A model generated the notes under the pieces. It saw only the letters and a program-made list of their open reading frames with translations. It did no database searches and was not told the origin of the DNA. Position numbers and translations under genes: made by a program. From the IMG/VR virus record IMGVR_UViG_3300008110_000030, positions 124,001-188,000 of that record: a DNA stretch of 64,000 nucleotides. One strand, written 5' to 3'. Shown here one piece after another: positions 1 through 64,000 of the stretch. The number at the start of each line of letters is the position of its first letter. Within the stretch, counting starts at the first letter, position 1.

Positions 1-1
1 C

Positions 2-2326
2 TACGCATCGCCAGATGATGCGTTTATGCCAATTACTGCGATTGCTGTTCACCTACAATGGTTAGATACTTTAGTATGTTTAGCTATTCCGCCAAAAACA
101 TTAACAATGGAACAGGCAAAAGAGCAAATTAAAGAATTTCCAAATACAATACTGTTTGAAACTGAAGCAGAATTATTGGATACCTTTTTAACTTTAATTG
201 AAGATGCTGATGTTATTACAGGCTGGAACAGTGAAGGCTTTGATATTCCTTATACTGTTAACCGTGTTACTAAAGTTCTAAGCAAAGAGGACACTAAGAG
301 ATTCTGTCTATTTGATCAGTATCCTAAAAAACGTGAATATGAAAAGTTTGGTAGAACTTCAACTACATATGACTTTGTTGGGCGGGTGCATTTAGATAGT
401 TTAGAAGTTTATAGAAAATACAAATATGAAGAAATGCACAGTTACAGATTGGATGTAATTGGTGAGCTAGAATTGGGTGAGAAGAAAACTCAATACGAAG
501 GAACATTAGATCAACTGTATAATCAAGACTTTAAAACATTCATTGAATACAACAGACAAGATACGTCACTGTTAGATAAGATGGATAAGAAATTAAAGTT
601 TTTAGATCTGGCCAATGTACTAGCACATGGTAATACTGTATTGTTGCAAACAACAATGGGTGCTGTAGCCATGACCGAACAAGCTATTATTAATGAAGCA
701 CACCAACAAGGATTGATTGTTCCAAGTAGAGCAAGAAAATCTGAACAAGGCGACACTGCGGCAGCAGGTGCGTATGTTGCATATCCTAAAAAAGGATTGC
801 ATGGTTGGATTGGTGCTATTGACATTAACTCACTGTACCCTAGTGCAATTCGAGCATTAAACATGGCTCCAGAAACTATTGTTGGACAATTACGTCAAAC
901 AAAAACACAAGAGTTTATTGAAACACAAATGGCTTTACACAAAAAGTCATTTGCTGGCAGCTGGGAAGATAAATTTGGTAGCTTAGAATACGAGTCAGTT
1001 ATCAATCAAGACAAAGCAGAAGAAATTACAATTGATTGGGAAAACGGTGAAGTATCAGTACATAGTGGTGCTGAAATTTATGATATGATTTTCAACAGTC
1101 ACAAACCGTGGATCTTAAGTGCTAATGGTACAATATTCACTTATGAAAAAGAAGGCATTATTCCAGGTCTGTTAAAAAAGTGGTATGCTGAACGTAAGGA
1201 AATGCAAAAGAAATCTAAGGAAGCAGAATCTGCTGGCAACAAAATTGAAGCTGAATATTGGGACAAGCGACAATTAGTGCGTAAAATTAATCTTAACAGT
1301 TTGTATGGTGCGTTGTTAAATCCTGGTTGCAGATTCTTTGATAAGCGAATTGGACAATCAACTACACTGGTTGGCAGATGTGTTGCTAGACATATGGCAG
1401 GAAAGATCAATGAAATCATTTGCGGCACATATGATTACAAAGGTAAAAGTATTATATATGGCGACACTGACTCTTGTTATTTCTCCGCATATTCAACATT
1501 AAAAACTGACATTGATAAAGGTAACATAGCATGGAATAAAGACACTGTGGTTACTTTGTATGATCAAATTGCAGACGAAGTAAATGACAGTTTTCCACAA
1601 TTCATGCTTGACTACTTCCATGTTCCTAAGTCACGTGGAGAAGTGATTAAGGGTGGTAGAGAATTAGTTGCTATCAGCGGATTGTTTATTACCAAAAAGC
1701 GTTATGGTGTTTTAATTTATGACAAAGAAGGCAAACGTTTAGATGTAAACGACAAGCCAGGAAAAATTAAAGCAATGGGCTTGGATCTTAAACGTTCTGA
1801 TACACCTGAATATATGCAGACCTTTTTAGAAGAAATTCTAACAAACGTGCTAGAAGGAAAACAAGAAAAAGAAATTCTTGACAAGATCATTGAATTTAGA
1901 AACGAATGGAAAACCCGTCCTGGCTGGGAAAAAGGAAGTCCAAGACGAGCTAACAATATTTCTCAATATCAAGAAGAAGAACGTAAAAAAGGTAAAGCTA
2001 ATATGCCAGGTCACGTTCGAGCAGCCATTAATTATAATAGAATGCGTGAGATGAACGGCGACAAGTATTCTGTACAAATTGTTGATGGAATGAAAGTTTA
2101 TGTGTGTAAATTAAAAAATAACGCAATTGGATACACAAGTATTGCATATCCTGTTGATGAACTTAAAATTCCCAAATGGTTTCAAGAATTACCATTTGAC
2201 GATGCGGCAATGGAACAGACAATTATTGACAATAAAATTGACAACTTGATCGGTGTACTTGAATGGGATATTGAAAGTACAACTGGCGCAGGAAATACCT
2301 TTAACAAATTGTTTGATTTTGAGTAA
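2..2326 (+). CDS. gp43: Family B DNA polymerase (T4 gp43-like), 5'-partial
   Basis: ExoII GWNSEGFDIPY, PolB motifs DINSLYPS, KINLNSLYG, YGDTDS, KKRY. The frame is open upstream of the ATG at 26 (YASPDDAFM), so the gene starts before the window. Confidence 0.97.
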   Translation, partial: YASPDDAFMPITAIAVHLQWLDTLVCLAIPPKTLTMEQAKEQIKEFPNTILFETEAELLDTFLTLIEDADVITGWNSEGFDIPYTVNRVTKVLSKEDTKRFCLFDQYPKKREYEKFGRTSTTYDFVGRVHLDSLEVYRKYKYEEMHSYRLDVIGELELGEKKTQYEGTLDQLYNQDFKTFIEYNRQDTSLLDKMDKKLKFLDLANVLAHGNTVLLQTTMGAVAMTEQAIINEAHQQGLIVPSRARKSEQGDTAAAGAYVAYPKKGLHGWIGAIDINSLYPSAIRALNMAPETIVGQLRQTKTQEFIETQMALHKKSFAGSWEDKFGSLEYESVINQDKAEEITIDWENGEVSVHSGAEIYDMIFNSHKPWILSANGTIFTYEKEGIIPGLLKKWYAERKEMQKKSKEAESAGNKIEAEYWDKRQLVRKINLNSLYGALLNPGCRFFDKRIGQSTTLVGRCVARHMAGKINEIICGTYDYKGKSIIYGDTDSCYFSAYSTLKTDIDKGNIAWNKDTVVTLYDQIADEVNDSFPQFMLDYFHVPKSRGEVIKGGRELVAISGLFITKKRYGVLIYDKEGKRLDVNDKPGKIKAMGLDLKRSDTPEYMQTFLEEILTNVLEGKQEKEILDKIIEFRNEWKTRPGWEKGSPRRANNISQYQEEERKKGKANMPGHVRAAINYNRMREMNGDKYSVQIVDGMKVYVCKLKNNAIGYTSIAYPVDELKIPKWFQELPFDDAAMEQTIIDNKIDNLIGVLEWDIESTTGAGNTFNKLFDFE

Positions 2327-2333
2327 GAATAAC

Positions 2334-2362
2334 TTGACTTCAAACCTAAATAATAATACAAT
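2334..2362 (+). promoter_or_regulatory. sigma70-type promoter with nested TAAATA late element
   Basis: TTGACT-N17-TACAAT; spacer contains CCTAAATAAT; AGGAG RBS before 2383. Confidence 0.75.
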
Positions 2363-2382
2363 TAAAAACAGGAGATTATAAC

Positions 2383-3120
2383 ATGAAAGACATACTTCAA
2401 GACATCGTAGGGCATACACACAATTTAGGCTTTTTGAACATTGTAAAAATTACAGGGGACAACGAAGGCACTAAAATTGACAGTATGGCCGATGACCGTA
2501 GCGTTATTATGCTAGGTGAAACAAATGCACCCGTTCCAGAGTTGGGTGGCGTTTTTGGAATGCCACAACTTAATAAATTAAAGTATTTGTTAGACTGCAC
2601 TGAATATAAAGAAAGTGCCAAAATTGATTTAGTATCAGCAGATAGGAATGGCGCAACTGTTCCAGTAGGTATTCACTTTGAAAATAAAGAAGGCGATTTT
2701 AAAAACGACTATCGCTTTATGAATACAGAAATTATTAATGAAAAATTAAAAAGCGTTAAGTTCAAAGTACCACAATGGGACGTAGAGCTGGAGCCAAGTG
2801 TTTCTAGTGTACAGCGTTTTAACTTTCAAGCAGGTGCTAACACAGAACACACAACGTTTGTTGCAAAAACTGATGGTGATAAACTAAAGTTTGTTTTTGG
2901 TGATCAAAGCACACACGGTGGCGAATTTGTATTTGCTACAGGTATCAGTGGCACACTAAACAAAGGCTGGACATGGCCCGTTGCACCAATTTTAGCAATT
3001 CTAAAAATTGCAGACGTTAACAATACTAAGATTAGTTTTTCTAATGGTGTAGGTGCTATGATGATTACTCTTGATAGCGGCATTGCAACTTACAAATACA
3101 TTGTTCCAGCACAAGCCTAA
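2383..3120 (+). CDS. DNA polymerase sliding clamp (gp45-like)
   Basis: 245 aa, clamp-sized alpha/beta protein directly after the polymerase; ends YKYIVPA as clamps do. Confidence 0.7.
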   Translation: MKDILQDIVGHTHNLGFLNIVKITGDNEGTKIDSMADDRSVIMLGETNAPVPELGGVFGMPQLNKLKYLLDCTEYKESAKIDLVSADRNGATVPVGIHFENKEGDFKNDYRFMNTEIINEKLKSVKFKVPQWDVELEPSVSSVQRFNFQAGANTEHTTFVAKTDGDKLKFVFGDQSTHGGEFVFATGISGTLNKGWTWPVAPILAILKIADVNNTKISFSNGVGAMMITLDSGIATYKYIVPAQA

Positions 3121-3122
3121 AT

Positions 3123-3476
3123 ATGATTAAAGGACTTCAGGGCATAACAGGAGTATCAGTAGGAGCTGGCAATACCAGCTTGCCTTATGTTAATCCAAAT
3201 CCCAATAACCCTATGACAGGTATGCTACGTATTAATGGCACTGAGATGGAAGTGTTTAATGGCTCTAGCTGGCAAATACTATCCACTAGCTATGCTACTG
3301 TAGGGTTAGATCAAGAAGTGCTTGATATCATACAATGGGCACGTAAGAAGCGTGATGAAGAAAAAGAAATGTTGGTTCTTGCCCAAACTAACTCAGCTGT
3401 TAAAAATGCGTTAGATGCTGTTGAACGAGCAAAAGAACAATTAAAAATAATAAAGGATCTATCAATTGAGCACTAA
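3123..3476 (+). CDS. Hypothetical protein with C-terminal coiled coil
   Basis: 117-aa ORF packed in the operon. Confidence 0.7.
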   Translation: MIKGLQGITGVSVGAGNTSLPYVNPNPNNPMTGMLRINGTEMEVFNGSSWQILSTSYATVGLDQEVLDIIQWARKKRDEEKEMLVLAQTNSAVKNALDAVERAKEQLKIIKDLSIEH

Positions 3477-4995
3477 TAGAATCAATTACACAGAAACACA
3501 ACGAGACTACGCTGTTTACTTGCCAGCTATTAGTAGTTTTTATACTAAAATGGTCAGTGATACTAGGCATAATCACAAGAGTGGGGTAGTGTCAGAAAGA
3601 CTGCCTAAAGGTTTTGAGCATGGGATTGAATCCATGAACTTTTTAGATGCTGAACGAGGTGCATTTACATACAAGTATGGTCTATATTCAGCAGGTCATG
3701 CGCAACTTGACTTAGATAAAACTATGCTTCGAGATGCAATGGTGCAAGAGCGAGATCGAGACAATACTATTATCTTAGGTGACTCAGGTGGTTTCCAAAT
3801 TGGTAAAGGTGTTTTAAAGTTTGATTGGCAAGACTTTAAAGGTAAAGGTGCTAATAAAACTCGTGATCAGATTCTAAATTGGTTAGAGCTTACTGCTAAC
3901 TGGAGTATGGTGCTCGACGTTCCCACATGGGCTAGTAATGACTTGCATCGTGACAAAACTGGATTGAATAATTTCCAAGATTGCTTAGATGCAACTATTT
4001 GGAACAACAATTATTTTGCACAAAATCGTCTAGGCAATACAAAATTTTTAAATGTCTTACAAGGTAACAGTTTAGAAGAAGCTGACATTTGGTATGATGC
4101 AGTTAAACATTTGCCATTTGAAGGATGGGCAATGGGTTCACAAAATATGTGTAATATGCCAATTATTCTACATAGACTAATAACAATGCGTGATGAAGGC
4201 ATGTTAGAAGGTAAGAACTGGATGCACTTTTTGGGCACTGCTCCTTTAGACTGGGCTTGTTATTTGACAAGCATCCAACGTGTATTGCGTAAGCATTGTA
4301 ATCCTAATATGACAATCAGTTTTGACTGTGCAAGTCCGTATATTGCAGTAGCATATGGTCTTTCATATACAGATCCAAGTTTCCGTAGAGATAAATGGTC
4401 TATTTTGATGGAAAAGGCTCCGGACAATAAAGTTTGGGCTGGTGATAATATTCCATTCCCTTGGCGTAGTGCTATCGGTGATCGTTTAACAATGGGCGAT
4501 GTTTGTTATTATAAACCAGGCGACTTAAACAAGATTGGTAAAGAAGGCAAAACTAGTTGGGATAGTTTTAGTTATGGGCTATATATGGCGCATAATACTG
4601 AAGTACATATCCAAGCTGTGCAACGTGCCAACCAATTGATGGATATGGAAACAGCAAGGTATAAACCAGACTGGAGATATTGGCGCAAACTTAACGAGAG
4701 AGAAGAAAAAAGTGATAGCCCAAGCGAATGGGTTCCACGTAATATTCTATACTTTGATAGATTTGTTCAAGAATTATTTGAAAGTGATGATCCACGCACA
4801 ATGCTCAAACACGCACACAATTTCTTAACTGAATTGCAAGGCGGATTACAGCGAGGAAAAACTGGCAACGATGTTAAGAATCGTGTTATCAATGCTGTGT
4901 TCGATTTTGGTGAAGATACATTCCCATCAAATGAAGAACTAACTGATATGAACGATGAAAAAATTGTTGCACTTGAAAACACTTTGGATGATTGA
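3466..4995 (+). CDS. dpdA: DpdA-like DNA 7-deazaguanine transglycosylase (TGT superfamily)
   Basis: TGT catalytic motif LGDSGGFQ, MVLDVP, NVLQG, MHFLG, SFDCASP and C-terminal AHN. Lacks the CxCxxC zinc site of tRNA TGTs. Clusters with folE/queE. Confidence 0.8.
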   Translation: MSTNRINYTETQRDYAVYLPAISSFYTKMVSDTRHNHKSGVVSERLPKGFEHGIESMNFLDAERGAFTYKYGLYSAGHAQLDLDKTMLRDAMVQERDRDNTIILGDSGGFQIGKGVLKFDWQDFKGKGANKTRDQILNWLELTANWSMVLDVPTWASNDLHRDKTGLNNFQDCLDATIWNNNYFAQNRLGNTKFLNVLQGNSLEEADIWYDAVKHLPFEGWAMGSQNMCNMPIILHRLITMRDEGMLEGKNWMHFLGTAPLDWACYLTSIQRVLRKHCNPNMTISFDCASPYIAVAYGLSYTDPSFRRDKWSILMEKAPDNKVWAGDNIPFPWRSAIGDRLTMGDVCYYKPGDLNKIGKEGKTSWDSFSYGLYMAHNTEVHIQAVQRANQLMDMETARYKPDWRYWRKLNEREEKSDSPSEWVPRNILYFDRFVQELFESDDPRTMLKHAHNFLTELQGGLQRGKTGNDVKNRVINAVFDFGEDTFPSNEELTDMNDEKIVALENTLDD

Positions 4996-5010
4996 TTTAT
5001 CCAATTTCCA

Positions 5011-5039
5011 TTGACTTTACCAATCGTATAGTTTATACT
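5011..5039 (+). promoter_or_regulatory. sigma70-type promoter
   Basis: TTGACT-N17-TATACT, ending 6 nt before the ATG at 5046. Confidence 0.7.
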
Positions 5040-5045
5040 AGTTTT

Positions 5046-5558
5046 ATGCTTAACACACAAGAACGTCAAGAAGTAACATATTTTACTGGATACGAAGTTG
5101 AACATACTATTTGTCATGGTATGAAGACTTTGTTCGTAGTTGGAACTCCGCCACTCGATGATATCCTATACAAGGCAATTCAAACTGACTGTAAACATAT
5201 CTACTTTGGCACAAGTCAAAGTTTTAATCCTAAATCAATTAGCCACGAAGAATATAAAGCGTGGGATGATGTTATTATTGGATGTCTAAAAGCTGACTAC
5301 TGGGTAACGCTAGACTTTGGCGTTGAACACGTCGAGGGTGTTTTAGAATCTGCTTATAATGAGTATCCTCGCTTTGTACCAATGATTAGTGTTAAACTAC
5401 CTTACATTAATCAACTCAACTACAATGCCACACTTAAACTGGATGACCGAACTTGGGGTGCTACTAATCCAGGTGTGTGGACACATCAACTACATGACCT
5501 AATGAGTAAAGACAAGTATACTTACTGGGATCAGTACACTCAAGATACACCAACATGA
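5046..5558 (+). CDS. Hypothetical protein in the deazaguanine cluster (170 aa from the ATG at 5046)
   Basis: ORF track starts at 4992, but the promoter at 5011-5039 implies the 5046 ATG. ATGA overlap with the next gene. Confidence 0.75.
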   Translation: MLNTQERQEVTYFTGYEVEHTICHGMKTLFVVGTPPLDDILYKAIQTDCKHIYFGTSQSFNPKSISHEEYKAWDDVIIGCLKADYWVTLDFGVEHVEGVLESAYNEYPRFVPMISVKLPYINQLNYNATLKLDDRTWGATNPGVWTHQLHDLMSKDKYTYWDQYTQDTPT

Positions 5559-5944
5559 TTATCCGACAAGATCAACGTCCTAACAAAATGATTTGGGTTA
5601 CCTTTCGCAAAGAAGGTATTCACAAATATCCAGCCGCACTTACAGATACAGCACTTGCTACAGGTGACGAGTATGATGTAAGTTTCCTAGGATATCCGCA
5701 TCGTCACATCTTCCATTTTAAAGTATGGATTGGTGTTACCCACGATGATCGCGATATTGAATTTATCCAGTTTAAACGCTGGTTGGAAAAACTGTACGCA
5801 GAAGGTACACTCCAACTAGATTACAAGAGTTGCGAGATGATGTCAGGCGATTTATATGACGCCATCTCCAATAAGTATCCTAACCGTGAGGTTTGGATTG
5901 AGGTCTCCGAAGATGGAGAAAATGGTTCTTTTATCAAGTATTAA
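5555..5944 (+). CDS. QueD-like T-fold protein (LxxxHRHxF; possible DpdL-type CDG decarboxylase)
   Basis: EGIH...LGYPHRHIFH, SCEM and C-terminal EVSEDGEN resemble the His/Glu metal and substrate residues of PTPS/QueD. Confidence 0.7.
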   Translation: MIIRQDQRPNKMIWVTFRKEGIHKYPAALTDTALATGDEYDVSFLGYPHRHIFHFKVWIGVTHDDRDIEFIQFKRWLEKLYAEGTLQLDYKSCEMMSGDLYDAISNKYPNREVWIEVSEDGENGSFIKY

Positions 5945-5964
5945 CATTTTAAGGAAATTGTAAA

Positions 5965-6204
5965 ATGGCACAACCTGCATGGCTTAACAAATATCTAACA
6001 ATGAAGCCTGAAGTAAACAAGATTTTTGATGATCTTGAAGCCTGGCACGATCATTGCCGATTGGAGCTGATTAATTTTAACCCAGCAGACTTGTACAAGT
6101 CTGATGTTTATCGCGACTGGAATCGTCGTAAAAATAGCAAGCCACGTCATTTTAAAAATGACTTTAACCGCAACAGCAACTATAAAAAGCCTTATCGTCA
6201 ATGA
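5965..6204 (+). CDS. Hypothetical protein
   Basis: 79-aa ORF with AAGGA RBS; ATGA overlap with the next gene. Confidence 0.7.
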   Translation: MAQPAWLNKYLTMKPEVNKIFDDLEAWHDHCRLELINFNPADLYKSDVYRDWNRRKNSKPRHFKNDFNRNSNYKKPYRQ

Positions 6205-7292
6205 TTTACATTGTTGATTTAGAAGCAGTTGAAACAAGGTACACTGGACAGTGGAAGTCCCACGTACCTAACATTTTACGAAAGGCAGGACACAATGTTC
6301 AAATTATATCTGGCCCTACGGATATCCCTACTGCAACCACTCCTGGCGCTTTTCTTAATTTTGGTGGTACCAATATATACAAAGCTAGCCAAGTGGAGCA
6401 ACTGGGCCGTTTATTTTGTAACGGAGCCATTCATCCCGGCGATCACTTTATTTTTACTGACGCTTGGCATCCGGGCATCATCAATCTAAAGTACATGAGC
6501 GAGTTGCTGGGTATTCCAATAACTACACACGGCTTGTGGCATGCTGGCAGTTATGATCCACAAGACTTCTTAGGACGTCTTGTTGGCGATAAGCCTTGGG
6601 TTAGGCATGCTGAGAAGAGTTTCTATCATGCGTTTGACCACAACTACTTTGCCACAGACTTTCACATTCATATGTTTTACGAAAACTTGATCCAAGCAGA
6701 TCCAGATCGTAGACAAACAATGTATAAGATTGTGATAGAAGATACAGTATTCAATAACAAGGTTGTGCGTACAGGATGGCCTATGGAGTATATGGATTCA
6801 ACTTTGACCATGTACAAAAATATGCCCAAGCGTGATCTTATTTTGTTTCCACATCGTATTGCTCCAGAGAAACAAGTTGAGATCTTCCGTGACTTAAAGG
6901 AACATTTACCGCAGTATGAATTTGTTGTATGTCAGGATCAACAACTAACAAAGAATGAGTATCATAATTTGTTAGGTGAGGCAAAGATAGTGTTTAGTGC
7001 TAACTTACAAGAAACGCTTGGCATTAGCTGTTATGAAGGTGCAGTAGTTGATGCTATTCCTATGGTGCCAGATAGATTAAGTTATACCGAAATGTACTAC
7101 GACAATTTTAAATATCCAAGTGAATGGACTGAAAGTTGGGATTCGTATACTGCACATCGTCCGCTGTTATGTAATAAGATTATACAATACATGGATAATT
7201 ATGAAAAATTTTTACCCAAGTTAAAGAATCAAACTATTGATTTAACCAACAACTTTTTTAGTGCAGGTAAATTAATTGAGCAACTCAAATAA
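6201..7292 (+). CDS. GT-B fold glycosyltransferase (GT4-like)
   Basis: LILFPHRIAPEKQ and ETLGISCYEG...AIPMVPD resemble the GT4 R..xEK and ExFG...E motifs. Confidence 0.8.
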   Translation: MIYIVDLEAVETRYTGQWKSHVPNILRKAGHNVQIISGPTDIPTATTPGAFLNFGGTNIYKASQVEQLGRLFCNGAIHPGDHFIFTDAWHPGIINLKYMSELLGIPITTHGLWHAGSYDPQDFLGRLVGDKPWVRHAEKSFYHAFDHNYFATDFHIHMFYENLIQADPDRRQTMYKIVIEDTVFNNKVVRTGWPMEYMDSTLTMYKNMPKRDLILFPHRIAPEKQVEIFRDLKEHLPQYEFVVCQDQQLTKNEYHNLLGEAKIVFSANLQETLGISCYEGAVVDAIPMVPDRLSYTEMYYDNFKYPSEWTESWDSYTAHRPLLCNKIIQYMDNYEKFLPKLKNQTIDLTNNFFSAGKLIEQLK

Positions 7293-7854
7293 TAGAACAA
7301 TTATAGAAGAAAATGACGTATTTAGAAAATATAATTTTTCTTCTATAATCTCTCCGCAAGATGAATCTCTTGCAAAAACAGATATCAAAACAATAATTGA
7401 AAATGGGAACTATTTTAAAAATAGTCCAAAATTTCAAACATCTGAAAACTTGTTTTCTAGACACGAACCACATTGGTTAAAATTTAGAATGAGTTTTATT
7501 TTTAGTTGTTTCATGCATATAGGGCGTGAAGTACAAATTAAAAATATGCAAGCGTGGAGTTTTATGACTAATAATGATATTGTTGAAGATCGTGAAGATC
7601 TTTGGCATACTCATCATTTAACAAAACAAAATAATTCAATTTCAGGAATTTATTATTTGCATATTCCTGAAGATGCTGTTTATATGTTAAGCGGCACAGA
7701 ATTTGCTCCTAATGGAATTACCTCTCCTGAACGAGTAGTAGTTACTCCAGGAAAGCAAAGTTGGATAGTTTATCCAAGTGACCAATGGCATAGACCAATG
7801 CCTACACAAAGCAATGGCTATAGATTTATTATAGCCGCAGATATGGAGTATTAA
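7276..7854 (+). CDS. Putative 2OG-Fe(II) oxygenase (double-stranded beta helix)
   Basis: WHTH...ISGIYYL...YPSDQWH...RFIIA: HxH...H...R pattern. Confidence 0.65.
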   Translation: MSNSNNRTIIEENDVFRKYNFSSIISPQDESLAKTDIKTIIENGNYFKNSPKFQTSENLFSRHEPHWLKFRMSFIFSCFMHIGREVQIKNMQAWSFMTNNDIVEDREDLWHTHHLTKQNNSISGIYYLHIPEDAVYMLSGTEFAPNGITSPERVVVTPGKQSWIVYPSDQWHRPMPTQSNGYRFIIAADMEY

Positions 7855-7855
7855 A

Positions 7856-8158
7856 ATGAAATGGTATGACAAGTGGATCATGAATCGTGCTGAAAGAATC
7901 ATGTACAAACAAAGAGAGGAAAAAGAAATGAGTTATGGTCAAGTGGCTGTTAAATCAGCAAGATTGAGTGATGGTGGCTTAGACAGCCCCGCAGTGCGTT
8001 TTAAAATGTTCAAAGCTAGCGGTGGTACTATCATTGAAACTCAAGTTTATGATGAAAGAAAAGATAGACACGTAAACGGACTGTATGTCATAACCAATGA
8101 CAAAAACTTAGGTGAAGAAATTGGTAAAATTTTGACACTGGAAAGTTTGAAAGTTTGA
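7856..8158 (+). CDS. Hypothetical protein
   Basis: 100-aa ORF with GGAG RBS. Confidence 0.7.
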   Translation: MKWYDKWIMNRAERIMYKQREEKEMSYGQVAVKSARLSDGGLDSPAVRFKMFKASGGTIIETQVYDERKDRHVNGLYVITNDKNLGEEIGKILTLESLKV

Positions 8159-8184
8159 CAAATGATCCTAAATAATGTTATAAT
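8155..8184 (+). promoter_or_regulatory. sigma70-type promoter with nested TAAATA
   Basis: TTGACA-N18-TATAAT; spacer contains CCTAAATAAT. Confidence 0.75.
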
Positions 8185-8210
8185 TAACTTGTTTAGTATA
8201 GGAATCGATA

Positions 8211-8960
8211 ATGATATCAAAAAGTAATGAAACAGGATTGGACGCAATGGCTGGCGATGGTGGCTACAAAGAAGCATACCTAGGCGATCATATTCGCTTT
8301 AAAATGAAACGTGAAGGCAAACGTTTTTGGGCTGGCGACAACATTAGTGACTACTTACACGAAGGTGATATAGAAAAACTGATTGACGAAGCAACTCCGG
8401 CATTTGAACAAGTGCTCGATCGTTTGCTGATTGATCGTGAAAGCGATCCTAATTCACATGGCACAGCTCGTAGGCTTGCTAAAATGTACTTTAACGAAAT
8501 AATGGCAGGACGTTATGACCCAGCACCAGATTGTACAGCATTTCCAAATGACTCGGCGGATCGTTACGAAGGTATGTTGGTTGTTCGTAGTGAGTTGCGT
8601 AGTATGTGTAGCCATCATCACCAACCCGTTGCTGGCGTTGCTTATATTGGTATTATTGCTGCCGAGAAACTCATTGGACTCTCAAAGTACACCCGAATCG
8701 CACAGTGGTGTGCAAGACGAGGTACTCTCCAGGAGGAACTTTGTAATGACATTGCTAGGGAAATCAGCAAAGCAACAAACTCTAAAAACGTAGCAGTCTA
8801 TATTCAAGCAACACATGGTTGTTGTGAGAATCGCGGCATTATGGCACACAGTAGTCTTACACAAACTACAGTACTTACAGGATCATTTAAAACTGATCCT
8901 GGTGCAAAGAAAGAGTTCTTTGACAACATCAAATTGCAACAAGAGTTTGCTCCACGATGA
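8211..8960 (+). CDS. folE: GTP cyclohydrolase I
   Basis: SMCSHH, IGLSKYTRI, LQEEL, HGCCENRG motifs. Confidence 0.96.
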   Translation: MISKSNETGLDAMAGDGGYKEAYLGDHIRFKMKREGKRFWAGDNISDYLHEGDIEKLIDEATPAFEQVLDRLLIDRESDPNSHGTARRLAKMYFNEIMAGRYDPAPDCTAFPNDSADRYEGMLVVRSELRSMCSHHHQPVAGVAYIGIIAAEKLIGLSKYTRIAQWCARRGTLQEELCNDIAREISKATNSKNVAVYIQATHGCCENRGIMAHSSLTQTTVLTGSFKTDPGAKKEFFDNIKLQQEFAPR

Positions 8961-9133
8961 ATTTAGACTTTGATCAGCAACACCAGTATTATTTAGAGTA
9001 CAACATTAAAGCCGTAGAGTTGGGTAAAATGTGTAATCAGTATCCTGCGCTTCAAAAAGCGTGGGATCAATTTAAAACTGTTTACGAACTTTGTAAGGAA
9101 GAAAACGATGAAGATTACCAGTCATTTCCTTAA
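8957..9133 (+). CDS. Small hypothetical protein (58 aa, not in ORF track)
   Basis: ATG overlaps the folE stop (ATGA); MNLDFDQQHQYY...YPALQKAWDQFKTVYELCK...; fills the gap. Confidence 0.65.
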   Translation: MNLDFDQQHQYYLEYNIKAVELGKMCNQYPALQKAWDQFKTVYELCKEENDEDYQSFP

Positions 9134-9590
9134 TTGGCTCGAATCTAAAGACCGTAAACGTGTTATTATGGACCGTACTTGCGATGAGCCTTTACTTACA
9201 CGTTACTACTTGTTCTTAAAGGATCGTAAAACATTTCCGTTTAACGTATTCTTGCACAAGTTCCATAAGGGTGATCCAGGCGATGTACACGATCATCCTT
9301 GGCCGTATGCTACACTGATACTAGCAGGCGGTTACTATGAATACACACCTAATTTTGAATATGGCAAAATGGTTGGTGAAACTAAACATTGGCGTGGCCC
9401 TGGACATTTTAGACTTTGTAGTGCTAACAGTTATCACCGTATTGAATTAAAAGAGGGTGTAACACCCTGGACTTTGTTTATGCCAGGCCCACAACGACAA
9501 GAATGGGGATTCTGGGTAAACAACAAATGGATACATAACAATCAATACTTAAAGGACAAGTATGAACAAGCGCATAATAACATACACTGA
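9108..9590 (+). CDS. Cupin-fold protein
   Basis: HDHPW...LILAGGYYE...HRIEL cupin motifs. Confidence 0.7.
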   Translation: MKITSHFLNWLESKDRKRVIMDRTCDEPLLTRYYLFLKDRKTFPFNVFLHKFHKGDPGDVHDHPWPYATLILAGGYYEYTPNFEYGKMVGETKHWRGPGHFRLCSANSYHRIELKEGVTPWTLFMPGPQRQEWGFWVNNKWIHNNQYLKDKYEQAHNNIH

Positions 9591-10116
9591 ATTTAAAAAT
9601 TTAGTCAGCAGTCTGTGTAGACAGATAACTCTTAGTGACTGGAAACCAGATTACATTGTTGGTATTAGCAGAGGCGGTCTTTTACCAGCAGTTATGATTA
9701 GTCATTACTTGAATGTTCCAATGCGCCCATTGCAAGTAAGTTTGCGAGATGGTGGCGAGTGTGTTAGCGACCTTGGCATGGCAGAAGATGCATACGGTTA
9801 TGTCAATATAGAAGACAGAGAATTTAATGATGGTGAAACTAGTAATGTTTTATCTAGAAAAAATATATTAATAGTAGATGATATTAATGATCAAGGTAAC
9901 ACAGTTAATTGGATATTAGATGATTGGCCAAGTGGATGTATGCCCAATGATAAATCTTGGGAAACTGTTTGGAACAACAATGTAAAGTTTGCTGTATTAT
10001 TTGATAATCTAGCCAGTAAAGCATCTGTTAAAATGGACTTTGCAGGTGAGGAAATTAATAAAGCAGAGAATGATGTTTGGATTGAATTTCCTTACGAGGA
10101 GTGGTGGACAAAATGA
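9562..10116 (+). CDS. Type I purine phosphoribosyltransferase (xanthine/guanine PRT-like)
   Basis: IVGISRGGLLPA, PRPP-binding ILIVDDINDQGNT, WIEFPYE. Confidence 0.88.
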   Translation: MNKRIITYTEFKNLVSSLCRQITLSDWKPDYIVGISRGGLLPAVMISHYLNVPMRPLQVSLRDGGECVSDLGMAEDAYGYVNIEDREFNDGETSNVLSRKNILIVDDINDQGNTVNWILDDWPSGCMPNDKSWETVWNNNVKFAVLFDNLASKASVKMDFAGEEINKAENDVWIEFPYEEWWTK

Positions 10117-10511
10117 CAGACTTATATAAAATAGTTCCAACTGAACCACCATTTATAGAAGATTCAAAAAATGCTCCGTGGGACAATTTAATTGAAGAAG
10201 ACTTCCACGTTAAAGTATTTGCAGACAAATATCCAGTTACAGAAGGACATTTGTTATTTGTACCAAAGTACAACACTACACATGTTTTAGCAGACGCTAT
10301 GAACGATGCTGTTCAGTTAGGAATAAAAAAAGTACAAGCAGGCGAGTGGGACGGATTTAATGTAGGTATTAATATTGGGTTATCTGCAGGACAAACAGTA
10401 GATTGGCCACATGTACATTTAATCCCAAGACGTAAAGGAGACATGGAAGATCCAACAGGCGGAGTAAGGCATGTCATTCCAGAAAAAGGTAACTATAGGA
10501 AATCAAAATGA
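10113..10511 (+). CDS. HIT family nucleotide hydrolase
   Basis: DKYPVTEGHLLFVPK, AGQTVDWPHVHLIPR; ATG at 10113 overlaps the previous TGA. Confidence 0.9.
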   Translation: MTDLYKIVPTEPPFIEDSKNAPWDNLIEEDFHVKVFADKYPVTEGHLLFVPKYNTTHVLADAMNDAVQLGIKKVQAGEWDGFNVGINIGLSAGQTVDWPHVHLIPRRKGDMEDPTGGVRHVIPEKGNYRKSK

Positions 10512-10711
10512 GACAACAAATTGTAGGCACATTAAAACAACACTTTGAAGCACACATTCTTAAACACAAAATGAATGTCGATATCATGCTAGCGAATCCA
10601 ATGGCTATTCACGATCACACAGATTTAATGGATGCTATTGAAAAAGAAGTTGCGCAAATTGCAGAGTATATGGACAAACTAGAAGTAATGGAAAAATACT
10701 TTAAGGATTAA
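10508..10711 (+). CDS. Hypothetical protein
   Basis: 67-aa helical ORF, ATGA-coupled. Confidence 0.7.
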   Translation: MRQQIVGTLKQHFEAHILKHKMNVDIMLANPMAIHDHTDLMDAIEKEVAQIAEYMDKLEVMEKYFKD

Positions 10712-10713
10712 TT

Positions 10714-10887
10714 ATGAAATGTCAGACTTGTGGTAACGAATATAGTGCAACTTGTGATTATAGACAAGGCAGATGTCCGCATCATACACCAATTCTAACA
10801 AACTATCATTTTAGATATGTTAATCTATGGCAATCAATCAAAAACTTTTTTACAAAAGGCGACTGCGACTGCGGTCATAAACATTGA
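10714..10887 (+). CDS. Small Cys/His-rich putative zinc-binding protein (57 aa, not in ORF track)
   Basis: MKCQTCGNEYSATCDYRQGRCPHH...CDCGHKH; AAGGA RBS. Confidence 0.6.
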   Translation: MKCQTCGNEYSATCDYRQGRCPHHTPILTNYHFRYVNLWQSIKNFFTKGDCDCGHKH

Positions 10888-10888
10888 T

Positions 10889-11407
10889 ATGGCACAACTA
10901 TATAAGATTACTCCTTTAGAAAAGAAAAACATAGAATTTTATGTTGACGTTTACGAAACACTACCTAACGGTGATGTTAGAGGTTTTATAGTAAGCGAGT
11001 GGTATCGATGGGGTCAAGGGTTCCGTGAATTAGATGATCCTGTATTAGACTACGGTCATGGTGTAAATTCTATATATTGTAATACTAGTATTGGTTGGGG
11101 CTGTGAACTAGATGACTTATGTTCAGTACATATTGAATTTCAAGGCGAGTTTACTGACGAAGAAAAAGAAGAAATTGAAAATCGATGCCGTGGAGATTTA
11201 GAAGACGATGAAGGTCGATGGGGCACGGCTTGGATCTATGATGGTGACCACGCATGGCAAGTTGAAGATGATGGCGTTCTCATTTATGGACCAGTAAAAA
11301 TTGACCTTGTTGATGAGGATTCATATAACGAAGTTATTAAAGAAGATATTGGTATTGAAAAATATCAAGCTACTTCTTGGCCATTTGATACTAAAAAAGA
11401 TGAGTGA
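10889..11407 (+). CDS. Acidic hypothetical protein
   Basis: Start moved to MAQLYK, directly after the 10714-10887 ORF. Confidence 0.7.
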   Translation: MAQLYKITPLEKKNIEFYVDVYETLPNGDVRGFIVSEWYRWGQGFRELDDPVLDYGHGVNSIYCNTSIGWGCELDDLCSVHIEFQGEFTDEEKEEIENRCRGDLEDDEGRWGTAWIYDGDHAWQVEDDGVLIYGPVKIDLVDEDSYNEVIKEDIGIEKYQATSWPFDTKKDE

Positions 11408-11600
11408 CACAACCGTAAAAGTTACATGGGATAATCAAAACGGGTTTTGGTGGAACGAAACTTGTTCTATGGTATTAGAAGTATTTGGTCTACCTGGAGG
11501 ACGTTATACTAGTCATCCTGACCAAGATGCCATGTTTTTCATTTTTAATAATGTAAAGGATGCAAATCTATGTCGAATACTACTAAGCGAGAGATTGTAA
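11400..11600 (+). CDS. Hypothetical protein
   Basis: MSDTTVKVTW...; ATG overlaps the previous stop. Confidence 0.6.
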   Translation: MSDTTVKVTWDNQNGFWWNETCSMVLEVFGLPGGRYTSHPDQDAMFFIFNNVKDANLCRILLSERL

Positions 11601-11788
11601 AAATATCACTATTGTTTATTGTAGCCATTTTTGCTTTAGGTGCAACAATGTATTACAGTATTCCAAAAAAGGGAGATGTGATCATAATTGATTGTAGACT
11701 ATCTGAAATAAGTCCAGATATTCCAATTTGGGCAAAACAAGAATGTCGTAAAAAACAATTAGAATCATTTGACAAATATCCTAAATAA
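11570..11788 (+). CDS. Small membrane-anchored protein
   Basis: Hydrophobic segment ISLLFIVAIFALGATMYY. Confidence 0.55.
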   Translation: MSNTTKREIVKISLLFIVAIFALGATMYYSIPKKGDVIIIDCRLSEISPDIPIWAKQECRKKQLESFDKYPK

Positions 11789-11797
11789 TAGTATAAT
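11769..11797 (+). promoter_or_regulatory. Consensus sigma70 promoter with nested TAAATA
   Basis: TTGACA-N17-TATAAT; spacer AATATCCTAAATAATAG. Confidence 0.85.
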
Positions 11798-11819
11798 AAA
11801 TTATAAATTGGAATCATAT

Positions 11820-12727
11820 ATGGAAAAAATTAGATACAGCGAAATGTTTTATAGTGTACAAGGCGAAGGTCGCTTTGTAGGAGTGCCCAGTGTTTTCTTT
11901 AGAACATTTGGTTGCAATTTTGAATGTAGAGGCTTTGGTCAGCCACGTGATAACTTTATCCCAATTGATCAAATGCCACACACAACAACGATCCAAGAGC
12001 AAATCCAGATCATCCAAATGCATATAAGAGTTTTGAAGAATTACCAGTTAGTAACATTGGTTGTGATACAAGCGCCAGCTGGAGTGCAAAATACAAACAT
12101 TTAGCCACTTGGGACACTGTAGATATCATTGCTGAAAAACTAACCGCAATGACTCCAGAAGGTAAGTGGACTTGTGATAATGGTCAAGATGTACATCTTG
12201 TTATTACAGGTGGCGAGCCATTAATGTGGCAAAAGCAAATAGCGGCTTTGCTAAAACAGCCGCAATTTAAAGATATTAAAAACGTAACATTTGAGACAAA
12301 CACTACGCATGAACTAAAGCAAGACTTTATTCAAATGATGCTAGACCTTAGTTTTGGTCCTTCTAGAGATCCAAACTACTTTGTTAAATTTACATGGAGT
12401 TGCAGTCCTAAGTTAACTAGTTCAGGTGAAGCGTGGGAAGAAGCAATTAAGCCAGAAGTTGCGGCTCAATATTACGGTCTTCCTGGTAGAAACTTTTATT
12501 TTAAATTTGTTGTAACTGATGAACAAGATGTTTTAGAAGTTGAAAAAGCTATTGCACTTTATAAGGAAAAAGAAATATTCTGTGATGTTTATTTGATGCC
12601 TTGTGGTGCAACTCAAGAAGGACAGGCTAAGACTGCACGCCAAGTTGCAGAACTTTGTTTACAAAAAGGTTTTAAATTTAGTCCTAGATTGCATGTGGAC
12701 TTGTTTGGAAACGCATGGGGAACTTAA
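11820..12727 (+). pseudogene. queE: 7-carboxy-7-deazaguanine synthase QueE (radical SAM), split by a frameshift near 11977-11990
   Basis: N-part: EMFYSVQGEG...FFRTFGCNFEC. Other frame continues DPRANP...IGCDTSASW...VITGGEP...TFETN...SCSPKL...SPRLHV. Confidence 0.85.
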
Positions 12728-12728
12728 T

Positions 12729-13175
12729 ATGGTAACTAGAAAAACAACTGTAGTAAAAGAAGAGCCAGTTAAAAAAACTACTCGAAAAAGAACAGTGGCT
12801 GCTGAAGATAAGACTATTGCAAAATCTTATAAAGAAAAGCCAGCAACAAAACCTAGAGCTAAAAAAGAAACTAGTCAATCTATTTCAAAAGCAGAAGCTA
12901 CTAGAAAAAAATTGCCGTGGGTAGCAGTACTAGAAACACACGTCAATCCTGACAATCCGTCAAATGGATTCTTTGAACTTGACTGGAACGAGTACTTTAT
13001 AGTACAATTAAAAGGTCACGGTTACGATGGTCCAACTGAAGAAAGCATCGTTGATGTTTGGTTCCAAAATTTATGTAGGAACATTGGCAGTGAAGAAGGT
13101 GTAAACATGGAACGTAGAGGAAGTGGTTACATCAATATAAACAATTTAGGCAACGGCAAATCGGAAGTAAGTTAA
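12729..13175 (+). CDS. Hypothetical protein (basic N-terminus)
   Basis: MVTRK start right after the queE stop; C-terminal NGFFELDWNEYF domain. Confidence 0.7.
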   Translation: MVTRKTTVVKEEPVKKTTRKRTVAAEDKTIAKSYKEKPATKPRAKKETSQSISKAEATRKKLPWVAVLETHVNPDNPSNGFFELDWNEYFIVQLKGHGYDGPTEESIVDVWFQNLCRNIGSEEGVNMERRGSGYININNLGNGKSEVS

Positions 13176-14158
13176 TGTCATATATACTCGTAGATACTGC
13201 AAACACGTTTTTTCGTGCTAGGCATGCAATTAAAGGTGATCTTGAAACTAAGATTGGAATGAGTTTACACGTCACTTTTAACAGTGTCAGAAAAGCATGG
13301 AATGACTTTAATGGCAGTCATGTTATCTTCTGCCTCGAAGGTCGCTCGTGGCGCAAAGATCACTACGGGCCATATAAACGTAATAGGTCAGATGCAAGAG
13401 CCGCTCATAACGAAAAAGAAGCAGAAGAAGAAAGAGTCTTTTGGGAAACGTTTGATCAGTTTAAGCAGTTTGTTACTGAAAAGACTAACTGTACAGTATT
13501 ACAAAATCCACAGCTTGAAGCAGACGATTTGATTGCTGGTTGGGTGCAAAGTCATCCAAATGACAACCACGTTATTATTTCAACTGATGGCGATTTTGCA
13601 CAACTAATTGCCCCAAATGTTAAACAATATAACGGAGTAAGTGAAGTTACAACTACTCACGAAGGTTATTTTGATTCAAAAGGTAAACGAGTTAAAGACA
13701 AAAAAACAGGAGAAGAAAAACCTGCTCCTAATCCAGAGTGGTTACTTTTTGAGAAATGTATGCGTGGCGATACGAGTGATAATATCTTCTCAGCATATCC
13801 TGGTGTAAGGACTAAAGGAACAAAAAGTAAAGTTGGTCTTATTGAAGCGTTTGAAGATCGCAGTACTAAAGGCTATGCTTGGAATAATCTCATGCTCCAA
13901 AAGTGGGTTGATCATGAAGGTGCAGAGCATAGAGTTTTGGACGACTATCAACGTAATCGACTACTTTGTGATTTGTCTGCACAGCCAGAAGCTATTAGAC
14001 AAATAATTGACGAAACAATTAAGACTAATGCTGTTTCAAAAGAAGTAGGTCAAGTAGGTGTTAAAATGTTAAAATTTTGTGCCAGTTATGAACTTACCAA
14101 AATTAGTGAAAACATTCAAACTTATGCTGACCCATTTAATGCTAGATACCAAAAATAA
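13175..14158 (+). CDS. rnh: T4 RNase H-like 5'-3' exonuclease (FEN family)
   Basis: ILVDTAN, YKRNR, EADDLIA, STDGDF, GDTSDNI motifs. Confidence 0.92.
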   Translation: MSYILVDTANTFFRARHAIKGDLETKIGMSLHVTFNSVRKAWNDFNGSHVIFCLEGRSWRKDHYGPYKRNRSDARAAHNEKEAEEERVFWETFDQFKQFVTEKTNCTVLQNPQLEADDLIAGWVQSHPNDNHVIISTDGDFAQLIAPNVKQYNGVSEVTTTHEGYFDSKGKRVKDKKTGEEKPAPNPEWLLFEKCMRGDTSDNIFSAYPGVRTKGTKSKVGLIEAFEDRSTKGYAWNNLMLQKWVDHEGAEHRVLDDYQRNRLLCDLSAQPEAIRQIIDETIKTNAVSKEVGQVGVKMLKFCASYELTKISENIQTYADPFNARYQK

Positions 14159-14173
14159 AAAAAGGGGAGTTAT

Positions 14174-14647
14174 ATGACATTACCATGTGCTAAACCATTA
14201 ATCCCAAATAAAGAGTGGATAGTTGAAACTAACGGAATTAAATTAGGAACGTTAAGTAAAGAAAAATCAGGTTATGTATTTTTTGCTAACGGAACTAAAA
14301 TTGAATTTCATGACTTGAAAGAAGTAGAACAGGCTATGGACTTAATTGTTGAAACTCCATACTCTGTCAAAGCAAGTAAGACCAAAGATGTTTACGGTTA
14401 CGAAACTAAAACATTTCCACACAATCCATTATATGATGTACAACGTAAACTTCCAATTTATACAAAAAGTGCAAAGAGTATTAGTAGACATTGTGCTGGT
14501 CATTATTTGATTAAATTTCCAAAAGGCTGGGTCAAAAGTCATTGTCCAAAATTAATTACTTTGGAAAGATATCCTTATCGTGGACCATTTCATACAGACG
14601 CAGAAGTAAGACTTGAACTTTCAAAGGCACATCGTGAACGAGATTAA
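14174..14647 (+). CDS. Hypothetical protein
   Basis: 157 aa, GGGGAG RBS. Confidence 0.75.
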   Translation: MTLPCAKPLIPNKEWIVETNGIKLGTLSKEKSGYVFFANGTKIEFHDLKEVEQAMDLIVETPYSVKASKTKDVYGYETKTFPHNPLYDVQRKLPIYTKSAKSISRHCAGHYLIKFPKGWVKSHCPKLITLERYPYRGPFHTDAEVRLELSKAHRERD

Positions 14648-14855
14648 TAACTATATAATTGAAGATTTTGCTAGTAAAGTTTATACCGCTAAAAAGACAA
14701 ATCAAAAACAAATTGTGCTAGATATTAAAGAAGCACAGATATTGGTAGAAAATCTTACATTAGTACTAGCAAGGGCAGTTGGTAACCTTGATAAAGCCGT
14801 CAAAACAAGCGATGACGGGGTAATTTCAGTGTCGATGGATGGCGGTACTTTTTAA
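14613..14855 (+). CDS. Hypothetical protein (start may be the GTG at 14634)
   Basis: ORF fills the operon gap. Confidence 0.6.
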   Translation: MNFQRHIVNEINNYIIEDFASKVYTAKKTNQKQIVLDIKEAQILVENLTLVLARAVGNLDKAVKTSDDGVISVSMDGGTF

Positions 14856-14894
14856 TAAATAAACTACGTATATAAACAAGGATACGTAGTTTAT
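14855..14894 (+). promoter_or_regulatory. Late promoter ATAAATA plus 13-bp hairpin covering the start region of 14893
   Basis: ATAAACTACGTAT (14859-14871) / ATACGTAGTTTAT (14882-14894) perfect inverted repeat. Confidence 0.7.
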
Positions 14895-15186
14895 GAGTAG
14901 ACCAAAGCCAAAAATACTATTAGAAAGTACAAATAAAAAGAACTACAAAACTGAACAGGTTTTAGAGAGTGATGCCATTTGGGCTGTTTTTTATAAAGGT
15001 CAACCAGTCAATTTAAAAACCACTAGTATGGTTAGTAGTTATCCTGGACCTAAATATAAAAAAGTATCTTTTAGTAATCCTGGTCATGCACACAATCTTT
15101 CTAACAAATTGAACAAAATGTTTGAATGCAAAGATTTTTGTGTGTACAAATTAACAACTGGTGAACCAGTTAATGAACAAGACTGA
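14893..15186 (+). CDS. Basic hypothetical protein
   Basis: 97 aa, MSRPKP...YKKVSFSNPGHA. Confidence 0.75.
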   Translation: MSRPKPKILLESTNKKNYKTEQVLESDAIWAVFYKGQPVNLKTTSMVSSYPGPKYKKVSFSNPGHAHNLSNKLNKMFECKDFCVYKLTTGEPVNEQD

Positions 15187-15565
15187 TATCACTAAAGCAT
15201 TAATTTCAAACGACGAAAATTATAGCAGTGACCCAAAATATTTTAATATGCTTTATAGAGCATGGTGGGTAAACTGGCGTTCTGCTGAAGATAGAAGATT
15301 TAGACTATCAGACAAGGGATACAAATACTTTAACACCAATGCTGAAATAAAATTTTACCAAATTAGATTTCCAATTGGGTTAGTAATCACTAACAAAATG
15401 ATCATTGATTTGGACAGATTTATTGATTGTCCCTACTACTTGACCAATGAAGAAATTTTGGTAACCCATGAAAAAACTGCACTACAACTAGTGTTATTTG
15501 ATGGTGATCTCACCAAATTTGGGCGAGCAAAACGAGCAACACGACAAAGAAACTTGAAGAAGTAG
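15173..15565 (+). CDS. Hypothetical protein
   Basis: ORF overlapping the previous stop. Confidence 0.7.
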   Translation: MNKTDITKALISNDENYSSDPKYFNMLYRAWWVNWRSAEDRRFRLSDKGYKYFNTNAEIKFYQIRFPIGLVITNKMIIDLDRFIDCPYYLTNEEILVTHEKTALQLVLFDGDLTKFGRAKRATRQRNLKK

Positions 15566-15594
15566 TTGACTTTTTGTCCTACTGGCATTACAAT
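15566..15594 (+). promoter_or_regulatory. sigma70-type promoter
   Basis: TTGACT-N17-TACAAT upstream of the AAA+ gene. Confidence 0.7.
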
Positions 15595-15638
15595 ATAAAG
15601 ACAGTAAACATTTAATTCTGTTTTTAGAAAGGTAACAA

Positions 15639-16724
15639 ATGGCAAAGAGCGAAATTAGTGCAAATCGTACAGTCACCCCTAACGAGGCTAAAAAGTCAAT
15701 ACGTAGAGCTATTAAGAAACAACGTCCTATTTTTATGTGGGGTGCGCCTGGTATTGGCAAGTCGGACATTGTTCGACAGATTGCAAATGAAAATGGACGT
15801 AACGTAATTGACGTTCGTTTACCTCTTTGGGAACCTACCGATATTAAAGGTATTCCATATTACAACGCTGTTGAAAATACTATGAGTTGGGCTCCTCCAG
15901 CTGAACTTCCTAGTGACCCAGAATGCACCGACGTATTGTTTTTGGACGAACTTAATGCGGCTCCTCCTAGTGTACAAGCGGCGGCTTATCAGCTTATTTT
16001 GAATCGTCGTGTAGGTACTTATGTACTGCCAAAAGGTGTTAGCATTGTTGCCGCAGGTAACCGTGAAACTGATAAAGGTGTTACTTATCGTATGCCAGCT
16101 CCGTTGGCTAACCGTTTTGTTCACTTGGAATTGCGTGTAGACTTTGATGACTGGAATCAGTGGGCCACTTCAAACAAAATACACAAGGACGTTGCTGGTT
16201 ATCTAAACTATGCAAAACAAGACTTGTACGACTTTGATCCTAAATCCGCAAGTCGTTCATTTGCTACTCCACGCACTTGGTCATTTGTTAGCGAATTGTT
16301 AGACGAAGATGATGACGATATTGGTACATTGACTGATTTGGTTGCAGGATGTGTTGGTGAAGGTCTTGCTGTTAAGTTTATGGCACACCGTAAGATTTCT
16401 GGTCAGTTGCCTAACCCATCTGAAATCCTCGATGGCAAAGTAAAAGAGTTGAAAATTAAAGAAATTTCAGCGATGTATTCTTTGACTATTGGCATGTGCT
16501 ATGAGCTTGATGAGCGTCATAATAAGAAAGCCAAAGATTGGGATAGCATGGCAGACAACTTCTTCCGTTTTATGATGGACAATTTCCCAACTGAGATTGT
16601 TGTTATGGGCGCAAAAACTGCTCTTACTAACTTCCAACTGCCATTTGATCCAGCTGAAATGAAGAACTTTGATGAGTTCCATGATCGTTTTGGCAAGTAT
16701 GTTATTACTGCCCTTGAAAAATAA
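15639..16724 (+). CDS. MoxR-like AAA+ ATPase
   Basis: Walker A GAPGIGKS, Walker B LFLDELN, AAGN sensor, LANRF arginine finger. Confidence 0.9.
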   Translation: MAKSEISANRTVTPNEAKKSIRRAIKKQRPIFMWGAPGIGKSDIVRQIANENGRNVIDVRLPLWEPTDIKGIPYYNAVENTMSWAPPAELPSDPECTDVLFLDELNAAPPSVQAAAYQLILNRRVGTYVLPKGVSIVAAGNRETDKGVTYRMPAPLANRFVHLELRVDFDDWNQWATSNKIHKDVAGYLNYAKQDLYDFDPKSASRSFATPRTWSFVSELLDEDDDDIGTLTDLVAGCVGEGLAVKFMAHRKISGQLPNPSEILDGKVKELKIKEISAMYSLTIGMCYELDERHNKKAKDWDSMADNFFRFMMDNFPTEIVVMGAKTALTNFQLPFDPAEMKNFDEFHDRFGKYVITALEK

Positions 16725-16740
16725 AGTGCAAAAATAACAA

Positions 16741-16768
16741 AGAAGGGGCTGAAAAGCCCTTTCTTTTA
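16741..16768 (+). terminator. Intrinsic terminator
   Basis: AGAAGGGGCT-GAAA-AGCCCTTTCT stem-loop followed by T-rich tract. Confidence 0.7.
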
Positions 16769-16797
16769 TAGACTTTTTCATATTTTTATGCTAAAAT
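16769..16797 (+). promoter_or_regulatory. sigma70-type promoter (extended -10)
   Basis: TAGACT-N17-TAAAAT with TGn extension. Confidence 0.55.
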
Positions 16798-16826
16798 ATA
16801 CTATATAAACGTAAGAAAGGTAACAC

Positions 16827-18038
16827 ATGTCCGCTACTGTAATGAAAGACGAGAACAATAAGAAAGTTCTTGAAAAGCGAGAATACACTACTAAAGAGAA
16901 AAATGATGCAATTGAAAAGCTCATTACAGCTCGTGTAGGATTACTTCTACGCCAACCTTTCTTTGGCAATTTAGCTACTCGTTTACAACTTATTGATGCT
17001 AGTGAATGGTGTCCTACTGCCGCCACTGATGGGCGTAATTTTTATTACAACATTGACTTTGTTAAAAAGCTCAGTGCAAAACAATGCGAGTTTCTTTTTG
17101 GTCATGAAACATTGCACAATGTATTTGATCACCTTACACGTCGATTAGACAGAGATCCAAGATTTTTTAACTATGCTTGTGACTTTGCTGTTAACCAAAT
17201 TTTAGTTGACGAACGCATTGGTGAAAAAATTGACCAAGTGCAAATTTGCTTGGACTCTAAATACCGTGGCAAAAGCGCAGAAGAAATTTATGATGACTTG
17301 ATGAAGAATGTTAAGTTTGTTGATGCTGATGAGTTCCTAAAACAACTTGGCGAACTTCTTGATGACCATATGGACTGGGATGAAGAAGGCGATCCCAGAG
17401 ATGGTGAAGGCGGAGACAAAGATAGCAACGGTGCTCCCAAATATAGTAAAGAAGAATTGAAAAAAATTCGAGATGAATTAAAGGAAGCAATGGTTGATCT
17501 CACAGAACCAAAAATGGATTGGCGTCAATTGTTACGTATGAATATTCAAAGTATTCTTCGTAGCAATTATAGTTTTATGCGTCCAAGCCGAAAAGGTTGG
17601 CATACTGGTGCAGTTTTGCCAGGTATGCTAAATGATGAAACTATCGATATCTGTATTGGTATTGATATGTCTGGTTCAATTGGTGATGCTCAAGCCAAAG
17701 ACTTCTTAAGTGAAGTTAAGGGAATTATGGACGAGTATGTTGACTATAATATCCAACTTTGGTGCTTTGATACTGAAGTATATAACTATGCCAAATTTAG
17801 TGCTGATAATGGTCAGGATTTAGATTCTTACGAAATTAAAGGTGGCGGCGGTACTGATTTTGACTGTAATTATAACTTCATGAAAGAGCAAGGGATTGAA
17901 CCTAAGAAATTTGTAATGTTTACTGACGGATATCCATGCGGAAGCTGGGGAGATGAAGACTACTGTGATACATTGTTCATTATTCACGGACCAGAAGAAA
18001 TAAAATCTCCATTCGGTCAGTACGCACATTATAAATAA
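16827..18038 (+). CDS. HExxH metallopeptidase-like + VWA domain protein (MoxR partner)
   Basis: TAATDG, HETLH, MIDAS IDMSGS, GGGGTDF, FTDG. Confidence 0.85.
   Translation: MSATVMKDENNKKVLEKREYTTKEKNDAIEKLITARVGLLLRQPFFGNLATRLQLIDASEWCPTAATDGRNFYYNIDFVKKLSAKQCEFLFGHETLHNVFDHLTRRLDRDPRFFNYACDFAVNQILVDERIGEKIDQVQICLDSKYRGKSAEEIYDDLMKNVKFVDADEFLKQLGELLDDHMDWDEEGDPRDGEGGDKDSNGAPKYSKEELKKIRDELKEAMVDLTEPKMDWRQLLRMNIQSILRSNYSFMRPSRKGWHTGAVLPGMLNDETIDICIGIDMSGSIGDAQAKDFLSEVKGIMDEYVDYNIQLWCFDTEVYNYAKFSADNGQDLDSYEIKGGGGTDFDCNYNFMKEQGIEPKKFVMFTDGYPCGSWGDEDYCDTLFIIHGPEEIKSPFGQYAHYK
18030..18037 (+). promoter_or_regulatory. T4-type late promoter TATAAATA
   Basis: Perfect consensus in the loop of the TACGCA/TGCGTA inverted repeat, upstream of 18054. 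Confidence 0.6.
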
Positions 18039-18053
18039 ACTGCGTAGATTATT

Positions 18054-18344
18054 ATGCCACTGAAAAATGGTACACTGAATCCTTTAAACGTTTTGGACTA
18101 TCGAGTAGTACATCGTATTCCAAAGCATTTTGAAAGTGTCTATGTTGATGTAGATTGTGATAAACCTACATTAACAAGATGGATTTATACAAACCTAAAT
18201 AGTAGGTTTTGTGTGCAATCAGAGCTTAATATATCTAATGGAAATTTTATGACAGAGTCAACTAAAATTGGATTTGAAGATCCAAGAGAATTGACAATGT
18301 TCATGCTTACATGCCCATATTTAGAAAATAGGAGAAATAAATGA
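18054..18344 (+). CDS. Hypothetical protein
   Basis: 96-aa ORF. Confidence 0.7.
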   Translation: MPLKNGTLNPLNVLDYRVVHRIPKHFESVYVDVDCDKPTLTRWIYTNLNSRFCVQSELNISNGNFMTESTKIGFEDPRELTMFMLTCPYLENRRNK

Positions 18345-18601
18345 GTGAGCAAACTGAAGTACAAGCAACAGAAACTGTAGCAACAACCGCTGAAGCAACA
18401 CCAGCACCAGCAGCCGCACCTGATCTAACTGTTAACGATCTGCAAGCACTACGTACTATTATTGACGTTGCAAGTCAACGTGGTACATTCAAAGCAGGCG
18501 AACTAGCAAGTGTTGGTCAAGTGTACAATCGTTTAGAAGCTTTTCTAAACCATATTGCACCTGCTAAAACTGACGGCGCCGCTGAAGCGCCAAAACAATA
18601 A
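18341..18601 (+). CDS. Hypothetical protein
   Basis: 86 aa, AGGAG RBS, Ala/Pro-rich ends. Confidence 0.75.
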   Translation: MSEQTEVQATETVATTAEATPAPAAAPDLTVNDLQALRTIIDVASQRGTFKAGELASVGQVYNRLEAFLNHIAPAKTDGAAEAPKQ

Positions 18602-18611
18602 GGAAAATAAA

Positions 18612-19196
18612 ATGAAACACGTCGGAAAAATGAAAAATAATGACGCCCCAGTTGTCATTGTTTTTCGAACTATTCCGGGTGATCCACACAATTGTCTTGT
18701 GGTGGGTACCCAAGGGCTGGGGCCCACCCATCACGATGCATTGATGACCGAGATACAAACTCCAGAATCACAAGGTGCATTCGAGTTAGCTACAATTCTT
18801 GCAACACGTAGATTCCCAGATAACAGCGAGATGTTGGCTTGGTTGCATTTTAATAAGAAACTTAGAAAAATAGCAACTAAAGATGTTATTGTAACTCCAA
18901 CACCAAGTCAGTCAATTTCTTTAGATGAATTGAACAAACTTATTGCGGAACAAAAAGGTATATCTTTAGAAGAGCTAGCTGGTGGTAAGAAGACTGAAAT
19001 TACTGAAATTGCACAAATTACAGAAACTCCAGTTGCCAATATTGCTGGCGAAGTTGAAGTGTTAGATGATACTAAGTTAGCCAAAAGTCTACGTAGTCAA
19101 GCAGATTCTTTGTTTAAGGAAGCACAAACTTTACGTAAACAAGCAGACGATTTAGATCCTCCAAAGAAGAAAACTGCCAAAGCTGTAGAAGCTTAA
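18612..19196 (+). CDS. Hypothetical protein
   Basis: MKHVGK start after AAGGA RBS; C-terminal coiled coil. Confidence 0.75.
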   Translation: MKHVGKMKNNDAPVVIVFRTIPGDPHNCLVVGTQGLGPTHHDALMTEIQTPESQGAFELATILATRRFPDNSEMLAWLHFNKKLRKIATKDVIVTPTPSQSISLDELNKLIAEQKGISLEELAGGKKTEITEIAQITETPVANIAGEVEVLDDTKLAKSLRSQADSLFKEAQTLRKQADDLDPPKKKTAKAVEA

Positions 19197-19249
19197 AGGG
19201 GGCAGTTATTTCTAATACTTTTCCTAGAAGAGTTAGGATAGTATCTGGC

Positions 19250-19561
19250 TTGGATGCAAATTGGCGGGAGATTTTGGAAGACGTGTCGTTACGTGCTATC
19301 CCGATTAAATACATTGCAAGCGTAGAACTTGAACTCAAAAACCAAGATACCTGCTCTATAGATGTGGCATCTAAGTTACGTGACGACTGGTCAGGAAACT
19401 TAGAAACTGCTTCAGTAGAACTGGAGAAACTAATTGGCGATGTCCATGAACTACACGGCGTTAGCATGGTCGAATACCTGCTAGATTTTGACATGATAAG
19501 GAGTGAGGTAAGTTTTACCTCAGCAAAATTAGGAAATGACAACAACAGCAATCGTAATTAG
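19250..19561 (+). CDS. Hypothetical protein
   Basis: Co-oriented ORF in the + strand operon; start uncertain. Confidence 0.55.
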   Translation: MDANWREILEDVSLRAIPIKYIASVELELKNQDTCSIDVASKLRDDWSGNLETASVELEKLIGDVHELHGVSMVEYLLDFDMIRSEVSFTSAKLGNDNNSNRN

Positions 19562-20036
19562 TACAGAAGTAGGAGGCATCGGTATTAATGGCCGTATGCC
19601 TTGGCTTGAATTATTTTCAGCTAAAGATGCCTACCAAGAACTTGCCGAAAATAATATAGTATTAGTTGGTCGAAAATCTTTTGATTCACATCATCACTTA
19701 CGTGGCGAAGTAACTTATGTTTATTCTAACAATGTAGACTTTGTAGAAAGTGATAATGTAAAAAGAGTTTCAGGATCTGCTGATGATATCATTAGCATGA
19801 TTAAAGAAACACACCCAGATAAAAATATTATTATTGCAGGCGGTGTTAATGTGTTCAAAGAATTTTGGGATCACATTGACGATTGGCGTGTAACTATTGT
19901 TAAAGAGTTTGTGGTCTACGAAGAAGATATTGATTTAACATCTATTCAATACCACTGGAATGATAGACGTCTGCTTGGTGAAGGTGTAGATAACAATCAA
20001 AATTTTGAAATTTGGCATTACCGTAAGAAGGTCTAA
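19536..20036 (+). CDS. Dihydrofolate reductase-like protein
   Basis: GGIGINGRMPW, VLVGRKSFDS, IIAGG; adjacent to thyA. Confidence 0.8.
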   Translation: MTTTAIVISTEVGGIGINGRMPWLELFSAKDAYQELAENNIVLVGRKSFDSHHHLRGEVTYVYSNNVDFVESDNVKRVSGSADDIISMIKETHPDKNIIIAGGVNVFKEFWDHIDDWRVTIVKEFVVYEEDIDLTSIQYHWNDRRLLGEGVDNNQNFEIWHYRKKV

Positions 20037-20908
20037 TGGATAATTATCACAGTCTAATATCAAAAATAATCAACGAAGGTTCACTAAAAGAAGATCGAAC
20101 TGGAGTAGGTACAATTAGTTTATTTGGGGAGCAACTTAGATTTGATTTAAACAAAGGCTTCCCTGCAATTACAACCAAAAAGTTAGCATGGAAAGCAGTA
20201 GTTAGCGAACTGCTTTGGTTTATTTTAGGTAGTGGTGACGAACGTAAACTTAAAGAAATTTTACACGGTGACGCAAATAGTGATAAGAAGACTATCTGGT
20301 CTGAAAATGCTAGCGCAGATTATTGGGTCAACAAACATCAAAAGAAACATAAAGACGACTTAGGTAGGATTTATGGAGTACAGTGGCGTACTTGGAGATC
20401 TCCAGTCTTTGGAGTTAACAAGATGGGCATTCGACACATTGACCAACTGCAACAATTGCTCAAGGGCATCAAAGAAGATCCAAACGGTCGTAGACACATT
20501 ATCACAGCATGGAATCCAGGAGAGCTTGATTCAATGGCGCTACCGCCTTGCCATTGCTTTGCACAATTTTATGTAAACAACGGCAAACTGAGTTGTCAAA
20601 TGTATCAACGTAGTGCTGACATTTTTCTAGGAGTGCCTTTTAACATCGCATCGTATGCTTTATTCACTCACATGATTGCTCAATGTTGTGATTTAGAAGT
20701 AGGCGAGTTAATCATTACGTTTGGTGATGTGCATTTGTATAATAATCATTTAGAGCAAGCACAACAGCAACTAGAAAGAGAAGCATTTGATTGTCCTAAA
20801 CTGGTGTTAAACCCACAAATAAAGGACATTACAAAATTTGCAATGTCCGATATTAGTTTAGAAAACTATCAAAGTCACGACGCAATTTCAGCGCCAATGG
20901 CTGTTTAA
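20036..20908 (+). CDS. thyA: Thymidylate synthase
   Basis: DRTGVGT, LGRIYGVQWR, MALPPCH, YQRSADIFLGVPFN, DVHLY. Confidence 0.97.
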   Translation: MDNYHSLISKIINEGSLKEDRTGVGTISLFGEQLRFDLNKGFPAITTKKLAWKAVVSELLWFILGSGDERKLKEILHGDANSDKKTIWSENASADYWVNKHQKKHKDDLGRIYGVQWRTWRSPVFGVNKMGIRHIDQLQQLLKGIKEDPNGRRHIITAWNPGELDSMALPPCHCFAQFYVNNGKLSCQMYQRSADIFLGVPFNIASYALFTHMIAQCCDLEVGELIITFGDVHLYNNHLEQAQQQLEREAFDCPKLVLNPQIKDITKFAMSDISLENYQSHDAISAPMAV

Positions 20909-22959
20909 AGAATCACACACTCCACAAGTTTAACACCTGTATCACTATTAGTTTCTAAAGCAATAGCAAATACACCGTTAGCATGTGGAACTGACATAAC
21001 AGCACAACCATTATCAGAGGCGATTAGTTCATCGCCTTTCTTAATGGATCCAATTACTTTAACTGGAATACGGCCTTTTAGTGCAACAATGGTTCCGCCT
21101 TCTAAACTATCGTTCATTAGATATGCAGGTTTATTACTAACTGCACCAATTGCACGTTTACCCCACTTACTGGCAGTAACTTCTTTTTCTCCGCCAATCA
21201 TTAAGACTGTGCCAACTTCGTATTCTGCATCTGCAAGATATTTTTCTGCCAAGTCAGCATAATTAGCACTAGTAGCAGTACCATGCACAATGTTTACAAA
21301 TATGTCTGCTGCCGCATCACGTGCAACAATTGTACTTGGAGTGTTTAATACAGACGGAACTAATCCACCAAGTCTATCTGCGTTAGTGGCAGTACCAGCG
21401 ATATTTCCTACTTGAATAGATCCGTTAGAATCTCTAACTACAATTGTAAACGGAGTGTTACTTATCGAAGCAACTCTAGGAACTTGGTTTTGATCTAAAA
21501 TAGATATTGATTGTTGTGCAGTTCCTAAGAATTGTACAGCTGATAAATTTCCGTCTGCATCACGCACTGCTACAGTATTTCTATATGGTGTTGGATTAAC
21601 ACTGGAAACTAGTCCTGTATAGTCTGTACTACCAATTCTTAGTTTAGCGGCTGTTTCAGATACACCAGAAAACGCACCTCTAAAAACTGTACTAGCACCA
21701 CTCACATCAACTGCTATTTGTTGGTCAACAGGAGCATTTAAATTAACTACATTACCATAATGGCTACCGTTAGTTCTTCCATTGAACACTGGTGTTAGGC
21801 CACTGATTGTTAAAACTTCTGTGTTGTCATTTTTTACTATATTACCATTTACATTACCTACTAGTCTACCAACAAATCCAGCACTAGCAGATACAGTTGT
21901 TCCTTCTACTTTTCCTCTAAATGCCGCATTTCCAACGGGCAATCCAGGGTCATCAACTGCAACAAAATTGTTTGCAATAACGTTTTTAATTTTTTTGGTG
22001 TTTGTTCCAAGACTAAATGCACTATCAATATCTGGTACTAGACCAGTATTATCAAGAGCAATAACTTTTCTAAGTGTTCCAGAAACAGTTACACTTAAAC
22101 TGAAATTAGATCCAGTTATATTATTAAGATACGCTGTTCCAGCATTGTATCCTAAAAAGAAATTATCAGAACTTCCTAAAAATAAACCTTTAACATTTGA
22201 GAATGAACCGTTTGGATTAAGCGATGGTTCAACTCTAATGGATAAGCTGGTATTCATAATTTGATTACCAGATCCTGTATTTTGTACAAAATTAGCCGCA
22301 GGAATTTCTATATTGTTTACCAATAATGATTCTGAAGTTTTTGCTACACCGCCAAATTTAATGTTAGGATAACTTGTTCTTGAAGGTAGCGTGATTCCTT
22401 TAAAAATTTTACCAAACCCCGTTATAGGAGTCTGAGTTGAATCAATATCAAATTCGTCTTTAGAGAATACAGTAGAAATTGTGTCCTCAAACTGAGAAGC
22501 CAATACAGTATGTCTATTACCGCCAGTGTCAATTAATACTTTAGATACAAGTTGAGCCGCATTAGGATTAACTAATAATGGTCCAATTAACTTGTGTTCA
22601 GTGCCGTTATAAGCAAATAGCTGACTTGTTGTAGTATTGAACCATAAGTCGCCTGCTAATTGTCCTGTTGGAGCTGTTGCACTATGTTCTATAGTACCTA
22701 AGGGTTTAAATTCAACTCCATTGTAAATCTTGATCTTTTTAACACTGGTGTCAAACCAAAGTTGACCAGTTATTTTATTTGTTGGTTCTACAGAATTAGC
22801 AAAATTTTCTAGTAGATATACTAAACTCTCATTTAATGATTTTCCGTATCCAGAATAGTTTTTTCCAGGCAAATTTAAGTCTGTAGAAATGTTATCTACA
22901 GAACCATCCTGTATTACAGCTATTGTTTGACCGTTAAATTTCTTTATTGTATATGGCAT
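20905..22959 (-). CDS. Tail fibre-like protein with C-terminal chaperone/autocleavage-like domain
   Basis: Shared fibre N-terminal module (LLENF...GQLWFD); C-terminal YADLAEKY...VALKGRIPVKV. Confidence 0.7.
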   Translation of the reverse strand: MPYTIKKFNGQTIAVIQDGSVDNISTDLNLPGKNYSGYGKSLNESLVYLLENFANSVEPTNKITGQLWFDTSVKKIKIYNGVEFKPLGTIEHSATAPTGQLAGDLWFNTTTSQLFAYNGTEHKLIGPLLVNPNAAQLVSKVLIDTGGNRHTVLASQFEDTISTVFSKDEFDIDSTQTPITGFGKIFKGITLPSRTSYPNIKFGGVAKTSESLLVNNIEIPAANFVQNTGSGNQIMNTSLSIRVEPSLNPNGSFSNVKGLFLGSSDNFFLGYNAGTAYLNNITGSNFSLSVTVSGTLRKVIALDNTGLVPDIDSAFSLGTNTKKIKNVIANNFVAVDDPGLPVGNAAFRGKVEGTTVSASAGFVGRLVGNVNGNIVKNDNTEVLTISGLTPVFNGRTNGSHYGNVVNLNAPVDQQIAVDVSGASTVFRGAFSGVSETAAKLRIGSTDYTGLVSSVNPTPYRNTVAVRDADGNLSAVQFLGTAQQSISILDQNQVPRVASISNTPFTIVVRDSNGSIQVGNIAGTATNADRLGGLVPSVLNTPSTIVARDAAADIFVNIVHGTATSANYADLAEKYLADAEYEVGTVLMIGGEKEVTASKWGKRAIGAVSNKPAYLMNDSLEGGTIVALKGRIPVKVIGSIKKGDELIASDNGCAVMSVPHANGVFAIALETNSDTGVKLVECVIL

Positions 22960-22990
22960 GTCAACTCTCAGTTATTTCTAATATTTACCA

Positions 22991-23455
22991 TTAAACTACT
23001 TTCTTAGAAAGCATGGCTGCTTCTTGCTCTTTTGATACCCAAGTATATGCTTCTGAATTGCCTGAATATGCTTGAACTTTTTGTAAATGTTCTTGTCTAA
23101 CTGCCTTTAAAAAGTCTCTCATGGCCACAAATTCTGGGGTTTTTTCACTAGCATTTTTATCTAGCATGTCTACTAAAATATTCATTTGCTTGTGTATTGA
23201 ATAAGTTTCTAAAACTTTTAGGTTAGTAGCGTAATTTAATGTAGATTCAGTAATGACTGGCTTGTCTAGTCTAGACATAATTTGTCCAGTTGCATAGTCC
23301 CCGCTCCAATATTCTTGATTTCCAGCGTCAATGCTCACATCTCTGATATAAAACTTAGTCAAATCTAATATTGACTCATCAGTGTCAGCAGTGATCTCGC
23401 CAATAAGAACCCCTGTAGATTTTAAAAACAATAATTTTCTATTTTCTTTTGCCAT
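22991..23455 (-). CDS. Hypothetical protein (possible fibre assembly factor)
   Basis: MAKEN start coupled (TAATG) to the upstream gene. Confidence 0.65.
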   Translation of the reverse strand: MAKENRKLLFLKSTGVLIGEITADTDESILDLTKFYIRDVSIDAGNQEYWSGDYATGQIMSRLDKPVITESTLNYATNLKVLETYSIHKQMNILVDMLDKNASEKTPEFVAMRDFLKAVRQEHLQKVQAYSGNSEAYTWVSKEQEAAMLSKKVV

Positions 23456-23970
23456 TATATTCCCCAACTTAATACAAGACTATACTTTGATTGTTCGTCT
23501 TGTCCTATTTCTGTTACTTCGTGTTCAATATGAATAGGCATTTCTAAATATGCTCCAGGTTCTTCTTCAACAAAATTCCCGTTGCCTTCTTTATCGTACC
23601 AAACAAAATGAGGCTTATCACTTCTTAAAAATATCAACTTAAACTTCCAATATGCTCCTTGAGAATCTTTATGTCTTTTTAAAAAGTCCCCTGAATCATA
23701 CCTATTAATTACAAAGCTAGTAGCAGTTTTATCTTCATCACTTAACGTTTTAAAAATAGCTGCCTTTAATTCATCACTCATATTAAAATAAAAAAGAGAT
23801 TTCATTTGACTATCTCCGTACACAGTAGAAAAATTATATTTTTCATTTGTTTGTCTTAGAGAAAAATTATGAGTTTCTTTTTCTGCTATCTCTATAATTT
23901 CACTTGGATTAGTCAAATAATTCTTAATTAAGTTAACCTGATACATATTCCCAACTTGTTCTTCCTGCAT
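23455..23970 (-). CDS. 2OG-Fe(II) oxygenase (prolyl-hydroxylase-like)
   Basis: INRYDSGDFLKRHKD (HxD), HEVT, KYSLV; start may be 23946. Confidence 0.75.
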   Translation of the reverse strand: MQEEQVGNMYQVNLIKNYLTNPSEIIEIAEKETHNFSLRQTNEKYNFSTVYGDSQMKSLFYFNMSDELKAAIFKTLSDEDKTATSFVINRYDSGDFLKRHKDSQGAYWKFKLIFLRSDKPHFVWYDKEGNGNFVEEEPGAYLEMPIHIEHEVTEIGQDEQSKYSLVLSWGI

Positions 23971-25849
23971 TAACCCTATATACTAGATCAGTATTTCTTG
24001 TAGGATTGTTGACCGTAGTTACCACATTCACATTACTAACATAATGTATACTAATAAAACTTCCATAAGATGTTGTTGTAGTAGTGGAAATGTTTTGTAT
24101 TGTTGAAGAAACTCTACATATTGTTAATGGAGCTATATTTGTGACAGGAGCTAATGCATTTAAAATTTCAACAACAGACCCCGCGCCTGAACCAGTTTCA
24201 TTTAATCCTTTAGTATCTATACTAAAAAATAATGGTCTACTTTCTATTAGATTGTCAACATATTGTTTTGTAACAGCATGTCTTACATCAATTGGGTCAG
24301 CTGCCAATGTCAACGGACCAGCAAGTGTTCCACCTAATACTGATAATCTAGTAGTATCTGTTATTACAATACTTTGACTGCCGTCAAATGCCACGCCATT
24401 TATAGTTCTTGCAACAGCCAATGCTGATGCTGAACTTGCATTTCCAGTTAATGAGCCAATAAACTCTCTAGTAGAGTTATTAATTACCACTTGTCCGTTT
24501 GATGCAAGTACATTACCTGTAATATTTCCAGTTACGTTGCCAGTAACATTACCTATTACGTTGCCAGTAACATTACCTATTACGTTACCTGTTAGGTCAC
24601 CTGTAACATCGCCTATAACATTGCCTGTTAGGTCACCTGTAATATCGCCAGTTGTGTTGCCTTGCAAATTACCAATAAATTTACCGTAAAATTCAGTTGT
24701 TGGCTTAGTTAAATCTGTTACAGTAGTCAGTCCGTCTCTTGTAAAAATCTTATCAAGTTTAGCATTGTCGCCATTTATATTACCAACAACATTACCAGTA
24801 ACTGTTCCAGTTAAATTTCCGTTTAATGCTGTGGAATAGATTGCGTTGAAGGGTGCTGCCGCAGAGCCAATGTCAACAGTACTTAATGGTTTAACTATTG
24901 TTTTATTTGATAATCCACTGTCAAAAGATAAAATATCTCTAATTGGTTCTAAAGGTTCAGCACAAGTAACTACTAATCGTGTGCCAGTATAAACTATATG
25001 GCCATCTAAATCTTCGTCAGCGTTTGACCCAACGTAATTGCCAATTTTAACTAGGTATTGTGTATTATCATTATCTCTAATGCCTGCGTGTAAGTGCTCT
25101 TTAGTCCAAACACTAGACTGCATTTCTTGTACTGAAGAACTGTCAGTTCTAACAAAACTTTCTGAAGCAAGTGGGCCATCAGTAGGATCAATTAGCGTAT
25201 ATGACTGATCCACTTTTCCATTAATTAATGCTGAACCAATTAAATTTAAACCAATTGTCACAGTTCCAGTTGAGCCACTGTTTTCATGTAGCCCTAAGAT
25301 AGGTGTTGTAGGATCAAAAATATATTTTGACACTATTCCAATTAATGCATCATCAACAAATAATTTTAAGACTGGGTTGCTTGATTCAACTGACTCGCCA
25401 TCTTTGGTACCTAATATAACATCGCCTTCTAATCTACTAGTTCCAAACCCTGGAATACTTGTAGTAACTAGATCATAATCAGTGCCATCAAAAACTTTCA
25501 ATTCATTTGTACTAGAGTTAAACCAAAAATCACCTTTTTTAGATGATGACAATGACGGTTTAGTAGTTGCAGATTCAATTCTACTAATGCCTTTCCAAGT
25601 TCCAGCTGTACTATAGATTTTTAACTGTGTTGCTGTGGTATCGTACCACAGTTGTCCAACTAAAGGACTATCAGGCGGAGAATTTTTAGAAAAGTTTTCT
25701 AACAAATGTACAAAATTTTCATTTTGATAAAACCCATAACCAGCAACGTTTCTGCCAACTAAGTTTAAAGATACGGTTGAGCTGTCTATTGCACCATCTG
25801 GTACATCAACTAATACGTTGTTGTTTGAAAGTTTAATTGAATATGTCAT
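23933..25849 (-). CDS. Tail fibre-like protein with G(N/D)(V/I/L)x repeats
   Basis: Shared N-terminal module; GNVT/GDLT tetrapeptide repeats; AVTKQYVD motif. Confidence 0.75.
   Translation of the reverse strand: MTYSIKLSNNNVLVDVPDGAIDSSTVSLNLVGRNVAGYGFYQNENFVHLLENFSKNSPPDSPLVGQLWYDTTATQLKIYSTAGTWKGISRIESATTKPSLSSSKKGDFWFNSSTNELKVFDGTDYDLVTTSIPGFGTSRLEGDVILGTKDGESVESSNPVLKLFVDDALIGIVSKYIFDPTTPILGLHENSGSTGTVTIGLNLIGSALINGKVDQSYTLIDPTDGPLASESFVRTDSSSVQEMQSSVWTKEHLHAGIRDNDNTQYLVKIGNYVGSNADEDLDGHIVYTGTRLVVTCAEPLEPIRDILSFDSGLSNKTIVKPLSTVDIGSAAAPFNAIYSTALNGNLTGTVTGNVVGNINGDNAKLDKIFTRDGLTTVTDLTKPTTEFYGKFIGNLQGNTTGDITGDLTGNVIGDVTGDLTGNVIGNVTGNVIGNVTGNVTGNITGNVLASNGQVVINNSTREFIGSLTGNASSASALAVARTINGVAFDGSQSIVITDTTRLSVLGGTLAGPLTLAADPIDVRHAVTKQYVDNLIESRPLFFSIDTKGLNETGSGAGSVVEILNALAPVTNIAPLTICRVSSTIQNISTTTTTSYGSFISIHYVSNVNVVTTVNNPTRNTDLVYRVNAGRTSWEYVSG
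24511..24660 (-). repeat. 12-bp-period coding repeat (GNVT/GNVI/GDLT)
   Basis: Includes an exact 24-bp tandem CGTTGCCAGTAACATTACCTATTA at 24535-24582. Confidence 0.8.
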
Positions 25850-25861
25850 CTAATCGCTCCG

Positions 25862-27631
25862 TTATACTGCAATGTCCTGTCCAGTTTGGTATACCCATGT
25901 TCTTGTTCCTACAACAAGTTCGCATTGATAAATTCTCACTACTCTTGTAACTGTTGGTGTTGATACACCGTTTGTGTATGATAAGCATAGCACTCGAACA
26001 ACGTCGTTAACATTAACAGACAATGCTGGTATTAGTGCATCAATCTGTGCAATTGCATCATCTGCAGGGCTTGCAAGACCAGTTGTATCAACTGTTAAGT
26101 AATTGATAGAAGTTTTAACATCGTCAACATATTCTTTATTTGCCGCATCAAACTGTAAGGACGGTGCATCTACGTTTGCAATTCTAGCTCTAGTGCCGAG
26201 TTCAATTATTCTTCCAGTTCCTACTGTAATAATAAGATTAGAAGCAGGATCTATAGTTATCTCATTATCAGTAAACGTGAATTCAGCCGCTTGCAAGTTT
26301 GTTAAATGTCCAACATTTGTTAAACTGCTGTTTATTATTGTTGAGCCCAGTGTTGTAGAACTTAATACTTGATTGTTTCCAATATATAGACTGTTTGTTG
26401 AAGGTATTTTAAAGTTATCATTAACTTCCCACGCTGACAGTGTAGTTAAAGGAGATATTGAAACTGTAATTCCAGTTTTCAACCATCTCAATAACTTGGT
26501 TGTAGTTCCATAAACGGTTAAGCCTGCACCATCTGCGGTTGTATCTGTTGGTGTTGAGACTACTGCAAGTTCAATATTTTTATCAGTAATCTGCAAGGTA
26601 GTTGAATTAGTAAACTGCGTTTCACCTACAACAGTTAAACTGCCTTCTATAGTAACATCTCCGTTGACGTTCATCTGTGGAGTGTCACCTGGCAATGTTT
26701 TCCAAGTGTCATCTGGATAGATATTGATTGATTTATTGGTTGGATCAACCATTAATGAATTTTGAAATCCATTAGATGTTCGAGTTTGTATTGTAAACTT
26801 ATTGTTAACACCGTTATTGGTTAGATAAGTGTGATAGTTATTACTTTCTGGCTCTATATATAAAGCTATTCCAGTGTCTGTTGCTGAAATAATTAAACCA
26901 TTAAGACTTGTTAGTGTTAGACTTCCGTCAATACTAGAATTTTTATCACTTCTAACAAATTTAGAAGATATTAAGTTGCCATCAACTGGATCAATTAGTG
27001 CAGTTGCTGACTGTGAAGGTGCATTTATGTTATTATCAACTACACTAGTGCTAAATGAAAGTCCTGCTTTGAGCTCACCAACACCGATAGTAAATCCTGC
27101 GATTGCAATTAAAGGTATGAATGAGCTAGGATTCAATATGGCCATTTTTATGTTTGACACATACATCACTGCTACTACTCTAGAATTTCCTCTAGTATCA
27201 ATAATTTCTTCTACTATCCATCCTGTTTTTCCTTGACTTGATGTATAAATTGGTCCTGCCGTTACTAGATTAGAGCCGTCAAAAAACTTTAGTTGTTGAC
27301 TAGCATTATCAATCCATAGGTCACCTTCAACTAAATTAGCAGGTCTACTAGTGCTAACAAAAGGACTACCAACTGGTCTCCAATTTGTTCCATCAAAAAC
27401 GTTTAACTTACTTGTGTTAGAGTTAAACCACAACTGACCTTTAATTTGATTATTTGGTGGGCTTGAATTTGAAAAATTTTCTAATAGATATACAAGATTA
27501 GAATTATAAATCTCACCAATACCTTTAAAATTCTTACCAATTAATTTTAAAGAGGTACTAGAATTATCAACTGTTCCGTCTGTTACAGTTGCTACTATAT
27601 TACCGTCTGTTTTTTTTATTACGTATGGCAT
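25862..27631 (-). CDS. Tail fibre-like protein
   Basis: Shared N-terminal module; DAANKEYVD motif. Confidence 0.75.
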   Translation of the reverse strand: MPYVIKKTDGNIVATVTDGTVDNSSTSLKLIGKNFKGIGEIYNSNLVYLLENFSNSSPPNNQIKGQLWFNSNTSKLNVFDGTNWRPVGSPFVSTSRPANLVEGDLWIDNASQQLKFFDGSNLVTAGPIYTSSQGKTGWIVEEIIDTRGNSRVVAVMYVSNIKMAILNPSSFIPLIAIAGFTIGVGELKAGLSFSTSVVDNNINAPSQSATALIDPVDGNLISSKFVRSDKNSSIDGSLTLTSLNGLIISATDTGIALYIEPESNNYHTYLTNNGVNNKFTIQTRTSNGFQNSLMVDPTNKSINIYPDDTWKTLPGDTPQMNVNGDVTIEGSLTVVGETQFTNSTTLQITDKNIELAVVSTPTDTTADGAGLTVYGTTTKLLRWLKTGITVSISPLTTLSAWEVNDNFKIPSTNSLYIGNNQVLSSTTLGSTIINSSLTNVGHLTNLQAAEFTFTDNEITIDPASNLIITVGTGRIIELGTRARIANVDAPSLQFDAANKEYVDDVKTSINYLTVDTTGLASPADDAIAQIDALIPALSVNVNDVVRVLCLSYTNGVSTPTVTRVVRIYQCELVVGTRTWVYQTGQDIAV

Positions 27632-27640
27632 CGTCTATCC

Positions 27641-29890
27641 TTAACCTATTTGAGATGAACCAACACCCGCCCTAATAATATAGTTAATTGTTAAGTATGG
27701 GTTAGTGATAGGAATATTAAAGTTCCTGTTTAAAGTTTGTCCTGATCCTGGTGAAAATTGAATTTGATCTGATCCAGATGAAAATGTATTCAATGTATGT
27801 TGACTTGATCCACCTTCTCCACCATTTGAAGATGCTGTAAAGTTTCCAGTTCTATTTGCAATTCTATCTGTAGAATTTAGTGGAACACTTTCTCTCAACA
27901 CCACTAGTGTAAATGTTAGTGTGGCATTAGCATTGGCAGTAATTTGATTGTTTAAAATTACTGTATTTGAATTTGGAATACTCGTAACTATTGTTCCTGG
28001 GGCAATGCTTGTATCAGTACTTGTCACTTGCATACCAATTGAAATATTATCAGTGTTAGAAACCGTAACTGATGTTTGGGTAGTTTGTCCAACAACCACT
28101 GTCTTTTGTACTACAGAATTAGCAAATGAGTTTGCCATACCAACGTTGCCAAGAGGGAATCTGCCTCGTAAGTCAGGAAGTCTAAAGTACGTTCCGCCAG
28201 CGCCGCTACCGTAGGTAGTTCCAATAGTTTGATAAAGAGTAGGGTATTCTGTTCTACTAACTAATGCACCGTCGCATAGTAAGTATCCTAAAGGAACTGC
28301 GGTTGCCGCAAACGGAAAAATACTTCCAATTGGAACAAATGCTTCGCCTAATAAGAAACTTGTACGTGTCACTCTACGCAATCCAACGTTAGATCTATGT
28401 ATTAAGATAGTGTCGTCTGTTCTGTTGTCTAATACTTCTGGTTTTCCTCTAATTGCAGAGTCAGCAAGTGTAGCACCAATTGTTAGTGTTCCGCCTGTTC
28501 CGTTGAAGCTTACAGGAGCAGGACTTGTTAAGTCGCCACCAAGTTGAAAATTCGTTGATGCCGCTAAAGAGCTGGCTGCACCAATTACTGTACCAGTAAC
28601 TGTACCTGTGAACGCACCGCTAAATGCACCGCTAAATGTGTTTGCATATATAGTTTTAAATCTATTAGTAGGTGTACCAATATCATAGAGATTATTTGCT
28701 TGCGGTATAATTGCTGGACCAGTAATTGTTCCACCAAATTCATCTAACTCACCTACACGCAAGTGTCCGCTGGAAGTAATATTTTTACCAACATATAAAT
28801 TTTTTGCAATACCAGCGCCGCCTCTAATTTGTAAGGAGCCGCTGGTAGCACTTGTACTATCCAATATGCCAGTTGTAATTAAATGTCCACTAATGAATGC
28901 ATCACCATTAACATCCAATTCTGCATTTGGTAACGGGTGATTAATACCAACTCGTTTGTTCTTTCCGTCAATTTTTAAAATGACGTTGTTAGATCCTTGA
29001 TATGCAATTACCATATCAATTGAGCCGCCGTCTGAAGTATTCTTAATTACTCCAGCTCCTTGAACAACTGCTAAACTTAAATTATTTGCAGTTCCAATTG
29101 TAACTCCTGCATCATTTAATATAGATTGTTGGCCATAAAATAAGTTTGACGTATCTCTTCGAGCAAAATTATCAGCTGACACTGTTTCTAAACTTGGTGT
29201 TAGAACGTTTAATGCGTCTGCTGAAGTTGATGTTCCATGAATTTTTGCACCTGTTGTAGGTGTTATAGTGTCTCCAGGACCTATAAATTTTTTGCTAGTA
29301 ATATTGATACCAGGATTTAATTGATTAAATCCTTCAATTGTTTTTTGCGGAATAAAACTTTCAGTTGCAATAATTTTTATAGCACTATCATTGTTGTATT
29401 CAATAGTTACAAAATGTTCAACTCCTGAACTATCTAATATAGCTTCAACGTACACTCCAGATTTTTTACCTGACAGTGCTGATGGACCAACTAGTACCCA
29501 ATCTGTACCGTTGTACAAGTTTAATTGTTGAGTTAATGTGTCAACCCAAAGATCACCTAATAGTGCATTAGTTGGTCTACCTAGAGTAGGGGCAACGTGA
29601 GTTCCCCCTGCAGGTCTCCAATTATTTGTGCCACCTGTGGAGTCGTTAATATACAATCTTTTAGTACTGTTGTTATACCATAGCTGACCTTCAATACTGT
29701 TACTAGGGGACAGTGGGCTAGCAAAATTTTCTAAAAGATGTACAAAATTCTTTGCAACAGCAACGCCATAATTAGAATAATTTCTACCAACAAGACTTAG
29801 ACTGGTACTGGTATTATTTTCAGTTAAATCATTAACTGTTATAGGATTAGAACTCTTCCCTGGATCACTAAAAGAAATTGAATACGGCAT
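27641..29890 (-). CDS. Tail fibre protein with phage tail-collar domain
   Basis: PIGSIFPFA...GYLLCDG...YPTLYQTIGTTYG...FRLPDLRGRFPLG and C-terminal PYLTINYII. Confidence 0.85.
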   Translation of the reverse strand: MPYSISFSDPGKSSNPITVNDLTENNTSTSLSLVGRNYSNYGVAVAKNFVHLLENFASPLSPSNSIEGQLWYNNSTKRLYINDSTGGTNNWRPAGGTHVAPTLGRPTNALLGDLWVDTLTQQLNLYNGTDWVLVGPSALSGKKSGVYVEAILDSSGVEHFVTIEYNNDSAIKIIATESFIPQKTIEGFNQLNPGINITSKKFIGPGDTITPTTGAKIHGTSTSADALNVLTPSLETVSADNFARRDTSNLFYGQQSILNDAGVTIGTANNLSLAVVQGAGVIKNTSDGGSIDMVIAYQGSNNVILKIDGKNKRVGINHPLPNAELDVNGDAFISGHLITTGILDSTSATSGSLQIRGGAGIAKNLYVGKNITSSGHLRVGELDEFGGTITGPAIIPQANNLYDIGTPTNRFKTIYANTFSGAFSGAFTGTVTGTVIGAASSLAASTNFQLGGDLTSPAPVSFNGTGGTLTIGATLADSAIRGKPEVLDNRTDDTILIHRSNVGLRRVTRTSFLLGEAFVPIGSIFPFAATAVPLGYLLCDGALVSRTEYPTLYQTIGTTYGSGAGGTYFRLPDLRGRFPLGNVGMANSFANSVVQKTVVVGQTTQTSVTVSNTDNISIGMQVTSTDTSIAPGTIVTSIPNSNTVILNNQITANANATLTFTLVVLRESVPLNSTDRIANRTGNFTASSNGGEGGSSQHTLNTFSSGSDQIQFSPGSGQTLNRNFNIPITNPYLTINYIIRAGVGSSQIG

Positions 29891-29891
29891 C

Positions 29892-30566
29892 TTATGTCTC
29901 GCTAAATGTTGTTAGTGTCTGAATTCTAACTGTATAATCAATTTGAATCAACCTATTCAGACTCTTTTGAACTGGGTGAAAAATAACATGAGTTAATAAT
30001 CTACCGTTTCCAGCGATCCCATCTTCGCTACTGGCTCTAAGACCAATTTCATCAAATACGAAATCACTGTTCATATCTTGTGCGTTATCATAAGCGGCTT
30101 GTCCGTTAGGCTCGCCGTAATCTAATAATACACTACAAAAAATGTCAGTATAAACTGTTCCACGTACATGACGGATTTCTAAGAAATTTCTAGTAGGATC
30201 AATATTTGACAAGTTTTTTGGATCAATAATCTTATAATATGTTTGGCTATAAAGCCCTGAATTTACCCCTATATTATTAGGAGTAAGATATGTTATAAGA
30301 CCATTAGGATCTACAGTGCTACCACCGTTACCAAAACTCATGCCTTCAATAATTCCATAGCCTTGATTTGCTAGACTAGCGGCAAGAGCAACACTCATAT
30401 TTTCATAGTGAATAGCATTTCTTTTGTCCTCAAATACTTCATTTGTTTCAGGATCAAAAATTTTAATATGACCTTCAATATGGAAGCCTGCATTTTCTTT
30501 TATGCCTGATTCTTGAGCATTTTCTTGGGTATTTTCGTTCATTTCCTCAACCTTATTATTTTCCAT
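29892..30566 (-). CDS. Putative baseplate/tail structural protein
   Basis: In structural operon; FDEIGL...LLTHVIFHPVQKS. Confidence 0.7.
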   Translation of the reverse strand: MENNKVEEMNENTQENAQESGIKENAGFHIEGHIKIFDPETNEVFEDKRNAIHYENMSVALAASLANQGYGIIEGMSFGNGGSTVDPNGLITYLTPNNIGVNSGLYSQTYYKIIDPKNLSNIDPTRNFLEIRHVRGTVYTDIFCSVLLDYGEPNGQAAYDNAQDMNSDFVFDEIGLRASSEDGIAGNGRLLTHVIFHPVQKSLNRLIQIDYTVRIQTLTTFSET

Positions 30567-30571
30567 AGTAA

Positions 30572-30578
30572 TATTTAT
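30572..30578 (-). promoter_or_regulatory. Late promoter ATAAATA
   Basis: GGATAAATA, 5 nt before the ATG at 30566. Confidence 0.55.
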
Positions 30579-30589
30579 CCAGTGCTTAA

Positions 30590-33500
30590 TTAAGACAGTT
30601 TGCCATAGTAATACTTATCGGGCAACTCTGCTGTGAACTCTTGCAGGAATCTAGCCTGTGGAGTCGACTCTTGTTGTATTGTAGTTGTTCCGCCAAGGGT
30701 ATACCAAATTTTACCAATTTTTTGTACTACTTTGATGTCAACATTTGATATCACTGTAGAATCATCGGCCAAGTTTAGCACACTAGGATTTACCGTTAGC
30801 ACATAGTTATTACCAACTTTTGTAATGGTAAAATCTGGCGCAACTATTAAATCTCCAGTTTGATTTTGGCTGTTCACTTCGTTCGAATTATGAGTAATGC
30901 TAAAATCATGTCTGATCAGCTGGTTAGTTCCTCTAACTGGTTTAGTTAGAATCTTGCCTGCCATGTAGACCGTTACTTGATCTTCAAGACCAATCGCTTC
31001 ATTGAAGCTGAAATCAGTTAAAGTATAAGAAGCTACTGTGGTTACGTTTACCCAATTACCGTTTACATATTGCTGATATCTGTTGGTAGTTTGATTAAAT
31101 TTGTAATTTTCAGGAGTTTTATACGTTTTTATAGTATATCCTTCTCTGTAAGGGATAGTTTCATTATTTCCAACGTTGAATACTTTTGTCCCAATAGGAT
31201 AGCTATCAGCTACCCCTGTTCCAAGTGTTCCTCGAGTTAGATTTGTTAGTTTATTACCAACAATAGATCTGAATTCAATTCTTTCTCCAGCAACAAAGAT
31301 TGAGCTAGGTTTTGGATTATTAACATTAACCACACCAAATATACTTGTATCGCTGACTTCAATTTCTCTATCAGTTGATAAGAGAGCCTTTGTTAAAGTC
31401 ACTGTGCTGTTCTTTGATAATCTCTTAAATTGTACAGCGTTAGTCATATCTTTGAACATTCTATAAGAAACTGCTTCGCTTGATACAATGTCACTAATGC
31501 TTGTCACAACAACCCTGTCATTGTTTCCTAAATTAAATCTGTTTGATATTTGTATGTAGTCACGATCAACCACTTGATAATCGTAATTTGGAATTAGTGG
31601 ACGGCCGTTAACATCGACCCAAACGTTATTAATGTTATAAACAGGTCTGCTAAGTTTATATTCATTCCTATTAGGATTAGTTTTGAATACTTCTCTTCTA
31701 ATTAAATTCTCATCATGATTTGTATAGGTAACTACAGATACTCTTTGACCAGCTTGTATTTTAGAAGGAGATCTAAATGTTATTTGATTTCCAAAAATTA
31801 CATAGTCTGAATCACGCAGTATACATACTGCAATTACATCGCCCACTTGTGCAACTCCTGAGCTCATTGTAACTGTGTTATCAATTGTATCAAATTCGTA
31901 ATCTCGTCCCACTACTATGATTTTTCCGTTCTTATATACTTCAATATCAGATATTGATAACGTTCTTGTCAAGTAAGGAATATTTTCACCTAGTCTAAAT
32001 GTTTGAGAGTTTTGTGTAACTTCATAATATTCAGTTTCAGGCGGCATCATTCTTTGCGTTGGAGCAAGACCCCAATAAATTCTAGCTGTATCTTCATCAG
32101 GACGGTTAGTAATATGCGCACCCCAATATACAATATTATCAGGAGTTAATGTTGTTGTATTTGAAGTGTGTGTAACTTTACAAATATAATATTGACCACT
32201 GAAAGAAACAATGTCATTAACGTCATAAGAAGTTGTGCTTGCCCATGCTGAGAATTCTAAGTTTGAATTAGTTTGCGTACTCGTATGTCCAATTTTACAA
32301 ATATAGGAAACATTGTTGTACAAAACAGTGTCATTTATTACATAGTAGACATTTTCTTCCCAAGGACCTTTCCAGTCTTCTGTAGAAGAAGTTAGTCTAG
32401 TTACTGCTGCCATAACGTGTAATGGCGCAATGTTGCCAGGTGGCTTCGTTAGAGTATATGTTGTATTATTATCAATTACGATTTCTTGATTATAAATTTC
32501 ACTATAAGTTTTAACTGTAGATCCAAATAACAATATGTTGATCACTGTTCCTGCTGTTAAAGTAGGCGTGTTAGTGATAATAATCTTAGCACGTTTTGAT
32601 CTACCTGCTACTTTTGTTAAAGAACTAGTATTTGAAATTGAAATATAATAGCTACCAATATCTTGATAATTAACTTCTGATAATATTTCAAAAGAACTTG
32701 CGCCTGCATTTGCACTAGTCACAGTGTAACTAAATCTACTTAAAATACTATTTCCACCAATTGTTGTCTTTTGAACTGTAAGAGCAAGTGTATTAGTGGT
32801 TGACAGCTGGTCAACTCCATATTCAGTAGTAATAATTTCAACAGTGGTTGTTCCATTACTGTTTGCTGTTAATGTGTAATCAGTATTTTCTTTAGCAACA
32901 AAGTTACCAATTAAAACAAATATTTCTTGCCCGCTACCAATTGTATCTTGGATCACAAATTGCATTGTAGACCCATCCATTATAAACTGTTTAGTAGAAA
33001 TCAAATTACTGCCAGCACCAGGACTGTTAAACACTGTCATTGACAACGTGTCAAAAATCTCACCTTTGACTAATTCTTCTGTTGAAGGGCTGTGTTCAAC
33101 AGATAAAAATTCGCCACCGTCTAGACTAATATCAGTTGCACTTAGTCCAGTTGCAGTTCTAAATCGTATTTCACCCGCATCTGAAATTGTTGAGAAATCA
33201 CCGCCTGTAATATTTGTATCAAGAACGATATCATCAGTTGGTAGGTTTACTCCGTCACTTAATTCTTGACGTATTTCAATTTTTGTACCAGTAACTGGAA
33301 CTTGTGGAAGAGTCAATGTACTAGTAGATCCGTTAGTTGTAATCGTATTGAACAATGCGTCATTGTTAGTTTGATTTACAGTACCATAGTTTTCATCATC
33401 AACTCTAACGCCGTCAAAATAAACGTTAATTTTTGTTCCTAATAAAGGAGTATACCCTAATTCATATGTAGATGTAGTTCCGTTTGAAATTACTAACAAG

Positions 33501-36500
33501 TCTTTGTAGCTATTGACAAACGTATCCCATCCTTGTGTGAACCAAGGTAGGCCGTCCCAACCTGAACTAACTGAGAAGTTAAGTCCTTGTATTTCAACTC
33601 CACCAAACTCCACACCCTTTATTAGTTGGGTGACATCTTTTCCTGGCATATTTGCAGTTGGGTAGTAACTGGTAATAATTCTATCAACTGCATTTTGTAT
33701 GTTAATATTTTTAGCATACTGAACTGTAATTGTTGATCCCGGAGTTGGTATGTTTTTAAAGTTAATGTATCCAACATACTTTGTAAATCCAGTTTCAACA
33801 ACTTGTCTTAGTTGAATCAAATAGTCGCTAGTTATGATTTCTGAACCAGTATTGGTACTTGAATTTAATTCACGTACAATGATTTTATCAGTATCTAACT
33901 CTGGAGGGAAAGTTAATTTGAACGTGTCAGTATAGCTTTCTCCAGAAGATTGAGTAAACGTATCAACAGTATACAATGTGTTTTTAATATATTGTATTCT
34001 TAAATTCTGTCTTGCAGGCAGTGCAAGATTAAATGTAATCACTGTTGACAAATCATTTCTAAAAGTTATTCTGTAATTATCAGCACTAATTTCTGCATCA
34101 TTTAAAAACAACTTAATAGTTGATTCATCCTGTAATGCAGGATAGTTTGTGTCTGTACTAGTAGATGGATAAGCCAATACATAATTTAATGTTATTCCAT
34201 CTGTGTCAAGATTTCTGTTAAGAATTTCCCCAGTGTATAGACCTTTATCTGAAGTTCTATCAAACTTCATCTGTATTTGATTAGTTCTTACCTTGCTGTT
34301 TGATAACACAGCATACGCAGAACCATTTACAAAATTTGTTAAGTAGTTTGATCCGCCAGTTAAAATAACTCTAGGAGTTGTTAAATATCCGCTTCCAGGA
34401 TTTGTAACAATGATGCTTGATAGTTTTCCATTACTAATTTTAGCAATTGCTGTAGCACCAGTACCAGTGTCGCCACTAACAGGCACAATTGTAACTATTG
34501 GAGGAGTTATATAATTTTCTCCAGCCAATCCAACTCTAATATCTGATACAGTAAATCCATAATTTTCACCCCAGTGCTTGTATGGATAAACATTGTTAAT
34601 CATAGAGCTAGTTGGCAATTTAATCTTACCAGTTACACTATCAACATACGCAGGCAAATCAAAATCAGTTACGCCTACACCCATCTTTTCAGTAGTGTTA
34701 TAGCTAACTGTTGATTCTCTAAATTTAGATTTATATGGTTTAATTTCTTTAATAAAATCTTCAACGTAGCTGAAGTCATTAAAACGATAAACATCATCTT
34801 GATCTAGTGTGCCGGCATCCACAAGAGGTGTAATAAAACTAGTCTTGTATACCCAATCTACAAACAACTGCTCACTTAAAACATGTCTTACAGCAACAAA
34901 TACAAACTTTTTCCAATAGGACGCTAGGTCACCTGTAAAAATATTGTCTTTAATTGCATTCAAAATAATACGTAATTCAGTAGTATTTGTTTCATCAAAT
35001 CCACCTTGGTCATATCTAGTTACGTTGTCAAATCCAAGTCCGGCAGCGGCCTTATCATACAACTTGTTGTTAAATTGTACAGTTCCGTTTTCTCTAAACA
35101 CTAGATCATAGTCATCAAGATAATTGCCAATACCTGGTGCTGTCTTACGTAGAATAATTTTTCTACCGTCTCCTGGTGTTCTAATTTCAACTGTTGACCC
35201 TGTTTCAAAAATAAACGATTCTAAATCTGAAATAAAATTAATTGCGTATGTGGCAGGAACATCAACTGCATAAGAGGGATCAACCCAATCAATATAACTC
35301 CAGTATTTGGGTACATTAACTGTTTGCGTAGACTCTCTAACAAATGCTTTGTTTTTGTATTGATAGATTGCCCACTTGTCAATTTCTGTATCAAGTATAG
35401 TTAATACTGCGTATGGTCGAGCTATTAATTTTGGTATTTGAGTATATCCATAACCTTGATTTACAATTCTAACAGAAACAACACGGCCATTTAAGTCAAT
35501 AGCAGTTTGTATTGTTGCTCCTTGCCCATCACCATAAATTCTAACTGTAGGGGCAACTTTATAACCATTACCAGGGTCGTCAATGTTTACGCTAACAATC
35601 CTACCGTTGATTACTTCAGCACTTAATTTAGTTTGTGCTTTTCCGTTGGTGCCTATCAGTGATATTTCATCACTTAATTCAATGACTTCATCATAATGTC
35701 CTAAACTAATAGACGGGTAATCTTCAACTTCTTCTAAACTGGTTATATTAGACTTGCCAACAATATCATGTTTACGTAACACTTCATTGACATACTCAAT
35801 CATAATTTTTAATGCCAAGTCTCTATCTTTAAACCAAGACTGTCTTGGTCTATATGAAGTACCGTAACGTAATTTTGGAGACAATGTTGGATCAGGTACT
35901 GGATTTCCAGCAACATCTTGACCAACAAGACTATCAATAAGTTTATTTTCAATGCTAGGATCTAAATTTAAATAGGTAACATTTTCATTCACTAGCTGCC
36001 AATGACTGTGACGATTAATTTCTTTTTCAGATGTTTGATAGTACACATCAATATTAATTTTATCACCATTCAAAGACTTTTTAGCATTGGTTAAACTCAG
36101 TGAGTTTGTTGCTAAGAAGCTAGCAAATTTAATACCTTGACCTTTAGGATCCTCAATTATTCTTGCACAATCAAAAGAACTTAAATTTCTAAATGCTAAA
36201 TCTGGAAGAGTAATTTTGTTTCTGACCCAAAAGTAATAAACGTTAACAAAGTCATTGACAACAGGATCATAGTATTGATTAATTGAAAGGACCGTATTAT
36301 CTGGATTTAGTGGCTGACCACTTACTCCTAATGCTAATCCATCAGTGGTGTCAGCTAACTGTGCCCACTCGCTTGGTCTAAAATCACTCTTAACCCATTC
36401 GTATACATCAACAGTTGATCCTGGGAACAACTTGCCCCAGTTGTTTGCTCTAAACTCATTATTTCCTTGTTCATACCAAACAAATCTTAAGGTGCTAGTA

Positions 36501-39500
36501 TCAAGCCAAACCTCACCAACATGGTCGTCTAACCAAGTTGTTTTATTATCAACTCTTACTTTTGCTGAAGTTTCTAATGCAACAGTATAAACTGCTGGGT
36601 CGAATGGTTGAATGTATTTGATTTCATTCAATACCTTAGATGGCAACTTACCTTTTATTGGATCGTAAATTTCGTAATGATCAATAATTTCTAATGTACT
36701 GTTGTTATAGCTGATAACTTTTTTAATTTTATCAACATCAATTATTGCTTCCTGCACTCTAACTTTTGACCATGACCAAGAAGAGCCGCAGCCACATGCC
36801 TGATCTATATCACGCTTTTTGTCAAAAATTACAACCGTTCCAGAATCTGTATATGTTGTCAACTGATTAGAATCTTCTAAAGTTCCAATAACTTTTAAAT
36901 CATATTTTGGTGCGCCAACAAGCATGAACTCACCGTCTGTTGCAATTCCAGTACCATATCCGTCAAAGGACGCACTGTCGCCACTAATTAACGATTCACC
37001 AAAAACATATTTGTTTCCTAATTTTTGATACAAATAAACTGCTCCACTAGATTGTGCTTTGCTTACAAATCTAGTGCTGCCAGTATCAAATGTTGTTCTT
37101 AAGGGCGCAGCCGCAGATGTTGGGTTCAATACATATTCTGATCCATATCTTTGTGCAGAGTCAGTATATCGTTCAGTGTAAGTGTCAAATGCAACAGGTG
37201 TTGCTTGACCACCGCCAATAGCAGTGACTAATAATGTTTTACCGTCATCACTTAACGCTAGATTACTTCCAAATAGTTCGCCTGTTTCAGTTGCTGGTGA
37301 AGTAATTTTTTGATCCAAGGCGTATGAAGCGTTTGTTTGTAATTTTAATACATAGACCAAACCTGCATCTAATTTCTCTGTAGAAGAATGATCGCTAGAT
37401 ATTAGTAGTGCTGTGCCATCTGCTGACATAGCTAGTTTGTCACCAAATCTATCGTTTCTAATTGTACCTTGACCTGTGATAGTAATAGTTGTTGTAGCAG
37501 TTTCGTCTGTTAGTGAACGCAATGGTTTAAATGCCATACGTAATACACTCAATTCACTGATTACAAATTCTCCACTATTACCTGCATTTGTTGATCCAGC
37601 AATAATAACAGATTGTCCAATTCTAAAACCATCTGCAATAAAACTTCCATTGTTTCTAACTATTGAATTATCTGATGCTTGGAATGAAATAATTTGCGCA
37701 ATAGTGTTGTAGGATTTTATTACCCCTTTTAACAACAAGTCATTTGATTCTAAATAGTCATCTGCATATATTGTTTGTGTTAATTGATAGCTGTAAGAAC
37801 CTGGATCTTTTCTAAAAATAAACACTGCACCTGAGTGAACTTGTGTTCTATCTTTTAAGTGTCCAGGTGCTGATACTGCCAACACTGTTCCATTTTTATT
37901 AGATACAATGTCACTACCAAAGTTAGACTTTGAATTTACATCAGTGACTGCAGAGCGTAGATTGTATGGATTTCCGCCAACAGTATACACTTGCCACACA
38001 TTGCTACTGTCCAAATAATAAACAAATATTGCGCCAATGCCGCCATCTTGTCCTGGTGATGATACCAATAAGGTTGGTTTGTCAGATCCTACAAATTTTA
38101 CTTTGTGACCAAAGTTTGCACCTTCTTGTGCTATAGGACTAGCTAAAACAACTTCAGTTCTATACTCATCAAGATCATTATTAAATTTAACAATCTTAAT
38201 TGCACCCTCGTCAAACAACTCGGACGAAGACTTATTAAAGTCTAAAACTTTTTTAATTGGATCTAATGCCTGACCTAAAACTTTCCATTTTGCATTAGAA
38301 GAATTTGGAGCTCCTGAAACAATATATCGTATAGTAAGAGATGTATTTTCCCAGCAATCTAAACTTGCCCCGTGGAGTCTTTGTATTTCTGGTATTGCAA
38401 CTCCATTTTTTACATCTTGTATAGTTAATATATCACTGAAGTTTTCTTCTAACAAATAGCTTTGATGTAAGATAACATCTTCAGATCCAAGTGCGTTTCT
38501 TTCATATACATACACTCTGCCACGTTCTAATTCTGTAGCAGAAACAATAATATTTTTAGACACTGGAGCAATTATTGTAGTATTACCAAATTTTTGTCCA
38601 GACTGATTAATTCTTGGTCGTATTGGTAATGCTTTTGTGTTTGCTTCTTTTTCTAAAACTGCCCATGTGCCGTCACCAACATTATCAACCCAAACAAACT
38701 CGCAATTTTGCCATCTTGCAAGTCCTGGAATAGATGCTAAATCATCTAGGTTAGCAAATCTTGATGAAGCAAAATAATACATTGACCCGTTTAGTATTTC
38801 ACCAGCAGTTGGTATATCGTTAAATGCTGTTTTGACTACAAATGTTGTTCCATCAGGAATACCTAATACTTCGTAAACACCATTTAGTGGATCATCTAGT
38901 CTAGAAATTGATACAAAATCACGCAATTTTAGTTTATGCGCAACGTCAGTATTAAAACTGATTAAATTATTTGCGTTATCAACTGTATAATTAATAATTG
39001 TCACAGGGGACAGCGTGTATCTTTTAACTCCCCAATTTCCTGAATTATCAATTGCTAACCAAACAGTATCACCTTCTCTCAAAGAAGCAGAAGAAGACAA
39101 TGTTAGTATGTTGTTTTCATATAATCCAGTGAATACAACATCATCTAATCTTACATAGCCCGCAGTTGGTATTTTTTGATATTGGCTGTATCCATTACCA
39201 TTAACTGGAGATACATCAAGAGTTGGCCAAGGTTGTCCATTATAATCAGCTGGACGAATCTGCATATCAGATAATGAAACTTTGTATGCTTTATCTAAAG
39301 ATGACTTTAGATTGTTATATTCAAATTCAAAGATTTGAGGATCTTGATTAATTTTATTTTGGTCTAGAGTAAATTCTATTTCTTCATAAGAATTTTCTCC
39401 ACCAAATGTTCCTAATCTAATAGCCCACTCTTCTTGTAAACTAATATGTGCGCCTGTTGCAGTATTATTAGCAACTGCAAACTTCTCTAATGGAAGTGTA

Positions 39501-42500
39501 GTTCCTTTTTCTCTAATAAATCCTTGATAAAATTTATACTGACTTGACTCGTCAGGTATCAAAGAATTTAAATATGTTCTTGGAACATAACCTATTAATT
39601 TTTGTGCGTATTTTTGTTGACTGTTATCAAAGTTAACACTATCTAAACTATAGAATTCTTCAAACTGACTAATCTTATATTCAAAGTTAGGCAACAACTG
39701 TGCAACTGGTTGCTTGCCTAGTAGTGTCCAATCTTCATAATTAAAAAGTTCTCTAGCTAATGTGCGAGCTTTAGCTTGATAATATTTTGTTTGGTATCTA
39801 ACAACATTTCCAATTTCATAATCAATGTTAGGTTCCCAATCATTAATCTTGGCGCTGTCATATACAAATCCTGGAATGTAAAAATCACCCTTCCAGCCGT
39901 CTGTCATGAACCCTTTAATTTTGAATCTCTTCTGTCTATATCCAGAAGTTGGTTCGTAAATTAGATCATTAAAAATTGTTTTATTGTCAAAAACTACAAC
40001 GTGTTCTTTTTGTACTAGACTAATTTTTACAAAATAAACACCATCAGCCGTGCCAGCAGTATCAATAACAAAAGAACCTTCTTGTCTAGAAATTCTTACT
40101 TTGGTTCTATCAATAGTAGTACCATCTGCTTTTAGTAGAGTATAATCATAAAAACTATCGTATAGATCATCAACGACAGAATCTTCACTTGTAAAATAAA
40201 TCTTTTCTGCAAAAGGAGAAAGACTGATTACTGAACTGGTAGACCAATTTTGTAGACTCCAGAATAAAAACTCTTTTCCTGCTAATTTCCAATCTGCAAT
40301 TACATCTAGCTCTGGTAAAAGATTTTCAAATTTAAATCCTAAGGATTTAACTTGTTCGCCGTAACCAAGTATAAAATCAAATACATCTTGTATAGAATTA
40401 TATTTTGTTCCATAAGGCACAATTGTATCAACGTCTTCAAAAGAATTTGGTACAAATGCTTCAACACCACCAATTGCTGGAAGGTAAGGAAGTGGATAAT
40501 ATAATCCTGGATCAAATGCCTGCTTAGTCAAGTGAGTTGAAATTGCTCTATAATATTGTTGGCCGTTAGCAACTACTAGTCCAGCATTTACAGTGGCGTT
40601 TGCAGACCAATATATAAATGGTTCAGTTGTTCCGCCTACAGATATTACAGGATCATTAGTAGCATGGATTGCTTTTTTAATTGTAAAATAAGGAGAGTTA
40701 GAATCATATCCTCTCACCATATATCCAGCTTCTGTTCTTTCAACAATAATACCAGACATTGTTAAAGTTTTAGTAGGAGACCCTGTAGAAAGAACTAATT
40801 GATAGTTTTCTTCTGGGACATACACTTTGTCAACTGTTTTATAAGATGTTACTGTTTCCAATGCAACTCTAAACTTATCCTTACTTGTAAATCCGCCAAC
40901 TTTATAAATTAAGTTTGATTGAATTCTATTTAGGTAGTTTTGTAATCTAAATGCTGGATTAGAAAATCTCTGTCTTAAATTTTCAACAATGTAAGGATGA
41001 TAACCTGTTGCATAAACAAAATTATTATCTATTGTATTTGAAAAAACCTTTAGTGCAGACGGACTCAGTCTTTCTAAAGAATCTTTATATACGATCTGAT
41101 TAGCAATATTAAAGACATTTCGTGAAGTGTCAAATCCTAAAGTTGCATACTTAGCTGGCATTATTAGCGCCATTGCTATTTGCACTGCAAAAGGATAGAT
41201 ATCACTTCTTCTCCAAGCAGTTTCTGCAGGACCCATATCACCAAATGACCAGTTAGTATATCTTGCAGAATAATCAAAATCTTTTACAGCATTGACTTGT
41301 AAAGGATCTTTTAAACTGCCGTATGAATCTACAGGGATAATATTAGACAGTCCTGGTCTTGCATATTTTTCATCATAGCCTTTTCTAACTCCATTTCGAA
41401 TATATCCATATTCCAAATCTTTCCACATAACATCATTACCAGATGTATACGGAGCAGGGCCGTATTCAGTTTCCCACCAAGTTGGCTTTTTATAGAAGCC
41501 TAACATTTCCCAAGGGCAGGTATGTGGTCTATCTGTATCGTAATGCTGTTTGTAAATTTTTCTCCAAGAGCCGGTGATAAATGCATTTCTATCAATTATG
41601 CCATTTGAATTTACGTATTTGAATCCAAAGTTGTTTAGGTAAATTTCATTTTCGTTTGCTGTATAGTCAATACTATAGATACCAACCCATTTTAAAAATT
41701 CATCTTCAATAGATTGGTCAAATTGCTCAGACGTGTATCCAGTTTTTCTAAATATGCTAGGCAAAATTTCATTTACATCTAAAATTCTTGGATCGTATTC
41801 AACTTTTAAATTGTTGTAAATTCGTTTTTCTAACTCTAATAATAGTTGATCTCTGTCATCGCCAAAGCAAACTGTAACTGACCCGTCATGTCCTTGTATA
41901 ACTGACGTTGGTTCAATATACGTGTCATCTAAGTAAATTGCTGGCTCAAAACTAGGATATAGTCCTAGTTTTGTTGGTGACATAGGCATCACTGCACCAT
42001 GAATATTATTAAAAACTCTAATTAAAATCTCATCACTTACTGATAGTGTATTAACGAATCTAACTAACGGATTGTTTACATCAAAAGAATAATCTTTATC
42101 AATGGTCAACTGCTCTCCGTTAACATATACTAATATTGCCTTTTTGCCAAACAAAAATCTATCGTAAATTTCTGATCCATATGCATACGCCTTAATATTT
42201 GTATCGTTAACAGTGTATGTATAATCTCGCTTGTTTAAGCCATACGGCAACATATCACTATAATAAAACATAGAAGCAGGAGTTTTATCTTTAGCAATAC
42301 TTAAAATTATCTTATCTAATGCATCTGGAATATTAGCATACTCTGCTAATTCTGTAAATTTTTGTAATACTAAAATTTTATATCTTTGATATTCCAATGC
42401 AGACCAACGAATAGAATGTATTAGATTATAATCTTTATTAGCTATTAGTGCGCCTGCCATTGCAACCAGACCGTCGTGTTGAACAAATCTTCTTCCGTAT

Positions 42501-44833
42501 TTGTCCAAGTTTTCTAAATCACGTAAATTATTTCTATCAATGGCAGTGTTTAAATCTTTTGATGCATTTAAAATAATAGAGTTTAAATGATCATTGATTT
42601 CAGCATAGCTTAAAAATCCTGGGAATTCATTGGTTGGATTGTTTACTAAATTTATTGGGGTTTCATAATACCCATCTTCTTTTTTGTCGTACGTTGGTAG
42701 AGCTTTGACTACTATAACATCGTTTTTGACTAATACAGTTGCTAACGTGATAAAGAAAGAGTCAAATGCTGTATCAATTCTAACGTCAAATTCAGTAGCG
42801 GTTAGTTTTTTTCCGTTCTTAAAAACTCGTACATTCTCTTTGGGAGTTCTAATATCAATACTGTCAAACTCAAATGCATCTTCGCCGCCAATTGCAATAC
42901 GTTGATCGATAATTTCTTGGATTGATAGTTTATTACACTTTACCCAACCATTAACATAGTTGTTGTTTTCTTTTAAAAATCCGTTTTTAGTATTGCCTAC
43001 TACCACTTGTCCATCAACAAAATATTCAAACGCATCTTCTGATAAACAATTTTCAAATGTGTAACCGCCAACGTTTGACACAGTTTTGTAAACAAGAGGA
43101 AAGCCTAAAATACTGTCATTGTTACCAACACCAATTTGATAGCCAAATACTCTAGAACCAGAAAAGTTTGTATCTTTATAGATATCGCTATTGGAGAAAC
43201 TTGCACCATTTGAATCAAAGATATCAAACAATGGTGATTGATTAATATGTTCTTTTTGTTGTGACTTTATCCATTCACCATTTTTAAAAACCCAAGATGT
43301 TCTACCATTTTTAATACCGCTAATAACAAGTAGTCCATCATCTAAATTTGGTAGTGAGTCTTCTGCCTCTTCTAAGTGAAGTTTCTTAACTCCGTTGATG
43401 TCAATAAACTGTACTTGATAAATTTTATTCTTTACATCTAAGTCAGTGTCTGAAAGAAATACAATTCTATTGCCGTCTTCTAGTGCTTTTCCGTCAATAT
43501 AATAGCCTAAAGAGCCTTCAATATTGCTAAAAGCGTCAGTAACTGTGTCATCTAAAAAATTAACATACTTTGTTATTTTAGAAAAATTAAACAGTTGCAT
43601 ATTTGGACGAAACTCAATAATAGGACGTTGAGCTCTATCAAATGATGTAAATGTTGGATCAGTATTATTCAATAGGGAACTAGTGTTCACCACATCAATG
43701 TGGAACCATCTATTATATCTACTCCATGGGTTTTTATCTTCACTTGCTCGATTAATCAAGATATAATCAGGGTTAACAGGATATTCTGAAACCTCATCAA
43801 AAGGTAACTCATCAAATCCAGTATCATCAAAAGATGTTTCAACGATTGTTGAATAGCCTTCGATTGTAAGTAGACTATTGTAGTCAACCAGAGTGATACT
43901 GTTTCCTACTCCCTCAACAATATAAGTTTTATCTCGATATTTTTCAGGAAACACTGTGTCTGAAAAAACAATCTTCATTCCATTTGACAAGTGTATTCCG
44001 TCTTTAATTTCGTAGGTCTTTTTACCTATAATTTCATTTTCAACATCTAGCTCTGTATTCTCTTTTTGGTCTCTAATTAAAAATCTGCCAAAAAGAGTGT
44101 TGTCATTTCCGTTGACATAAAACAGTGTACTTGGTGTGCTTTCTACTACATTGAAAATAACTGAACCTGATGTTGCTCCGTTATTTTGTACTCCATCCCA
44201 AGAATCAACATCTCCACTGCTTCTTTTATTTTTAATATAGAAAGACTGATCAACTGTATCAACTTCAAAGATGTAAGTAAATCCTCTGTACAAAGTAATT
44301 GTAGGATTAACTGCAATTTCATTTGTGCTAAAATTCCAATTGTCATCAACAATTTTTACTTTAATTGTACTAGTAACTTCTTTTTCTTTTCCGCTAATTC
44401 TAACTGTCGCTGGACCGCTAGGTAACCAAACATAATTTCTAAAATTAACAAACTTGTCTAAATCAATAAAGGTATTCCAAGTATAACTCTGTTGTCTAAA
44501 CAACTTATCTTGGTTACGAATATCTGCACCAAAGTACTTTAAACTATTGATAATGTCTTCAAAAGTTTTGTTAAACTCTACTTGATCTGTTACTGAATTT
44601 TTTATTACAATACCTGGTTCTAACTCATAGCGGTTTCTTAAATCAGTACCCTCATTGATATAGGAGTCACTAGCTGGCTTATAGTTTCCAATAATTTTAT
44701 CACCAATAAATCCGTCAACCTTCTTTAATGTTGGTTTCTCAATTAATTGGTCTATCGTTCCAGTTAAGAATTTTTCGTTTGCATCTGTTCTAAAGATTAC
44801 TGGAAGTAAGTCTACTGATTTTCTTTTACTCAT
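30590..44833 (-). CDS. Giant (4747 aa) baseplate wedge/structural protein (gp7-like position)
   Basis: Uninterrupted 14.2-kb ORF following the gp6-like gene; FG-GAP-like and CBM-like repeats; IKEIKPY motif. Confidence 0.8.
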   Translation of the reverse strand: MSKRKSVDLLPVIFRTDANEKFLTGTIDQLIEKPTLKKVDGFIGDKIIGNYKPASDSYINEGTDLRNRYELEPGIVIKNSVTDQVEFNKTFEDIINSLKYFGADIRNQDKLFRQQSYTWNTFIDLDKFVNFRNYVWLPSGPATVRISGKEKEVTSTIKVKIVDDNWNFSTNEIAVNPTITLYRGFTYIFEVDTVDQSFYIKNKRSSGDVDSWDGVQNNGATSGSVIFNVVESTPSTLFYVNGNDNTLFGRFLIRDQKENTELDVENEIIGKKTYEIKDGIHLSNGMKIVFSDTVFPEKYRDKTYIVEGVGNSITLVDYNSLLTIEGYSTIVETSFDDTGFDELPFDEVSEYPVNPDYILINRASEDKNPWSRYNRWFHIDVVNTSSLLNNTDPTFTSFDRAQRPIIEFRPNMQLFNFSKITKYVNFLDDTVTDAFSNIEGSLGYYIDGKALEDGNRIVFLSDTDLDVKNKIYQVQFIDINGVKKLHLEEAEDSLPNLDDGLLVISGIKNGRTSWVFKNGEWIKSQQKEHINQSPLFDIFDSNGASFSNSDIYKDTNFSGSRVFGYQIGVGNNDSILGFPLVYKTVSNVGGYTFENCLSEDAFEYFVDGQVVVGNTKNGFLKENNNYVNGWVKCNKLSIQEIIDQRIAIGGEDAFEFDSIDIRTPKENVRVFKNGKKLTATEFDVRIDTAFDSFFITLATVLVKNDVIVVKALPTYDKKEDGYYETPINLVNNPTNEFPGFLSYAEINDHLNSIILNASKDLNTAIDRNNLRDLENLDKYGRRFVQHDGLVAMAGALIANKDYNLIHSIRWSALEYQRYKILVLQKFTELAEYANIPDALDKIILSIAKDKTPASMFYYSDMLPYGLNKRDYTYTVNDTNIKAYAYGSEIYDRFLFGKKAILVYVNGEQLTIDKDYSFDVNNPLVRFVNTLSVSDEILIRVFNNIHGAVMPMSPTKLGLYPSFEPAIYLDDTYIEPTSVIQGHDGSVTVCFGDDRDQLLLELEKRIYNNLKVEYDPRILDVNEILPSIFRKTGYTSEQFDQSIEDEFLKWVGIYSIDYTANENEIYLNNFGFKYVNSNGIIDRNAFITGSWRKIYKQHYDTDRPHTCPWEMLGFYKKPTWWETEYGPAPYTSGNDVMWKDLEYGYIRNGVRKGYDEKYARPGLSNIIPVDSYGSLKDPLQVNAVKDFDYSARYTNWSFGDMGPAETAWRRSDIYPFAVQIAMALIMPAKYATLGFDTSRNVFNIANQIVYKDSLERLSPSALKVFSNTIDNNFVYATGYHPYIVENLRQRFSNPAFRLQNYLNRIQSNLIYKVGGFTSKDKFRVALETVTSYKTVDKVYVPEENYQLVLSTGSPTKTLTMSGIIVERTEAGYMVRGYDSNSPYFTIKKAIHATNDPVISVGGTTEPFIYWSANATVNAGLVVANGQQYYRAISTHLTKQAFDPGLYYPLPYLPAIGGVEAFVPNSFEDVDTIVPYGTKYNSIQDVFDFILGYGEQVKSLGFKFENLLPELDVIADWKLAGKEFLFWSLQNWSTSSVISLSPFAEKIYFTSEDSVVDDLYDSFYDYTLLKADGTTIDRTKVRISRQEGSFVIDTAGTADGVYFVKISLVQKEHVVVFDNKTIFNDLIYEPTSGYRQKRFKIKGFMTDGWKGDFYIPGFVYDSAKINDWEPNIDYEIGNVVRYQTKYYQAKARTLARELFNYEDWTLLGKQPVAQLLPNFEYKISQFEEFYSLDSVNFDNSQQKYAQKLIGYVPRTYLNSLIPDESSQYKFYQGFIREKGTTLPLEKFAVANNTATGAHISLQEEWAIRLGTFGGENSYEEIEFTLDQNKINQDPQIFEFEYNNLKSSLDKAYKVSLSDMQIRPADYNGQPWPTLDVSPVNGNGYSQYQKIPTAGYVRLDDVVFTGLYENNILTLSSSASLREGDTVWLAIDNSGNWGVKRYTLSPVTIINYTVDNANNLISFNTDVAHKLKLRDFVSISRLDDPLNGVYEVLGIPDGTTFVVKTAFNDIPTAGEILNGSMYYFASSRFANLDDLASIPGLARWQNCEFVWVDNVGDGTWAVLEKEANTKALPIRPRINQSGQKFGNTTIIAPVSKNIIVSATELERGRVYVYERNALGSEDVILHQSYLLEENFSDILTIQDVKNGVAIPEIQRLHGASLDCWENTSLTIRYIVSGAPNSSNAKWKVLGQALDPIKKVLDFNKSSSELFDEGAIKIVKFNNDLDEYRTEVVLASPIAQEGANFGHKVKFVGSDKPTLLVSSPGQDGGIGAIFVYYLDSSNVWQVYTVGGNPYNLRSAVTDVNSKSNFGSDIVSNKNGTVLAVSAPGHLKDRTQVHSGAVFIFRKDPGSYSYQLTQTIYADDYLESNDLLLKGVIKSYNTIAQIISFQASDNSIVRNNGSFIADGFRIGQSVIIAGSTNAGNSGEFVISELSVLRMAFKPLRSLTDETATTTITITGQGTIRNDRFGDKLAMSADGTALLISSDHSSTEKLDAGLVYVLKLQTNASYALDQKITSPATETGELFGSNLALSDDGKTLLVTAIGGGQATPVAFDTYTERYTDSAQRYGSEYVLNPTSAAAPLRTTFDTGSTRFVSKAQSSGAVYLYQKLGNKYVFGESLISGDSASFDGYGTGIATDGEFMLVGAPKYDLKVIGTLEDSNQLTTYTDSGTVVIFDKKRDIDQACGCGSSWSWSKVRVQEAIIDVDKIKKVISYNNSTLEIIDHYEIYDPIKGKLPSKVLNEIKYIQPFDPAVYTVALETSAKVRVDNKTTWLDDHVGEVWLDTSTLRFVWYEQGNNEFRANNWGKLFPGSTVDVYEWVKSDFRPSEWAQLADTTDGLALGVSGQPLNPDNTVLSINQYYDPVVNDFVNVYYFWVRNKITLPDLAFRNLSSFDCARIIEDPKGQGIKFASFLATNSLSLTNAKKSLNGDKINIDVYYQTSEKEINRHSHWQLVNENVTYLNLDPSIENKLIDSLVGQDVAGNPVPDPTLSPKLRYGTSYRPRQSWFKDRDLALKIMIEYVNEVLRKHDIVGKSNITSLEEVEDYPSISLGHYDEVIELSDEISLIGTNGKAQTKLSAEVINGRIVSVNIDDPGNGYKVAPTVRIYGDGQGATIQTAIDLNGRVVSVRIVNQGYGYTQIPKLIARPYAVLTILDTEIDKWAIYQYKNKAFVRESTQTVNVPKYWSYIDWVDPSYAVDVPATYAINFISDLESFIFETGSTVEIRTPGDGRKIILRKTAPGIGNYLDDYDLVFRENGTVQFNNKLYDKAAAGLGFDNVTRYDQGGFDETNTTELRIILNAIKDNIFTGDLASYWKKFVFVAVRHVLSEQLFVDWVYKTSFITPLVDAGTLDQDDVYRFNDFSYVEDFIKEIKPYKSKFRESTVSYNTTEKMGVGVTDFDLPAYVDSVTGKIKLPTSSMINNVYPYKHWGENYGFTVSDIRVGLAGENYITPPIVTIVPVSGDTGTGATAIAKISNGKLSSIIVTNPGSGYLTTPRVILTGGSNYLTNFVNGSAYAVLSNSKVRTNQIQMKFDRTSDKGLYTGEILNRNLDTDGITLNYVLAYPSTSTDTNYPALQDESTIKLFLNDAEISADNYRITFRNDLSTVITFNLALPARQNLRIQYIKNTLYTVDTFTQSSGESYTDTFKLTFPPELDTDKIIVRELNSSTNTGSEIITSDYLIQLRQVVETGFTKYVGYINFKNIPTPGSTITVQYAKNINIQNAVDRIITSYYPTANMPGKDVTQLIKGVEFGGVEIQGLNFSVSSGWDGLPWFTQGWDTFVNSYKDLLVISNGTTSTYELGYTPLLGTKINVYFDGVRVDDENYGTVNQTNNDALFNTITTNGSTSTLTLPQVPVTGTKIEIRQELSDGVNLPTDDIVLDTNITGGDFSTISDAGEIRFRTATGLSATDISLDGGEFLSVEHSPSTEELVKGEIFDTLSMTVFNSPGAGSNLISTKQFIMDGSTMQFVIQDTIGSGQEIFVLIGNFVAKENTDYTLTANSNGTTTVEIITTEYGVDQLSTTNTLALTVQKTTIGGNSILSRFSYTVTSANAGASSFEILSEVNYQDIGSYYISISNTSSLTKVAGRSKRAKIIITNTPTLTAGTVINILLFGSTVKTYSEIYNQEIVIDNNTTYTLTKPPGNIAPLHVMAAVTRLTSSTEDWKGPWEENVYYVINDTVLYNNVSYICKIGHTSTQTNSNLEFSAWASTTSYDVNDIVSFSGQYYICKVTHTSNTTTLTPDNIVYWGAHITNRPDEDTARIYWGLAPTQRMMPPETEYYEVTQNSQTFRLGENIPYLTRTLSISDIEVYKNGKIIVVGRDYEFDTIDNTVTMSSGVAQVGDVIAVCILRDSDYVIFGNQITFRSPSKIQAGQRVSVVTYTNHDENLIRREVFKTNPNRNEYKLSRPVYNINNVWVDVNGRPLIPNYDYQVVDRDYIQISNRFNLGNNDRVVVTSISDIVSSEAVSYRMFKDMTNAVQFKRLSKNSTVTLTKALLSTDREIEVSDTSIFGVVNVNNPKPSSIFVAGERIEFRSIVGNKLTNLTRGTLGTGVADSYPIGTKVFNVGNNETIPYREGYTIKTYKTPENYKFNQTTNRYQQYVNGNWVNVTTVASYTLTDFSFNEAIGLEDQVTVYMAGKILTKPVRGTNQLIRHDFSITHNSNEVNSQNQTGDLIVAPDFTITKVGNNYVLTVNPSVLNLADDSTVISNVDIKVVQKIGKIWYTLGGTTTIQQESTPQARFLQEFTAELPDKYYYGKLS

Positions 44834-44836
44834 TTT

Positions 44837-47800
44837 TTATCCATTACTAGAAACGACAATTGGGCCATTAGTTTTAATAAGTCCTGATGTTACTGTATTA
44901 ATTATTTCTAATTCACCTACGTCAGCTGTACTTAAGAATATTTCATCAGCTTGACAAAATACTTGAAATAAACTACCAAAATATTTTTCTGGGGCACTTG
45001 GTACGATTAAAAAGTTAACCACATCTGGGCTTAATTGTTTAATAACGTATGCGCTCAATTCACCAAAGTTAAATGTATCTCCAAAATCCCAGTTGTCTAA
45101 ACTGAAGTATTCATTGATTGCAACAATAACTCTAGACTTTATATCGTTGTCATTAGTTACAGATCTTGGATTTTTAACGATGAAAAATTTTGCTTGCAAA
45201 TCTACGTTAGCGCCAGTACCAAACAATAACTTGTATTTGGCTGGATGATAAACTACCTCGTCACTGATTGACTTAACTGAGTTTATACCTGAACTAAACT
45301 GTTCAAATAATTCGTTTGAACTAGGAGCTTTTGGTGGCTCGCCATCTTGAGTTAGCAACCAAGAACGTAATAGATCATCATAATTTTTTGTTAGCAAATA
45401 TACATCAATAATGTTGGTCTTACAAGGATCAATTCTAAAATCTTGACTTGCAGTGTGTACATATTGGAATGTTAATCCTGATCGTCCTGGATAAGCAACT
45501 ATACTATTATCTAATACTAAGCTGTAAGAGCTATCTAAAACTTTAACAACATTTTCTGTAATAGAATAGAAATAAAACACTTGTCCTGGTTGATAATTGT
45601 TTAAATTAGCAACATCTAATTCACTATTAAATGTTGCAACTAACGAACTATCAAGAATTTTTTTGTAAATTTGATCATTAAGTTGTACACTTTGGATAAA
45701 CACAAAAGAGCGTTTAGTTCCAATAATTGGGTCAATTAGATCAGGTTTAACAACATTATCAAAGGAATCTGGATCATCAACAATTCCGTCTCCAGTTTCA
45801 TCTGAAAAGGAAATATTGATTCGATTGTTATCTAAATATCCATCAGCATTTGAAATCATATTAGTAATTTCAAATTTAAAATCTGAACCCAATGCTAAGC
45901 CTGTTTCAAGATCTTCATTGATTGACATCACTGAAATATAATCAGTTGCATTGCCGCCCAACTTACTGGTATATTTTTTATCCTGTTCATTGAAATAAAA
46001 ACTTATTTCTTTTTCACTTTGAAATATGTATTCTAATCCTCGGTAATATACAATTACGTTATCACCATCATTTTTAAAAGCAATTAACCAACTAGCATCT
46101 AAACCTAAATTACTAATGTCGCCTGAGTAAGTTGGGCTAAAAGTGCTAGAGTAATCAAGATTATTAGAATTAATAATTTTCCACTCACCAAGAGTTCTAT
46201 CATATCTTAATCCAAAATCTCTTCTTAAAGAAATTTGATTAACTATTTCAGTTTCAAAAGCAAACGGAATATCTGTAACAAATACAGGAATGACTTCTAC
46301 GGGAATAGCACCACTTGGTACTGGCGTAGTAATTCCAATAAGTCCTACTCCAAGATCATCAGTGCCTGTGCCTAAATTGCTACCGTCACCAGATGTATAA
46401 GATACTTCAGTCCAAATATAATCTTTAGTATTCTTAGTCTTAATTGATGTTATAGTATTATTAGGGGCAAAATATTTTCCTGTTGGAGGGGCAAATTTTA
46501 CAAGTGCTTCTGATTTAATATAACGCAATGTTGATTGTGTGTATTGTCCAATACCAACTGCTTGTAATGTTGCATTGCTTTTAAAATAACCTGTTGCAAG
46601 GTTAGGCAACACTGACACGTTCTGCCAGCTGGCTCCAATCTCACCTATTTGTAATCTATCAAATTGTTGATAATAGAAATCTCTTGTTGACTCTTTTGCA
46701 AGCAACGGTTCAATAACAGTTTTCATAATACCAAACACTTCGTTTTTAGTATTAAATTTAAAGTTGAAGCTTGTTGTATAATCATTCCTATACAGTGCGC
46801 CATCTGTACCAAACAAATTAATTGAGCTAGAACGACCTGTTGGATCAGTTAATTCAAAATATCTACTGATGCCAGAAGATGTTCTGTTAACTGCTTTGAC
46901 TTTAACAACTTGTTGGTTGTTTGTTAAAGGAACAATATTATAATCTTCCCCAGTAATCATTCTATTTTGTGTATAGTATACTTGTGGAGCCTTTTGTTTA
47001 ATACTGTCATTAGTTTCTGATGCGGCGCTATTTGATACACTGCCCTTCAGTCCTAAATTCATAGTCAATGTTTGTGCTTGACCATCTCTGTTTATAAAAG
47101 GGAATCTAATTTGTACATTGTCTAAATCTTGTGGACTAATCACATAACTTAAACCATTACTTGTTCTATAATAGAGTCTAAAATTTCCGTTAGGAAGTTT
47201 ACCAAAAACGCCATCGCTGAAGTTTAGATCAATTTGATCGTTTTCTCTTGTATTAACACTATAAAAACTTTTAACTTTATTTTTTACACTGTTGTAAATT
47301 GCATTAGTGCCTGTAACGCTATCTAATTTTGTCCACAAATTTGACAAAGTATTATTGGCATCAATTTCATATAGCCAAACATCTGTATCGTTAATATTTT
47401 GAATATCAACGCCCACTATTTCATTAGCTACTGGGTTTGTTAAAGAGAAGTCAGAATTTTGTAGTGTACCTTCTTTAAACATAACAAACCAACCACTGTT
47501 GGCACTAGAGCTTCCTTTGTTATCATTTCTGTACATTACACCAAACGTCCCGCCTAATGTTGGGGGCTCTTCTCCAATGTCAGTTCTATTAATAATGCTA
47601 GAACTTACAAGTTCAAATGACATTGGAATTCCTCCAATTGTTTTACTAAATGTAAACAATGGCACATCTGTTGTATTTGTTCTTAAATTATATTGTTCTG
47701 TAGGGATACTATTAATTGATCTGCTAGCATTTGGCTTTCCAAAAACAGCAGTATCCATTGCAGAGTTCATCACTAATGTAAACTGTGAATACCAATCTCT

Positions 47801-48247
47801 GTTTGTTGTGTCGTTCCAAGAAATAACTCTATTTGCAAGGTTTGTTCCGTTAGAATCAACAAGATTATCTGTTGTACTTACAGAGTTGACTTTTAATAAT
47901 CCCTTAGCAGATTGCGTTCTTTTAGGATTATAACTAATCAACTTTGCCAGTTTTAAAATACTGTCTCGTCTTTGTGCAGTGTCTAAAAAGTTTTCACGTG
48001 CATTTAAGTCAATGCGGAAGCTCAAACTTTGCGCTAGAAACGCAATCATGTCTATTAGAGCAACATATTCACTGCTGTCAATGTAGTCGTTAAAACTTTC
48101 AGGGAAGTTTTGACGAAGGTACTCAATCATACTACGACGAATCGTCTCAAAATCGTAGGATTTAAAGTCGGCATTTTGGAACGTTTGATAAATCTTCGTC
48201 CAATCCTCGCCAACTAATAAATTATTTTGTCTTTCTGTGCTAGCCAT
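44837..48247 (-). CDS. gp6: Baseplate wedge subunit (gp6-like)
   Basis: DFETIR, ENFLDTAQRRDSILKLAKLISYNP, FSDGVFGKLP, QNRMITGEDY. Confidence 0.85.
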   Translation of the reverse strand: MASTERQNNLLVGEDWTKIYQTFQNADFKSYDFETIRRSMIEYLRQNFPESFNDYIDSSEYVALIDMIAFLAQSLSFRIDLNARENFLDTAQRRDSILKLAKLISYNPKRTQSAKGLLKVNSVSTTDNLVDSNGTNLANRVISWNDTTNRDWYSQFTLVMNSAMDTAVFGKPNASRSINSIPTEQYNLRTNTTDVPLFTFSKTIGGIPMSFELVSSSIINRTDIGEEPPTLGGTFGVMYRNDNKGSSSANSGWFVMFKEGTLQNSDFSLTNPVANEIVGVDIQNINDTDVWLYEIDANNTLSNLWTKLDSVTGTNAIYNSVKNKVKSFYSVNTRENDQIDLNFSDGVFGKLPNGNFRLYYRTSNGLSYVISPQDLDNVQIRFPFINRDGQAQTLTMNLGLKGSVSNSAASETNDSIKQKAPQVYYTQNRMITGEDYNIVPLTNNQQVVKVKAVNRTSSGISRYFELTDPTGRSSSINLFGTDGALYRNDYTTSFNFKFNTKNEVFGIMKTVIEPLLAKESTRDFYYQQFDRLQIGEIGASWQNVSVLPNLATGYFKSNATLQAVGIGQYTQSTLRYIKSEALVKFAPPTGKYFAPNNTITSIKTKNTKDYIWTEVSYTSGDGSNLGTGTDDLGVGLIGITTPVPSGAIPVEVIPVFVTDIPFAFETEIVNQISLRRDFGLRYDRTLGEWKIINSNNLDYSSTFSPTYSGDISNLGLDASWLIAFKNDGDNVIVYYRGLEYIFQSEKEISFYFNEQDKKYTSKLGGNATDYISVMSINEDLETGLALGSDFKFEITNMISNADGYLDNNRINISFSDETGDGIVDDPDSFDNVVKPDLIDPIIGTKRSFVFIQSVQLNDQIYKKILDSSLVATFNSELDVANLNNYQPGQVFYFYSITENVVKVLDSSYSLVLDNSIVAYPGRSGLTFQYVHTASQDFRIDPCKTNIIDVYLLTKNYDDLLRSWLLTQDGEPPKAPSSNELFEQFSSGINSVKSISDEVVYHPAKYKLLFGTGANVDLQAKFFIVKNPRSVTNDNDIKSRVIVAINEYFSLDNWDFGDTFNFGELSAYVIKQLSPDVVNFLIVPSAPEKYFGSLFQVFCQADEIFLSTADVGELEIINTVTSGLIKTNGPIVVSSNG

Positions 48248-48270
48248 TCTTCGTCAATCTCCGATATTCA

Positions 48271-48277
48271 TATTTAT
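48271..48277 (-). promoter_or_regulatory. Late promoter ATAAATA
   Basis: CGATAAATA, 23 nt upstream of the gp6-like ATG, before a GGAG RBS. Confidence 0.6.
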
Positions 48278-48301
48278 CGTAATTAAAATATGCTTACTTA
48301 A

Positions 48302-48736
48302 TTACTCAGTGATCAAACCTAATTCTTTGTCAAAGGTCAGTTTAAGAACAGATGACAAATTATTTGTTTGATATCTCAATGTTATTTCTAATAATATTCC
48401 ACTTTGAAACTCATCAACCTTGATATCTTCAGCAATGACTCTCGGATCGCTTTGAATAATCTGTTTGATATCATCTGATATTGAATTTCTAAGGTCTTCA
48501 GTTAATGGTTCAAAAATGGCGTCCCATATGATAGTACCGTAGTTTGGGTTCATCACTCGTTCACCTTTTCTTGTATTAAAATGATTTATGATGTCCTGTC
48601 TAATACATTCAATGTCGTAAGTTTTAAAATTTTGTGAAGCTTTTGCACTGCTGAATCCTTTATAAATGTGTGCAGTACGCACCCCATAATTCATAGTTGT
48701 AGCAGTTGGTTTTATTACTAATTTTTTAATAGCCAT
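48302..48736 (-). CDS. gp25: Baseplate wedge protein gp25-like
   Basis: TRKGERVMNPNYGTIIWDAIFEP...DPRV. Confidence 0.9.
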   Translation of the reverse strand: MAIKKLVIKPTATTMNYGVRTAHIYKGFSSAKASQNFKTYDIECIRQDIINHFNTRKGERVMNPNYGTIIWDAIFEPLTEDLRNSISDDIKQIIQSDPRVIAEDIKVDEFQSGILLEITLRYQTNNLSSVLKLTFDKELGLITE

Positions 48737-50505
48737 TATATTGGTCCATCCCTTCCTGTTTTTTCAGGCTTATAAGCCGTTGGGTTAATATTTTCATGAT
48801 CGTCCCATGGTTCATGTGTTGGAACACGACGCATTATACTACTAATCTTAGTGCCAGCATAAAAATTATTATTTTCCCAACCCTTTTGCATGTCACTGGT
48901 TGCGTTCTTATCAGCAGTTCTTCCTGAAAGAGAAAATCTATCCAGCGTGACCACACTGGTTGCCGCCTCTGGCAGTATTGATAGCGCATCTAAAGCAAAT
49001 GCTAAATCAGTTGCGGCAGAAGGAGATATTGGGGCAGGCGTTGGACCGTTCATATCTATCAACGTAGCTCTTTCAATGTGACTGCCAATTGCGGTGAACA
49101 CGTTTGCTCCGCCAGCGTTAATAAAGTTACCACCAACAGTGTCCACGTTAAAAGATCCTGCTGTCTTAAATGTTGTACTTGCACCAGAAATAAAATTAGT
49201 TGCTACTCCTGATTTTACATCAAACTCGGTGAGTGTCTGCATCTTAAGTTCAGTCGTTGCATACATGTTGATATTACCAAGTACTGAATATAAATCAATG
49301 CCTGATAATGGTCCAGCTTGTGTTGGATTAGTACTTGCGCCAGTTGAAGTTAAACGAACACGTCCTAGCGCACTAGCATTGAAGTGATTAGCCGCTGTCC
49401 AGTTACAATCTAATCCAGCAAACCCTTCAATCAATCCTGATGCTTCAAAATGCATAGAGCCTTGTGCCGCAACTATGTTAACATTACTGCCTGCCTCAAA
49501 GTTGATATCTCTGTCAGCTCTAAAATTAAAATCATTTTCACTGTGTATGCTTATACTATCGGCAGCATAGATATCAATTTTTCCATCACTAGTAAATTCT
49601 AACCAAGCAGTTCCTCTACTATTACAAATGTAAATTAAATCACTAGAATTGTGTAAAAGTATTTGATGTCCAGTACGGGTTCTAAGTCTAACTAACTCGT
49701 CAATAATACCTTCTTTTTTAGTTTTTTCATCTTTACCAATGTATCCGTCATCCATTACAAACTGTGTTCCGCCTTCACGTTCAACGTAGGCGGGTATTGG
49801 ATCTTTTTCAGTTCCAAATCGATACTGTTTACCACCCACTACAACAGGTCCTGGTGTTGAAATTCCGTATACATTGCTGATTGTACTGCGTCTTGCACTG
49901 CTAGTTGTTGTTCCTCTTATAGGATCTTTTAATAAACCTTGTGTAGCAAGTCGAAGTGTAAAAGGATGCATAGCCTTTTTTACAATATCAGGCTTAGAAT
50001 TGTCTCTACCTTGAACACGTTTGTTAACTTCAACTACAGGAACGATTGCGGTGTCACTAGTAAAACCTAACTTAGTTTTTTCTTGTGGCGTTAATTCTGC
50101 GTACTGACTTGCGGCAATGCCTGGAACCATTTGATTAACGCCTGGCTCAGGAACACATGCTAGCCAAAAACATTGTTCCCTGTCACCTTCAATAAAAATA
50201 ATAATGACCTTTGTACCAATGTCTGGCGGCACAAACCACATGCCATAACTTTGTTGTGAGCTTGAAGCGTTACGTAGATTTCCATCTGTTGCTTCATACG
50301 CAGTATAGCCAAAAAAGTGTGGGGCATATCTAGGATACACCCTAACAGAGTCTGCTATTTCTTGGCCGGCTCCACCTTTTCGCAAAATCACACACTCTAA
50401 TGTTCCCATTCGAGTACTATCATTGTGACCTACTACACGAGCAATATATGGTCCATTACTTAAACCAGATATTGAAGGTTGTTGCGTACTATTTTTTAGT
50501 TCCAT
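48736..50505 (-). CDS. gp5: Baseplate hub/spike gp5/VgrG-like (OB fold + beta helix, no lysozyme seen)
   Basis: YGMWFVPPDIGTKV, RTRTGHQILL, beta-helix-like repeats. Confidence 0.8.
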   Translation of the reverse strand: MELKNSTQQPSISGLSNGPYIARVVGHNDSTRMGTLECVILRKGGAGQEIADSVRVYPRYAPHFFGYTAYEATDGNLRNASSSQQSYGMWFVPPDIGTKVIIIFIEGDREQCFWLACVPEPGVNQMVPGIAASQYAELTPQEKTKLGFTSDTAIVPVVEVNKRVQGRDNSKPDIVKKAMHPFTLRLATQGLLKDPIRGTTTSSARRSTISNVYGISTPGPVVVGGKQYRFGTEKDPIPAYVEREGGTQFVMDDGYIGKDEKTKKEGIIDELVRLRTRTGHQILLHNSSDLIYICNSRGTAWLEFTSDGKIDIYAADSISIHSENDFNFRADRDINFEAGSNVNIVAAQGSMHFEASGLIEGFAGLDCNWTAANHFNASALGRVRLTSTGASTNPTQAGPLSGIDLYSVLGNINMYATTELKMQTLTEFDVKSGVATNFISGASTTFKTAGSFNVDTVGGNFINAGGANVFTAIGSHIERATLIDMNGPTPAPISPSAATDLAFALDALSILPEAATSVVTLDRFSLSGRTADKNATSDMQKGWENNNFYAGTKISSIMRRVPTHEPWDDHENINPTAYKPEKTGRDGPI

Positions 50506-51620
50506 TATCTACCACTTTCTCCTGGAGCACACAGCAAGTCATCTAACGGACTAGGTCTTGGTATAAATCCTGCTCTAGATAAATCTTTGTTCAGTACTGT
50601 GATGTCATTTGCAACTTTATTACTTGCAGAAATTAACTGATCCTGAACTTGTCTTGTAGCAGAATTATTTGAAGTTTGAGTTGGAAAGTTTACCACATTC
50701 AAACCTGAGTCAAGTTCAACTGCTGGTATTCCTGCCGTAAACAAATTATAAGGATCATATCCTCCTAATAAATTTTGTACTTGGTCTTCTGTTAATGCTA
50801 GGTCTGGATTTCCTCCTGGGCCGACATCAAGTGCAAATGTTGGAACATTCAAATTAATTTTAGACGTAAACCCATTAGGAGTAGTAATTGTCTGTGGCTG
50901 TACTTGCACATCAATTGGTTCTTGATTTAACAACGACAACGGTGGTCTTCCTGAATAGAATGCAGGACTACATCCAGGTATGAATGGAATAAACGGTAAC
51001 AATATTGGTGGTGGGAATTTAAATTTCAAATACTCAACCAATCTTTTTATGTACTCAGCCAACGGATTGTAAATTATTAAATTTAATCCTAAAATTTTAT
51101 TAATGGCATCTCTTGCCGCAATCAGTGCTTTCTTAATTGGTTCAGGAAACGGTATCCAACCTTGTCTAATAATTTTTGCTAGGAGTGCCGCAGCCAGTAA
51201 AGGATTCTTTAAAACACACTGTATTAAATTTTGTATACTAGTAACTGCTGATTCAACATAATTTTTAATTGCCTGTATCTTGCCTTTTAAAATTTGTACT
51301 AGTATATTAACTCCTTGACTTGCTCCAAAAAGTGTTGCCAATGTCACGCCTGGATCAATTGTGATGGTTTTTAATTGTGGTGCTGGTTCTGGTCTGTCTG
51401 TTTCTAAACCAAATATTCCTAATATGCCTTGTATAATTGCCGCAACTTGCGCCAACTGCGGCACAATTGCTGCCGCGCCGTTAACGTTAATTGCAAAGTT
51501 GCCATCTGCTTGTATAGAAAAATTTAAAAATTTTCCAACGTTAGCTCGTTGATATGATGCAGAATATAATGATGCACGATCATCAACTCTCCATTCAAAT
51601 AATTTATTTGGACCTACCAT
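50505..51620 (-). CDS. Hypothetical protein in baseplate operon
   Basis: 371-aa ORF, hydrophobic and Pro-rich segments. Confidence 0.7.
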   Translation of the reverse strand: MVGPNKLFEWRVDDRASLYSASYQRANVGKFLNFSIQADGNFAINVNGAAAIVPQLAQVAAIIQGILGIFGLETDRPEPAPQLKTITIDPGVTLATLFGASQGVNILVQILKGKIQAIKNYVESAVTSIQNLIQCVLKNPLLAAALLAKIIRQGWIPFPEPIKKALIAARDAINKILGLNLIIYNPLAEYIKRLVEYLKFKFPPPILLPFIPFIPGCSPAFYSGRPPLSLLNQEPIDVQVQPQTITTPNGFTSKINLNVPTFALDVGPGGNPDLALTEDQVQNLLGGYDPYNLFTAGIPAVELDSGLNVVNFPTQTSNNSATRQVQDQLISASNKVANDITVLNKDLSRAGFIPRPSPLDDLLCAPGESGR

Positions 51621-51629
51621 TGTATTTCC

Positions 51630-53642
51630 TTATATTGTCAAGTTAATTTGGTTCAACGTGAACCTATCTGTAAAAGACTGTATTTTTTGTGATGCAGCCA
51701 AGTCTTGTGAAACGTTCCTTGTACCAATTAATTTTTGTTTAAAGATTCCATTTGAAAAAGTACTTTCTACTTCTCTCACAGTGTAGTATGCACTTAATCT
51801 TGATAGAGCCTTGTCTTCGTTGGCTTCTCCCGATGTTAAAAATCCTTGAGAATTAAAATCTTTTGGTGCGTAAGCAATAACTCGCAAAACAGGATCTACT
51901 GATCGTAACGCAATTCCGCCATCAACAGTAAACAATGTGCTTTCACCATCTATTTTGTTTCCATCATCAATGTATTGTGTTCCTAACCACATTGGGTCTC
52001 CTAATATTTCCATATTAAGTTCAACGTTCTCATACGGATTATTCATCAAGGAGTTTATATCTCTTGCCAAAGTAAACAAAGGATCAGGCTGATTAGCACC
52101 TTTAACTGCAATCTCTTGTCTATCACTATTTGGATTTGGTGTTGTATTGCTGGAAATTCCATCAGCAGGGGTTGGAACTAACGTACCAGTAGCGATAGCA
52201 ACAGGACTAACTACTTTTTGCTCAGTTTGCTGTCCGCCAGCGGCACCTGGTACGTCTGTACTTACATAATTACCTGTAATAATTTTTGTCCACATTTGAT
52301 TAAAATTTAAATTGAAAGACAATATGTCTTTATTTTTACCAGTATACTGCCATTCATATCTTCTAGCAGTCATACCTTCATAATCAGATGCAGGCGGCTT
52401 GTATGTTGGAACAAAGATTGATGACAGTTTTGTGTAGTGTACTTTCCTAGGAATTATTTGAAATGTTATTATCTTAGGAGTGATATTTCTAGCAGTGTCA
52501 TGCCGATCATCCGGTTGATTTTCTACTTTAGTCACTACTCTCCACCAGTTAATCCATCCGCCTTTATTAAAGTCACCTTGGAATTGAGTTTTAATTTTTT
52601 CAGTAACGTATAAACTATCTTGAATAATTGCATCAATTATTTTTGTTAAGCCTAAGGACCCTGGTATGGTCAATGTTGCTTTAAGATTTTCAGGTTGTTC
52701 TCCTACTTGCACAGTGCCAGTTATATATGATGTTTTAGTAAATTCTTTATTTGCCGCATCTTTAAAAATGTCAAACATTTGGGCTTTGGCGAACTCACTA
52801 TTGTCAGTTACGTTTCCTTTTTCATCATGAAATACAATTTTATATCGATTGAGTTTGTACTTAGTTTTTTCTTCGGCTGATTTTTGTATATTCTCTAATG
52901 AAAGTTCTAAGTCTTTTATAACTTCCCCAACAGTTACTCCTTGCACATTTATTTCTTGATTTATTTTATTAGAATCGTCATAAGTTCCTGTTTGATTGAC
53001 TGGAACTCCTTTAATCTCCCACGTGGTACCTTGCTGTGTTAGCTTGGCTTCCATGTGTGTAATAATCATTGGATAATATCTTGTTGTATAAGGTATTAAT
53101 TCTGGTTGTGTAGAATCTTCGTGATATCCAACAAAATCAATTTTTAAAACAAAAGCATTTGATTTGTCAAAATTCTTATATCCTTTAACAGTTAACGCGG
53201 TAATAATATTTGTTAAAAAAGTGTCAAGACTATATGGCTCAACAATTTTTAATCGTATTTCAGTAGTCCAATCTCTTGACTTGCCTACAAAGTTTTTAAT
53301 ATACAAGTCTTCTAAATAATAATCATAGTTTGCATTAGCAGATTGATTAAGCGTGTTAATAATATTTTGCAAATTATTAAGTGTTTGAGACTTTGAACCT
53401 TTTGGTGCACCGGTTCCTTTTCCGTGGCTAGAAAATATAACATTAGTAAATCCAGCAGTCTTGTAAGATCCTGATTTTAATTCTTCAGGACTTACTACTG
53501 CAAATGTTACTCTATAATTAAACGTTCTATAATCATGCAGTATATTTTCTCCTGGATAGGATGCGCTTCTAATTATATTGTTTAAAAGATTGGTGCCAAG
53601 CTCTTTTAGTGTTGAACCAGTTGTTGCTCGTTGAAGAGACAT
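51630..53642 (-). CDS. Putative baseplate hub protein (gp27-like position)
   Basis: Between gp53-like and gp5-like genes; EILGDP...YYTVREVESTFSNGIFKQKL. Confidence 0.6.
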   Translation of the reverse strand: MSLQRATTGSTLKELGTNLLNNIIRSASYPGENILHDYRTFNYRVTFAVVSPEELKSGSYKTAGFTNVIFSSHGKGTGAPKGSKSQTLNNLQNIINTLNQSANANYDYYLEDLYIKNFVGKSRDWTTEIRLKIVEPYSLDTFLTNIITALTVKGYKNFDKSNAFVLKIDFVGYHEDSTQPELIPYTTRYYPMIITHMEAKLTQQGTTWEIKGVPVNQTGTYDDSNKINQEINVQGVTVGEVIKDLELSLENIQKSAEEKTKYKLNRYKIVFHDEKGNVTDNSEFAKAQMFDIFKDAANKEFTKTSYITGTVQVGEQPENLKATLTIPGSLGLTKIIDAIIQDSLYVTEKIKTQFQGDFNKGGWINWWRVVTKVENQPDDRHDTARNITPKIITFQIIPRKVHYTKLSSIFVPTYKPPASDYEGMTARRYEWQYTGKNKDILSFNLNFNQMWTKIITGNYVSTDVPGAAGGQQTEQKVVSPVAIATGTLVPTPADGISSNTTPNPNSDRQEIAVKGANQPDPLFTLARDINSLMNNPYENVELNMEILGDPMWLGTQYIDDGNKIDGESTLFTVDGGIALRSVDPVLRVIAYAPKDFNSQGFLTSGEANEDKALSRLSAYYTVREVESTFSNGIFKQKLIGTRNVSQDLAASQKIQSFTDRFTLNQINLTI

Positions 53643-53950
53643 TATGCAACTCCTAAGTCTTTGAACAGTTGTGATCTTTGTGGAATATAAATTTTTATTC
53701 CAGCAACTAAATCGTAAATTGGATCTTTAATTACTTCAGGGTTCCTCATGGCAAACACCCACCACAACTTAGGATCCCCGTATGCATCATTAGCCAACAA
53801 GTCTGGACGATACTCGTACTGAGATGGCAGTTCAACCAGTGTATCGTCAAGTGCCATTGTTATTTCCCTTGGTGTCCAAACATCAAGATAAAAATCAGTT
53901 AGCTGTGTATTTTTATATGGTGAATATTCACCATATTTGTATTCATTCAT
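53642..53950 (-). CDS. gp53: Baseplate wedge gp53-like (LysM-like)
   Basis: YEYRPDLLANDAYGDPKLWWVFAMRN. Confidence 0.8.
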   Translation of the reverse strand: MNEYKYGEYSPYKNTQLTDFYLDVWTPREITMALDDTLVELPSQYEYRPDLLANDAYGDPKLWWVFAMRNPEVIKDPIYDLVAGIKIYIPQRSQLFKDLGVA

Positions 53951-54723
53951 TATAGATATCCTCTTCCATCCAACGCTCCAGATATAAACTGGTCCACACT
54001 AAAGTTGGACATTTCTCGTCTACTATAAACAGGAATTAATGTCATTGATATTGTACTTAATGTAGGAACTTTGTTAACTCTATTGCCAAAGTTAAATCCA
54101 GTAATATAATCTACATCATTGGGTAAGTCAATACTAAATCCACCTACTACCACAGGAATGTTTTCATAAACGTTTGCTCCGTATGCATTAAATCGACAAA
54201 CTGGAGGTGGTGATCCAGATAGTGAGTCATTGCCTGTACGCATTTTTGTAATAGCTCTCAAGGCATGCACAGTTGCTAGCCAATAAACTGCTTCTTGTCT
54301 ATTTTGTACTGGAAATTGTCCAGACACACTTATGGTTCCAACATCTGTGTTCTGATAAGAATAAACTGCATAATTACTATGTTGTATGGTAGCTGGATTC
54401 CAATTTACTTTGGTGTCTTGTTTTACAGTAGGAGTTACTGGAAAATAAATTCCTGCCCATGCACCTGGATTTGACCCTGTTGGGTTACTATCTAAAACTT
54501 GAGTAATAGATCCGACAGGCCAATACTGATTAGGAATTTTCAAATATACTCTACTTTCTAAACTCGCTTGTCTTTCTTGGGAGGTAAAACTAACTTTGAC
54601 CGTAGAGTTCAACACCTTATCTGCCGCGGCAGTCCTAATAATAGACTGTCCGTTAGTAAGTTGTCCGGAACCCCATATTTCCTGGGCCGATGCCGCAAGA
54701 TTAGTAAAACTGAAATCACTCAT
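53950..54723 (-). CDS. Tail tube initiator/baseplate protein (gp48/gp54-like)
   Basis: FPVTP, GSPPPVCRFNAYG, PVVV...LPNDVDYI. Confidence 0.65.
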   Translation of the reverse strand: MSDFSFTNLAASAQEIWGSGQLTNGQSIIRTAAADKVLNSTVKVSFTSQERQASLESRVYLKIPNQYWPVGSITQVLDSNPTGSNPGAWAGIYFPVTPTVKQDTKVNWNPATIQHSNYAVYSYQNTDVGTISVSGQFPVQNRQEAVYWLATVHALRAITKMRTGNDSLSGSPPPVCRFNAYGANVYENIPVVVGGFSIDLPNDVDYITGFNFGNRVNKVPTLSTISMTLIPVYSRREMSNFSVDQFISGALDGRGYL

Positions 54724-54741
54724 TTGAATATTCTCCCTACA

Positions 54742-54748
54742 TATTTAT
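54742..54748 (-). promoter_or_regulatory. Late promoter ATAAATA for the baseplate operon
   Basis: 18 nt upstream of the ATG at 54723, before a GGGAG RBS. Confidence 0.6.
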
Positions 54749-54777
54749 TTGACAAAATTATGTAGGTAGTTTATAAT
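54749..54777 (+). promoter_or_regulatory. Consensus sigma70 promoter for gp55
   Basis: TTGACA-N17-TATAAT. Confidence 0.85.
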
Positions 54778-54803
54778 ATAGTTATTAGGAGTCTATAACA
54801 ATA

Positions 54804-55694
54804 ATGATAATAACGACTGTAAAGAGAAACAAATATCTTAACAACAAAGACCTACTGTTACAGATACACAAGAGCAAGAACACATACGGATCATTTATGG
54901 GTCCAGAATATGAAGATTACGACTTAATTTTACCTTCTGTTGATAAAATCAATGTAAGAACTGTTGCAGAAGCCAAGCGTAATAGGGCCAAACGATTAGG
55001 CACTAGGTTATATCAACAAAATAAAGCCCAAGGTATTAAGGACGTTAAACTAGTTGACTGCATAATTGATTACAAAAAAGTTCCAAAAACTGATTTAGTT
55101 TTTAGAATCATGACTCATGAACATGTTCCGCTTGCGCCTGGACGCAAGAAGACGGTAAAAAGCACAGCTGACGCTCATGAAAGATGCAATTTTCCTCCCT
55201 ATCAACATTGGGCATTCGATGCTAATGATGTACTGATATGTGTAGGAAAAAGTCATTGGAAGGGTCCTTTACAGACTGGAACGTTTTCCAAAGAACACGG
55301 AAGAATTACTGAAGAGCTTGGCAAAATGTATCTAATGCTAGCTGATAGATATGCTCAAAGAAGCAATTGGCGTGGGTATACGTATGTTGAAGAAATGAAA
55401 GGACAGGCTATTCTACAGCTAAGTCAAATTGGCTTACAGTTTGATGAATCCAAGTCTGAAAATCCATTTGCCTACTACACTGCCGCAGTAACAAATAGCT
55501 TTACCCGTGTGCTCAATATTGAGAAACGTATGCAAAATATTCGTGACGATATGTTAGAAGAAAGTGGGTTAACTCCTAGCTTTACAAGACAGAATCAACA
55601 AGAATATGCAGAAGAAACGGCACGTCAAGCTGCCTTGTATAAGGGAATGCGACAAGCAAAAAGTGAAGATACTCCAGAGGAAGAAGCTGAATGA
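54804..55694 (+). CDS. gp55: Late-transcription sigma factor (gp55-like)
   Basis: YLNNKDLL, NWRGYTYVEEM, FDESKSENPFAYYT; precedes gp47/gp46 as in T4. Confidence 0.85.
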   Translation: MIITTVKRNKYLNNKDLLLQIHKSKNTYGSFMGPEYEDYDLILPSVDKINVRTVAEAKRNRAKRLGTRLYQQNKAQGIKDVKLVDCIIDYKKVPKTDLVFRIMTHEHVPLAPGRKKTVKSTADAHERCNFPPYQHWAFDANDVLICVGKSHWKGPLQTGTFSKEHGRITEELGKMYLMLADRYAQRSNWRGYTYVEEMKGQAILQLSQIGLQFDESKSENPFAYYTAAVTNSFTRVLNIEKRMQNIRDDMLEESGLTPSFTRQNQQEYAEETARQAALYKGMRQAKSEDTPEEEAE

Positions 55695-56713
55695 CAAATC
55701 TTTTTAAGAAAGCAGCCTGTTTTACTGATATCCATTTTGGGTTGAAGAGTAATAGTCGTACACACAATGAAGATTGTGCTGATTTTGTTGATTGGTTTAT
55801 TGCTACTGCTAAGGAAAAGGGTGCAGAAACTTGCATTTTCTTAGGAGATTGGCATCATAATCGCTCAACAACTGACGTTAGTACAATGAATTATACAGTA
55901 AATGCACTAGAAAAACTTAACAGTGCATTTGATACTGTACACATTATTACAGGCAATCATGATCAATATTATAAGGACAAACGAGATCTACATAGTTTAG
56001 AATATGGCAGACTGTTTCCAAATATCAACATGGTTAATCATGCTTTCACAGAAGGAAATGTTACTATACTTCCCTGGCTAGTGGGCGACGAGTGGAAGAG
56101 CATTGAGAAAATCAAAAGCAAATACATATTTGGGCACTTTGAACTACCGTTGTTTTATATGAACGCTATGGTGCAAATGCCTGACCATGGAGAACTACAG
56201 CCCACTCACTTTAAACATCAGGACTATGTTTTTAGTGGTCACTTCCATAAAAGACAAAGCAAAGACAAAGTTCATTACATTGGCAATGCATTTCCGCACA
56301 ACTATGCTGACAGTTGGGATGACATGCGTGGTATGATGTTGTTGGAATGGGATAAGCCTCCTGAATATATTGATTGGCCTGACTGTCCTAAATATCGTTC
56401 TGTAAAATTAAGTAGACTTCTTGATGAAAAAGATAGTATAATGAAGGGTAAGATGTACTTACGTGTTACTCTTGACATTGATATTACCTTTGAGGAAGCT
56501 AACTTCATCAAAGAAACTTTTATGAAAGAGCATGATATTCGAGAACTAAGTTTGATAACAGAGAAGGATAACTTGGAAGGACTAATTGATGAAAACACCG
56601 ATGTTAAATTTGAAAGTGTAGATCAAATTGTCGCTGAACAGATTGTTGCCTTAGAGACTGGCACATATAATAACAATACTCTATTAAGCATTTATAACGG
56701 ACTTCATGTTTAA
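55691..56713 (+). CDS. gp47: Recombination nuclease Mre11/SbcD-like
   Basis: DIHFG, LGDWHH, GNHD, GHFE, SGHFH. Confidence 0.93.
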   Translation: MTNLFKKAACFTDIHFGLKSNSRTHNEDCADFVDWFIATAKEKGAETCIFLGDWHHNRSTTDVSTMNYTVNALEKLNSAFDTVHIITGNHDQYYKDKRDLHSLEYGRLFPNINMVNHAFTEGNVTILPWLVGDEWKSIEKIKSKYIFGHFELPLFYMNAMVQMPDHGELQPTHFKHQDYVFSGHFHKRQSKDKVHYIGNAFPHNYADSWDDMRGMMLLEWDKPPEYIDWPDCPKYRSVKLSRLLDEKDSIMKGKMYLRVTLDIDITFEEANFIKETFMKEHDIRELSLITEKDNLEGLIDENTDVKFESVDQIVAEQIVALETGTYNNNTLLSIYNGLHV

Positions 56714-58499
56714 ACTAAAAACAATAACAGTAAAAAACTTTATGAGTGTGGGCAACCAGACTCAAGCCGTGGATTTTGATAAGAATCATTTAACTTTGGT
56801 GTTGGGTGAGAACGTAGACTTGGGCGGCGATGACAGTGGTAGTCGTAATGGCACTGGAAAAACAACAATCATCAATGCTTTATGCTATGCATTGTATGGC
56901 GAAGCGTTGACCAAGATCAAAAAAGAAAATCTAATCAACAAGACAAACGGTAAAAATCTAGTTGTCACATGTGAATTTGAAATTAATGGAAGACAATATA
57001 AAATTGAAAGAGGTCGAAGACCAAACTTCTTAAAATTTTATGTTGACCACGTAGAGATCAAAGACGATTCACAAGCAGATGATGACGCACAAGGGGACAG
57101 TCGTGAAACGCAAAAGGCGATTGAATCCTTATTGGGCATGAGTCAAACAATGTTTAAGCACCTAGTGGCCTTAAACACATATACTGAGCCATTTCTAAGT
57201 ATGCGAGCAAACGATCAACGAGAAGTTATCGAGCAATTGCTTGGCATTACATTGTTAAGTGAGAAAGCAGAATTACTTAAAGTTCAAGTAAAAGAAATTA
57301 AAGATCAAATTCAAGCAGAAACTTTTAAAATCGACAGTATAAGGAGTAGTAATGAAAAAGTCCAACAATCAATTGACAGCCTCTCTACTAAAAGTAAAGC
57401 ATGGGAGTCCAAACGAGAACAAGATTGCGCCGGCTATCAGTCAGCGATTTCCGAATTGCGCTCTGTTGATATCGAAGGAGAAATTGAAAAACATTCTAGA
57501 CTCAAGGTGTATAACGAACTAACAGCTAAAATTAGTTCCTTAAACAAACAAAAAGCAACACTTGAGACTGCTGTTGGGCAAGCAGAAAAGACTGTTGGGA
57601 AGTATACTAGAGAGTTAGAACAACTTGATAGTAAAAAATGTCCCGCATGTGAACAAGAACTGCATGATCACAAGCATGATGAGATGAAAGAAACTGCTGC
57701 CAAGCACTTGACTGATTCAATATTGTATCAAGACAAAGTGTTAGCAGACCTTAATCTAGTTTTAAAAGAATTATCTGACATTGGCGACATCAATGGAAGA
57801 CCTTCTACCTATTATGATAGTGCAGAACAAGCGTACAATCATAAAAACAATGTTGAAAGTTTGAGCAAAGCACTTGCTGACAAGCAAGTAGAATTAAATC
57901 CTTACACTGAACAAGTGGACGAGTTAAGAAAAACTGCTTTGCAAGAGATTACGTGGGACACAGTTAATGAATTAACAAGTGTCAAAGACCATATGGAGTT
58001 CTTACACAAACTGTTAACCAGCAAGGATAGCTTTATCCGTAAGAAAATTATTGATCAGAATCTTGCATATCTAAATAAACGCCTTAGTTACTATCTAAAT
58101 AAAGCAGGACTGCCGCATCAAGTTAAGTTTTTAAACGATCTAAACGTCGAGATTACACAGCTCGGGCAGGATTTAGACTTTGATAATCTCAGTAGAGGTG
58201 AACGCAATAGACTTATTTTAAGTCTAAGCTGGGCGTTCCGTGATGTATGGGAAAGTTTATATCATCCAATCAACTTGTTGTTCATTGATGAATTGATTGA
58301 TGCAGGTATGGACTCTGCAGGAGTTGAGGGTGCTCTAGCAATCCTTAAAAAGATGGCTAGGGAACGAGATAAAAATATCTATTTGATCAGTCACAAAGAT
58401 GAACTTGCAGGTCGAGTAAACAGTATTCTAAGAGTTATTAAAGAAAACGGGTTTACCAGCTACTCAACTGATACAGATGTTATTGAAACACCAGTATAA
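56706..58499 (+). CDS. gp46: Recombination ATPase Rad50/SbcC-like
   Basis: KNFMS, NGTGKTT, CPAC zinc hook, LSRGE, FIDE, ISH. Confidence 0.94.
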   Translation: MFKLKTITVKNFMSVGNQTQAVDFDKNHLTLVLGENVDLGGDDSGSRNGTGKTTIINALCYALYGEALTKIKKENLINKTNGKNLVVTCEFEINGRQYKIERGRRPNFLKFYVDHVEIKDDSQADDDAQGDSRETQKAIESLLGMSQTMFKHLVALNTYTEPFLSMRANDQREVIEQLLGITLLSEKAELLKVQVKEIKDQIQAETFKIDSIRSSNEKVQQSIDSLSTKSKAWESKREQDCAGYQSAISELRSVDIEGEIEKHSRLKVYNELTAKISSLNKQKATLETAVGQAEKTVGKYTRELEQLDSKKCPACEQELHDHKHDEMKETAAKHLTDSILYQDKVLADLNLVLKELSDIGDINGRPSTYYDSAEQAYNHKNNVESLSKALADKQVELNPYTEQVDELRKTALQEITWDTVNELTSVKDHMEFLHKLLTSKDSFIRKKIIDQNLAYLNKRLSYYLNKAGLPHQVKFLNDLNVEITQLGQDLDFDNLSRGERNRLILSLSWAFRDVWESLYHPINLLFIDELIDAGMDSAGVEGALAILKKMARERDKNIYLISHKDELAGRVNSILRVIKENGFTSYSTDTDVIETPV

Positions 58500-58501
58500 C
58501 T

Positions 58502-58750
58502 ATGTTTAAAGAAAAGCATGAACGATTTCTAGAACTTATTATTGCATATTACAACTGCAAAGAGAACTGGTTAGAAAACGGCACACGCAATCACACCATT
58601 GCGTACCGTAAAGTTCTGAAAGAATTAAGCAGGTTAACTAAAGAGATGTCTGATATCGTGATGGAAGCACAGCACGATAGATGGCAGGAAAATAAGAAAA
58701 TGCGTGAAAACGGAGGTACTTTTGTTACAAGAAGAAGGCCAAAAGTATAA
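58502..58750 (+). CDS. Small basic helical protein
   Basis: 82 aa; resembles the downstream Hc1-like protein. Confidence 0.6.
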   Translation: MFKEKHERFLELIIAYYNCKENWLENGTRNHTIAYRKVLKELSRLTKEMSDIVMEAQHDRWQENKKMRENGGTFVTRRRPKV

Positions 58751-58825
58751 TAATCAATTTCTTCACAACTACAGCGTATTAGAATTAAGTAATACGCACT
58801 TCAGCTTATAAAAAGGAAAATAAAA

Positions 58826-59020
58826 ATGTCAGATACTATTAAATTAATTGAAGATTCACTAGCACAATGGAAGGCTGAGGACGAAAAATTCGTCAAGGGC
58901 AACAGTGCCGCTGGTACAAGAGCTCGTAAGGCATTGGCAGAACTAGCAAAAGCAGTTAAAGTTCGCCGTAATGAAATCACAGCAGAGAAGAACGCTCGCA
59001 AAGAAGCTAAGGCGTCCTAA
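58826..59020 (+). CDS. Histone H1-like (Hc1-family) small DNA-binding protein
   Basis: KFVKGNSAAGTRARKALAELAKAVKVRRNEI; AAGGA RBS. Confidence 0.7.
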   Translation: MSDTIKLIEDSLAQWKAEDEKFVKGNSAAGTRARKALAELAKAVKVRRNEITAEKNARKEAKAS

Positions 59021-59184
59021 TGTCTGATGCTGACGTTAAGAAAATACTTCAACTTGAACAAACTGTAAAACGATTAGAGTTTCAAGTTGCACAACTAGCT
59101 CAAAGGATTAATTATTTTGAGCGTGAACGTCAACGAATCAAAACTGATATAAATCACATTGCAGGGATCCTTAGAAAGCAATGA
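59020..59184 (+). CDS. Small coiled-coil protein (54 aa, not in ORF track)
   Basis: MSDADVKKILQLEQTVKRLEFQVAQL...; TAATG and ATGA coupling on both sides. Confidence 0.65.
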   Translation: MSDADVKKILQLEQTVKRLEFQVAQLAQRINYFERERQRIKTDINHIAGILRKQ

Positions 59185-59627
59185 CATGGTTGCACGAAGG
59201 GATCACTGTTGATCAGCTTCCAGAAGAGTGTGTTGGGTTTGTATATATTATAACCAACACACTCACTGGTCGCAAATACATAGGCAAAAAATTAGCTAAG
59301 TTCGCAAAAACTACTTACAGAGTACAAAAATTAAAAAATGGTACTAAGAAGAAAAAACGAATTAGAAGCAAAGTAGATAGCGACTGGCAAGAATATTATG
59401 GCTCAAGTGACGAACTAAACAAAGACATAGAGACATTAGGCAAAGAAAACTTCAAACGTGAAATTCTCCACTATTGCACGAGTAAGGCAGAAACTTCATA
59501 TCTAGAAGCCAAAGAGCAATTTGAACGTAAGGTATTGGAAACTGATGAGTATTACAATGGCCACATTCAAGTTCGCGTCCACGGCTCACACATAATCAAA
59601 AAATTTAAGGCTCAACTTAACAGTTAA
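59181..59627 (+). CDS. Minimal GIY-YIG endonuclease
   Basis: GFVYIITN...RKYIGKK, YYGSS, FKREIL, E and YYN; no C-terminal DNA-binding domain. Confidence 0.85.
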   Translation: MTWLHEGITVDQLPEECVGFVYIITNTLTGRKYIGKKLAKFAKTTYRVQKLKNGTKKKKRIRSKVDSDWQEYYGSSDELNKDIETLGKENFKREILHYCTSKAETSYLEAKEQFERKVLETDEYYNGHIQVRVHGSHIIKKFKAQLNS

Positions 59628-59630
59628 TGA

Positions 59631-59990
59631 CTCGCACAGGTTAATATCATGTGCCTAGAGACAACCCGATAATAAGGGGGACGGAAGCCTTGCCGCTGTA
59701 GCAAGCACTCAACTAGTATCCTTAACAGGACCACGATAGCAAGCACGCCTGCTGTTTAGTTGTTTGAATAGAGTCAAAAAAGGCAAAAAGAAGGGAGAAA
59801 AACCCTACGTTTGTAAGTGTGTTAGCGTACATTTGCAAACTGCCGTCATAATGAAGACGCAACTCGAGGTACCGGATGACCGCCTCTGTAATGTTGTAAC
59901 GCTAAGTGGTTGTGCTACTCGGATAATATAGACCATTTCACTTCGCCCGCCAGGGCGAAGTGTGGCTGATTAATCTGGATAATATCGTAA
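59631..59990 (+). ncRNA. Putative large structured non-coding RNA
   Basis: ORF-free; about 45% G+C by hand count; at least 8 hairpins including 12-bp and 10-bp stems, G-U pairs and a 7-bp loop-downstream pairing. Confidence 0.6.
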
Positions 59991-60119
59991 ACACTTCGTG
60001 TTTTATAATTGTTCTTATTATTAAATGAAATAAATTGTGAGTTATGAAATAACGAACAAGTGAGCGTTAGCTCACTGATAAATCATACTACTGATATCAA
60101 CTTATACTTTAAGGATAAC

Positions 60120-60338
60120 TCAGATTAAAGGCATACCGGACTCTTTGGTCCACTCCATATTTTCCTTTACGATTTCATTGATGGCTTGTTTCTGCTCGTA
60201 GGTCAACTGAAATGCCTCATCAGTGGTAAGGCCACCACGCATGTACCATGCTAACCTGAATGTATCTTTCTCAATGGCTTTTGCTTCTTTGTCGAGTCCT
60301 GCTGATATCTCAACAATTTCAGGAAGAGTTTTAGACAA
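60120..60338 (-). CDS. Baseplate hub assembly factor (gp51-like)
   Basis: Short ORF (WYMRGG) directly after the gp26-like gene; start uncertain. Confidence 0.55.
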   Translation of the reverse strand: MSKTLPEIVEISAGLDKEAKAIEKDTFRLAWYMRGGLTTDEAFQLTYEQKQAINEIVKENMEWTKESGMPLI

Positions 60339-60343
60339 AAGCC

Positions 60344-61207
60344 TTAGACGAAAAAATTTGAATAATCAAACTCAAAAGGAATTTCCATCTGTGCAGGTGA
60401 TCCTAGATCCACATACTGCTGTGGAGTCTGTATGGTCATGAAACGTTTGTTGTTTCTATCATTAAGAGTTCTAAACGCTTTGGCCACAACATCAAAGAAT
60501 TCTTTATCACAATTTTCTAAAAACTCTTTAATTTGTAATGGATCAGTAGTGTTACCTTCAGTGGTATCAATGCGTTTAATTCCGTTCAACATTTGCATTA
60601 GAGTAGCATCTGCTAGGCGTCCCATGGCATTTGCTGCCATGTCAATACGCTGTTCTTCACTTAAATCTTCGTTTTGTATAATAGTTTGTAACACACGGTT
60701 ACTGTCAAAACTTAGTAAGCTGTAGTCAGTTAACACTTTGTAGGTAACTGGCTCGATGAATATGGTCATATCGTTGCTTACTTTTACTTCTTCTTCCCAG
60801 TAAGTATTTTCTACGATCTGATCTAAAAGTGGTCTGAGGTCAATTTCAAACGGCTCTTTCTCATTCGTGCCTGGAATACTCACATCCATGGTCATCTTTT
60901 CACCATATGTGGCAATACGTATAGCAATTAATATTGCATCCAAATCTAGACTTGGACATTTCCAAGGATCTAAAATATTTGGAACACAGCTTTTAATCAC
61001 ATCTACTGTGGTACGTCCGTTGAACAAGGCATCGGGAGTTCTAATCAACAGTTCGTCTTTGACTGTTAATCCATAAACTGGAAACTCGCCGTTGTCTGGC
61101 ATTTCCAAACTGCCCTCAGGCCAAAAGCGTCCTTGGCTGGGCAATTTTAGAAATAATTTTGGTCTTCTCATAAATGAAGACAGGGGATTTTTACGTGAAC
61201 TTTCCAT
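60344..61207 (-). CDS. gp26: Baseplate hub assembly chaperone (gp26-like)
   Basis: LKLPSQG, LTVKDEL, DLDAILIAIRIATYGE. Confidence 0.8.
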   Translation of the reverse strand: MESSRKNPLSSFMRRPKLFLKLPSQGRFWPEGSLEMPDNGEFPVYGLTVKDELLIRTPDALFNGRTTVDVIKSCVPNILDPWKCPSLDLDAILIAIRIATYGEKMTMDVSIPGTNEKEPFEIDLRPLLDQIVENTYWEEEVKVSNDMTIFIEPVTYKVLTDYSLLSFDSNRVLQTIIQNEDLSEEQRIDMAANAMGRLADATLMQMLNGIKRIDTTEGNTTDPLQIKEFLENCDKEFFDVVAKAFRTLNDRNNKRFMTIQTPQQYVDLGSPAQMEIPFEFDYSNFFV

Positions 61208-61219
61208 TTTTTAACTCCG

Positions 61220-61245
61220 ATAAATAATATACTGCATTATTTATA
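61220..61245. promoter_or_regulatory. Pair of crossing late promoters
   Basis: ATAAATA on + (61220-61226) and TATAAATA on - (61238-61245) between divergent genes. Confidence 0.65.
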
Positions 61246-61269
61246 TGCGTATATTTCTGGGGAAATTAA

Positions 61270-63678
61270 ATGTCTGAAGTCACAGGATCAATAGGTAGCG
61301 AAAGCGTTAGACTGCGTGGTATGGCGCTGGAAGAAACGCAACGACAAATACTCATGGCTATTACTAAAACCGCTGGACAATCGAAAGGCATATTTGGAGC
61401 AGTGGGGGATGAAGCAAAAGAACTTGGCAGCAAGTTTGGAGGAGCTAGTAAAGTCATAGGTATTATTACTAAAGCTGGCGGAATTTTGGCCGACACGTTG
61501 AAAGCTGTTACAGGTGGACTTGACAGTTTAGTTGACCAGATACGTGTTGCAGACAGTGGTATAAGACAAAGCGGAACAAATCTTAGAATATTAGCTGCCA
61601 ATACTGCCATGACTGACTCTGCAATAGGTAAAGCTACTAGTAAAATATATAAATTTGCCGCAGAAGGTATTGGTCAGTTAGAAGAACAATTTGATGTTTA
61701 TAAAAAATTAAGCAATATTGGTGGTGTAGTTGCTGGAGATTTTGACAATTTACGAATTAATGCCAGTGCATTAGGTGTCAACATGCAAGAGTACGCCGGA
61801 TTAATGGAAGAAAATTTCCTTAATTTAAGATTAGGTGGACGTAGTGCTAGAGTTGCTATGGGAACTGTTACAGGTATTGCAAAAGATATACGCGAATCAG
61901 GCGAAGTATTTAATAATGAATTTATGCGATTAGGCATTGGCGCTAATGACTATGGCAAAGTTATTTTACAAAACTCTACTCTTCTTGGAGGATTGCGACA
62001 AGCTGAAGGTGCAGGAAGTAAAGATTTTAGAGACAAACTGTTGCTGACCACAAAAAGTGTTACTCAGTTAGGTGATGCGTTTGGGTTCAATAGAGAAGTT
62101 GTTATGAAAGCTGCCAACGAAGCATTACAAGATGCTCGTAATAGAACAATTTTTAATAACATTAGAGAAGAAGGTAAGCAACAGATGCTATCTCTAATGA
62201 CTGGTATGTTTGGCGGAGATGCGCAAAAAGGCATGCGAGCTACCATTGCGGCTTATACTGGACGCTTTGATGAGCAATCTGCTGTGCTTGCTGGCATGGC
62301 CCCTGACCTAATGCAAAAGATGAAAGCTCTTTCGGCAGCAGTAGCTAAAGGTGTGCCAGTAATGGATGCTATCAAACAAGTTGATTTAGGTCCTACGTTC
62401 GCAAGGATAGAAAATCAGTCAAATGATTTAGCACAAGGATTTTTAGATAATGCTGGAGCTCCTGGCATTGCGGCTAATGCATTGTTAACGTTACAGCAAA
62501 TGTTTGGCGATATGCCAGCTGTTCAGAAAAGATTAGAAGATTCTACAAATAGTCTAACAGATAAACAAGGAACAAATTTAGACGCATTAGGTCGATTCCA
62601 AAGAGAAAATATTAAAATGGCAATTTCAATGTCCATGGCAAACAAGACTTTGAATAATTTTGGATTGAGTATTGCTTTAGGGTCACAAGTGATTACAACT
62701 GCAATGAGTAGGATTGCAAGAGAAATTGGAGTTCAAGCAGATCCTTTAGTAGATGGGCTAGTCAACCAAATGAATTCAGTAAACAAAACTGCTACTGATT
62801 ATATTAATAAACTTGCCGATGGCGTTGGCAAAGATATGGACGCTACTGTAGCGTCTGCTTTAGAAATATTGGAAAGTACTGGTCTTCTAAATAAAGAACA
62901 AATCAAAGCGTTTAAAGAAGCAACTGCAAGTTCTAGACAAGCAGGTGGAACTACCAGTGGCTCAAATAATGCTACTAACGCACGTCCAGCATCAAGCACC
63001 ACTGGTGGCGCACAACAGTCGTCAGCACAGTCGCCCTCTTCAGCAAATGCGGCAACCCCTGCAAGAACTAATTTAGGGCCAGCGGCAAACGAACTGTTAG
63101 GCGCAATTGAAGGAGTTCAAAGATTTAATGCTAATGCAACAGAAGATAAAAAAAATCGTGGTGGAATAAAATTTGATTATAAGATTAACAAAGGTGAAGA
63201 AGTATCTAAACAAGTTGATCAAATTAAAACATTAATGGCACAAGCCAATTTAAAAGAAGGTACTGATTTTAAATTGGCTAGCCAATATGATGGTAATACC
63301 GGCAAAATTGGTGTTGAGTTTATGTCAACAGAAGCCGCAAATAAATTTGCAGAAGTGGCTTCAAAAATAAAAAATCCACCAGCACCTCCAGCACCCGTAG
63401 CATCTGCTCCAAAACCTGTGACAAGTGCTGTAGTACAAACAGGTGCAACTAACCCAAATACTCAGCCAGCAGAGTCACCAGTACAAGTAGCCACTTCTAG
63501 TGCTGTAGCATCGCAAACTCCGGTAAATACTAATAACGGAACACAAGTGGCTACATTACAATCAGGTTCTGATGCATTTGATAGGTTGCTTCAGAATAAT
63601 AATGCAAATACCACAAGAGTGATTGATAAATTAGAATCATTGACAGCTTCTATCAAGATGTCAATACCAATGAGTTAA
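61270..63678 (+). CDS. Tape-measure-like tail protein
   Basis: 802 aa, Ala/Gly-rich helical, divergent from the gp26-like gene. Confidence 0.6.
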   Translation: MSEVTGSIGSESVRLRGMALEETQRQILMAITKTAGQSKGIFGAVGDEAKELGSKFGGASKVIGIITKAGGILADTLKAVTGGLDSLVDQIRVADSGIRQSGTNLRILAANTAMTDSAIGKATSKIYKFAAEGIGQLEEQFDVYKKLSNIGGVVAGDFDNLRINASALGVNMQEYAGLMEENFLNLRLGGRSARVAMGTVTGIAKDIRESGEVFNNEFMRLGIGANDYGKVILQNSTLLGGLRQAEGAGSKDFRDKLLLTTKSVTQLGDAFGFNREVVMKAANEALQDARNRTIFNNIREEGKQQMLSLMTGMFGGDAQKGMRATIAAYTGRFDEQSAVLAGMAPDLMQKMKALSAAVAKGVPVMDAIKQVDLGPTFARIENQSNDLAQGFLDNAGAPGIAANALLTLQQMFGDMPAVQKRLEDSTNSLTDKQGTNLDALGRFQRENIKMAISMSMANKTLNNFGLSIALGSQVITTAMSRIAREIGVQADPLVDGLVNQMNSVNKTATDYINKLADGVGKDMDATVASALEILESTGLLNKEQIKAFKEATASSRQAGGTTSGSNNATNARPASSTTGGAQQSSAQSPSSANAATPARTNLGPAANELLGAIEGVQRFNANATEDKKNRGGIKFDYKINKGEEVSKQVDQIKTLMAQANLKEGTDFKLASQYDGNTGKIGVEFMSTEAANKFAEVASKIKNPPAPPAPVASAPKPVTSAVVQTGATNPNTQPAESPVQVATSSAVASQTPVNTNNGTQVATLQSGSDAFDRLLQNNNANTTRVIDKLESLTASIKMSIPMS

Positions 63679-63687
63679 GGATTAAGA

Positions 63688-64000
63688 ATGGCTTGGAAAA
63701 AATATTTTACACCAGTTAAGGTTAATAATGACGGGGGTTCTAAGAGTCTCATTTCAGGATCAGGTGGATCAAACTATAACGCATTTAGAAGTAACTATTC
63801 CAGCTTTCTCCCTGATGTTTATTCAGGACATCCAAATAGATTAGAAAGATATCAGCAGTACAATACCATGGATGCAGACAGTGAAGTCAATGCGGCATTG
63901 GACATATTAGCTGAGTTTTGCACACAAAAGAATAAAGATAACGGCACTGCTTTCAACATTGATTATAGAGAGCAAGCAACAAATACTGAAGTTAAATTAC
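63688..64000 (+). CDS. gp20: Portal protein (gp20-like), 3'-partial
   Basis: MAWKKYF...LERYQQYNTMDADSEVNAALDILAEF resembles the T4-type portal N-terminus (Y..M....EV..A.D.I). Confidence 0.8.
   Translation, partial: MAWKKYFTPVKVNNDGGSKSLISGSGGSNYNAFRSNYSSFLPDVYSGHPNRLERYQQYNTMDADSEVNAALDILAEFCTQKNKDNGTAFNIDYREQATNTEVKL

Follow-up and report, generated by a model that had tools for sequence, protein, structure and literature searches.

A glycosyltransferase consistently linked to a predicted 7-deazaguanine DNA-modification cluster in a lake-water jumbo phage

The closest chemically characterized counterpart of the locus described here is the system of Cellulophaga phage phiST, in which FolE, QueD, QueE, DpdL and DpdA3 operate without QueC and the DNA carries plain 2'-deoxy-7-deazaguanosine (dDG) (PMC10516641). 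DpdL is the predicted 7-carboxy-7-deazaguanine (CDG) decarboxylase of this phage and is defined by an LxxxHRHxF motif, and a DpdA was found in all known 7-deazaguanine phages (PMC10516641). Acidovorax phage ACP17, a T4-like phage of another lineage, has a compact operon in the order QueD-FolE-p188-DpdA-GT-DpdL-QueE, but its DpdL and DpdA alone gave no dDG in Escherichia coli, and the authors suggested that other enzymes are needed (PMC10516641). A deazaguanine system was noted earlier in Pseudomonas jumbo phage PA5oct (Wroclawvirus) (PMC7824862), and the G-specific restriction resistance of its DNA was interpreted as modified G, with a base that remains chemically unidentified (PMC12191111). 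Glycosylation of modified bases has precedents elsewhere. The alpha- and beta-glucosyltransferases of T4 are GT-B fold enzymes that add a sugar to 5-hydroxymethylcytosine in DNA as an anti-restriction layer, tRNA-queuosine alpha-mannosyltransferase (QTMAN/GTDC1) is a GT4 enzyme that glycosylates a 7-deazaguanine nucleoside within a nucleic acid, and HuiG, from an actinomycete secondary-metabolite cluster without DNA-insertion machinery, glycosylates a free 7-deazapurine base made via the QueE pathway, namely an O-methylated preQ0 (bioRxiv 10.64898/2026.04.15.718813). We found no paper that describes a glycosylated deazaguanine in DNA or that links a glycosyltransferase (GT) to phage deazaguanine systems.

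We analysed a window of 64,000 nucleotides (positions 124,001 to 188,000 of IMGVR_UViG_3300008110_000030), which belongs to a 214,617-bp contig that CheckV rates as 61% complete. An earlier note, made from the sequence alone, listed a set of deazaguanine genes on one strand after the polymerase and clamp, and this observation is confirmed, as all the open reading frames it named exist on the + strand. The upstream anchor of the conserved synteny is a family B DNA polymerase (26-2326; PF00136, 4.7e-34), present in 80 of 83 related loci. It is followed by a conserved 245-aa protein (2383-3120; phrog_12062, function unknown, 7.6e-38) that is not part of the modification chemistry and is possibly a clamp, as its orthologue is annotated as sliding clamp beta in Phosso but as a structural protein in PA5oct.

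The 509-aa protein encoded at 3466-4995 had no sequence match in Pfam, PHROG, NCBIfam or the PDB. Its AlphaFold2 model (pLDDT 67.6, pTM 0.70), however, hit only tRNA-guanine transglycosylase (TGT) and DpdA structures in the PDB (7nq4 and 1q2r at 1.5e-5, and 7ui4) and phage TGT/DpdA models in BFVD. D106 (DSGGFQ), D151 (LDVP) and D287 (SFDC) are invariant in 19 homologues and these motifs are colinear with ACP17 DpdA. The protein is 40% identical to EST35_0316 of PA5oct, and we regard it as a divergent DpdA/TGT-fold transglycosylase of the PA5oct type, predicted to exchange guanine for a deazaguanine in DNA. Like this protein, the transglycosylase of phiST is too divergent for Pfam TGT and lies next to replication genes, but DpdA3 of phiST is 259 aa long and shows only marginal profile similarity to the 509-aa protein, with a Foldseek value of 1.6e-3. 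The 424-aa DpdA of ACP17 was not found by the HMM of the 509-aa family.

The next open reading frame opens at 4992, but its likely start is the ATG at 5046 (5046-5558), giving about 170 aa as stated in the earlier note. This protein, p188, is a conserved protein without assigned fold or function that accompanies the module in 75 of 83 loci and its HMM hits the ORF directly upstream of ACP17 dpdA at 5e-21. None of 746 family representatives has a Pfam domain, and E35, E37, D108, D151 and D152 are invariant acidic residues. The protein encoded at 5555-5944 (p129; phrog_17812, 2e-31) had been described as a QueD-fold protein. Its T-fold is indeed QueD-like, but it carries LGYPHRHIF, which is the motif that defines DpdL, and it aligns with DpdL of phiST (to which it is only 30% identical) and of ACP17, while it differs from the QueDs, which carry CxxxHG(H/Y). 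It is therefore identified as DpdL, the predicted CDG decarboxylase, and the expected core base is 7-deazaguanine and not CDG, whereas the earlier note had inferred CDG or a derivative. A small basic protein (p79, 5965-6204, pI 9.6) lies between DpdL and the GT and was found in 57 of 83 related loci and in 65 of 80 loci chosen by GT.

The GT (6201-7292) has a predicted GT4-like GT-B fold (AlphaFold2 model, pLDDT 78, pTM 0.74) and is presumably retaining, with an invariant EX7E motif (E271/E279). The top Swiss-Prot structural hit was tRNA-queuosine alpha-mannosyltransferase (1.1e-8, 16% identity), followed by BshA and PimB-type enzymes, whereas the PDB hits were glycogen synthase, BshA and BGluT. 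Its Atlas structural neighbours belong to Glycos_transf_1 and also include QTMAN. The similarity to QTMAN is, however, no stronger than to generic GT4 enzymes (TM 0.56 against 0.64 for BshA), no QTMAN_N (PF12038) match was found even at E<=10, and QTMAN attaches its sugar to the cyclopentenediol of queuosine, which is absent here. The T4 glucosyltransferases showed no detectable sequence relation and were not among the top structural hits, and their base is a pyrimidine with a hydroxymethyl acceptor, although divergent GT alleles occupy the same slot in related phages.

Downstream of the GT, a 2OG-Fe(II) oxygenase-like protein (7276-7854) gave only matches below cut-off (PF13759, 1.3e-4; phrog_81, 1.1e-5). 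Among the 83 related loci it was found only in L005, that is, only in this phage and its nearest relative, and a search of 50,697 phage records gave one distant hit. It is a lineage-specific insert and cannot be a general hydroxylase step for the GT, as the earlier note had considered possible. A small basic protein (p100, 7856-8158) without family match is present in 31 of 83 loci. FolE (8211-8960; PF01227, 5.6e-39; phrog_2197, 1.3e-43) is a GTP cyclohydrolase I that would catalyze the first step from GTP. It is followed by three variably present genes, encoding a cupin-like protein (9108-9590; phrog_4786, 2.4e-34, no Pfam hit) that is present in 36 of 83 loci and absent from PA5oct, ACP17 and X1, a type I phosphoribosyltransferase (PRTase, 9562-10116; PF00156, 3e-12) that resembles xanthine/guanine PRT (NF006613, 1.1e-8, below cut-off) and is present in 26 of 83 and 54 of 80 loci with a weak match in PA5oct, and a HIT-family nucleotide hydrolase or transferase (10101-10511; PF01230, 2.5e-10) present in 22 of 83 loci.

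QueE, the CDG synthase, appears in two frames (11820-12104 and 12149-12727), both hit by phrog_2076, but it is one gene (11820-12727). The apparent frameshift is an artefact of 2 extra nucleotides (CA) at about 11977-11978 of the window sequence, since L005 lacks them and reads through, and contigs from four public runs in three studies, otherwise identical to the window, all lack them as well. The repair of queE that the earlier note called for is therefore not needed. The note also took the genes as co-transcribed, which is not shown: perfect sigma-70 consensus sites, known as sequence matches only, precede folE (8155-8184, + strand; TTGACA-18-TATAAT with a TG extension, 12 of 12 matches) and queE (11769-11797, + strand; TTGACA-17-TATAAT, conserved in the nearest relative). 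No QueC or Pfam-TGT match was found in the whole contig, but a QueD/PTPS, the true QueD, lies outside the window at genome 74139-74477, about 50 kb upstream.

Linkage of the GT to the deazaguanine genes had been named beforehand as one point on which the idea could fail, and the outcome was in its favour. In metagenomic sequences, the GT lies within 2.5 kb of DpdL in 79 of 80 loci chosen by GT and in 41 of 42 DpdL loci that have enough downstream sequence. It also sits beside DpdL in six phage lineages (PA5oct, Phosso, ACP17, X1, BUDD and BCSR5), alongside at least two DpdA subfamilies. The PA5oct locus (EST35_0311-0325) has the same order of PolB, 245-aa protein, DpdA-like protein (40% identity), GT (40%), DpdL (57%), PRTase-like protein, QueE, p190 and RNase H, but no p188, folE, cupin, HIT or 2OG gene, its PolB is split by a homing endonuclease and its DpdL motif reads HFHYF. 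The ACP17 operon contains homologs of p188, the GT and DpdL (5e-21, 7.6e-81 and 9.8e-49), X1 has GT-TGT-DpdL-QueE, and in BCSR5 the GT is next to a weak TGT match. In Phosso, DpdL and the GT stay adjacent although the DpdA-like gene lies 170 kb away. Among 50,697 phage records, every cultured phage with a full-length GT hit has DpdL, but seven DpdL lineages lack the GT, which is the pattern expected if the GT acts downstream of DpdL. In the same loci the GT is more conserved than the DpdA-like protein (59-88% against 53-63% identity), and its N-terminal domain, normally the acceptor-binding domain, holds 18 residues that are invariant across all lineages.

We propose, with a probability of roughly 0.5, that the region is a QueC-less, DpdL-containing 7-deazaguanine DNA-modification module extended by a dedicated GT. 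FolE, the distant QueD and the intact QueE would convert GTP to CDG, DpdL, a QueD paralogue lacking the catalytic Cys, would convert CDG onward to its predicted product 7-deazaguanine as in phiST, and the 509-aa protein would exchange guanine in phage DNA for this base. The GT would then use a host nucleotide-sugar to glycosylate the deazaguanine, either as the free base before insertion or on DNA after insertion. In this view p188 is an accessory protein and the PRTase plausibly recycles the guanine released by DpdA into the GTP pool. The interpretation of the earlier note is thus partly supported. The gene identities, folds and motifs, the intact queE and the tight linkage of the GT to DpdL independent of phage lineage were established by our analysis, whereas the chemistry of DpdL, the acceptor, donor and attachment atom of the GT and the timing of glycosylation are inferred. 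Several points weigh against sugar addition. Firstly, phiST, the only DpdL phage whose DNA was analysed, lacks the GT and p188 (it has an adjacent MazG and ATPase) and carries plain dDG, and glycosylation is therefore not required for DpdL/DpdA function. Secondly, 7-deazaguanine has no hydroxyl group and no conserved hydroxylase accompanies the GT, so that the sugar would have to go on C7, N2, another ring atom or a CDG carboxylate, which is unusual for GT4 enzymes. Lastly, the GT is acidic (pI about 6), though the DpdA-like protein is too, and a prediction of a GT-DpdL complex gave no answer.

The alternative that survives best, although we consider it less likely, is a plain dDG system exactly as in phiST, in which the GT glycosylates a phage or host protein, the cell envelope or another metabolite and travels with the cluster only through inherited gene order. 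Much of the linkage indeed comes from one large clade with vertically inherited synteny after PolB, next to the replication genes, one clade member (locus L061) has the DpdA-like gene, p188 and DpdL but no GT within 7 kb, and the GT fold is generic GT4. However, the GT sits inside the deazaguanine operon of ACP17, X1 and BCSR5, which are different phage types with another DpdA subfamily, it stays with DpdL when DpdA is relocated in Phosso, and it was never found without DpdL in the phage records. It is more doubtful that the GT works on a soluble intermediate and that the sugar does not end up in DNA, for example on a pterin, as for BGluT, or on the free 7-deazapurine base, as for HuiG, giving a metabolite, a transient activated or protected intermediate, or a decoy. 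Tetrahydrobiopterin glucosyltransferases are among the PDB structural hits (ranks 18, 21 and 30), and FolE and T-fold enzymes are also the first steps of pterin synthesis, but these hits rank below many other GT4 enzymes, and QueE and a DpdA-type enzyme are always in the same module, which points to a DNA-directed 7-deazapurine. A nucleotide-pool route, in which the PRTase converts the deazaguanine base to a nucleotide that the polymerase incorporates while the TGT-fold protein acts elsewhere, for example on tRNA, is very unlikely, since although a purine-type PRTase and a HIT enzyme lie between folE and queE in many relatives, both genes are absent from ACP17 and X1 and variable within the clade, the TGT-fold gene is conserved next to the replication genes in every locus, a DpdA occurs in all known 7-deazaguanine phages (PMC10516641), and no kinase or reductase set dedicated to such a nucleotide was seen.

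This jumbo phage therefore carries a gene set for swapping guanine in its DNA for a 7-deazaguanine, and the GT is so consistently tied to that gene set in several unrelated phages that an undescribed sugar-bearing form of the base is a realistic, testable possibility. If so, the result would be a sugar-bearing 7-deazaguanine that shields the phage DNA from restriction.

The genome of which the window covers bases 124001-188000 is a 214,617-bp IMG/VR viral contig that CheckV rates 61% complete, and near-identical sequence occurs in lake-water and other freshwater-associated metagenomes. The region of interest is a run of + strand ORFs that follows a family B polymerase, and the observation of the earlier note held, as every gene that it listed is present at its place. 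The polymerase (26-2326), compared with L001:2605-7831, is a single ORF here, while in PA5oct it is split into two ORFs by a homing endonuclease gene. Elsewhere the window encodes an HNH endonuclease (16827-18038), a thymidylate synthase (20036-20908), a late sigma factor (54804-55694) and an SbcCD-like nuclease pair (55691-58499), and on the - strand a single ORF of 4,747 aa (30590-44833) matches a virion structural protein family (phrog_10938, 1128 bits) and a head-closure family. The coding strand switches near 20.9 kb and 54.7 kb, and the window has no tRNA genes. A megablast search of the region against phage records found nothing.

The 509-aa protein (3466-4995) has no Pfam, PHROG, NCBIfam or PDB sequence match, whether searched as a single sequence or as a profile, and no match to the TGT family PF01702 was found for this protein or anywhere in the genome. 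Other accepted phage DpdAs (ACP17, X1) also lack a PF01702 match. It belongs to a very large unannotated family, with 7,791 homologues at E<=1e-3 in a word-limited search, none of which has a Pfam domain. An AF2 model built on 19 homologues had a pLDDT of 67.6 and a pTM of 0.70, although only its core (residues 100-290) is confident. A Foldseek search of the PDB with this model hit only tRNA-guanine transglycosylases, which were all of the top hits, and the DNA preQ0 insertase DpdA (7ui4), and among viral models (BFVD) the hits included the TGT of phage Motura, an nt-1 protein, phiST DpdA3 and actinophage queuine tRNA-ribosyltransferases. The catalytic-type and base-binding aspartate motifs of the TGT/DpdA superfamily are present: residues D106 (in DSGGFQ), D151 (in LDVP) and D287 (in SFDC) are invariant in 19 homologues and colinear with the motifs of ACP17 DpdA; they are equivalent to D102, D156 and D280 of the Z. 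mobilis TGT. C347, H376 and H381, which could form the Zn site (Cys/His cluster) of the superfamily, are invariant as well, but their geometry lies in low-confidence parts of the model. We accept the protein as a DpdA-type enzyme of a divergent subfamily, which is shared, at 40% identity, with PA5oct-like Pseudomonas jumbo phages and with Sinorhizobium phage Phosso.

The QueD-fold protein p129 (5555-5944) carries LGYPHRHIF, which is the LxxxHRHxF motif that Cui et al. (PMC10516641, section 16) use to separate DpdL, the predicted CDG decarboxylase of phiST, from QueD, which has CxxxHGH. p129 aligns with phiST and ACP17 DpdL, whereas the real QueDs of these phages keep the Cys-containing motif CxxxHG(H/Y), including the QueD of this genome that lies outside the window at 74139-74477. 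DpdL thus occurs here together with FolE, QueD, QueE and a DpdA-type protein, and no QueC is found in the contig. FolE matched PF01227 with 133.9 bits against a cut-off of 27. This gene set matches that of phages making 2'-deoxy-7-deazaguanosine (dDG). Therefore, the expectation of the earlier note that CDG or a derivative of it is the inserted base should shift to 7-deazaguanine or a derivative, but decarboxylation of CDG to 7-deazaguanine remains a predicted activity that has never been shown experimentally, not even for phiST or ACP17 DpdL (PMC10516641). A MazG-family pyrophosphatase gene (PF03819, 1.1e-9) lies at genome position 98903-99106, outside the window and distant from the cluster, while phiST has a MazG next to DpdL.

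The two QueE pieces lie in frames 1 and 3 and are both covered by phrog_2076, whereas NCBIfam QueE models match only weakly. Compared with the nearest relative (locus L005, 88% DNA identity), the window has two extra bases (CA) in a CA-rich stretch at 11977-11978. Logan contigs from four runs in three studies, otherwise identical to the window, all lack exactly these two letters. The frameshift is thus an artefact or a rare variant of the deposited contig, and queE is not broken. In all four runs the contig depth over folE (8185-8972) was 10 to 100 times that of its neighbours, with many variant letters, but since the folE genes of relatives are recruited at 90% likeness, depth there says nothing about this phage. 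Two perfect sigma-70 consensus sites (12 of 12 matches) lie directly upstream of folE (8155-8184) and queE (11769-11797), and the queE site is conserved in L005. They suggest host-polymerase (early) expression of the base-synthesis genes, and the co-transcription assumed in the earlier note is therefore not established for the whole cluster.

The 363-aa glycosyltransferase (GT) has no Pfam hit above cut-off and no significant NCBIfam or PDB sequence hit, either with single sequences or with profiles; Glycos_transf_1 matched only 3 of 16 homologues, with a best E of 1.1e-3, and gave no hit in the genome scan. Its Atlas relatives belong to GT4/Glycos_transf_1. The AF2 model (pLDDT 78, pTM 0.74) has the GT-B fold with two Rossmann domains, with 313 PDB hits at E<=1e-3 that were led by glycogen synthase and BshA and included GlgM, PglA and tetrahydrobiopterin glucosyltransferase. 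Swiss-Prot structural hits are all GT4-type, the first being tRNA-queuosine alpha-mannosyltransferase (QTMAN; 1.1e-8), followed closely by BshA and PimB-type enzymes. The EX7E motif of the C-terminal domain (E271/E279) is invariant in 15-16 homologues and across ACP17, X1 and BCSR5. The resemblance to QTMAN is structural only and no stronger than that to other GT4 enzymes, and the QTMAN_N domain (PF12038) gave no match at E<=10 in any of 16 homologues, so that it is a lead only. The GT has as many invariant residues in its N-terminal domain, usually the acceptor domain, as in its donor domain. In four related loci (L035:7948-9120, L077:12691-13866, L079:8995-10194 and L081:9256-10431) the GT slot holds a divergent allele of about 392-400 aa, which is about 21% identical to the window GT (hhalign probability 99.2%) and has D instead of the first E of EX7E. 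This allele may have a different sugar or linkage specificity, and it recalls the diversification of T-even glucosyltransferases.

Absence of linkage between GT homologues and the deazaguanine genes had been named beforehand as an outcome that would speak against the idea, and the result is in favour of linkage. In 80 IMG/VR loci retrieved with the DpdA-like protein, the order PolB, p245, DpdA-like, p188, DpdL, p79, GT, FolE, QueE, RNase H is conserved. Of 42 such loci with at least 2.5 kb downstream of DpdL, 41 have the GT. One distant clade member (L061:9965-14392) has the DpdA-like gene, p188 and DpdL but no GT within 7 kb downstream, and would be a natural GT-less comparison. In 80 loci retrieved with the GT, DpdL lies within 2.5 kb in 79, and the remaining locus is truncated. 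The pair also recurs in other phage types and with other DpdA subfamilies: ACP17, which is T4-like, has QueD-FolE-p188-DpdA-GT-DpdL-QueE, Xanthomonas X1 has GT-TGT-DpdL-QueE, and BCSR5 has the GT next to a weak TGT match. In Phosso, DpdL-GT stay together with FolE and QueE while the DpdA-like gene lies 170 kb away. Among 50,697 phage records, every full-length GT hit comes from a phage with DpdL, whereas DpdL occurs without the GT in phiST-like phages, RHph_I1_18, Ahp1, Bakedbeans, D479, BUCT-ZZ01 and MA9V-3. This one-way dependence is what one expects if the GT acts on the DpdL product. The GT is also more conserved than the DpdA-like protein in the same loci. Distant GT hits in PhiXhv-12-like phages were not counted as family members, since they match only residues 66-305 at 25% identity and lie in an amino-sugar context without DpdL. 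Prediction of a GT-DpdL complex gave no answer and is not used as evidence.

The 2-oxoglutarate (2OG) oxygenase is found only in this phage and L005 among the related loci and has almost no relatives among cultured phages, while the cupin, PRTase and HIT genes are present in a third to two-thirds of relatives and absent from ACP17 and X1. We considered the 2OG oxygenase, which the earlier note had allowed as a possible hydroxylase, and the cupin as the enzyme that would create an O-glycosylation site, but neither is conserved with the GT and both were rejected as general steps. The PRTase resembles xanthine/guanine PRT, and recycling of the guanine released by DpdA is a plausible inference. 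A TagD/RfaE-like cytidylyltransferase (PF01467, 2.8e-15) lies next to the phage QueD (L003:2068-2553, at about 74.7-75.2 kb of the genome and outside the window) and was considered as a possible donor-sugar activator. It was rejected as a part of the module, because its relatives are mostly cyanophage, vibriophage and Streptomyces phage genes and no PA5oct-type or other GT/DpdL phage appears among the records listed.

p188 is conserved and has a homologue directly upstream of ACP17 dpdA, but searches of Pfam, NCBIfam and the PDB with single sequences and profiles gave no significant hit, and an Atlas features search gave no meaningful named hit. An exhaustive profile search found 746 representatives but no annotated relatives. 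About 28 of 150 representatives (in P0284-P0380) are 200-350 aa long, with a C-terminal extension that has no informative Pfam domain; one shows a weak portal-like match, which may be a gene-calling fusion, and one fused form sits on a 1.7-kb contig with no context. The ‘glycosylase’ of Phosso in the equivalent position is unrelated.

PA5oct DNA resists several enzymes in a pattern that suggests modified G, and its QueE and PTPS genes were noted, but the base was not determined (PMC12191111). A deazaguanine synthesis/incorporation system in PA5oct was listed earlier (PMC7824862). The 2023 survey of phage deazaguanines does not mention a glycosyltransferase; it reports that ACP17 and phiST DpdL+DpdA gave no dDG in E. 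coli and suggests that other enzymes may be needed (PMC10516641). Our literature searches found no description of a glycosylated deazaguanine in DNA. There is precedent for glycosylation of 7-deazapurines, since HuiG acts on a free base (bioRxiv 10.64898/2026.04.15.718813) and QTMAN acts on queuosine in tRNA.

We are confident that this is a DpdL-type 7-deazaguanine DNA-modification system with a new DpdA subfamily, and it is likely that the GT belongs functionally to it. That the final DNA base carries a sugar is plausible but unproven, with a probability of about 0.4-0.5. The main chemical objection is the lack of an obvious hydroxyl acceptor or a conserved hydroxylase, which would require C- or N-glycosylation, or an ester on CDG, and the main comparative objection is that phiST makes plain dDG without the GT. 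The interpretation in the earlier note, a QueC-less cluster that inserts CDG or a derivative to which the GT could add a sugar, is thus supported only in part. The gene identities, modelled folds, motifs, uninterrupted queE and GT-DpdL linkage come from the analysis itself, while guanine exchange on DNA by the 509-aa protein, the chemistry of DpdL and the glycosylation of the base are inferred.

Phage 7-deazaguanine DNA modifications are an established anti-restriction strategy with eight described bases, none of which is glycosylated. What is added here is a very divergent DpdA subfamily, invisible to Pfam and shared with PA5oct, and a glycosyltransferase family that, with p188, forms a conserved module with DpdL across unrelated phages, several of which (PA5oct, ACP17, X1) are cultured. 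If the GT4-like enzyme puts a sugar on 7-deazaguanine, for example as a C7 or N2 glycoside formed after DpdL action, the DNA of an abundant freshwater and marine jumbo-phage clade, and of the cultured phages PA5oct, ACP17, X1, BCSR5 and Phosso, would carry a glycosylated purine. To our knowledge this would be the first sugar-bearing purine base described in any DNA, and it could also account for the undetermined modified G of PA5oct and for the failed DpdL+DpdA reconstitution. A new hypermodified base would matter for restriction and defence-system biology, for sequencing and cloning of such phages, and for phage-therapy candidates such as PA5oct.

What the first reader, a model, noticed from the sequence alone, without database searches (positions are those of the whole stretch)
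59181..59990. Minimal GIY-YIG nuclease followed immediately by a ~360-nt structured RNA with a possible pseudoknot: candidate nuclease-RNA system
SEEN: the 148-aa GIY-YIG is only the catalytic module plus a very basic insert (KKLAKFAKTTYRVQKLKNGTKKKKRIRSK), with no NUMOD/HTH recognition domain. It is translationally coupled to the upstream genes. The ORF-free region right after its stop is 163/360 G+C (59641-60000), far above the other AT-rich spacers. It folds into nested helices: GCACA/TGTGC (59634-38/59650-54); CTTGC/GCAAG (59689-93/59701-05); a junction CAACTAG/TTAGTTG (59710-16/59756-62) enclosing TCCT/AGGA and TAGCA/TGCTG; GGCA/TGCC (59782-85/59841-44) enclosing AGGG/CCCT and a 12-bp stem with two G-U pairs (59809-20/59829-40); GCAAC/GTTGT with GAGG/CCTC; and a perfect 10-bp stem (59939-48/59953-62). 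The loop TTAGCGT (59822-28) is exactly complementary to ACGCTAA (59899-905), which would form a pseudoknot. G-U pairs in this orientation favour a + strand RNA. KNOWN: compact nucleases paired with structured RNAs exist (HEARO/IscB, TnpB omegaRNA), and phage GIY-YIG homing nucleases normally carry their own DNA-binding domain. INFERENCE: the RNA may be a scaffold or guide for the nuclease, or an independent phage ncRNA or ribozyme. I do not recognise it as tRNA, tmRNA, RNase P or a group I/II intron core.
Basis: partly seen in the sequence, partly recalled or inferred. Interest (0 to 1): 0.88.

Follow-up and report, generated by a model that had tools for sequence, protein, structure and literature searches.

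The report
Large orphan RNA beside phage nuclease
The gene-free stretch after a small phage nuclease gene is a real folded RNA of about 380 bases whose first third is the already catalogued 'Polynucleobacter-1' motif. The same RNA occurs without that nuclease in bacterial islands, so it is most likely an independent RNA of unknown job, and it carries a pair of short boxes that always mutate together.

Summary
59181-59627 encodes a 148-aa GIY-YIG protein (Pfam SegE_GIY-YIG, 1.4e-33). 59628-~60006 is a plus-strand structured RNA.

It is not unrecognised: 59629-59765 matches Rfam RF01718 (Polynucleobacter-1 RNA) at 83.9 bits against a threshold of 37. Weinberg et al. 2010 already placed that motif downstream of the PSSM2_218 gene family, which is this GIY-YIG family.

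New here:
- The RNA is about 380 nt in large-myophage contigs and about 560 nt in Burkholderiales islands.
- Covariation supports eleven helices, three of them pseudoknot pairings.
- A 3' module carries two boxes (A-CUC-N7-G and A-UCU-N7-A) whose N7 is identical within a genome. It changed at least 37 times in step.

The guide/scaffold reading is poorly supported:
- In 11 of 186 phage loci a PD-(D/E)XK nuclease replaces GIY-YIG.
- In 6 loci another gene lies between the nuclease and the RNA.
- Close GIY-YIG homologues sit elsewhere without the RNA.
- The 27 bacterial loci scanned (23 with profile-detected RNA) lack this nuclease.

Best reading: an independent, mobile-element-borne RNA made as the tail of the nuclease operon and acting in trans through its boxes. 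Function remains unknown.

The parts
59181..59627 (+). 148-aa GIY-YIG protein gene (phrog_447 family, the same family as P-SSM2 PSSM2_218). It has a catalytic module plus a basic beta-hairpin insert and no separate DNA-binding domain.
   Evidence: Pfam PF19835 at 1.4e-33. phrog_447 at 1.4e-38. Alignment with PSSM2_218 and others shows invariant Y22, Y33, R93, E94, N126. AF2 pLDDT is 86 and the insert forms strands 40-50/56-66.
59628..60006 (+). Full-length structured RNA of about 380 nt, an extended Polynucleobacter-1 family member.
   Evidence: A profile built from homologues matches 59628-60017 at 335 bits, and 186 loci match nearly end to end. Fold z-score is -2.66 on the plus strand and -0.76 on the minus strand. 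G-U 776 versus A-C 171.
59629..59765 (+). 5' domain, equal to Rfam RF01718 Polynucleobacter-1 RNA.
   Evidence: 83.9 bits against a gathering score of 37, model positions 1-141 of 141. 10 of 10 main-type relatives score 71-116 bits.
59629..59642 (+). Pseudoknot 1: the 5' tail 59629-32 pairs with the loop 59639-42 of the first hairpin (59634-38/59650-54).
   Evidence: 59630:59641 is G-C in 49 and A-U in 30 sequences, with 0 non-pairs. 59629:59642 shows G-C, A-U and G-U.
59687..59762 (+). Hairpin 59687-93/59701-06, plus a three-way junction closed by 59710-15/59757-62 that encloses 59719-21/59728-30 and 59736-40/59751-55.
   Evidence: Several pair types at most positions, for example 59714:59758 C-G 45 / A-U 22 / U-A 11.
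59809..59840 (+). Long hairpin whose loop (59822-28) forms pseudoknot 2 with 59899-59905.
   Evidence: The top 5 pairs covary. Pseudoknot pairs 59825:59902 are G-C 70 / A-U 10, 59826:59901 C-G 68 / U-A 12, and 59827:59900 G-C 65 / A-U 15, all canonical.
59845..59897 (+). Helix 59859-63/59893-97 encloses hairpin 59866-69/59883-86. The loop of that hairpin (59876-80) pairs back to 59845-49 (pseudoknot 3).
   Evidence: 59847:59878 is U-A 50 / C-G 30. 59848:59877 is G-C 62 / A-U 16. 59860:59896 is G-C 34 / C-G 29 / U-A 8. The same topology covaries in the bacterial copies.
59917..59929 (+). Box R1 (A-CUC-GGAUAAU-A-U).
   Evidence: The N7 core is identical to R2 in 78-79 of 79 sequences, across at least 37 inferred changes.
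59939..59962 (+). Conserved G+C hairpin between the two boxes.
   Evidence: The inner 8 pairs are 93-100% canonical, with covariation at 59944:59957. It is present in phage and bacterial copies.
59973..59985 (+). Box R2 (A-UCU-GGAUAAU-A-U).
   Evidence: It differs from R1 only by transitions at the three prefix positions, and usually at position +7, in both phage and bacterial copies.
59991..60004 (+). Small hairpin with a UUC(G) loop followed by a run of U. This is the likely 3' end of the RNA.
   Evidence: Sequence conservation of the family stops here. The hairpin is present with varied sequence in most relatives. It was not called by the stricter terminator scan.
60059..60076 (-). Terminator-like hairpin of the convergent minus-strand operon (72-aa ORF, baseplate hub). 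It bounds the element on the right.
   Evidence: Terminator scan. ORFs 60120-60338 and 60344-61207 lie on the minus strand, and the second matches T4_baseplate / phrog_150.

Best explanation
59628-~60006 encodes a member of an orphan family of large, highly structured non-coding RNAs. The Rfam 'Polynucleobacter-1' motif is only the 5' third of this family. The family is carried by mobile genomes of freshwater Burkholderiales: large T4-like/jumbo myophages, and integrase-bearing chromosomal islands.

Shown:
- In the phage the RNA starts within a few bases of the stop codon of the last gene of the rightward gp47-gp46-...-nuclease unit.
- There is no conserved promoter in front of it.
- It ends at a small hairpin plus U-run, facing the terminator of the convergent baseplate operon.
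- It folds into two domains locked by three covariation-supported pseudoknots.
- Its 3' module carries two boxes, A-CUC-N7-G and A-UCU-N7-A, that flank a G+C hairpin.

Inferred: the RNA is made as the 3' tail of the nuclease operon's transcript and probably trimmed from it.

Inferred mechanism: the folded core is a scaffold. The two boxes are the working surface. Because they are identical in N7 and differ elsewhere only by transitions, both can pair with one and the same partner sequence, 5'-U-rc(N7)-GGG-U-3', or bind one sequence-specific factor twice. That partner is not encoded nearby.

The GIY-YIG gene is a separate gene that shares the operon. Its swap with a PD-(D/E)XK nuclease, and its occurrence at other loci, fit free-standing homing-type nuclease cassettes parked next to a conserved sequence.
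For: Family and extent. RF01718 match at 83.9 bits. The full-length profile hits 186 viral loci. Weinberg 2010 supplement: the motif lies 'downstream of GOS11034 ... homology to PSSM2_218', and its '3' half is not always detected'. PSSM2_218 aligns with the window protein at 38% identity.

Structure. Double-sided covariation in 11 helices, including 3 pseudoknots. G-U/A-C is 776/171. Fold z-score is -2.66 on the plus strand only.

Independence from GIY-YIG.
- 27 bacterial loci matched the motif's 5' core pattern; the RNA profile matched 23 of them, Rfam confirmed the 7 scanned, and tblastn found no phage-type GIY-YIG in any. Their neighbours are DUF6641 and a 188-aa tyrosine recombinase.
- PD-(D/E)XK (PF24608, 2e-25) replaces GIY-YIG in 11 loci, including one with the main-type RNA.
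- 6 loci have an intervening gene.
- GIY-YIG at 72-76% identity occurs outside the gp46/hub locus without the RNA.
- Melnitz, C48C1 and S-SRM01 homologues have no RF01718 match.
- In ACP17 and S-SRM01 the gene sits alone on its strand among opposite-strand genes.

Co-transcription. Different upstream genes all abut the same conserved RNA 5' end, with no shared promoter.

Boxes. N7 is identical in 78-79 of 79 sequences, while the three polymorphic sites changed 16, 9 and 12 times on a tree built without those columns. The R1/R2 differences are transitions only. The same architecture, with other N7 sequences, occurs in bacterial and divergent phage copies.
Against: - No transcript data, so the ends and any processing are inferred.
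- No partner for the boxes was found in cis, in 2.5-10 kb flanks, or in the 64-kb window.
- The fixed CUC/UCU difference could mark distinct roles for the two boxes rather than wobble equivalence.
- A nuclease gene lies upstream in every informative phage locus (183/183). A purely accidental neighbour would not be expected to show this, although the whole gp46-to-hub block is syntenic.
- The GIY-YIG protein lacks the DNA-binding domain that characterised homing endonucleases have.
Confidence: 0.5

Rival explanations
1. Nuclease-RNA system. The RNA is a cofactor, scaffold or guide for whichever nuclease is encoded just upstream, and the twin N7 boxes act as short programmable recognition segments.
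For: - A nuclease gene in the same orientation lies upstream in 183 of 183 informative phage loci, usually ending 0-60 nt before the RNA.
- Two unrelated nuclease folds occupy the same slot, as in module swapping.
- The boxes are the only fast-changing part of an otherwise conserved RNA.
- The protein has a long basic beta-hairpin insert, which is longer in the RNA-linked clade.
Against: - Bacterial copies lack this nuclease, and their conserved neighbour DUF6641 shows no nuclease fold or motif.
- One RNA would have to serve two unrelated folds.
- Close GIY-YIG homologues exist without the RNA, and there are 779 phage records of the family; none of the three sampled (Melnitz, C48C1, S-SRM01) has an RF01718 match.
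- No GIY-YIG residue covaries with box state beyond background.
- No target complementary to the boxes lies in the flanks.
- The whole block is syntenic, so adjacency may be inherited.
Confidence: 0.13
2. Parasitic link. The GIY-YIG and PD-(D/E)XK genes are free-standing homing-type endonuclease genes that target the neighbouring, highly conserved RNA gene in genomes lacking them. Fast box turnover would then be target-site escape.
For: - Alternative nuclease families occupy one site.
- The family is found at unrelated positions, and as a lone-strand insertion, in other phages.
- PADLOC and PHROG neighbours are 'homing endonuclease' models.
- The RNA gene is the most conserved DNA next to the insertion point.
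Against: - No nuclease-free version of the locus was seen among 183 phage loci.
- The protein has no recognisable DNA-binding domain.
- The family is near-universal in cyanomyophages (339 Synechococcus phage records), unlike sporadic homing genes.
- Escape does not explain why the two boxes stay identical, or why bacterial copies without the nuclease have them too.
Confidence: 0.2
3. Self-processing or processed RNA. The folded core is a ribozyme, or the substrate of one endonuclease, that cuts at both boxes. This releases the roughly 56-nt hairpin unit, as unit-length RNAs are released from repeat arrays.
For: - It is a large RNA with many invariant unpaired nucleotides and three pseudoknots.
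- Two equivalent sites bracket a conserved hairpin at a fixed spacing of 56-72 nt in all lineages.
Against: - No match to any ribozyme family in Rfam, even at E up to 10.
- No internal guide complementary to the boxes.
- Only 12-13 nt are repeated, not whole units.
- There are no experimental data.
Confidence: 0.1
4. Cis-acting 3' element. The structure only stabilises, terminates or regulates the upstream operon's mRNA.
For: It always sits at the 3' end of a transcription unit, at a convergent junction, and ends with a hairpin plus U-run.
Against: - About 380 nt with three pseudoknots and invariant single-stranded blocks is far more than a stabiliser needs.
- In the bacterial islands it is transcribed divergently from its neighbour and is followed by variable cargo in either orientation.
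Confidence: 0.07

Closest known systems
Polynucleobacter-1 RNA motif (Rfam RF01718; Weinberg et al. 2010, PMC2864571)
   Same: The first 137 nt match the whole model well above threshold. The helices and conserved loops are the same, the position downstream of PSSM2_218-family genes is the same, and the freshwater/Burkholderiales habitat is the same.
   Different: The Rfam model stops at about 141 nt. Here the conserved RNA continues for another 240 nt or so (about 420 nt in bacteria), with two more pseudoknots and the twin-box module. The authors found it in no sequenced phage, whereas here it is in 186 viral contigs, some of 220-355 kb. The neighbouring gene was not identified as a GIY-YIG nuclease.
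Large orphan structured RNAs of phages and mobile elements (GOLLD, ROOL, HEARO before its assignment to IscB)
   Same: It is a long, pseudoknotted, covarying RNA carried by phages and integrative elements, found by comparative genomics, with function unknown (from knowledge of Weinberg 2010/2017).
   Different: There is no sequence or model match to any of them. It is smaller than GOLLD and ROOL. It has the twin identical boxes.
TnpB/IscB guide RNAs (omegaRNA)
   Same: The RNA begins at the 3' end of a compact nuclease gene, and it has a conserved scaffold plus a short variable segment.
   Different: The nuclease is GIY-YIG or PD-(D/E)XK, not RuvC/HNH. The variable segment is 7 nt, internal and duplicated, not a terminal guide of 16-20 nt. 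No transposon ends are present. The RNA exists without the nuclease, and the nuclease without the RNA.
Free-standing GIY-YIG homing endonucleases of T4-like phages (Seg proteins)
   Same: The GIY-YIG module is closest to the SegE N-terminal domain. The gene is intergenic and sits next to a conserved gene. It can be replaced by a different nuclease family at the same site.
   Different: At 148 aa it has no C-terminal DNA-binding domain. It carries a basic beta-hairpin insert instead. No empty site was observed.

Membership tests
Rfam RF01718 Polynucleobacter-1 RNA | Covariance-model score at or above the curated gathering score, over the whole model | tested here: met
   83.9 bits against 37, model 1-141/141, E 2.5e-16.
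Rfam RF01718 Polynucleobacter-1 RNA | The model's helices are kept by compensatory changes among relatives | tested here: met
   The helices within the RF01718 span that were counted (H1, H3, H4, H5, H6) show two to four pair types each in 80 sequences; the model's remaining hairpin (59662-77) was not scored because its alignment is ambiguous. 10 of 10 relatives score 71-116 bits.
Rfam RF01718 Polynucleobacter-1 RNA | Lies downstream of a GOS11034 / PSSM2_218-family gene (as the authors described) | tested here: met
   PSSM2_218 (145 aa) aligns with the window protein at 38% identity, with all catalytic positions conserved.
RNA-guided nuclease systems (TnpB/IscB-type) | Obligate co-occurrence of one nuclease family with its RNA | tested here: not met
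   Bacterial copies lack it. PD-(D/E)XK replaces it in 11 loci. GIY-YIG occurs without the RNA at other loci.
RNA-guided nuclease systems (TnpB/IscB-type) | A guide segment at an RNA end, complementary to DNA next to the element | tested here: not met
   The only variable segments are internal 7-nt twin boxes. No complement was found in flanks or window.
RNA-guided nuclease systems (TnpB/IscB-type) | RNA-dependent target cleavage | not testable with these tools
   Needs biochemistry.
GIY-YIG nuclease superfamily | GIY and YIG strands plus conserved Arg, Glu and Asn of the active site | tested here: met
   PF19835 at 1.4e-33. Y22, Y33, R93, E94 and N126 are invariant in 9 distant and 28 close homologues.
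Seg-type homing endonucleases | Separate C-terminal DNA-binding domain (NUMOD/HTH/zinc finger) | tested here: not met
   There is no second Pfam domain. The protein ends about 20 residues after the catalytic core.
Seg-type homing endonucleases | Sporadic presence, with homologous empty sites in relatives | tested here: inconclusive
   There is a nuclease swap, and copies occur at other loci. However, no nuclease-free locus was seen among 183.
tRNA, tmRNA, RNase P, group I/II introns, known ribozymes | Match to the family model | tested here: not met
   ARAGORN found none. Rfam at E up to 10 on 59400-60200 gave only RF01718, a 20-bit sub-threshold cow-rumen-2 hit and noise.
Type III antitoxin-like repeat RNAs | Tandem repeats of a whole unit of about 36 nt | tested here: not met
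   Only 12-13 nt are repeated, twice, around a non-repeated hairpin.

The most novel reading that the evidence does not exclude
The twin boxes are programmable recognition segments of an RNA that works together with the upstream, exchangeable nuclease module (GIY-YIG or PD-(D/E)XK). That would make this an RNA-directed nuclease system built on nuclease folds never before seen with a guide RNA. A variant reading is that the RNA clamps two copies of one cellular RNA, such as a tRNA, through the boxes.
Probability: 0.12. Interest if true: 0.9.

Novelty: new member of a known kind. Interest (0 to 1): 0.58.

Why it matters
Polynucleobacter-1 has sat in Rfam since 2010 as a 141-nt motif of unknown function, seen in a handful of sequences. 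This locus shows three things.
- It is the front end of a much larger RNA with three pseudoknots.
- It is widespread in large freshwater phages as well as in bacterial islands.
- It carries a rare evolutionary signature: two short boxes that have changed dozens of times and always together.

Large, intricately folded orphan RNAs have repeatedly turned out to be ribozymes or RNP cores. The twin boxes give a concrete handle for finding the partner, through pull-downs, compensatory mutants, or whole-genome covariation.

The work also corrects a widespread mis-annotation. The 'NAD synthetase' of phrog_447 / PSSM2_218 is a GIY-YIG nuclease-like protein.

Tried and rejected
- blastn of 59100-60150 against 50,697 phage records found no match.
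- PDB sequence search with the GIY-YIG protein gave only a 0.16 E-value chance hit, with no match to solved GIY-YIG enzymes.
- The AF2 model (pLDDT 86) searched against PDB by Foldseek gave nothing below E 0.27.
- The DUF6641 AF2 model (pLDDT 82) searched against PDB gave nothing below E 0.23, so no nuclease could be shown next to the bacterial copies.
- PADLOC gave only a weak 'homing endonuclease' hit for GIY-YIG and nothing for the island proteins.
- Cis partner for the boxes. The only complementary stretch is the U-rich linker 59760-67. It pairs through G-U/A-U, never covaries, and is replaced by a locally paired sequence in the bacterial copies. It was rejected as the reason for box identity.
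- Gene conversion as the cause of box identity is unlikely, because position +7 stays G in R1 and A in R2 between concerted positions 6 and 8.
- Pairing between the R1 box and the R2 prefix (4 bp) is not conserved in bacteria.
- The extra GGATAATAT copies in the window (5 on the plus strand against 0.8 expected) share no context and lie inside two long minus-strand ORFs. They were left as a weak lead.
- A GIY-YIG-like cargo gene after the RNA in one bacterial locus (L216) is 1 of 27 loci and has no Pfam support, so it is not treated as an association.
- The cow-rumen-2 (RF02947) resemblance of 59809-59908 scored 20 bits and did not recur in 12 relatives at E up to 5.
- tRNA genes near the islands: one in 20 loci.
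- A literature search found no follow-up on the motif, DUF6641, or a GIY-YIG-linked RNA.
Full report
**What is at the coordinates.**
- The window carries T4-type genes: gp47-like 55691-56713 and gp46-like 56706-58499. After them come small overlapping ORFs, including an Hc1-like histone-like protein at 58826-59020.
- Next is a 148-aa ORF at 59181-59627. It matches Pfam SegE_GIY-YIG over the whole profile (1.4e-33) and nothing else, and it matches phrog_447.
- 59628-60119 has no credible ORF. The next genes, a 72-aa ORF and a baseplate hub, run the other way.
- G+C of 59641-60000 is 163/360, against 35.9% for the window and 26-27% for the neighbouring spacers.

**It is a known RNA family, in part.**
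- Rfam gives one hit above threshold in the whole window: RF01718 Polynucleobacter-1 RNA at 59629-59765 on the plus strand. It scores 83.9 bits against a gathering score of 37 and covers the model end to end.
- The motif comes from Weinberg et al. 2010 (PMC2864571). Their supplement says that most examples lie downstream of genes of family GOS11034 'with possible homology to PSSM2_218 in cyanophage P-SSM2', that the 3' half is not always detected, and that no example was found in a sequenced phage.
- Their alignment file shows flanks that resemble 59766-59990.
- PSSM2_218, annotated 'NAD synthetase', aligns with the window protein at 38% identity, and all GIY-YIG catalytic positions are conserved.
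- So the nuclease-RNA adjacency was already recorded in 2010, without the gene being recognised as a GIY-YIG protein.

**The RNA is much longer than the Rfam model.**
- I collected 80 close relatives of the protein and 120 matches to a core RNA pattern from IMG/VR.
- Both halves of the ORF-free region are conserved at the nucleotide level downstream of proteins that are only 58-100% identical.
- A profile built from these sequences matches 186 of 204 loci, nearly all from model position 3 to about 385. In the window it matches 59628-60017.
- Conservation begins a few bases before the GIY-YIG stop codon. It ends at a small hairpin with a UUC(G) loop followed by U's (59991-60004).

**Structure.**
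- On 80 non-identical full-length sequences, double-sided changes support eleven helices.
- These include three pseudoknot pairings:
  - the 5' tail 59629-32 with the first hairpin loop 59639-42;
  - 59845-49 with the loop 59876-80 of an enclosed hairpin.
- G-U pairs outnumber A-C by 776 to 171. Only the plus strand folds better than shuffles (z -2.66 against -0.76).
- ARAGORN and Rfam find no tRNA, tmRNA, RNase P, intron or ribozyme.

**Is the RNA tied to the GIY-YIG protein?**
- In the 186 phage loci, GIY-YIG is directly upstream in 166, and upstream with one intervening 260-320-aa gene in 6.
- In 11 loci it is replaced by a 171-173-aa PD-(D/E)XK protein (PF24608, 2e-25). The remaining loci are cut off.
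- One PD-(D/E)XK locus (L194) carries the main-type RNA in the same gp46 / Hc1-like / nuclease / RNA / hub arrangement.
- The whole block from gp46 to the hub is syntenic across these contigs. Adjacency alone is therefore weak evidence.
- Three relatives of the protein at 72-76% identity lie outside this block and are followed by a membrane-protein gene, not the RNA.
- More distant family members in isolated phages (Melnitz, C48C1, S-SRM01) have no RF01718 match. In ACP17 and S-SRM01 the gene sits alone on its strand.
- The basic insert is present across the family and is only longer in the RNA-linked clade. AF2 models it as a long beta-hairpin.
- No protein column tracks the variable RNA boxes beyond what control RNA columns show.

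**Bacterial copies.**
- A strict core pattern found 27 loci in genomes of Polynucleobacter, Limnohabitans and other Burkholderiales. These include complete chromosomes.
- Rfam confirms RF01718 at 79-97 bits in all 7 of these loci that were scanned. tblastn finds no phage-type GIY-YIG.
- The conserved neighbours are a divergent DUF6641 gene, variable cargo, and a 188-aa tyrosine recombinase.
- The bacterial RNA is about 560 nt and keeps the phage topology. The loop-to-upstream pairing covaries (GUUUU/AAAAC against CUUC/GAAG), and the 3' module is the same.
- DUF6641 gave a confident model but no fold match, so a nuclease next to the bacterial copies is not shown.

**The twin boxes.**
- Near the 3' end, two direct repeats flank a conserved G+C hairpin: R1 at 59917-29 and R2 at 59973-85.
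- Mutual information flagged them as columns that covary by identity, not complementarity.
- In the main phage group the 7-nt core takes at least eight forms (for example GGAUAAU, AGAUGAU, AGAUGAG, once GCAUAAU), and it is the same in both boxes of a genome.
- On a tree built without these columns, the three polymorphic sites change 16, 9 and 12 times. The partner site mirrors the change in 78/79, 79/79 and 79/79 sequences.
- R1 and R2 differ only by transitions: CUC against UCU before the core, and usually G against A after it. This holds in phage and bacterial copies alike.
- Bacterial copies carry other cores (AGCGAAAG, AGAGAAAG, GGAGAAAG, AUCGAA, AGCAAA), again identical in pairs.
- A divergent RNA class at the same phage locus, missed by Rfam and by my profile, keeps the module with cores such as ACAUGAA.
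- Gene conversion is unlikely, because a fixed difference sits between concerted positions.
- I found no complementary partner in the RNA, in the flanks, or in the window.
- The pattern is what one expects if both boxes pair with one sequence, 5'-U-rc(N7)-GGG-U-3', using wobble where they differ, or if both bind one sequence-specific factor. This is inference, and the partner is unknown.

**Most likely reading.**
- This is an independent large structured RNA of mobile genomes. In the phage it is made as the tail of the nuclease operon's transcript.
- Different upstream genes abut the same RNA 5' end, with no shared promoter.
- The RNA probably acts in trans through its boxes.
- The nuclease genes are most simply separate, exchangeable cassettes.
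- A true nuclease-RNA partnership keeps a modest probability, because a nuclease is upstream in every informative phage locus.

**Context.**
- The gp46-like protein is closest (49%) to that of Pseudomonas jumbo phage PA5oct.
- Related contigs reach 220-355 kb, so the host genome is probably a large or jumbo myophage of freshwater Burkholderiales.

**Limits.**
- All phage copies come from metagenomic contigs.
- There are no expression data.
- My covariation counts use MAFFT alignments and my own scripts, not R-scape.
- Some bacterial hits are from bins that may be mis-assigned, though isolates and complete chromosomes are among them.

Noticed in passing
window 30590-44833 (-): A single 4747-aa ORF on the minus strand. 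That is a giant protein for a phage. Two of the extra GGATAATAT copies lie inside it.
   Followed up: no
window 58826-59020 (+): A 64-aa protein matching Pfam Hc1 (chlamydial histone H1-like, 9e-14). It lies two genes upstream of the nuclease and is conserved at this position in about 107 related loci.
   Followed up: partly
L194:5657-6172 and L087, L111, L114, L138, L139, L143, L148, L150, L197, L203: A PDDEXK_15 (PF24608) nuclease occupies the slot of the GIY-YIG gene directly upstream of the RNA, with three different RNA subtypes.
   Followed up: yes
L032, L056, L057, L058 (downstream of the GIY-YIG gene, about 2920-3400): A divergent RNA of about 470 nt at the same gp46...hub locus. It is not detected by RF01718 or by my profile, but it keeps the CACUAUCC block and the twin-box module (ACUC-ACAUGAA-G / AUCU-ACAUGAA-A).
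   Followed up: partly
L205-L231 (bacterial genome loci): The RNA sits in an island with a divergent DUF6641 gene, a hot spot of variable cargo right after the RNA, then a 188-aa tyrosine recombinase and conserved 256-aa and 262-aa proteins of unknown function. The near-identical core in several genera suggests horizontal spread.
   Followed up: partly
L216:1960-2450 (-): In Polynucleobacter rarus, the cargo gene right after the RNA begins with what looks by eye like GIY...YIG motifs. It is cut by a run of N, has no Pfam support, and is seen in 1 of 27 loci.
   Followed up: partly
phage records (P-SSM2 PSSM2_218, S-SRM01, phiN3, P-RSM4 and many others): The phrog_447 family is widely annotated 'NAD synthetase'. 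The sequence evidence here says GIY-YIG nuclease-like, so the annotation looks like a propagated error.
   Followed up: partly
window 59809-59908: A sub-threshold resemblance (20 bits, E 0.45) to Rfam cow-rumen-2 RNA (RF02947). It shares the UUAGC loop and the GCCG..CAU and GGAUGACC blocks. It was not reproduced in relatives at E up to 5.
   Followed up: partly
window 40494, 41335, 53071: Three further plus-strand copies of GGATAATAT, making 5 in all against 0.8 expected. All lie inside long minus-strand ORFs, so those mRNAs would carry the 9-nt complement of the boxes. They share no common context.
   Followed up: partly
L097, L118, L155, L179, L181, L045, L192: Genes of 260-320 aa of unknown function, in at least three unrelated families, are inserted between the nuclease gene and the RNA. 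The RNA 5' end is unchanged.
   Followed up: partly
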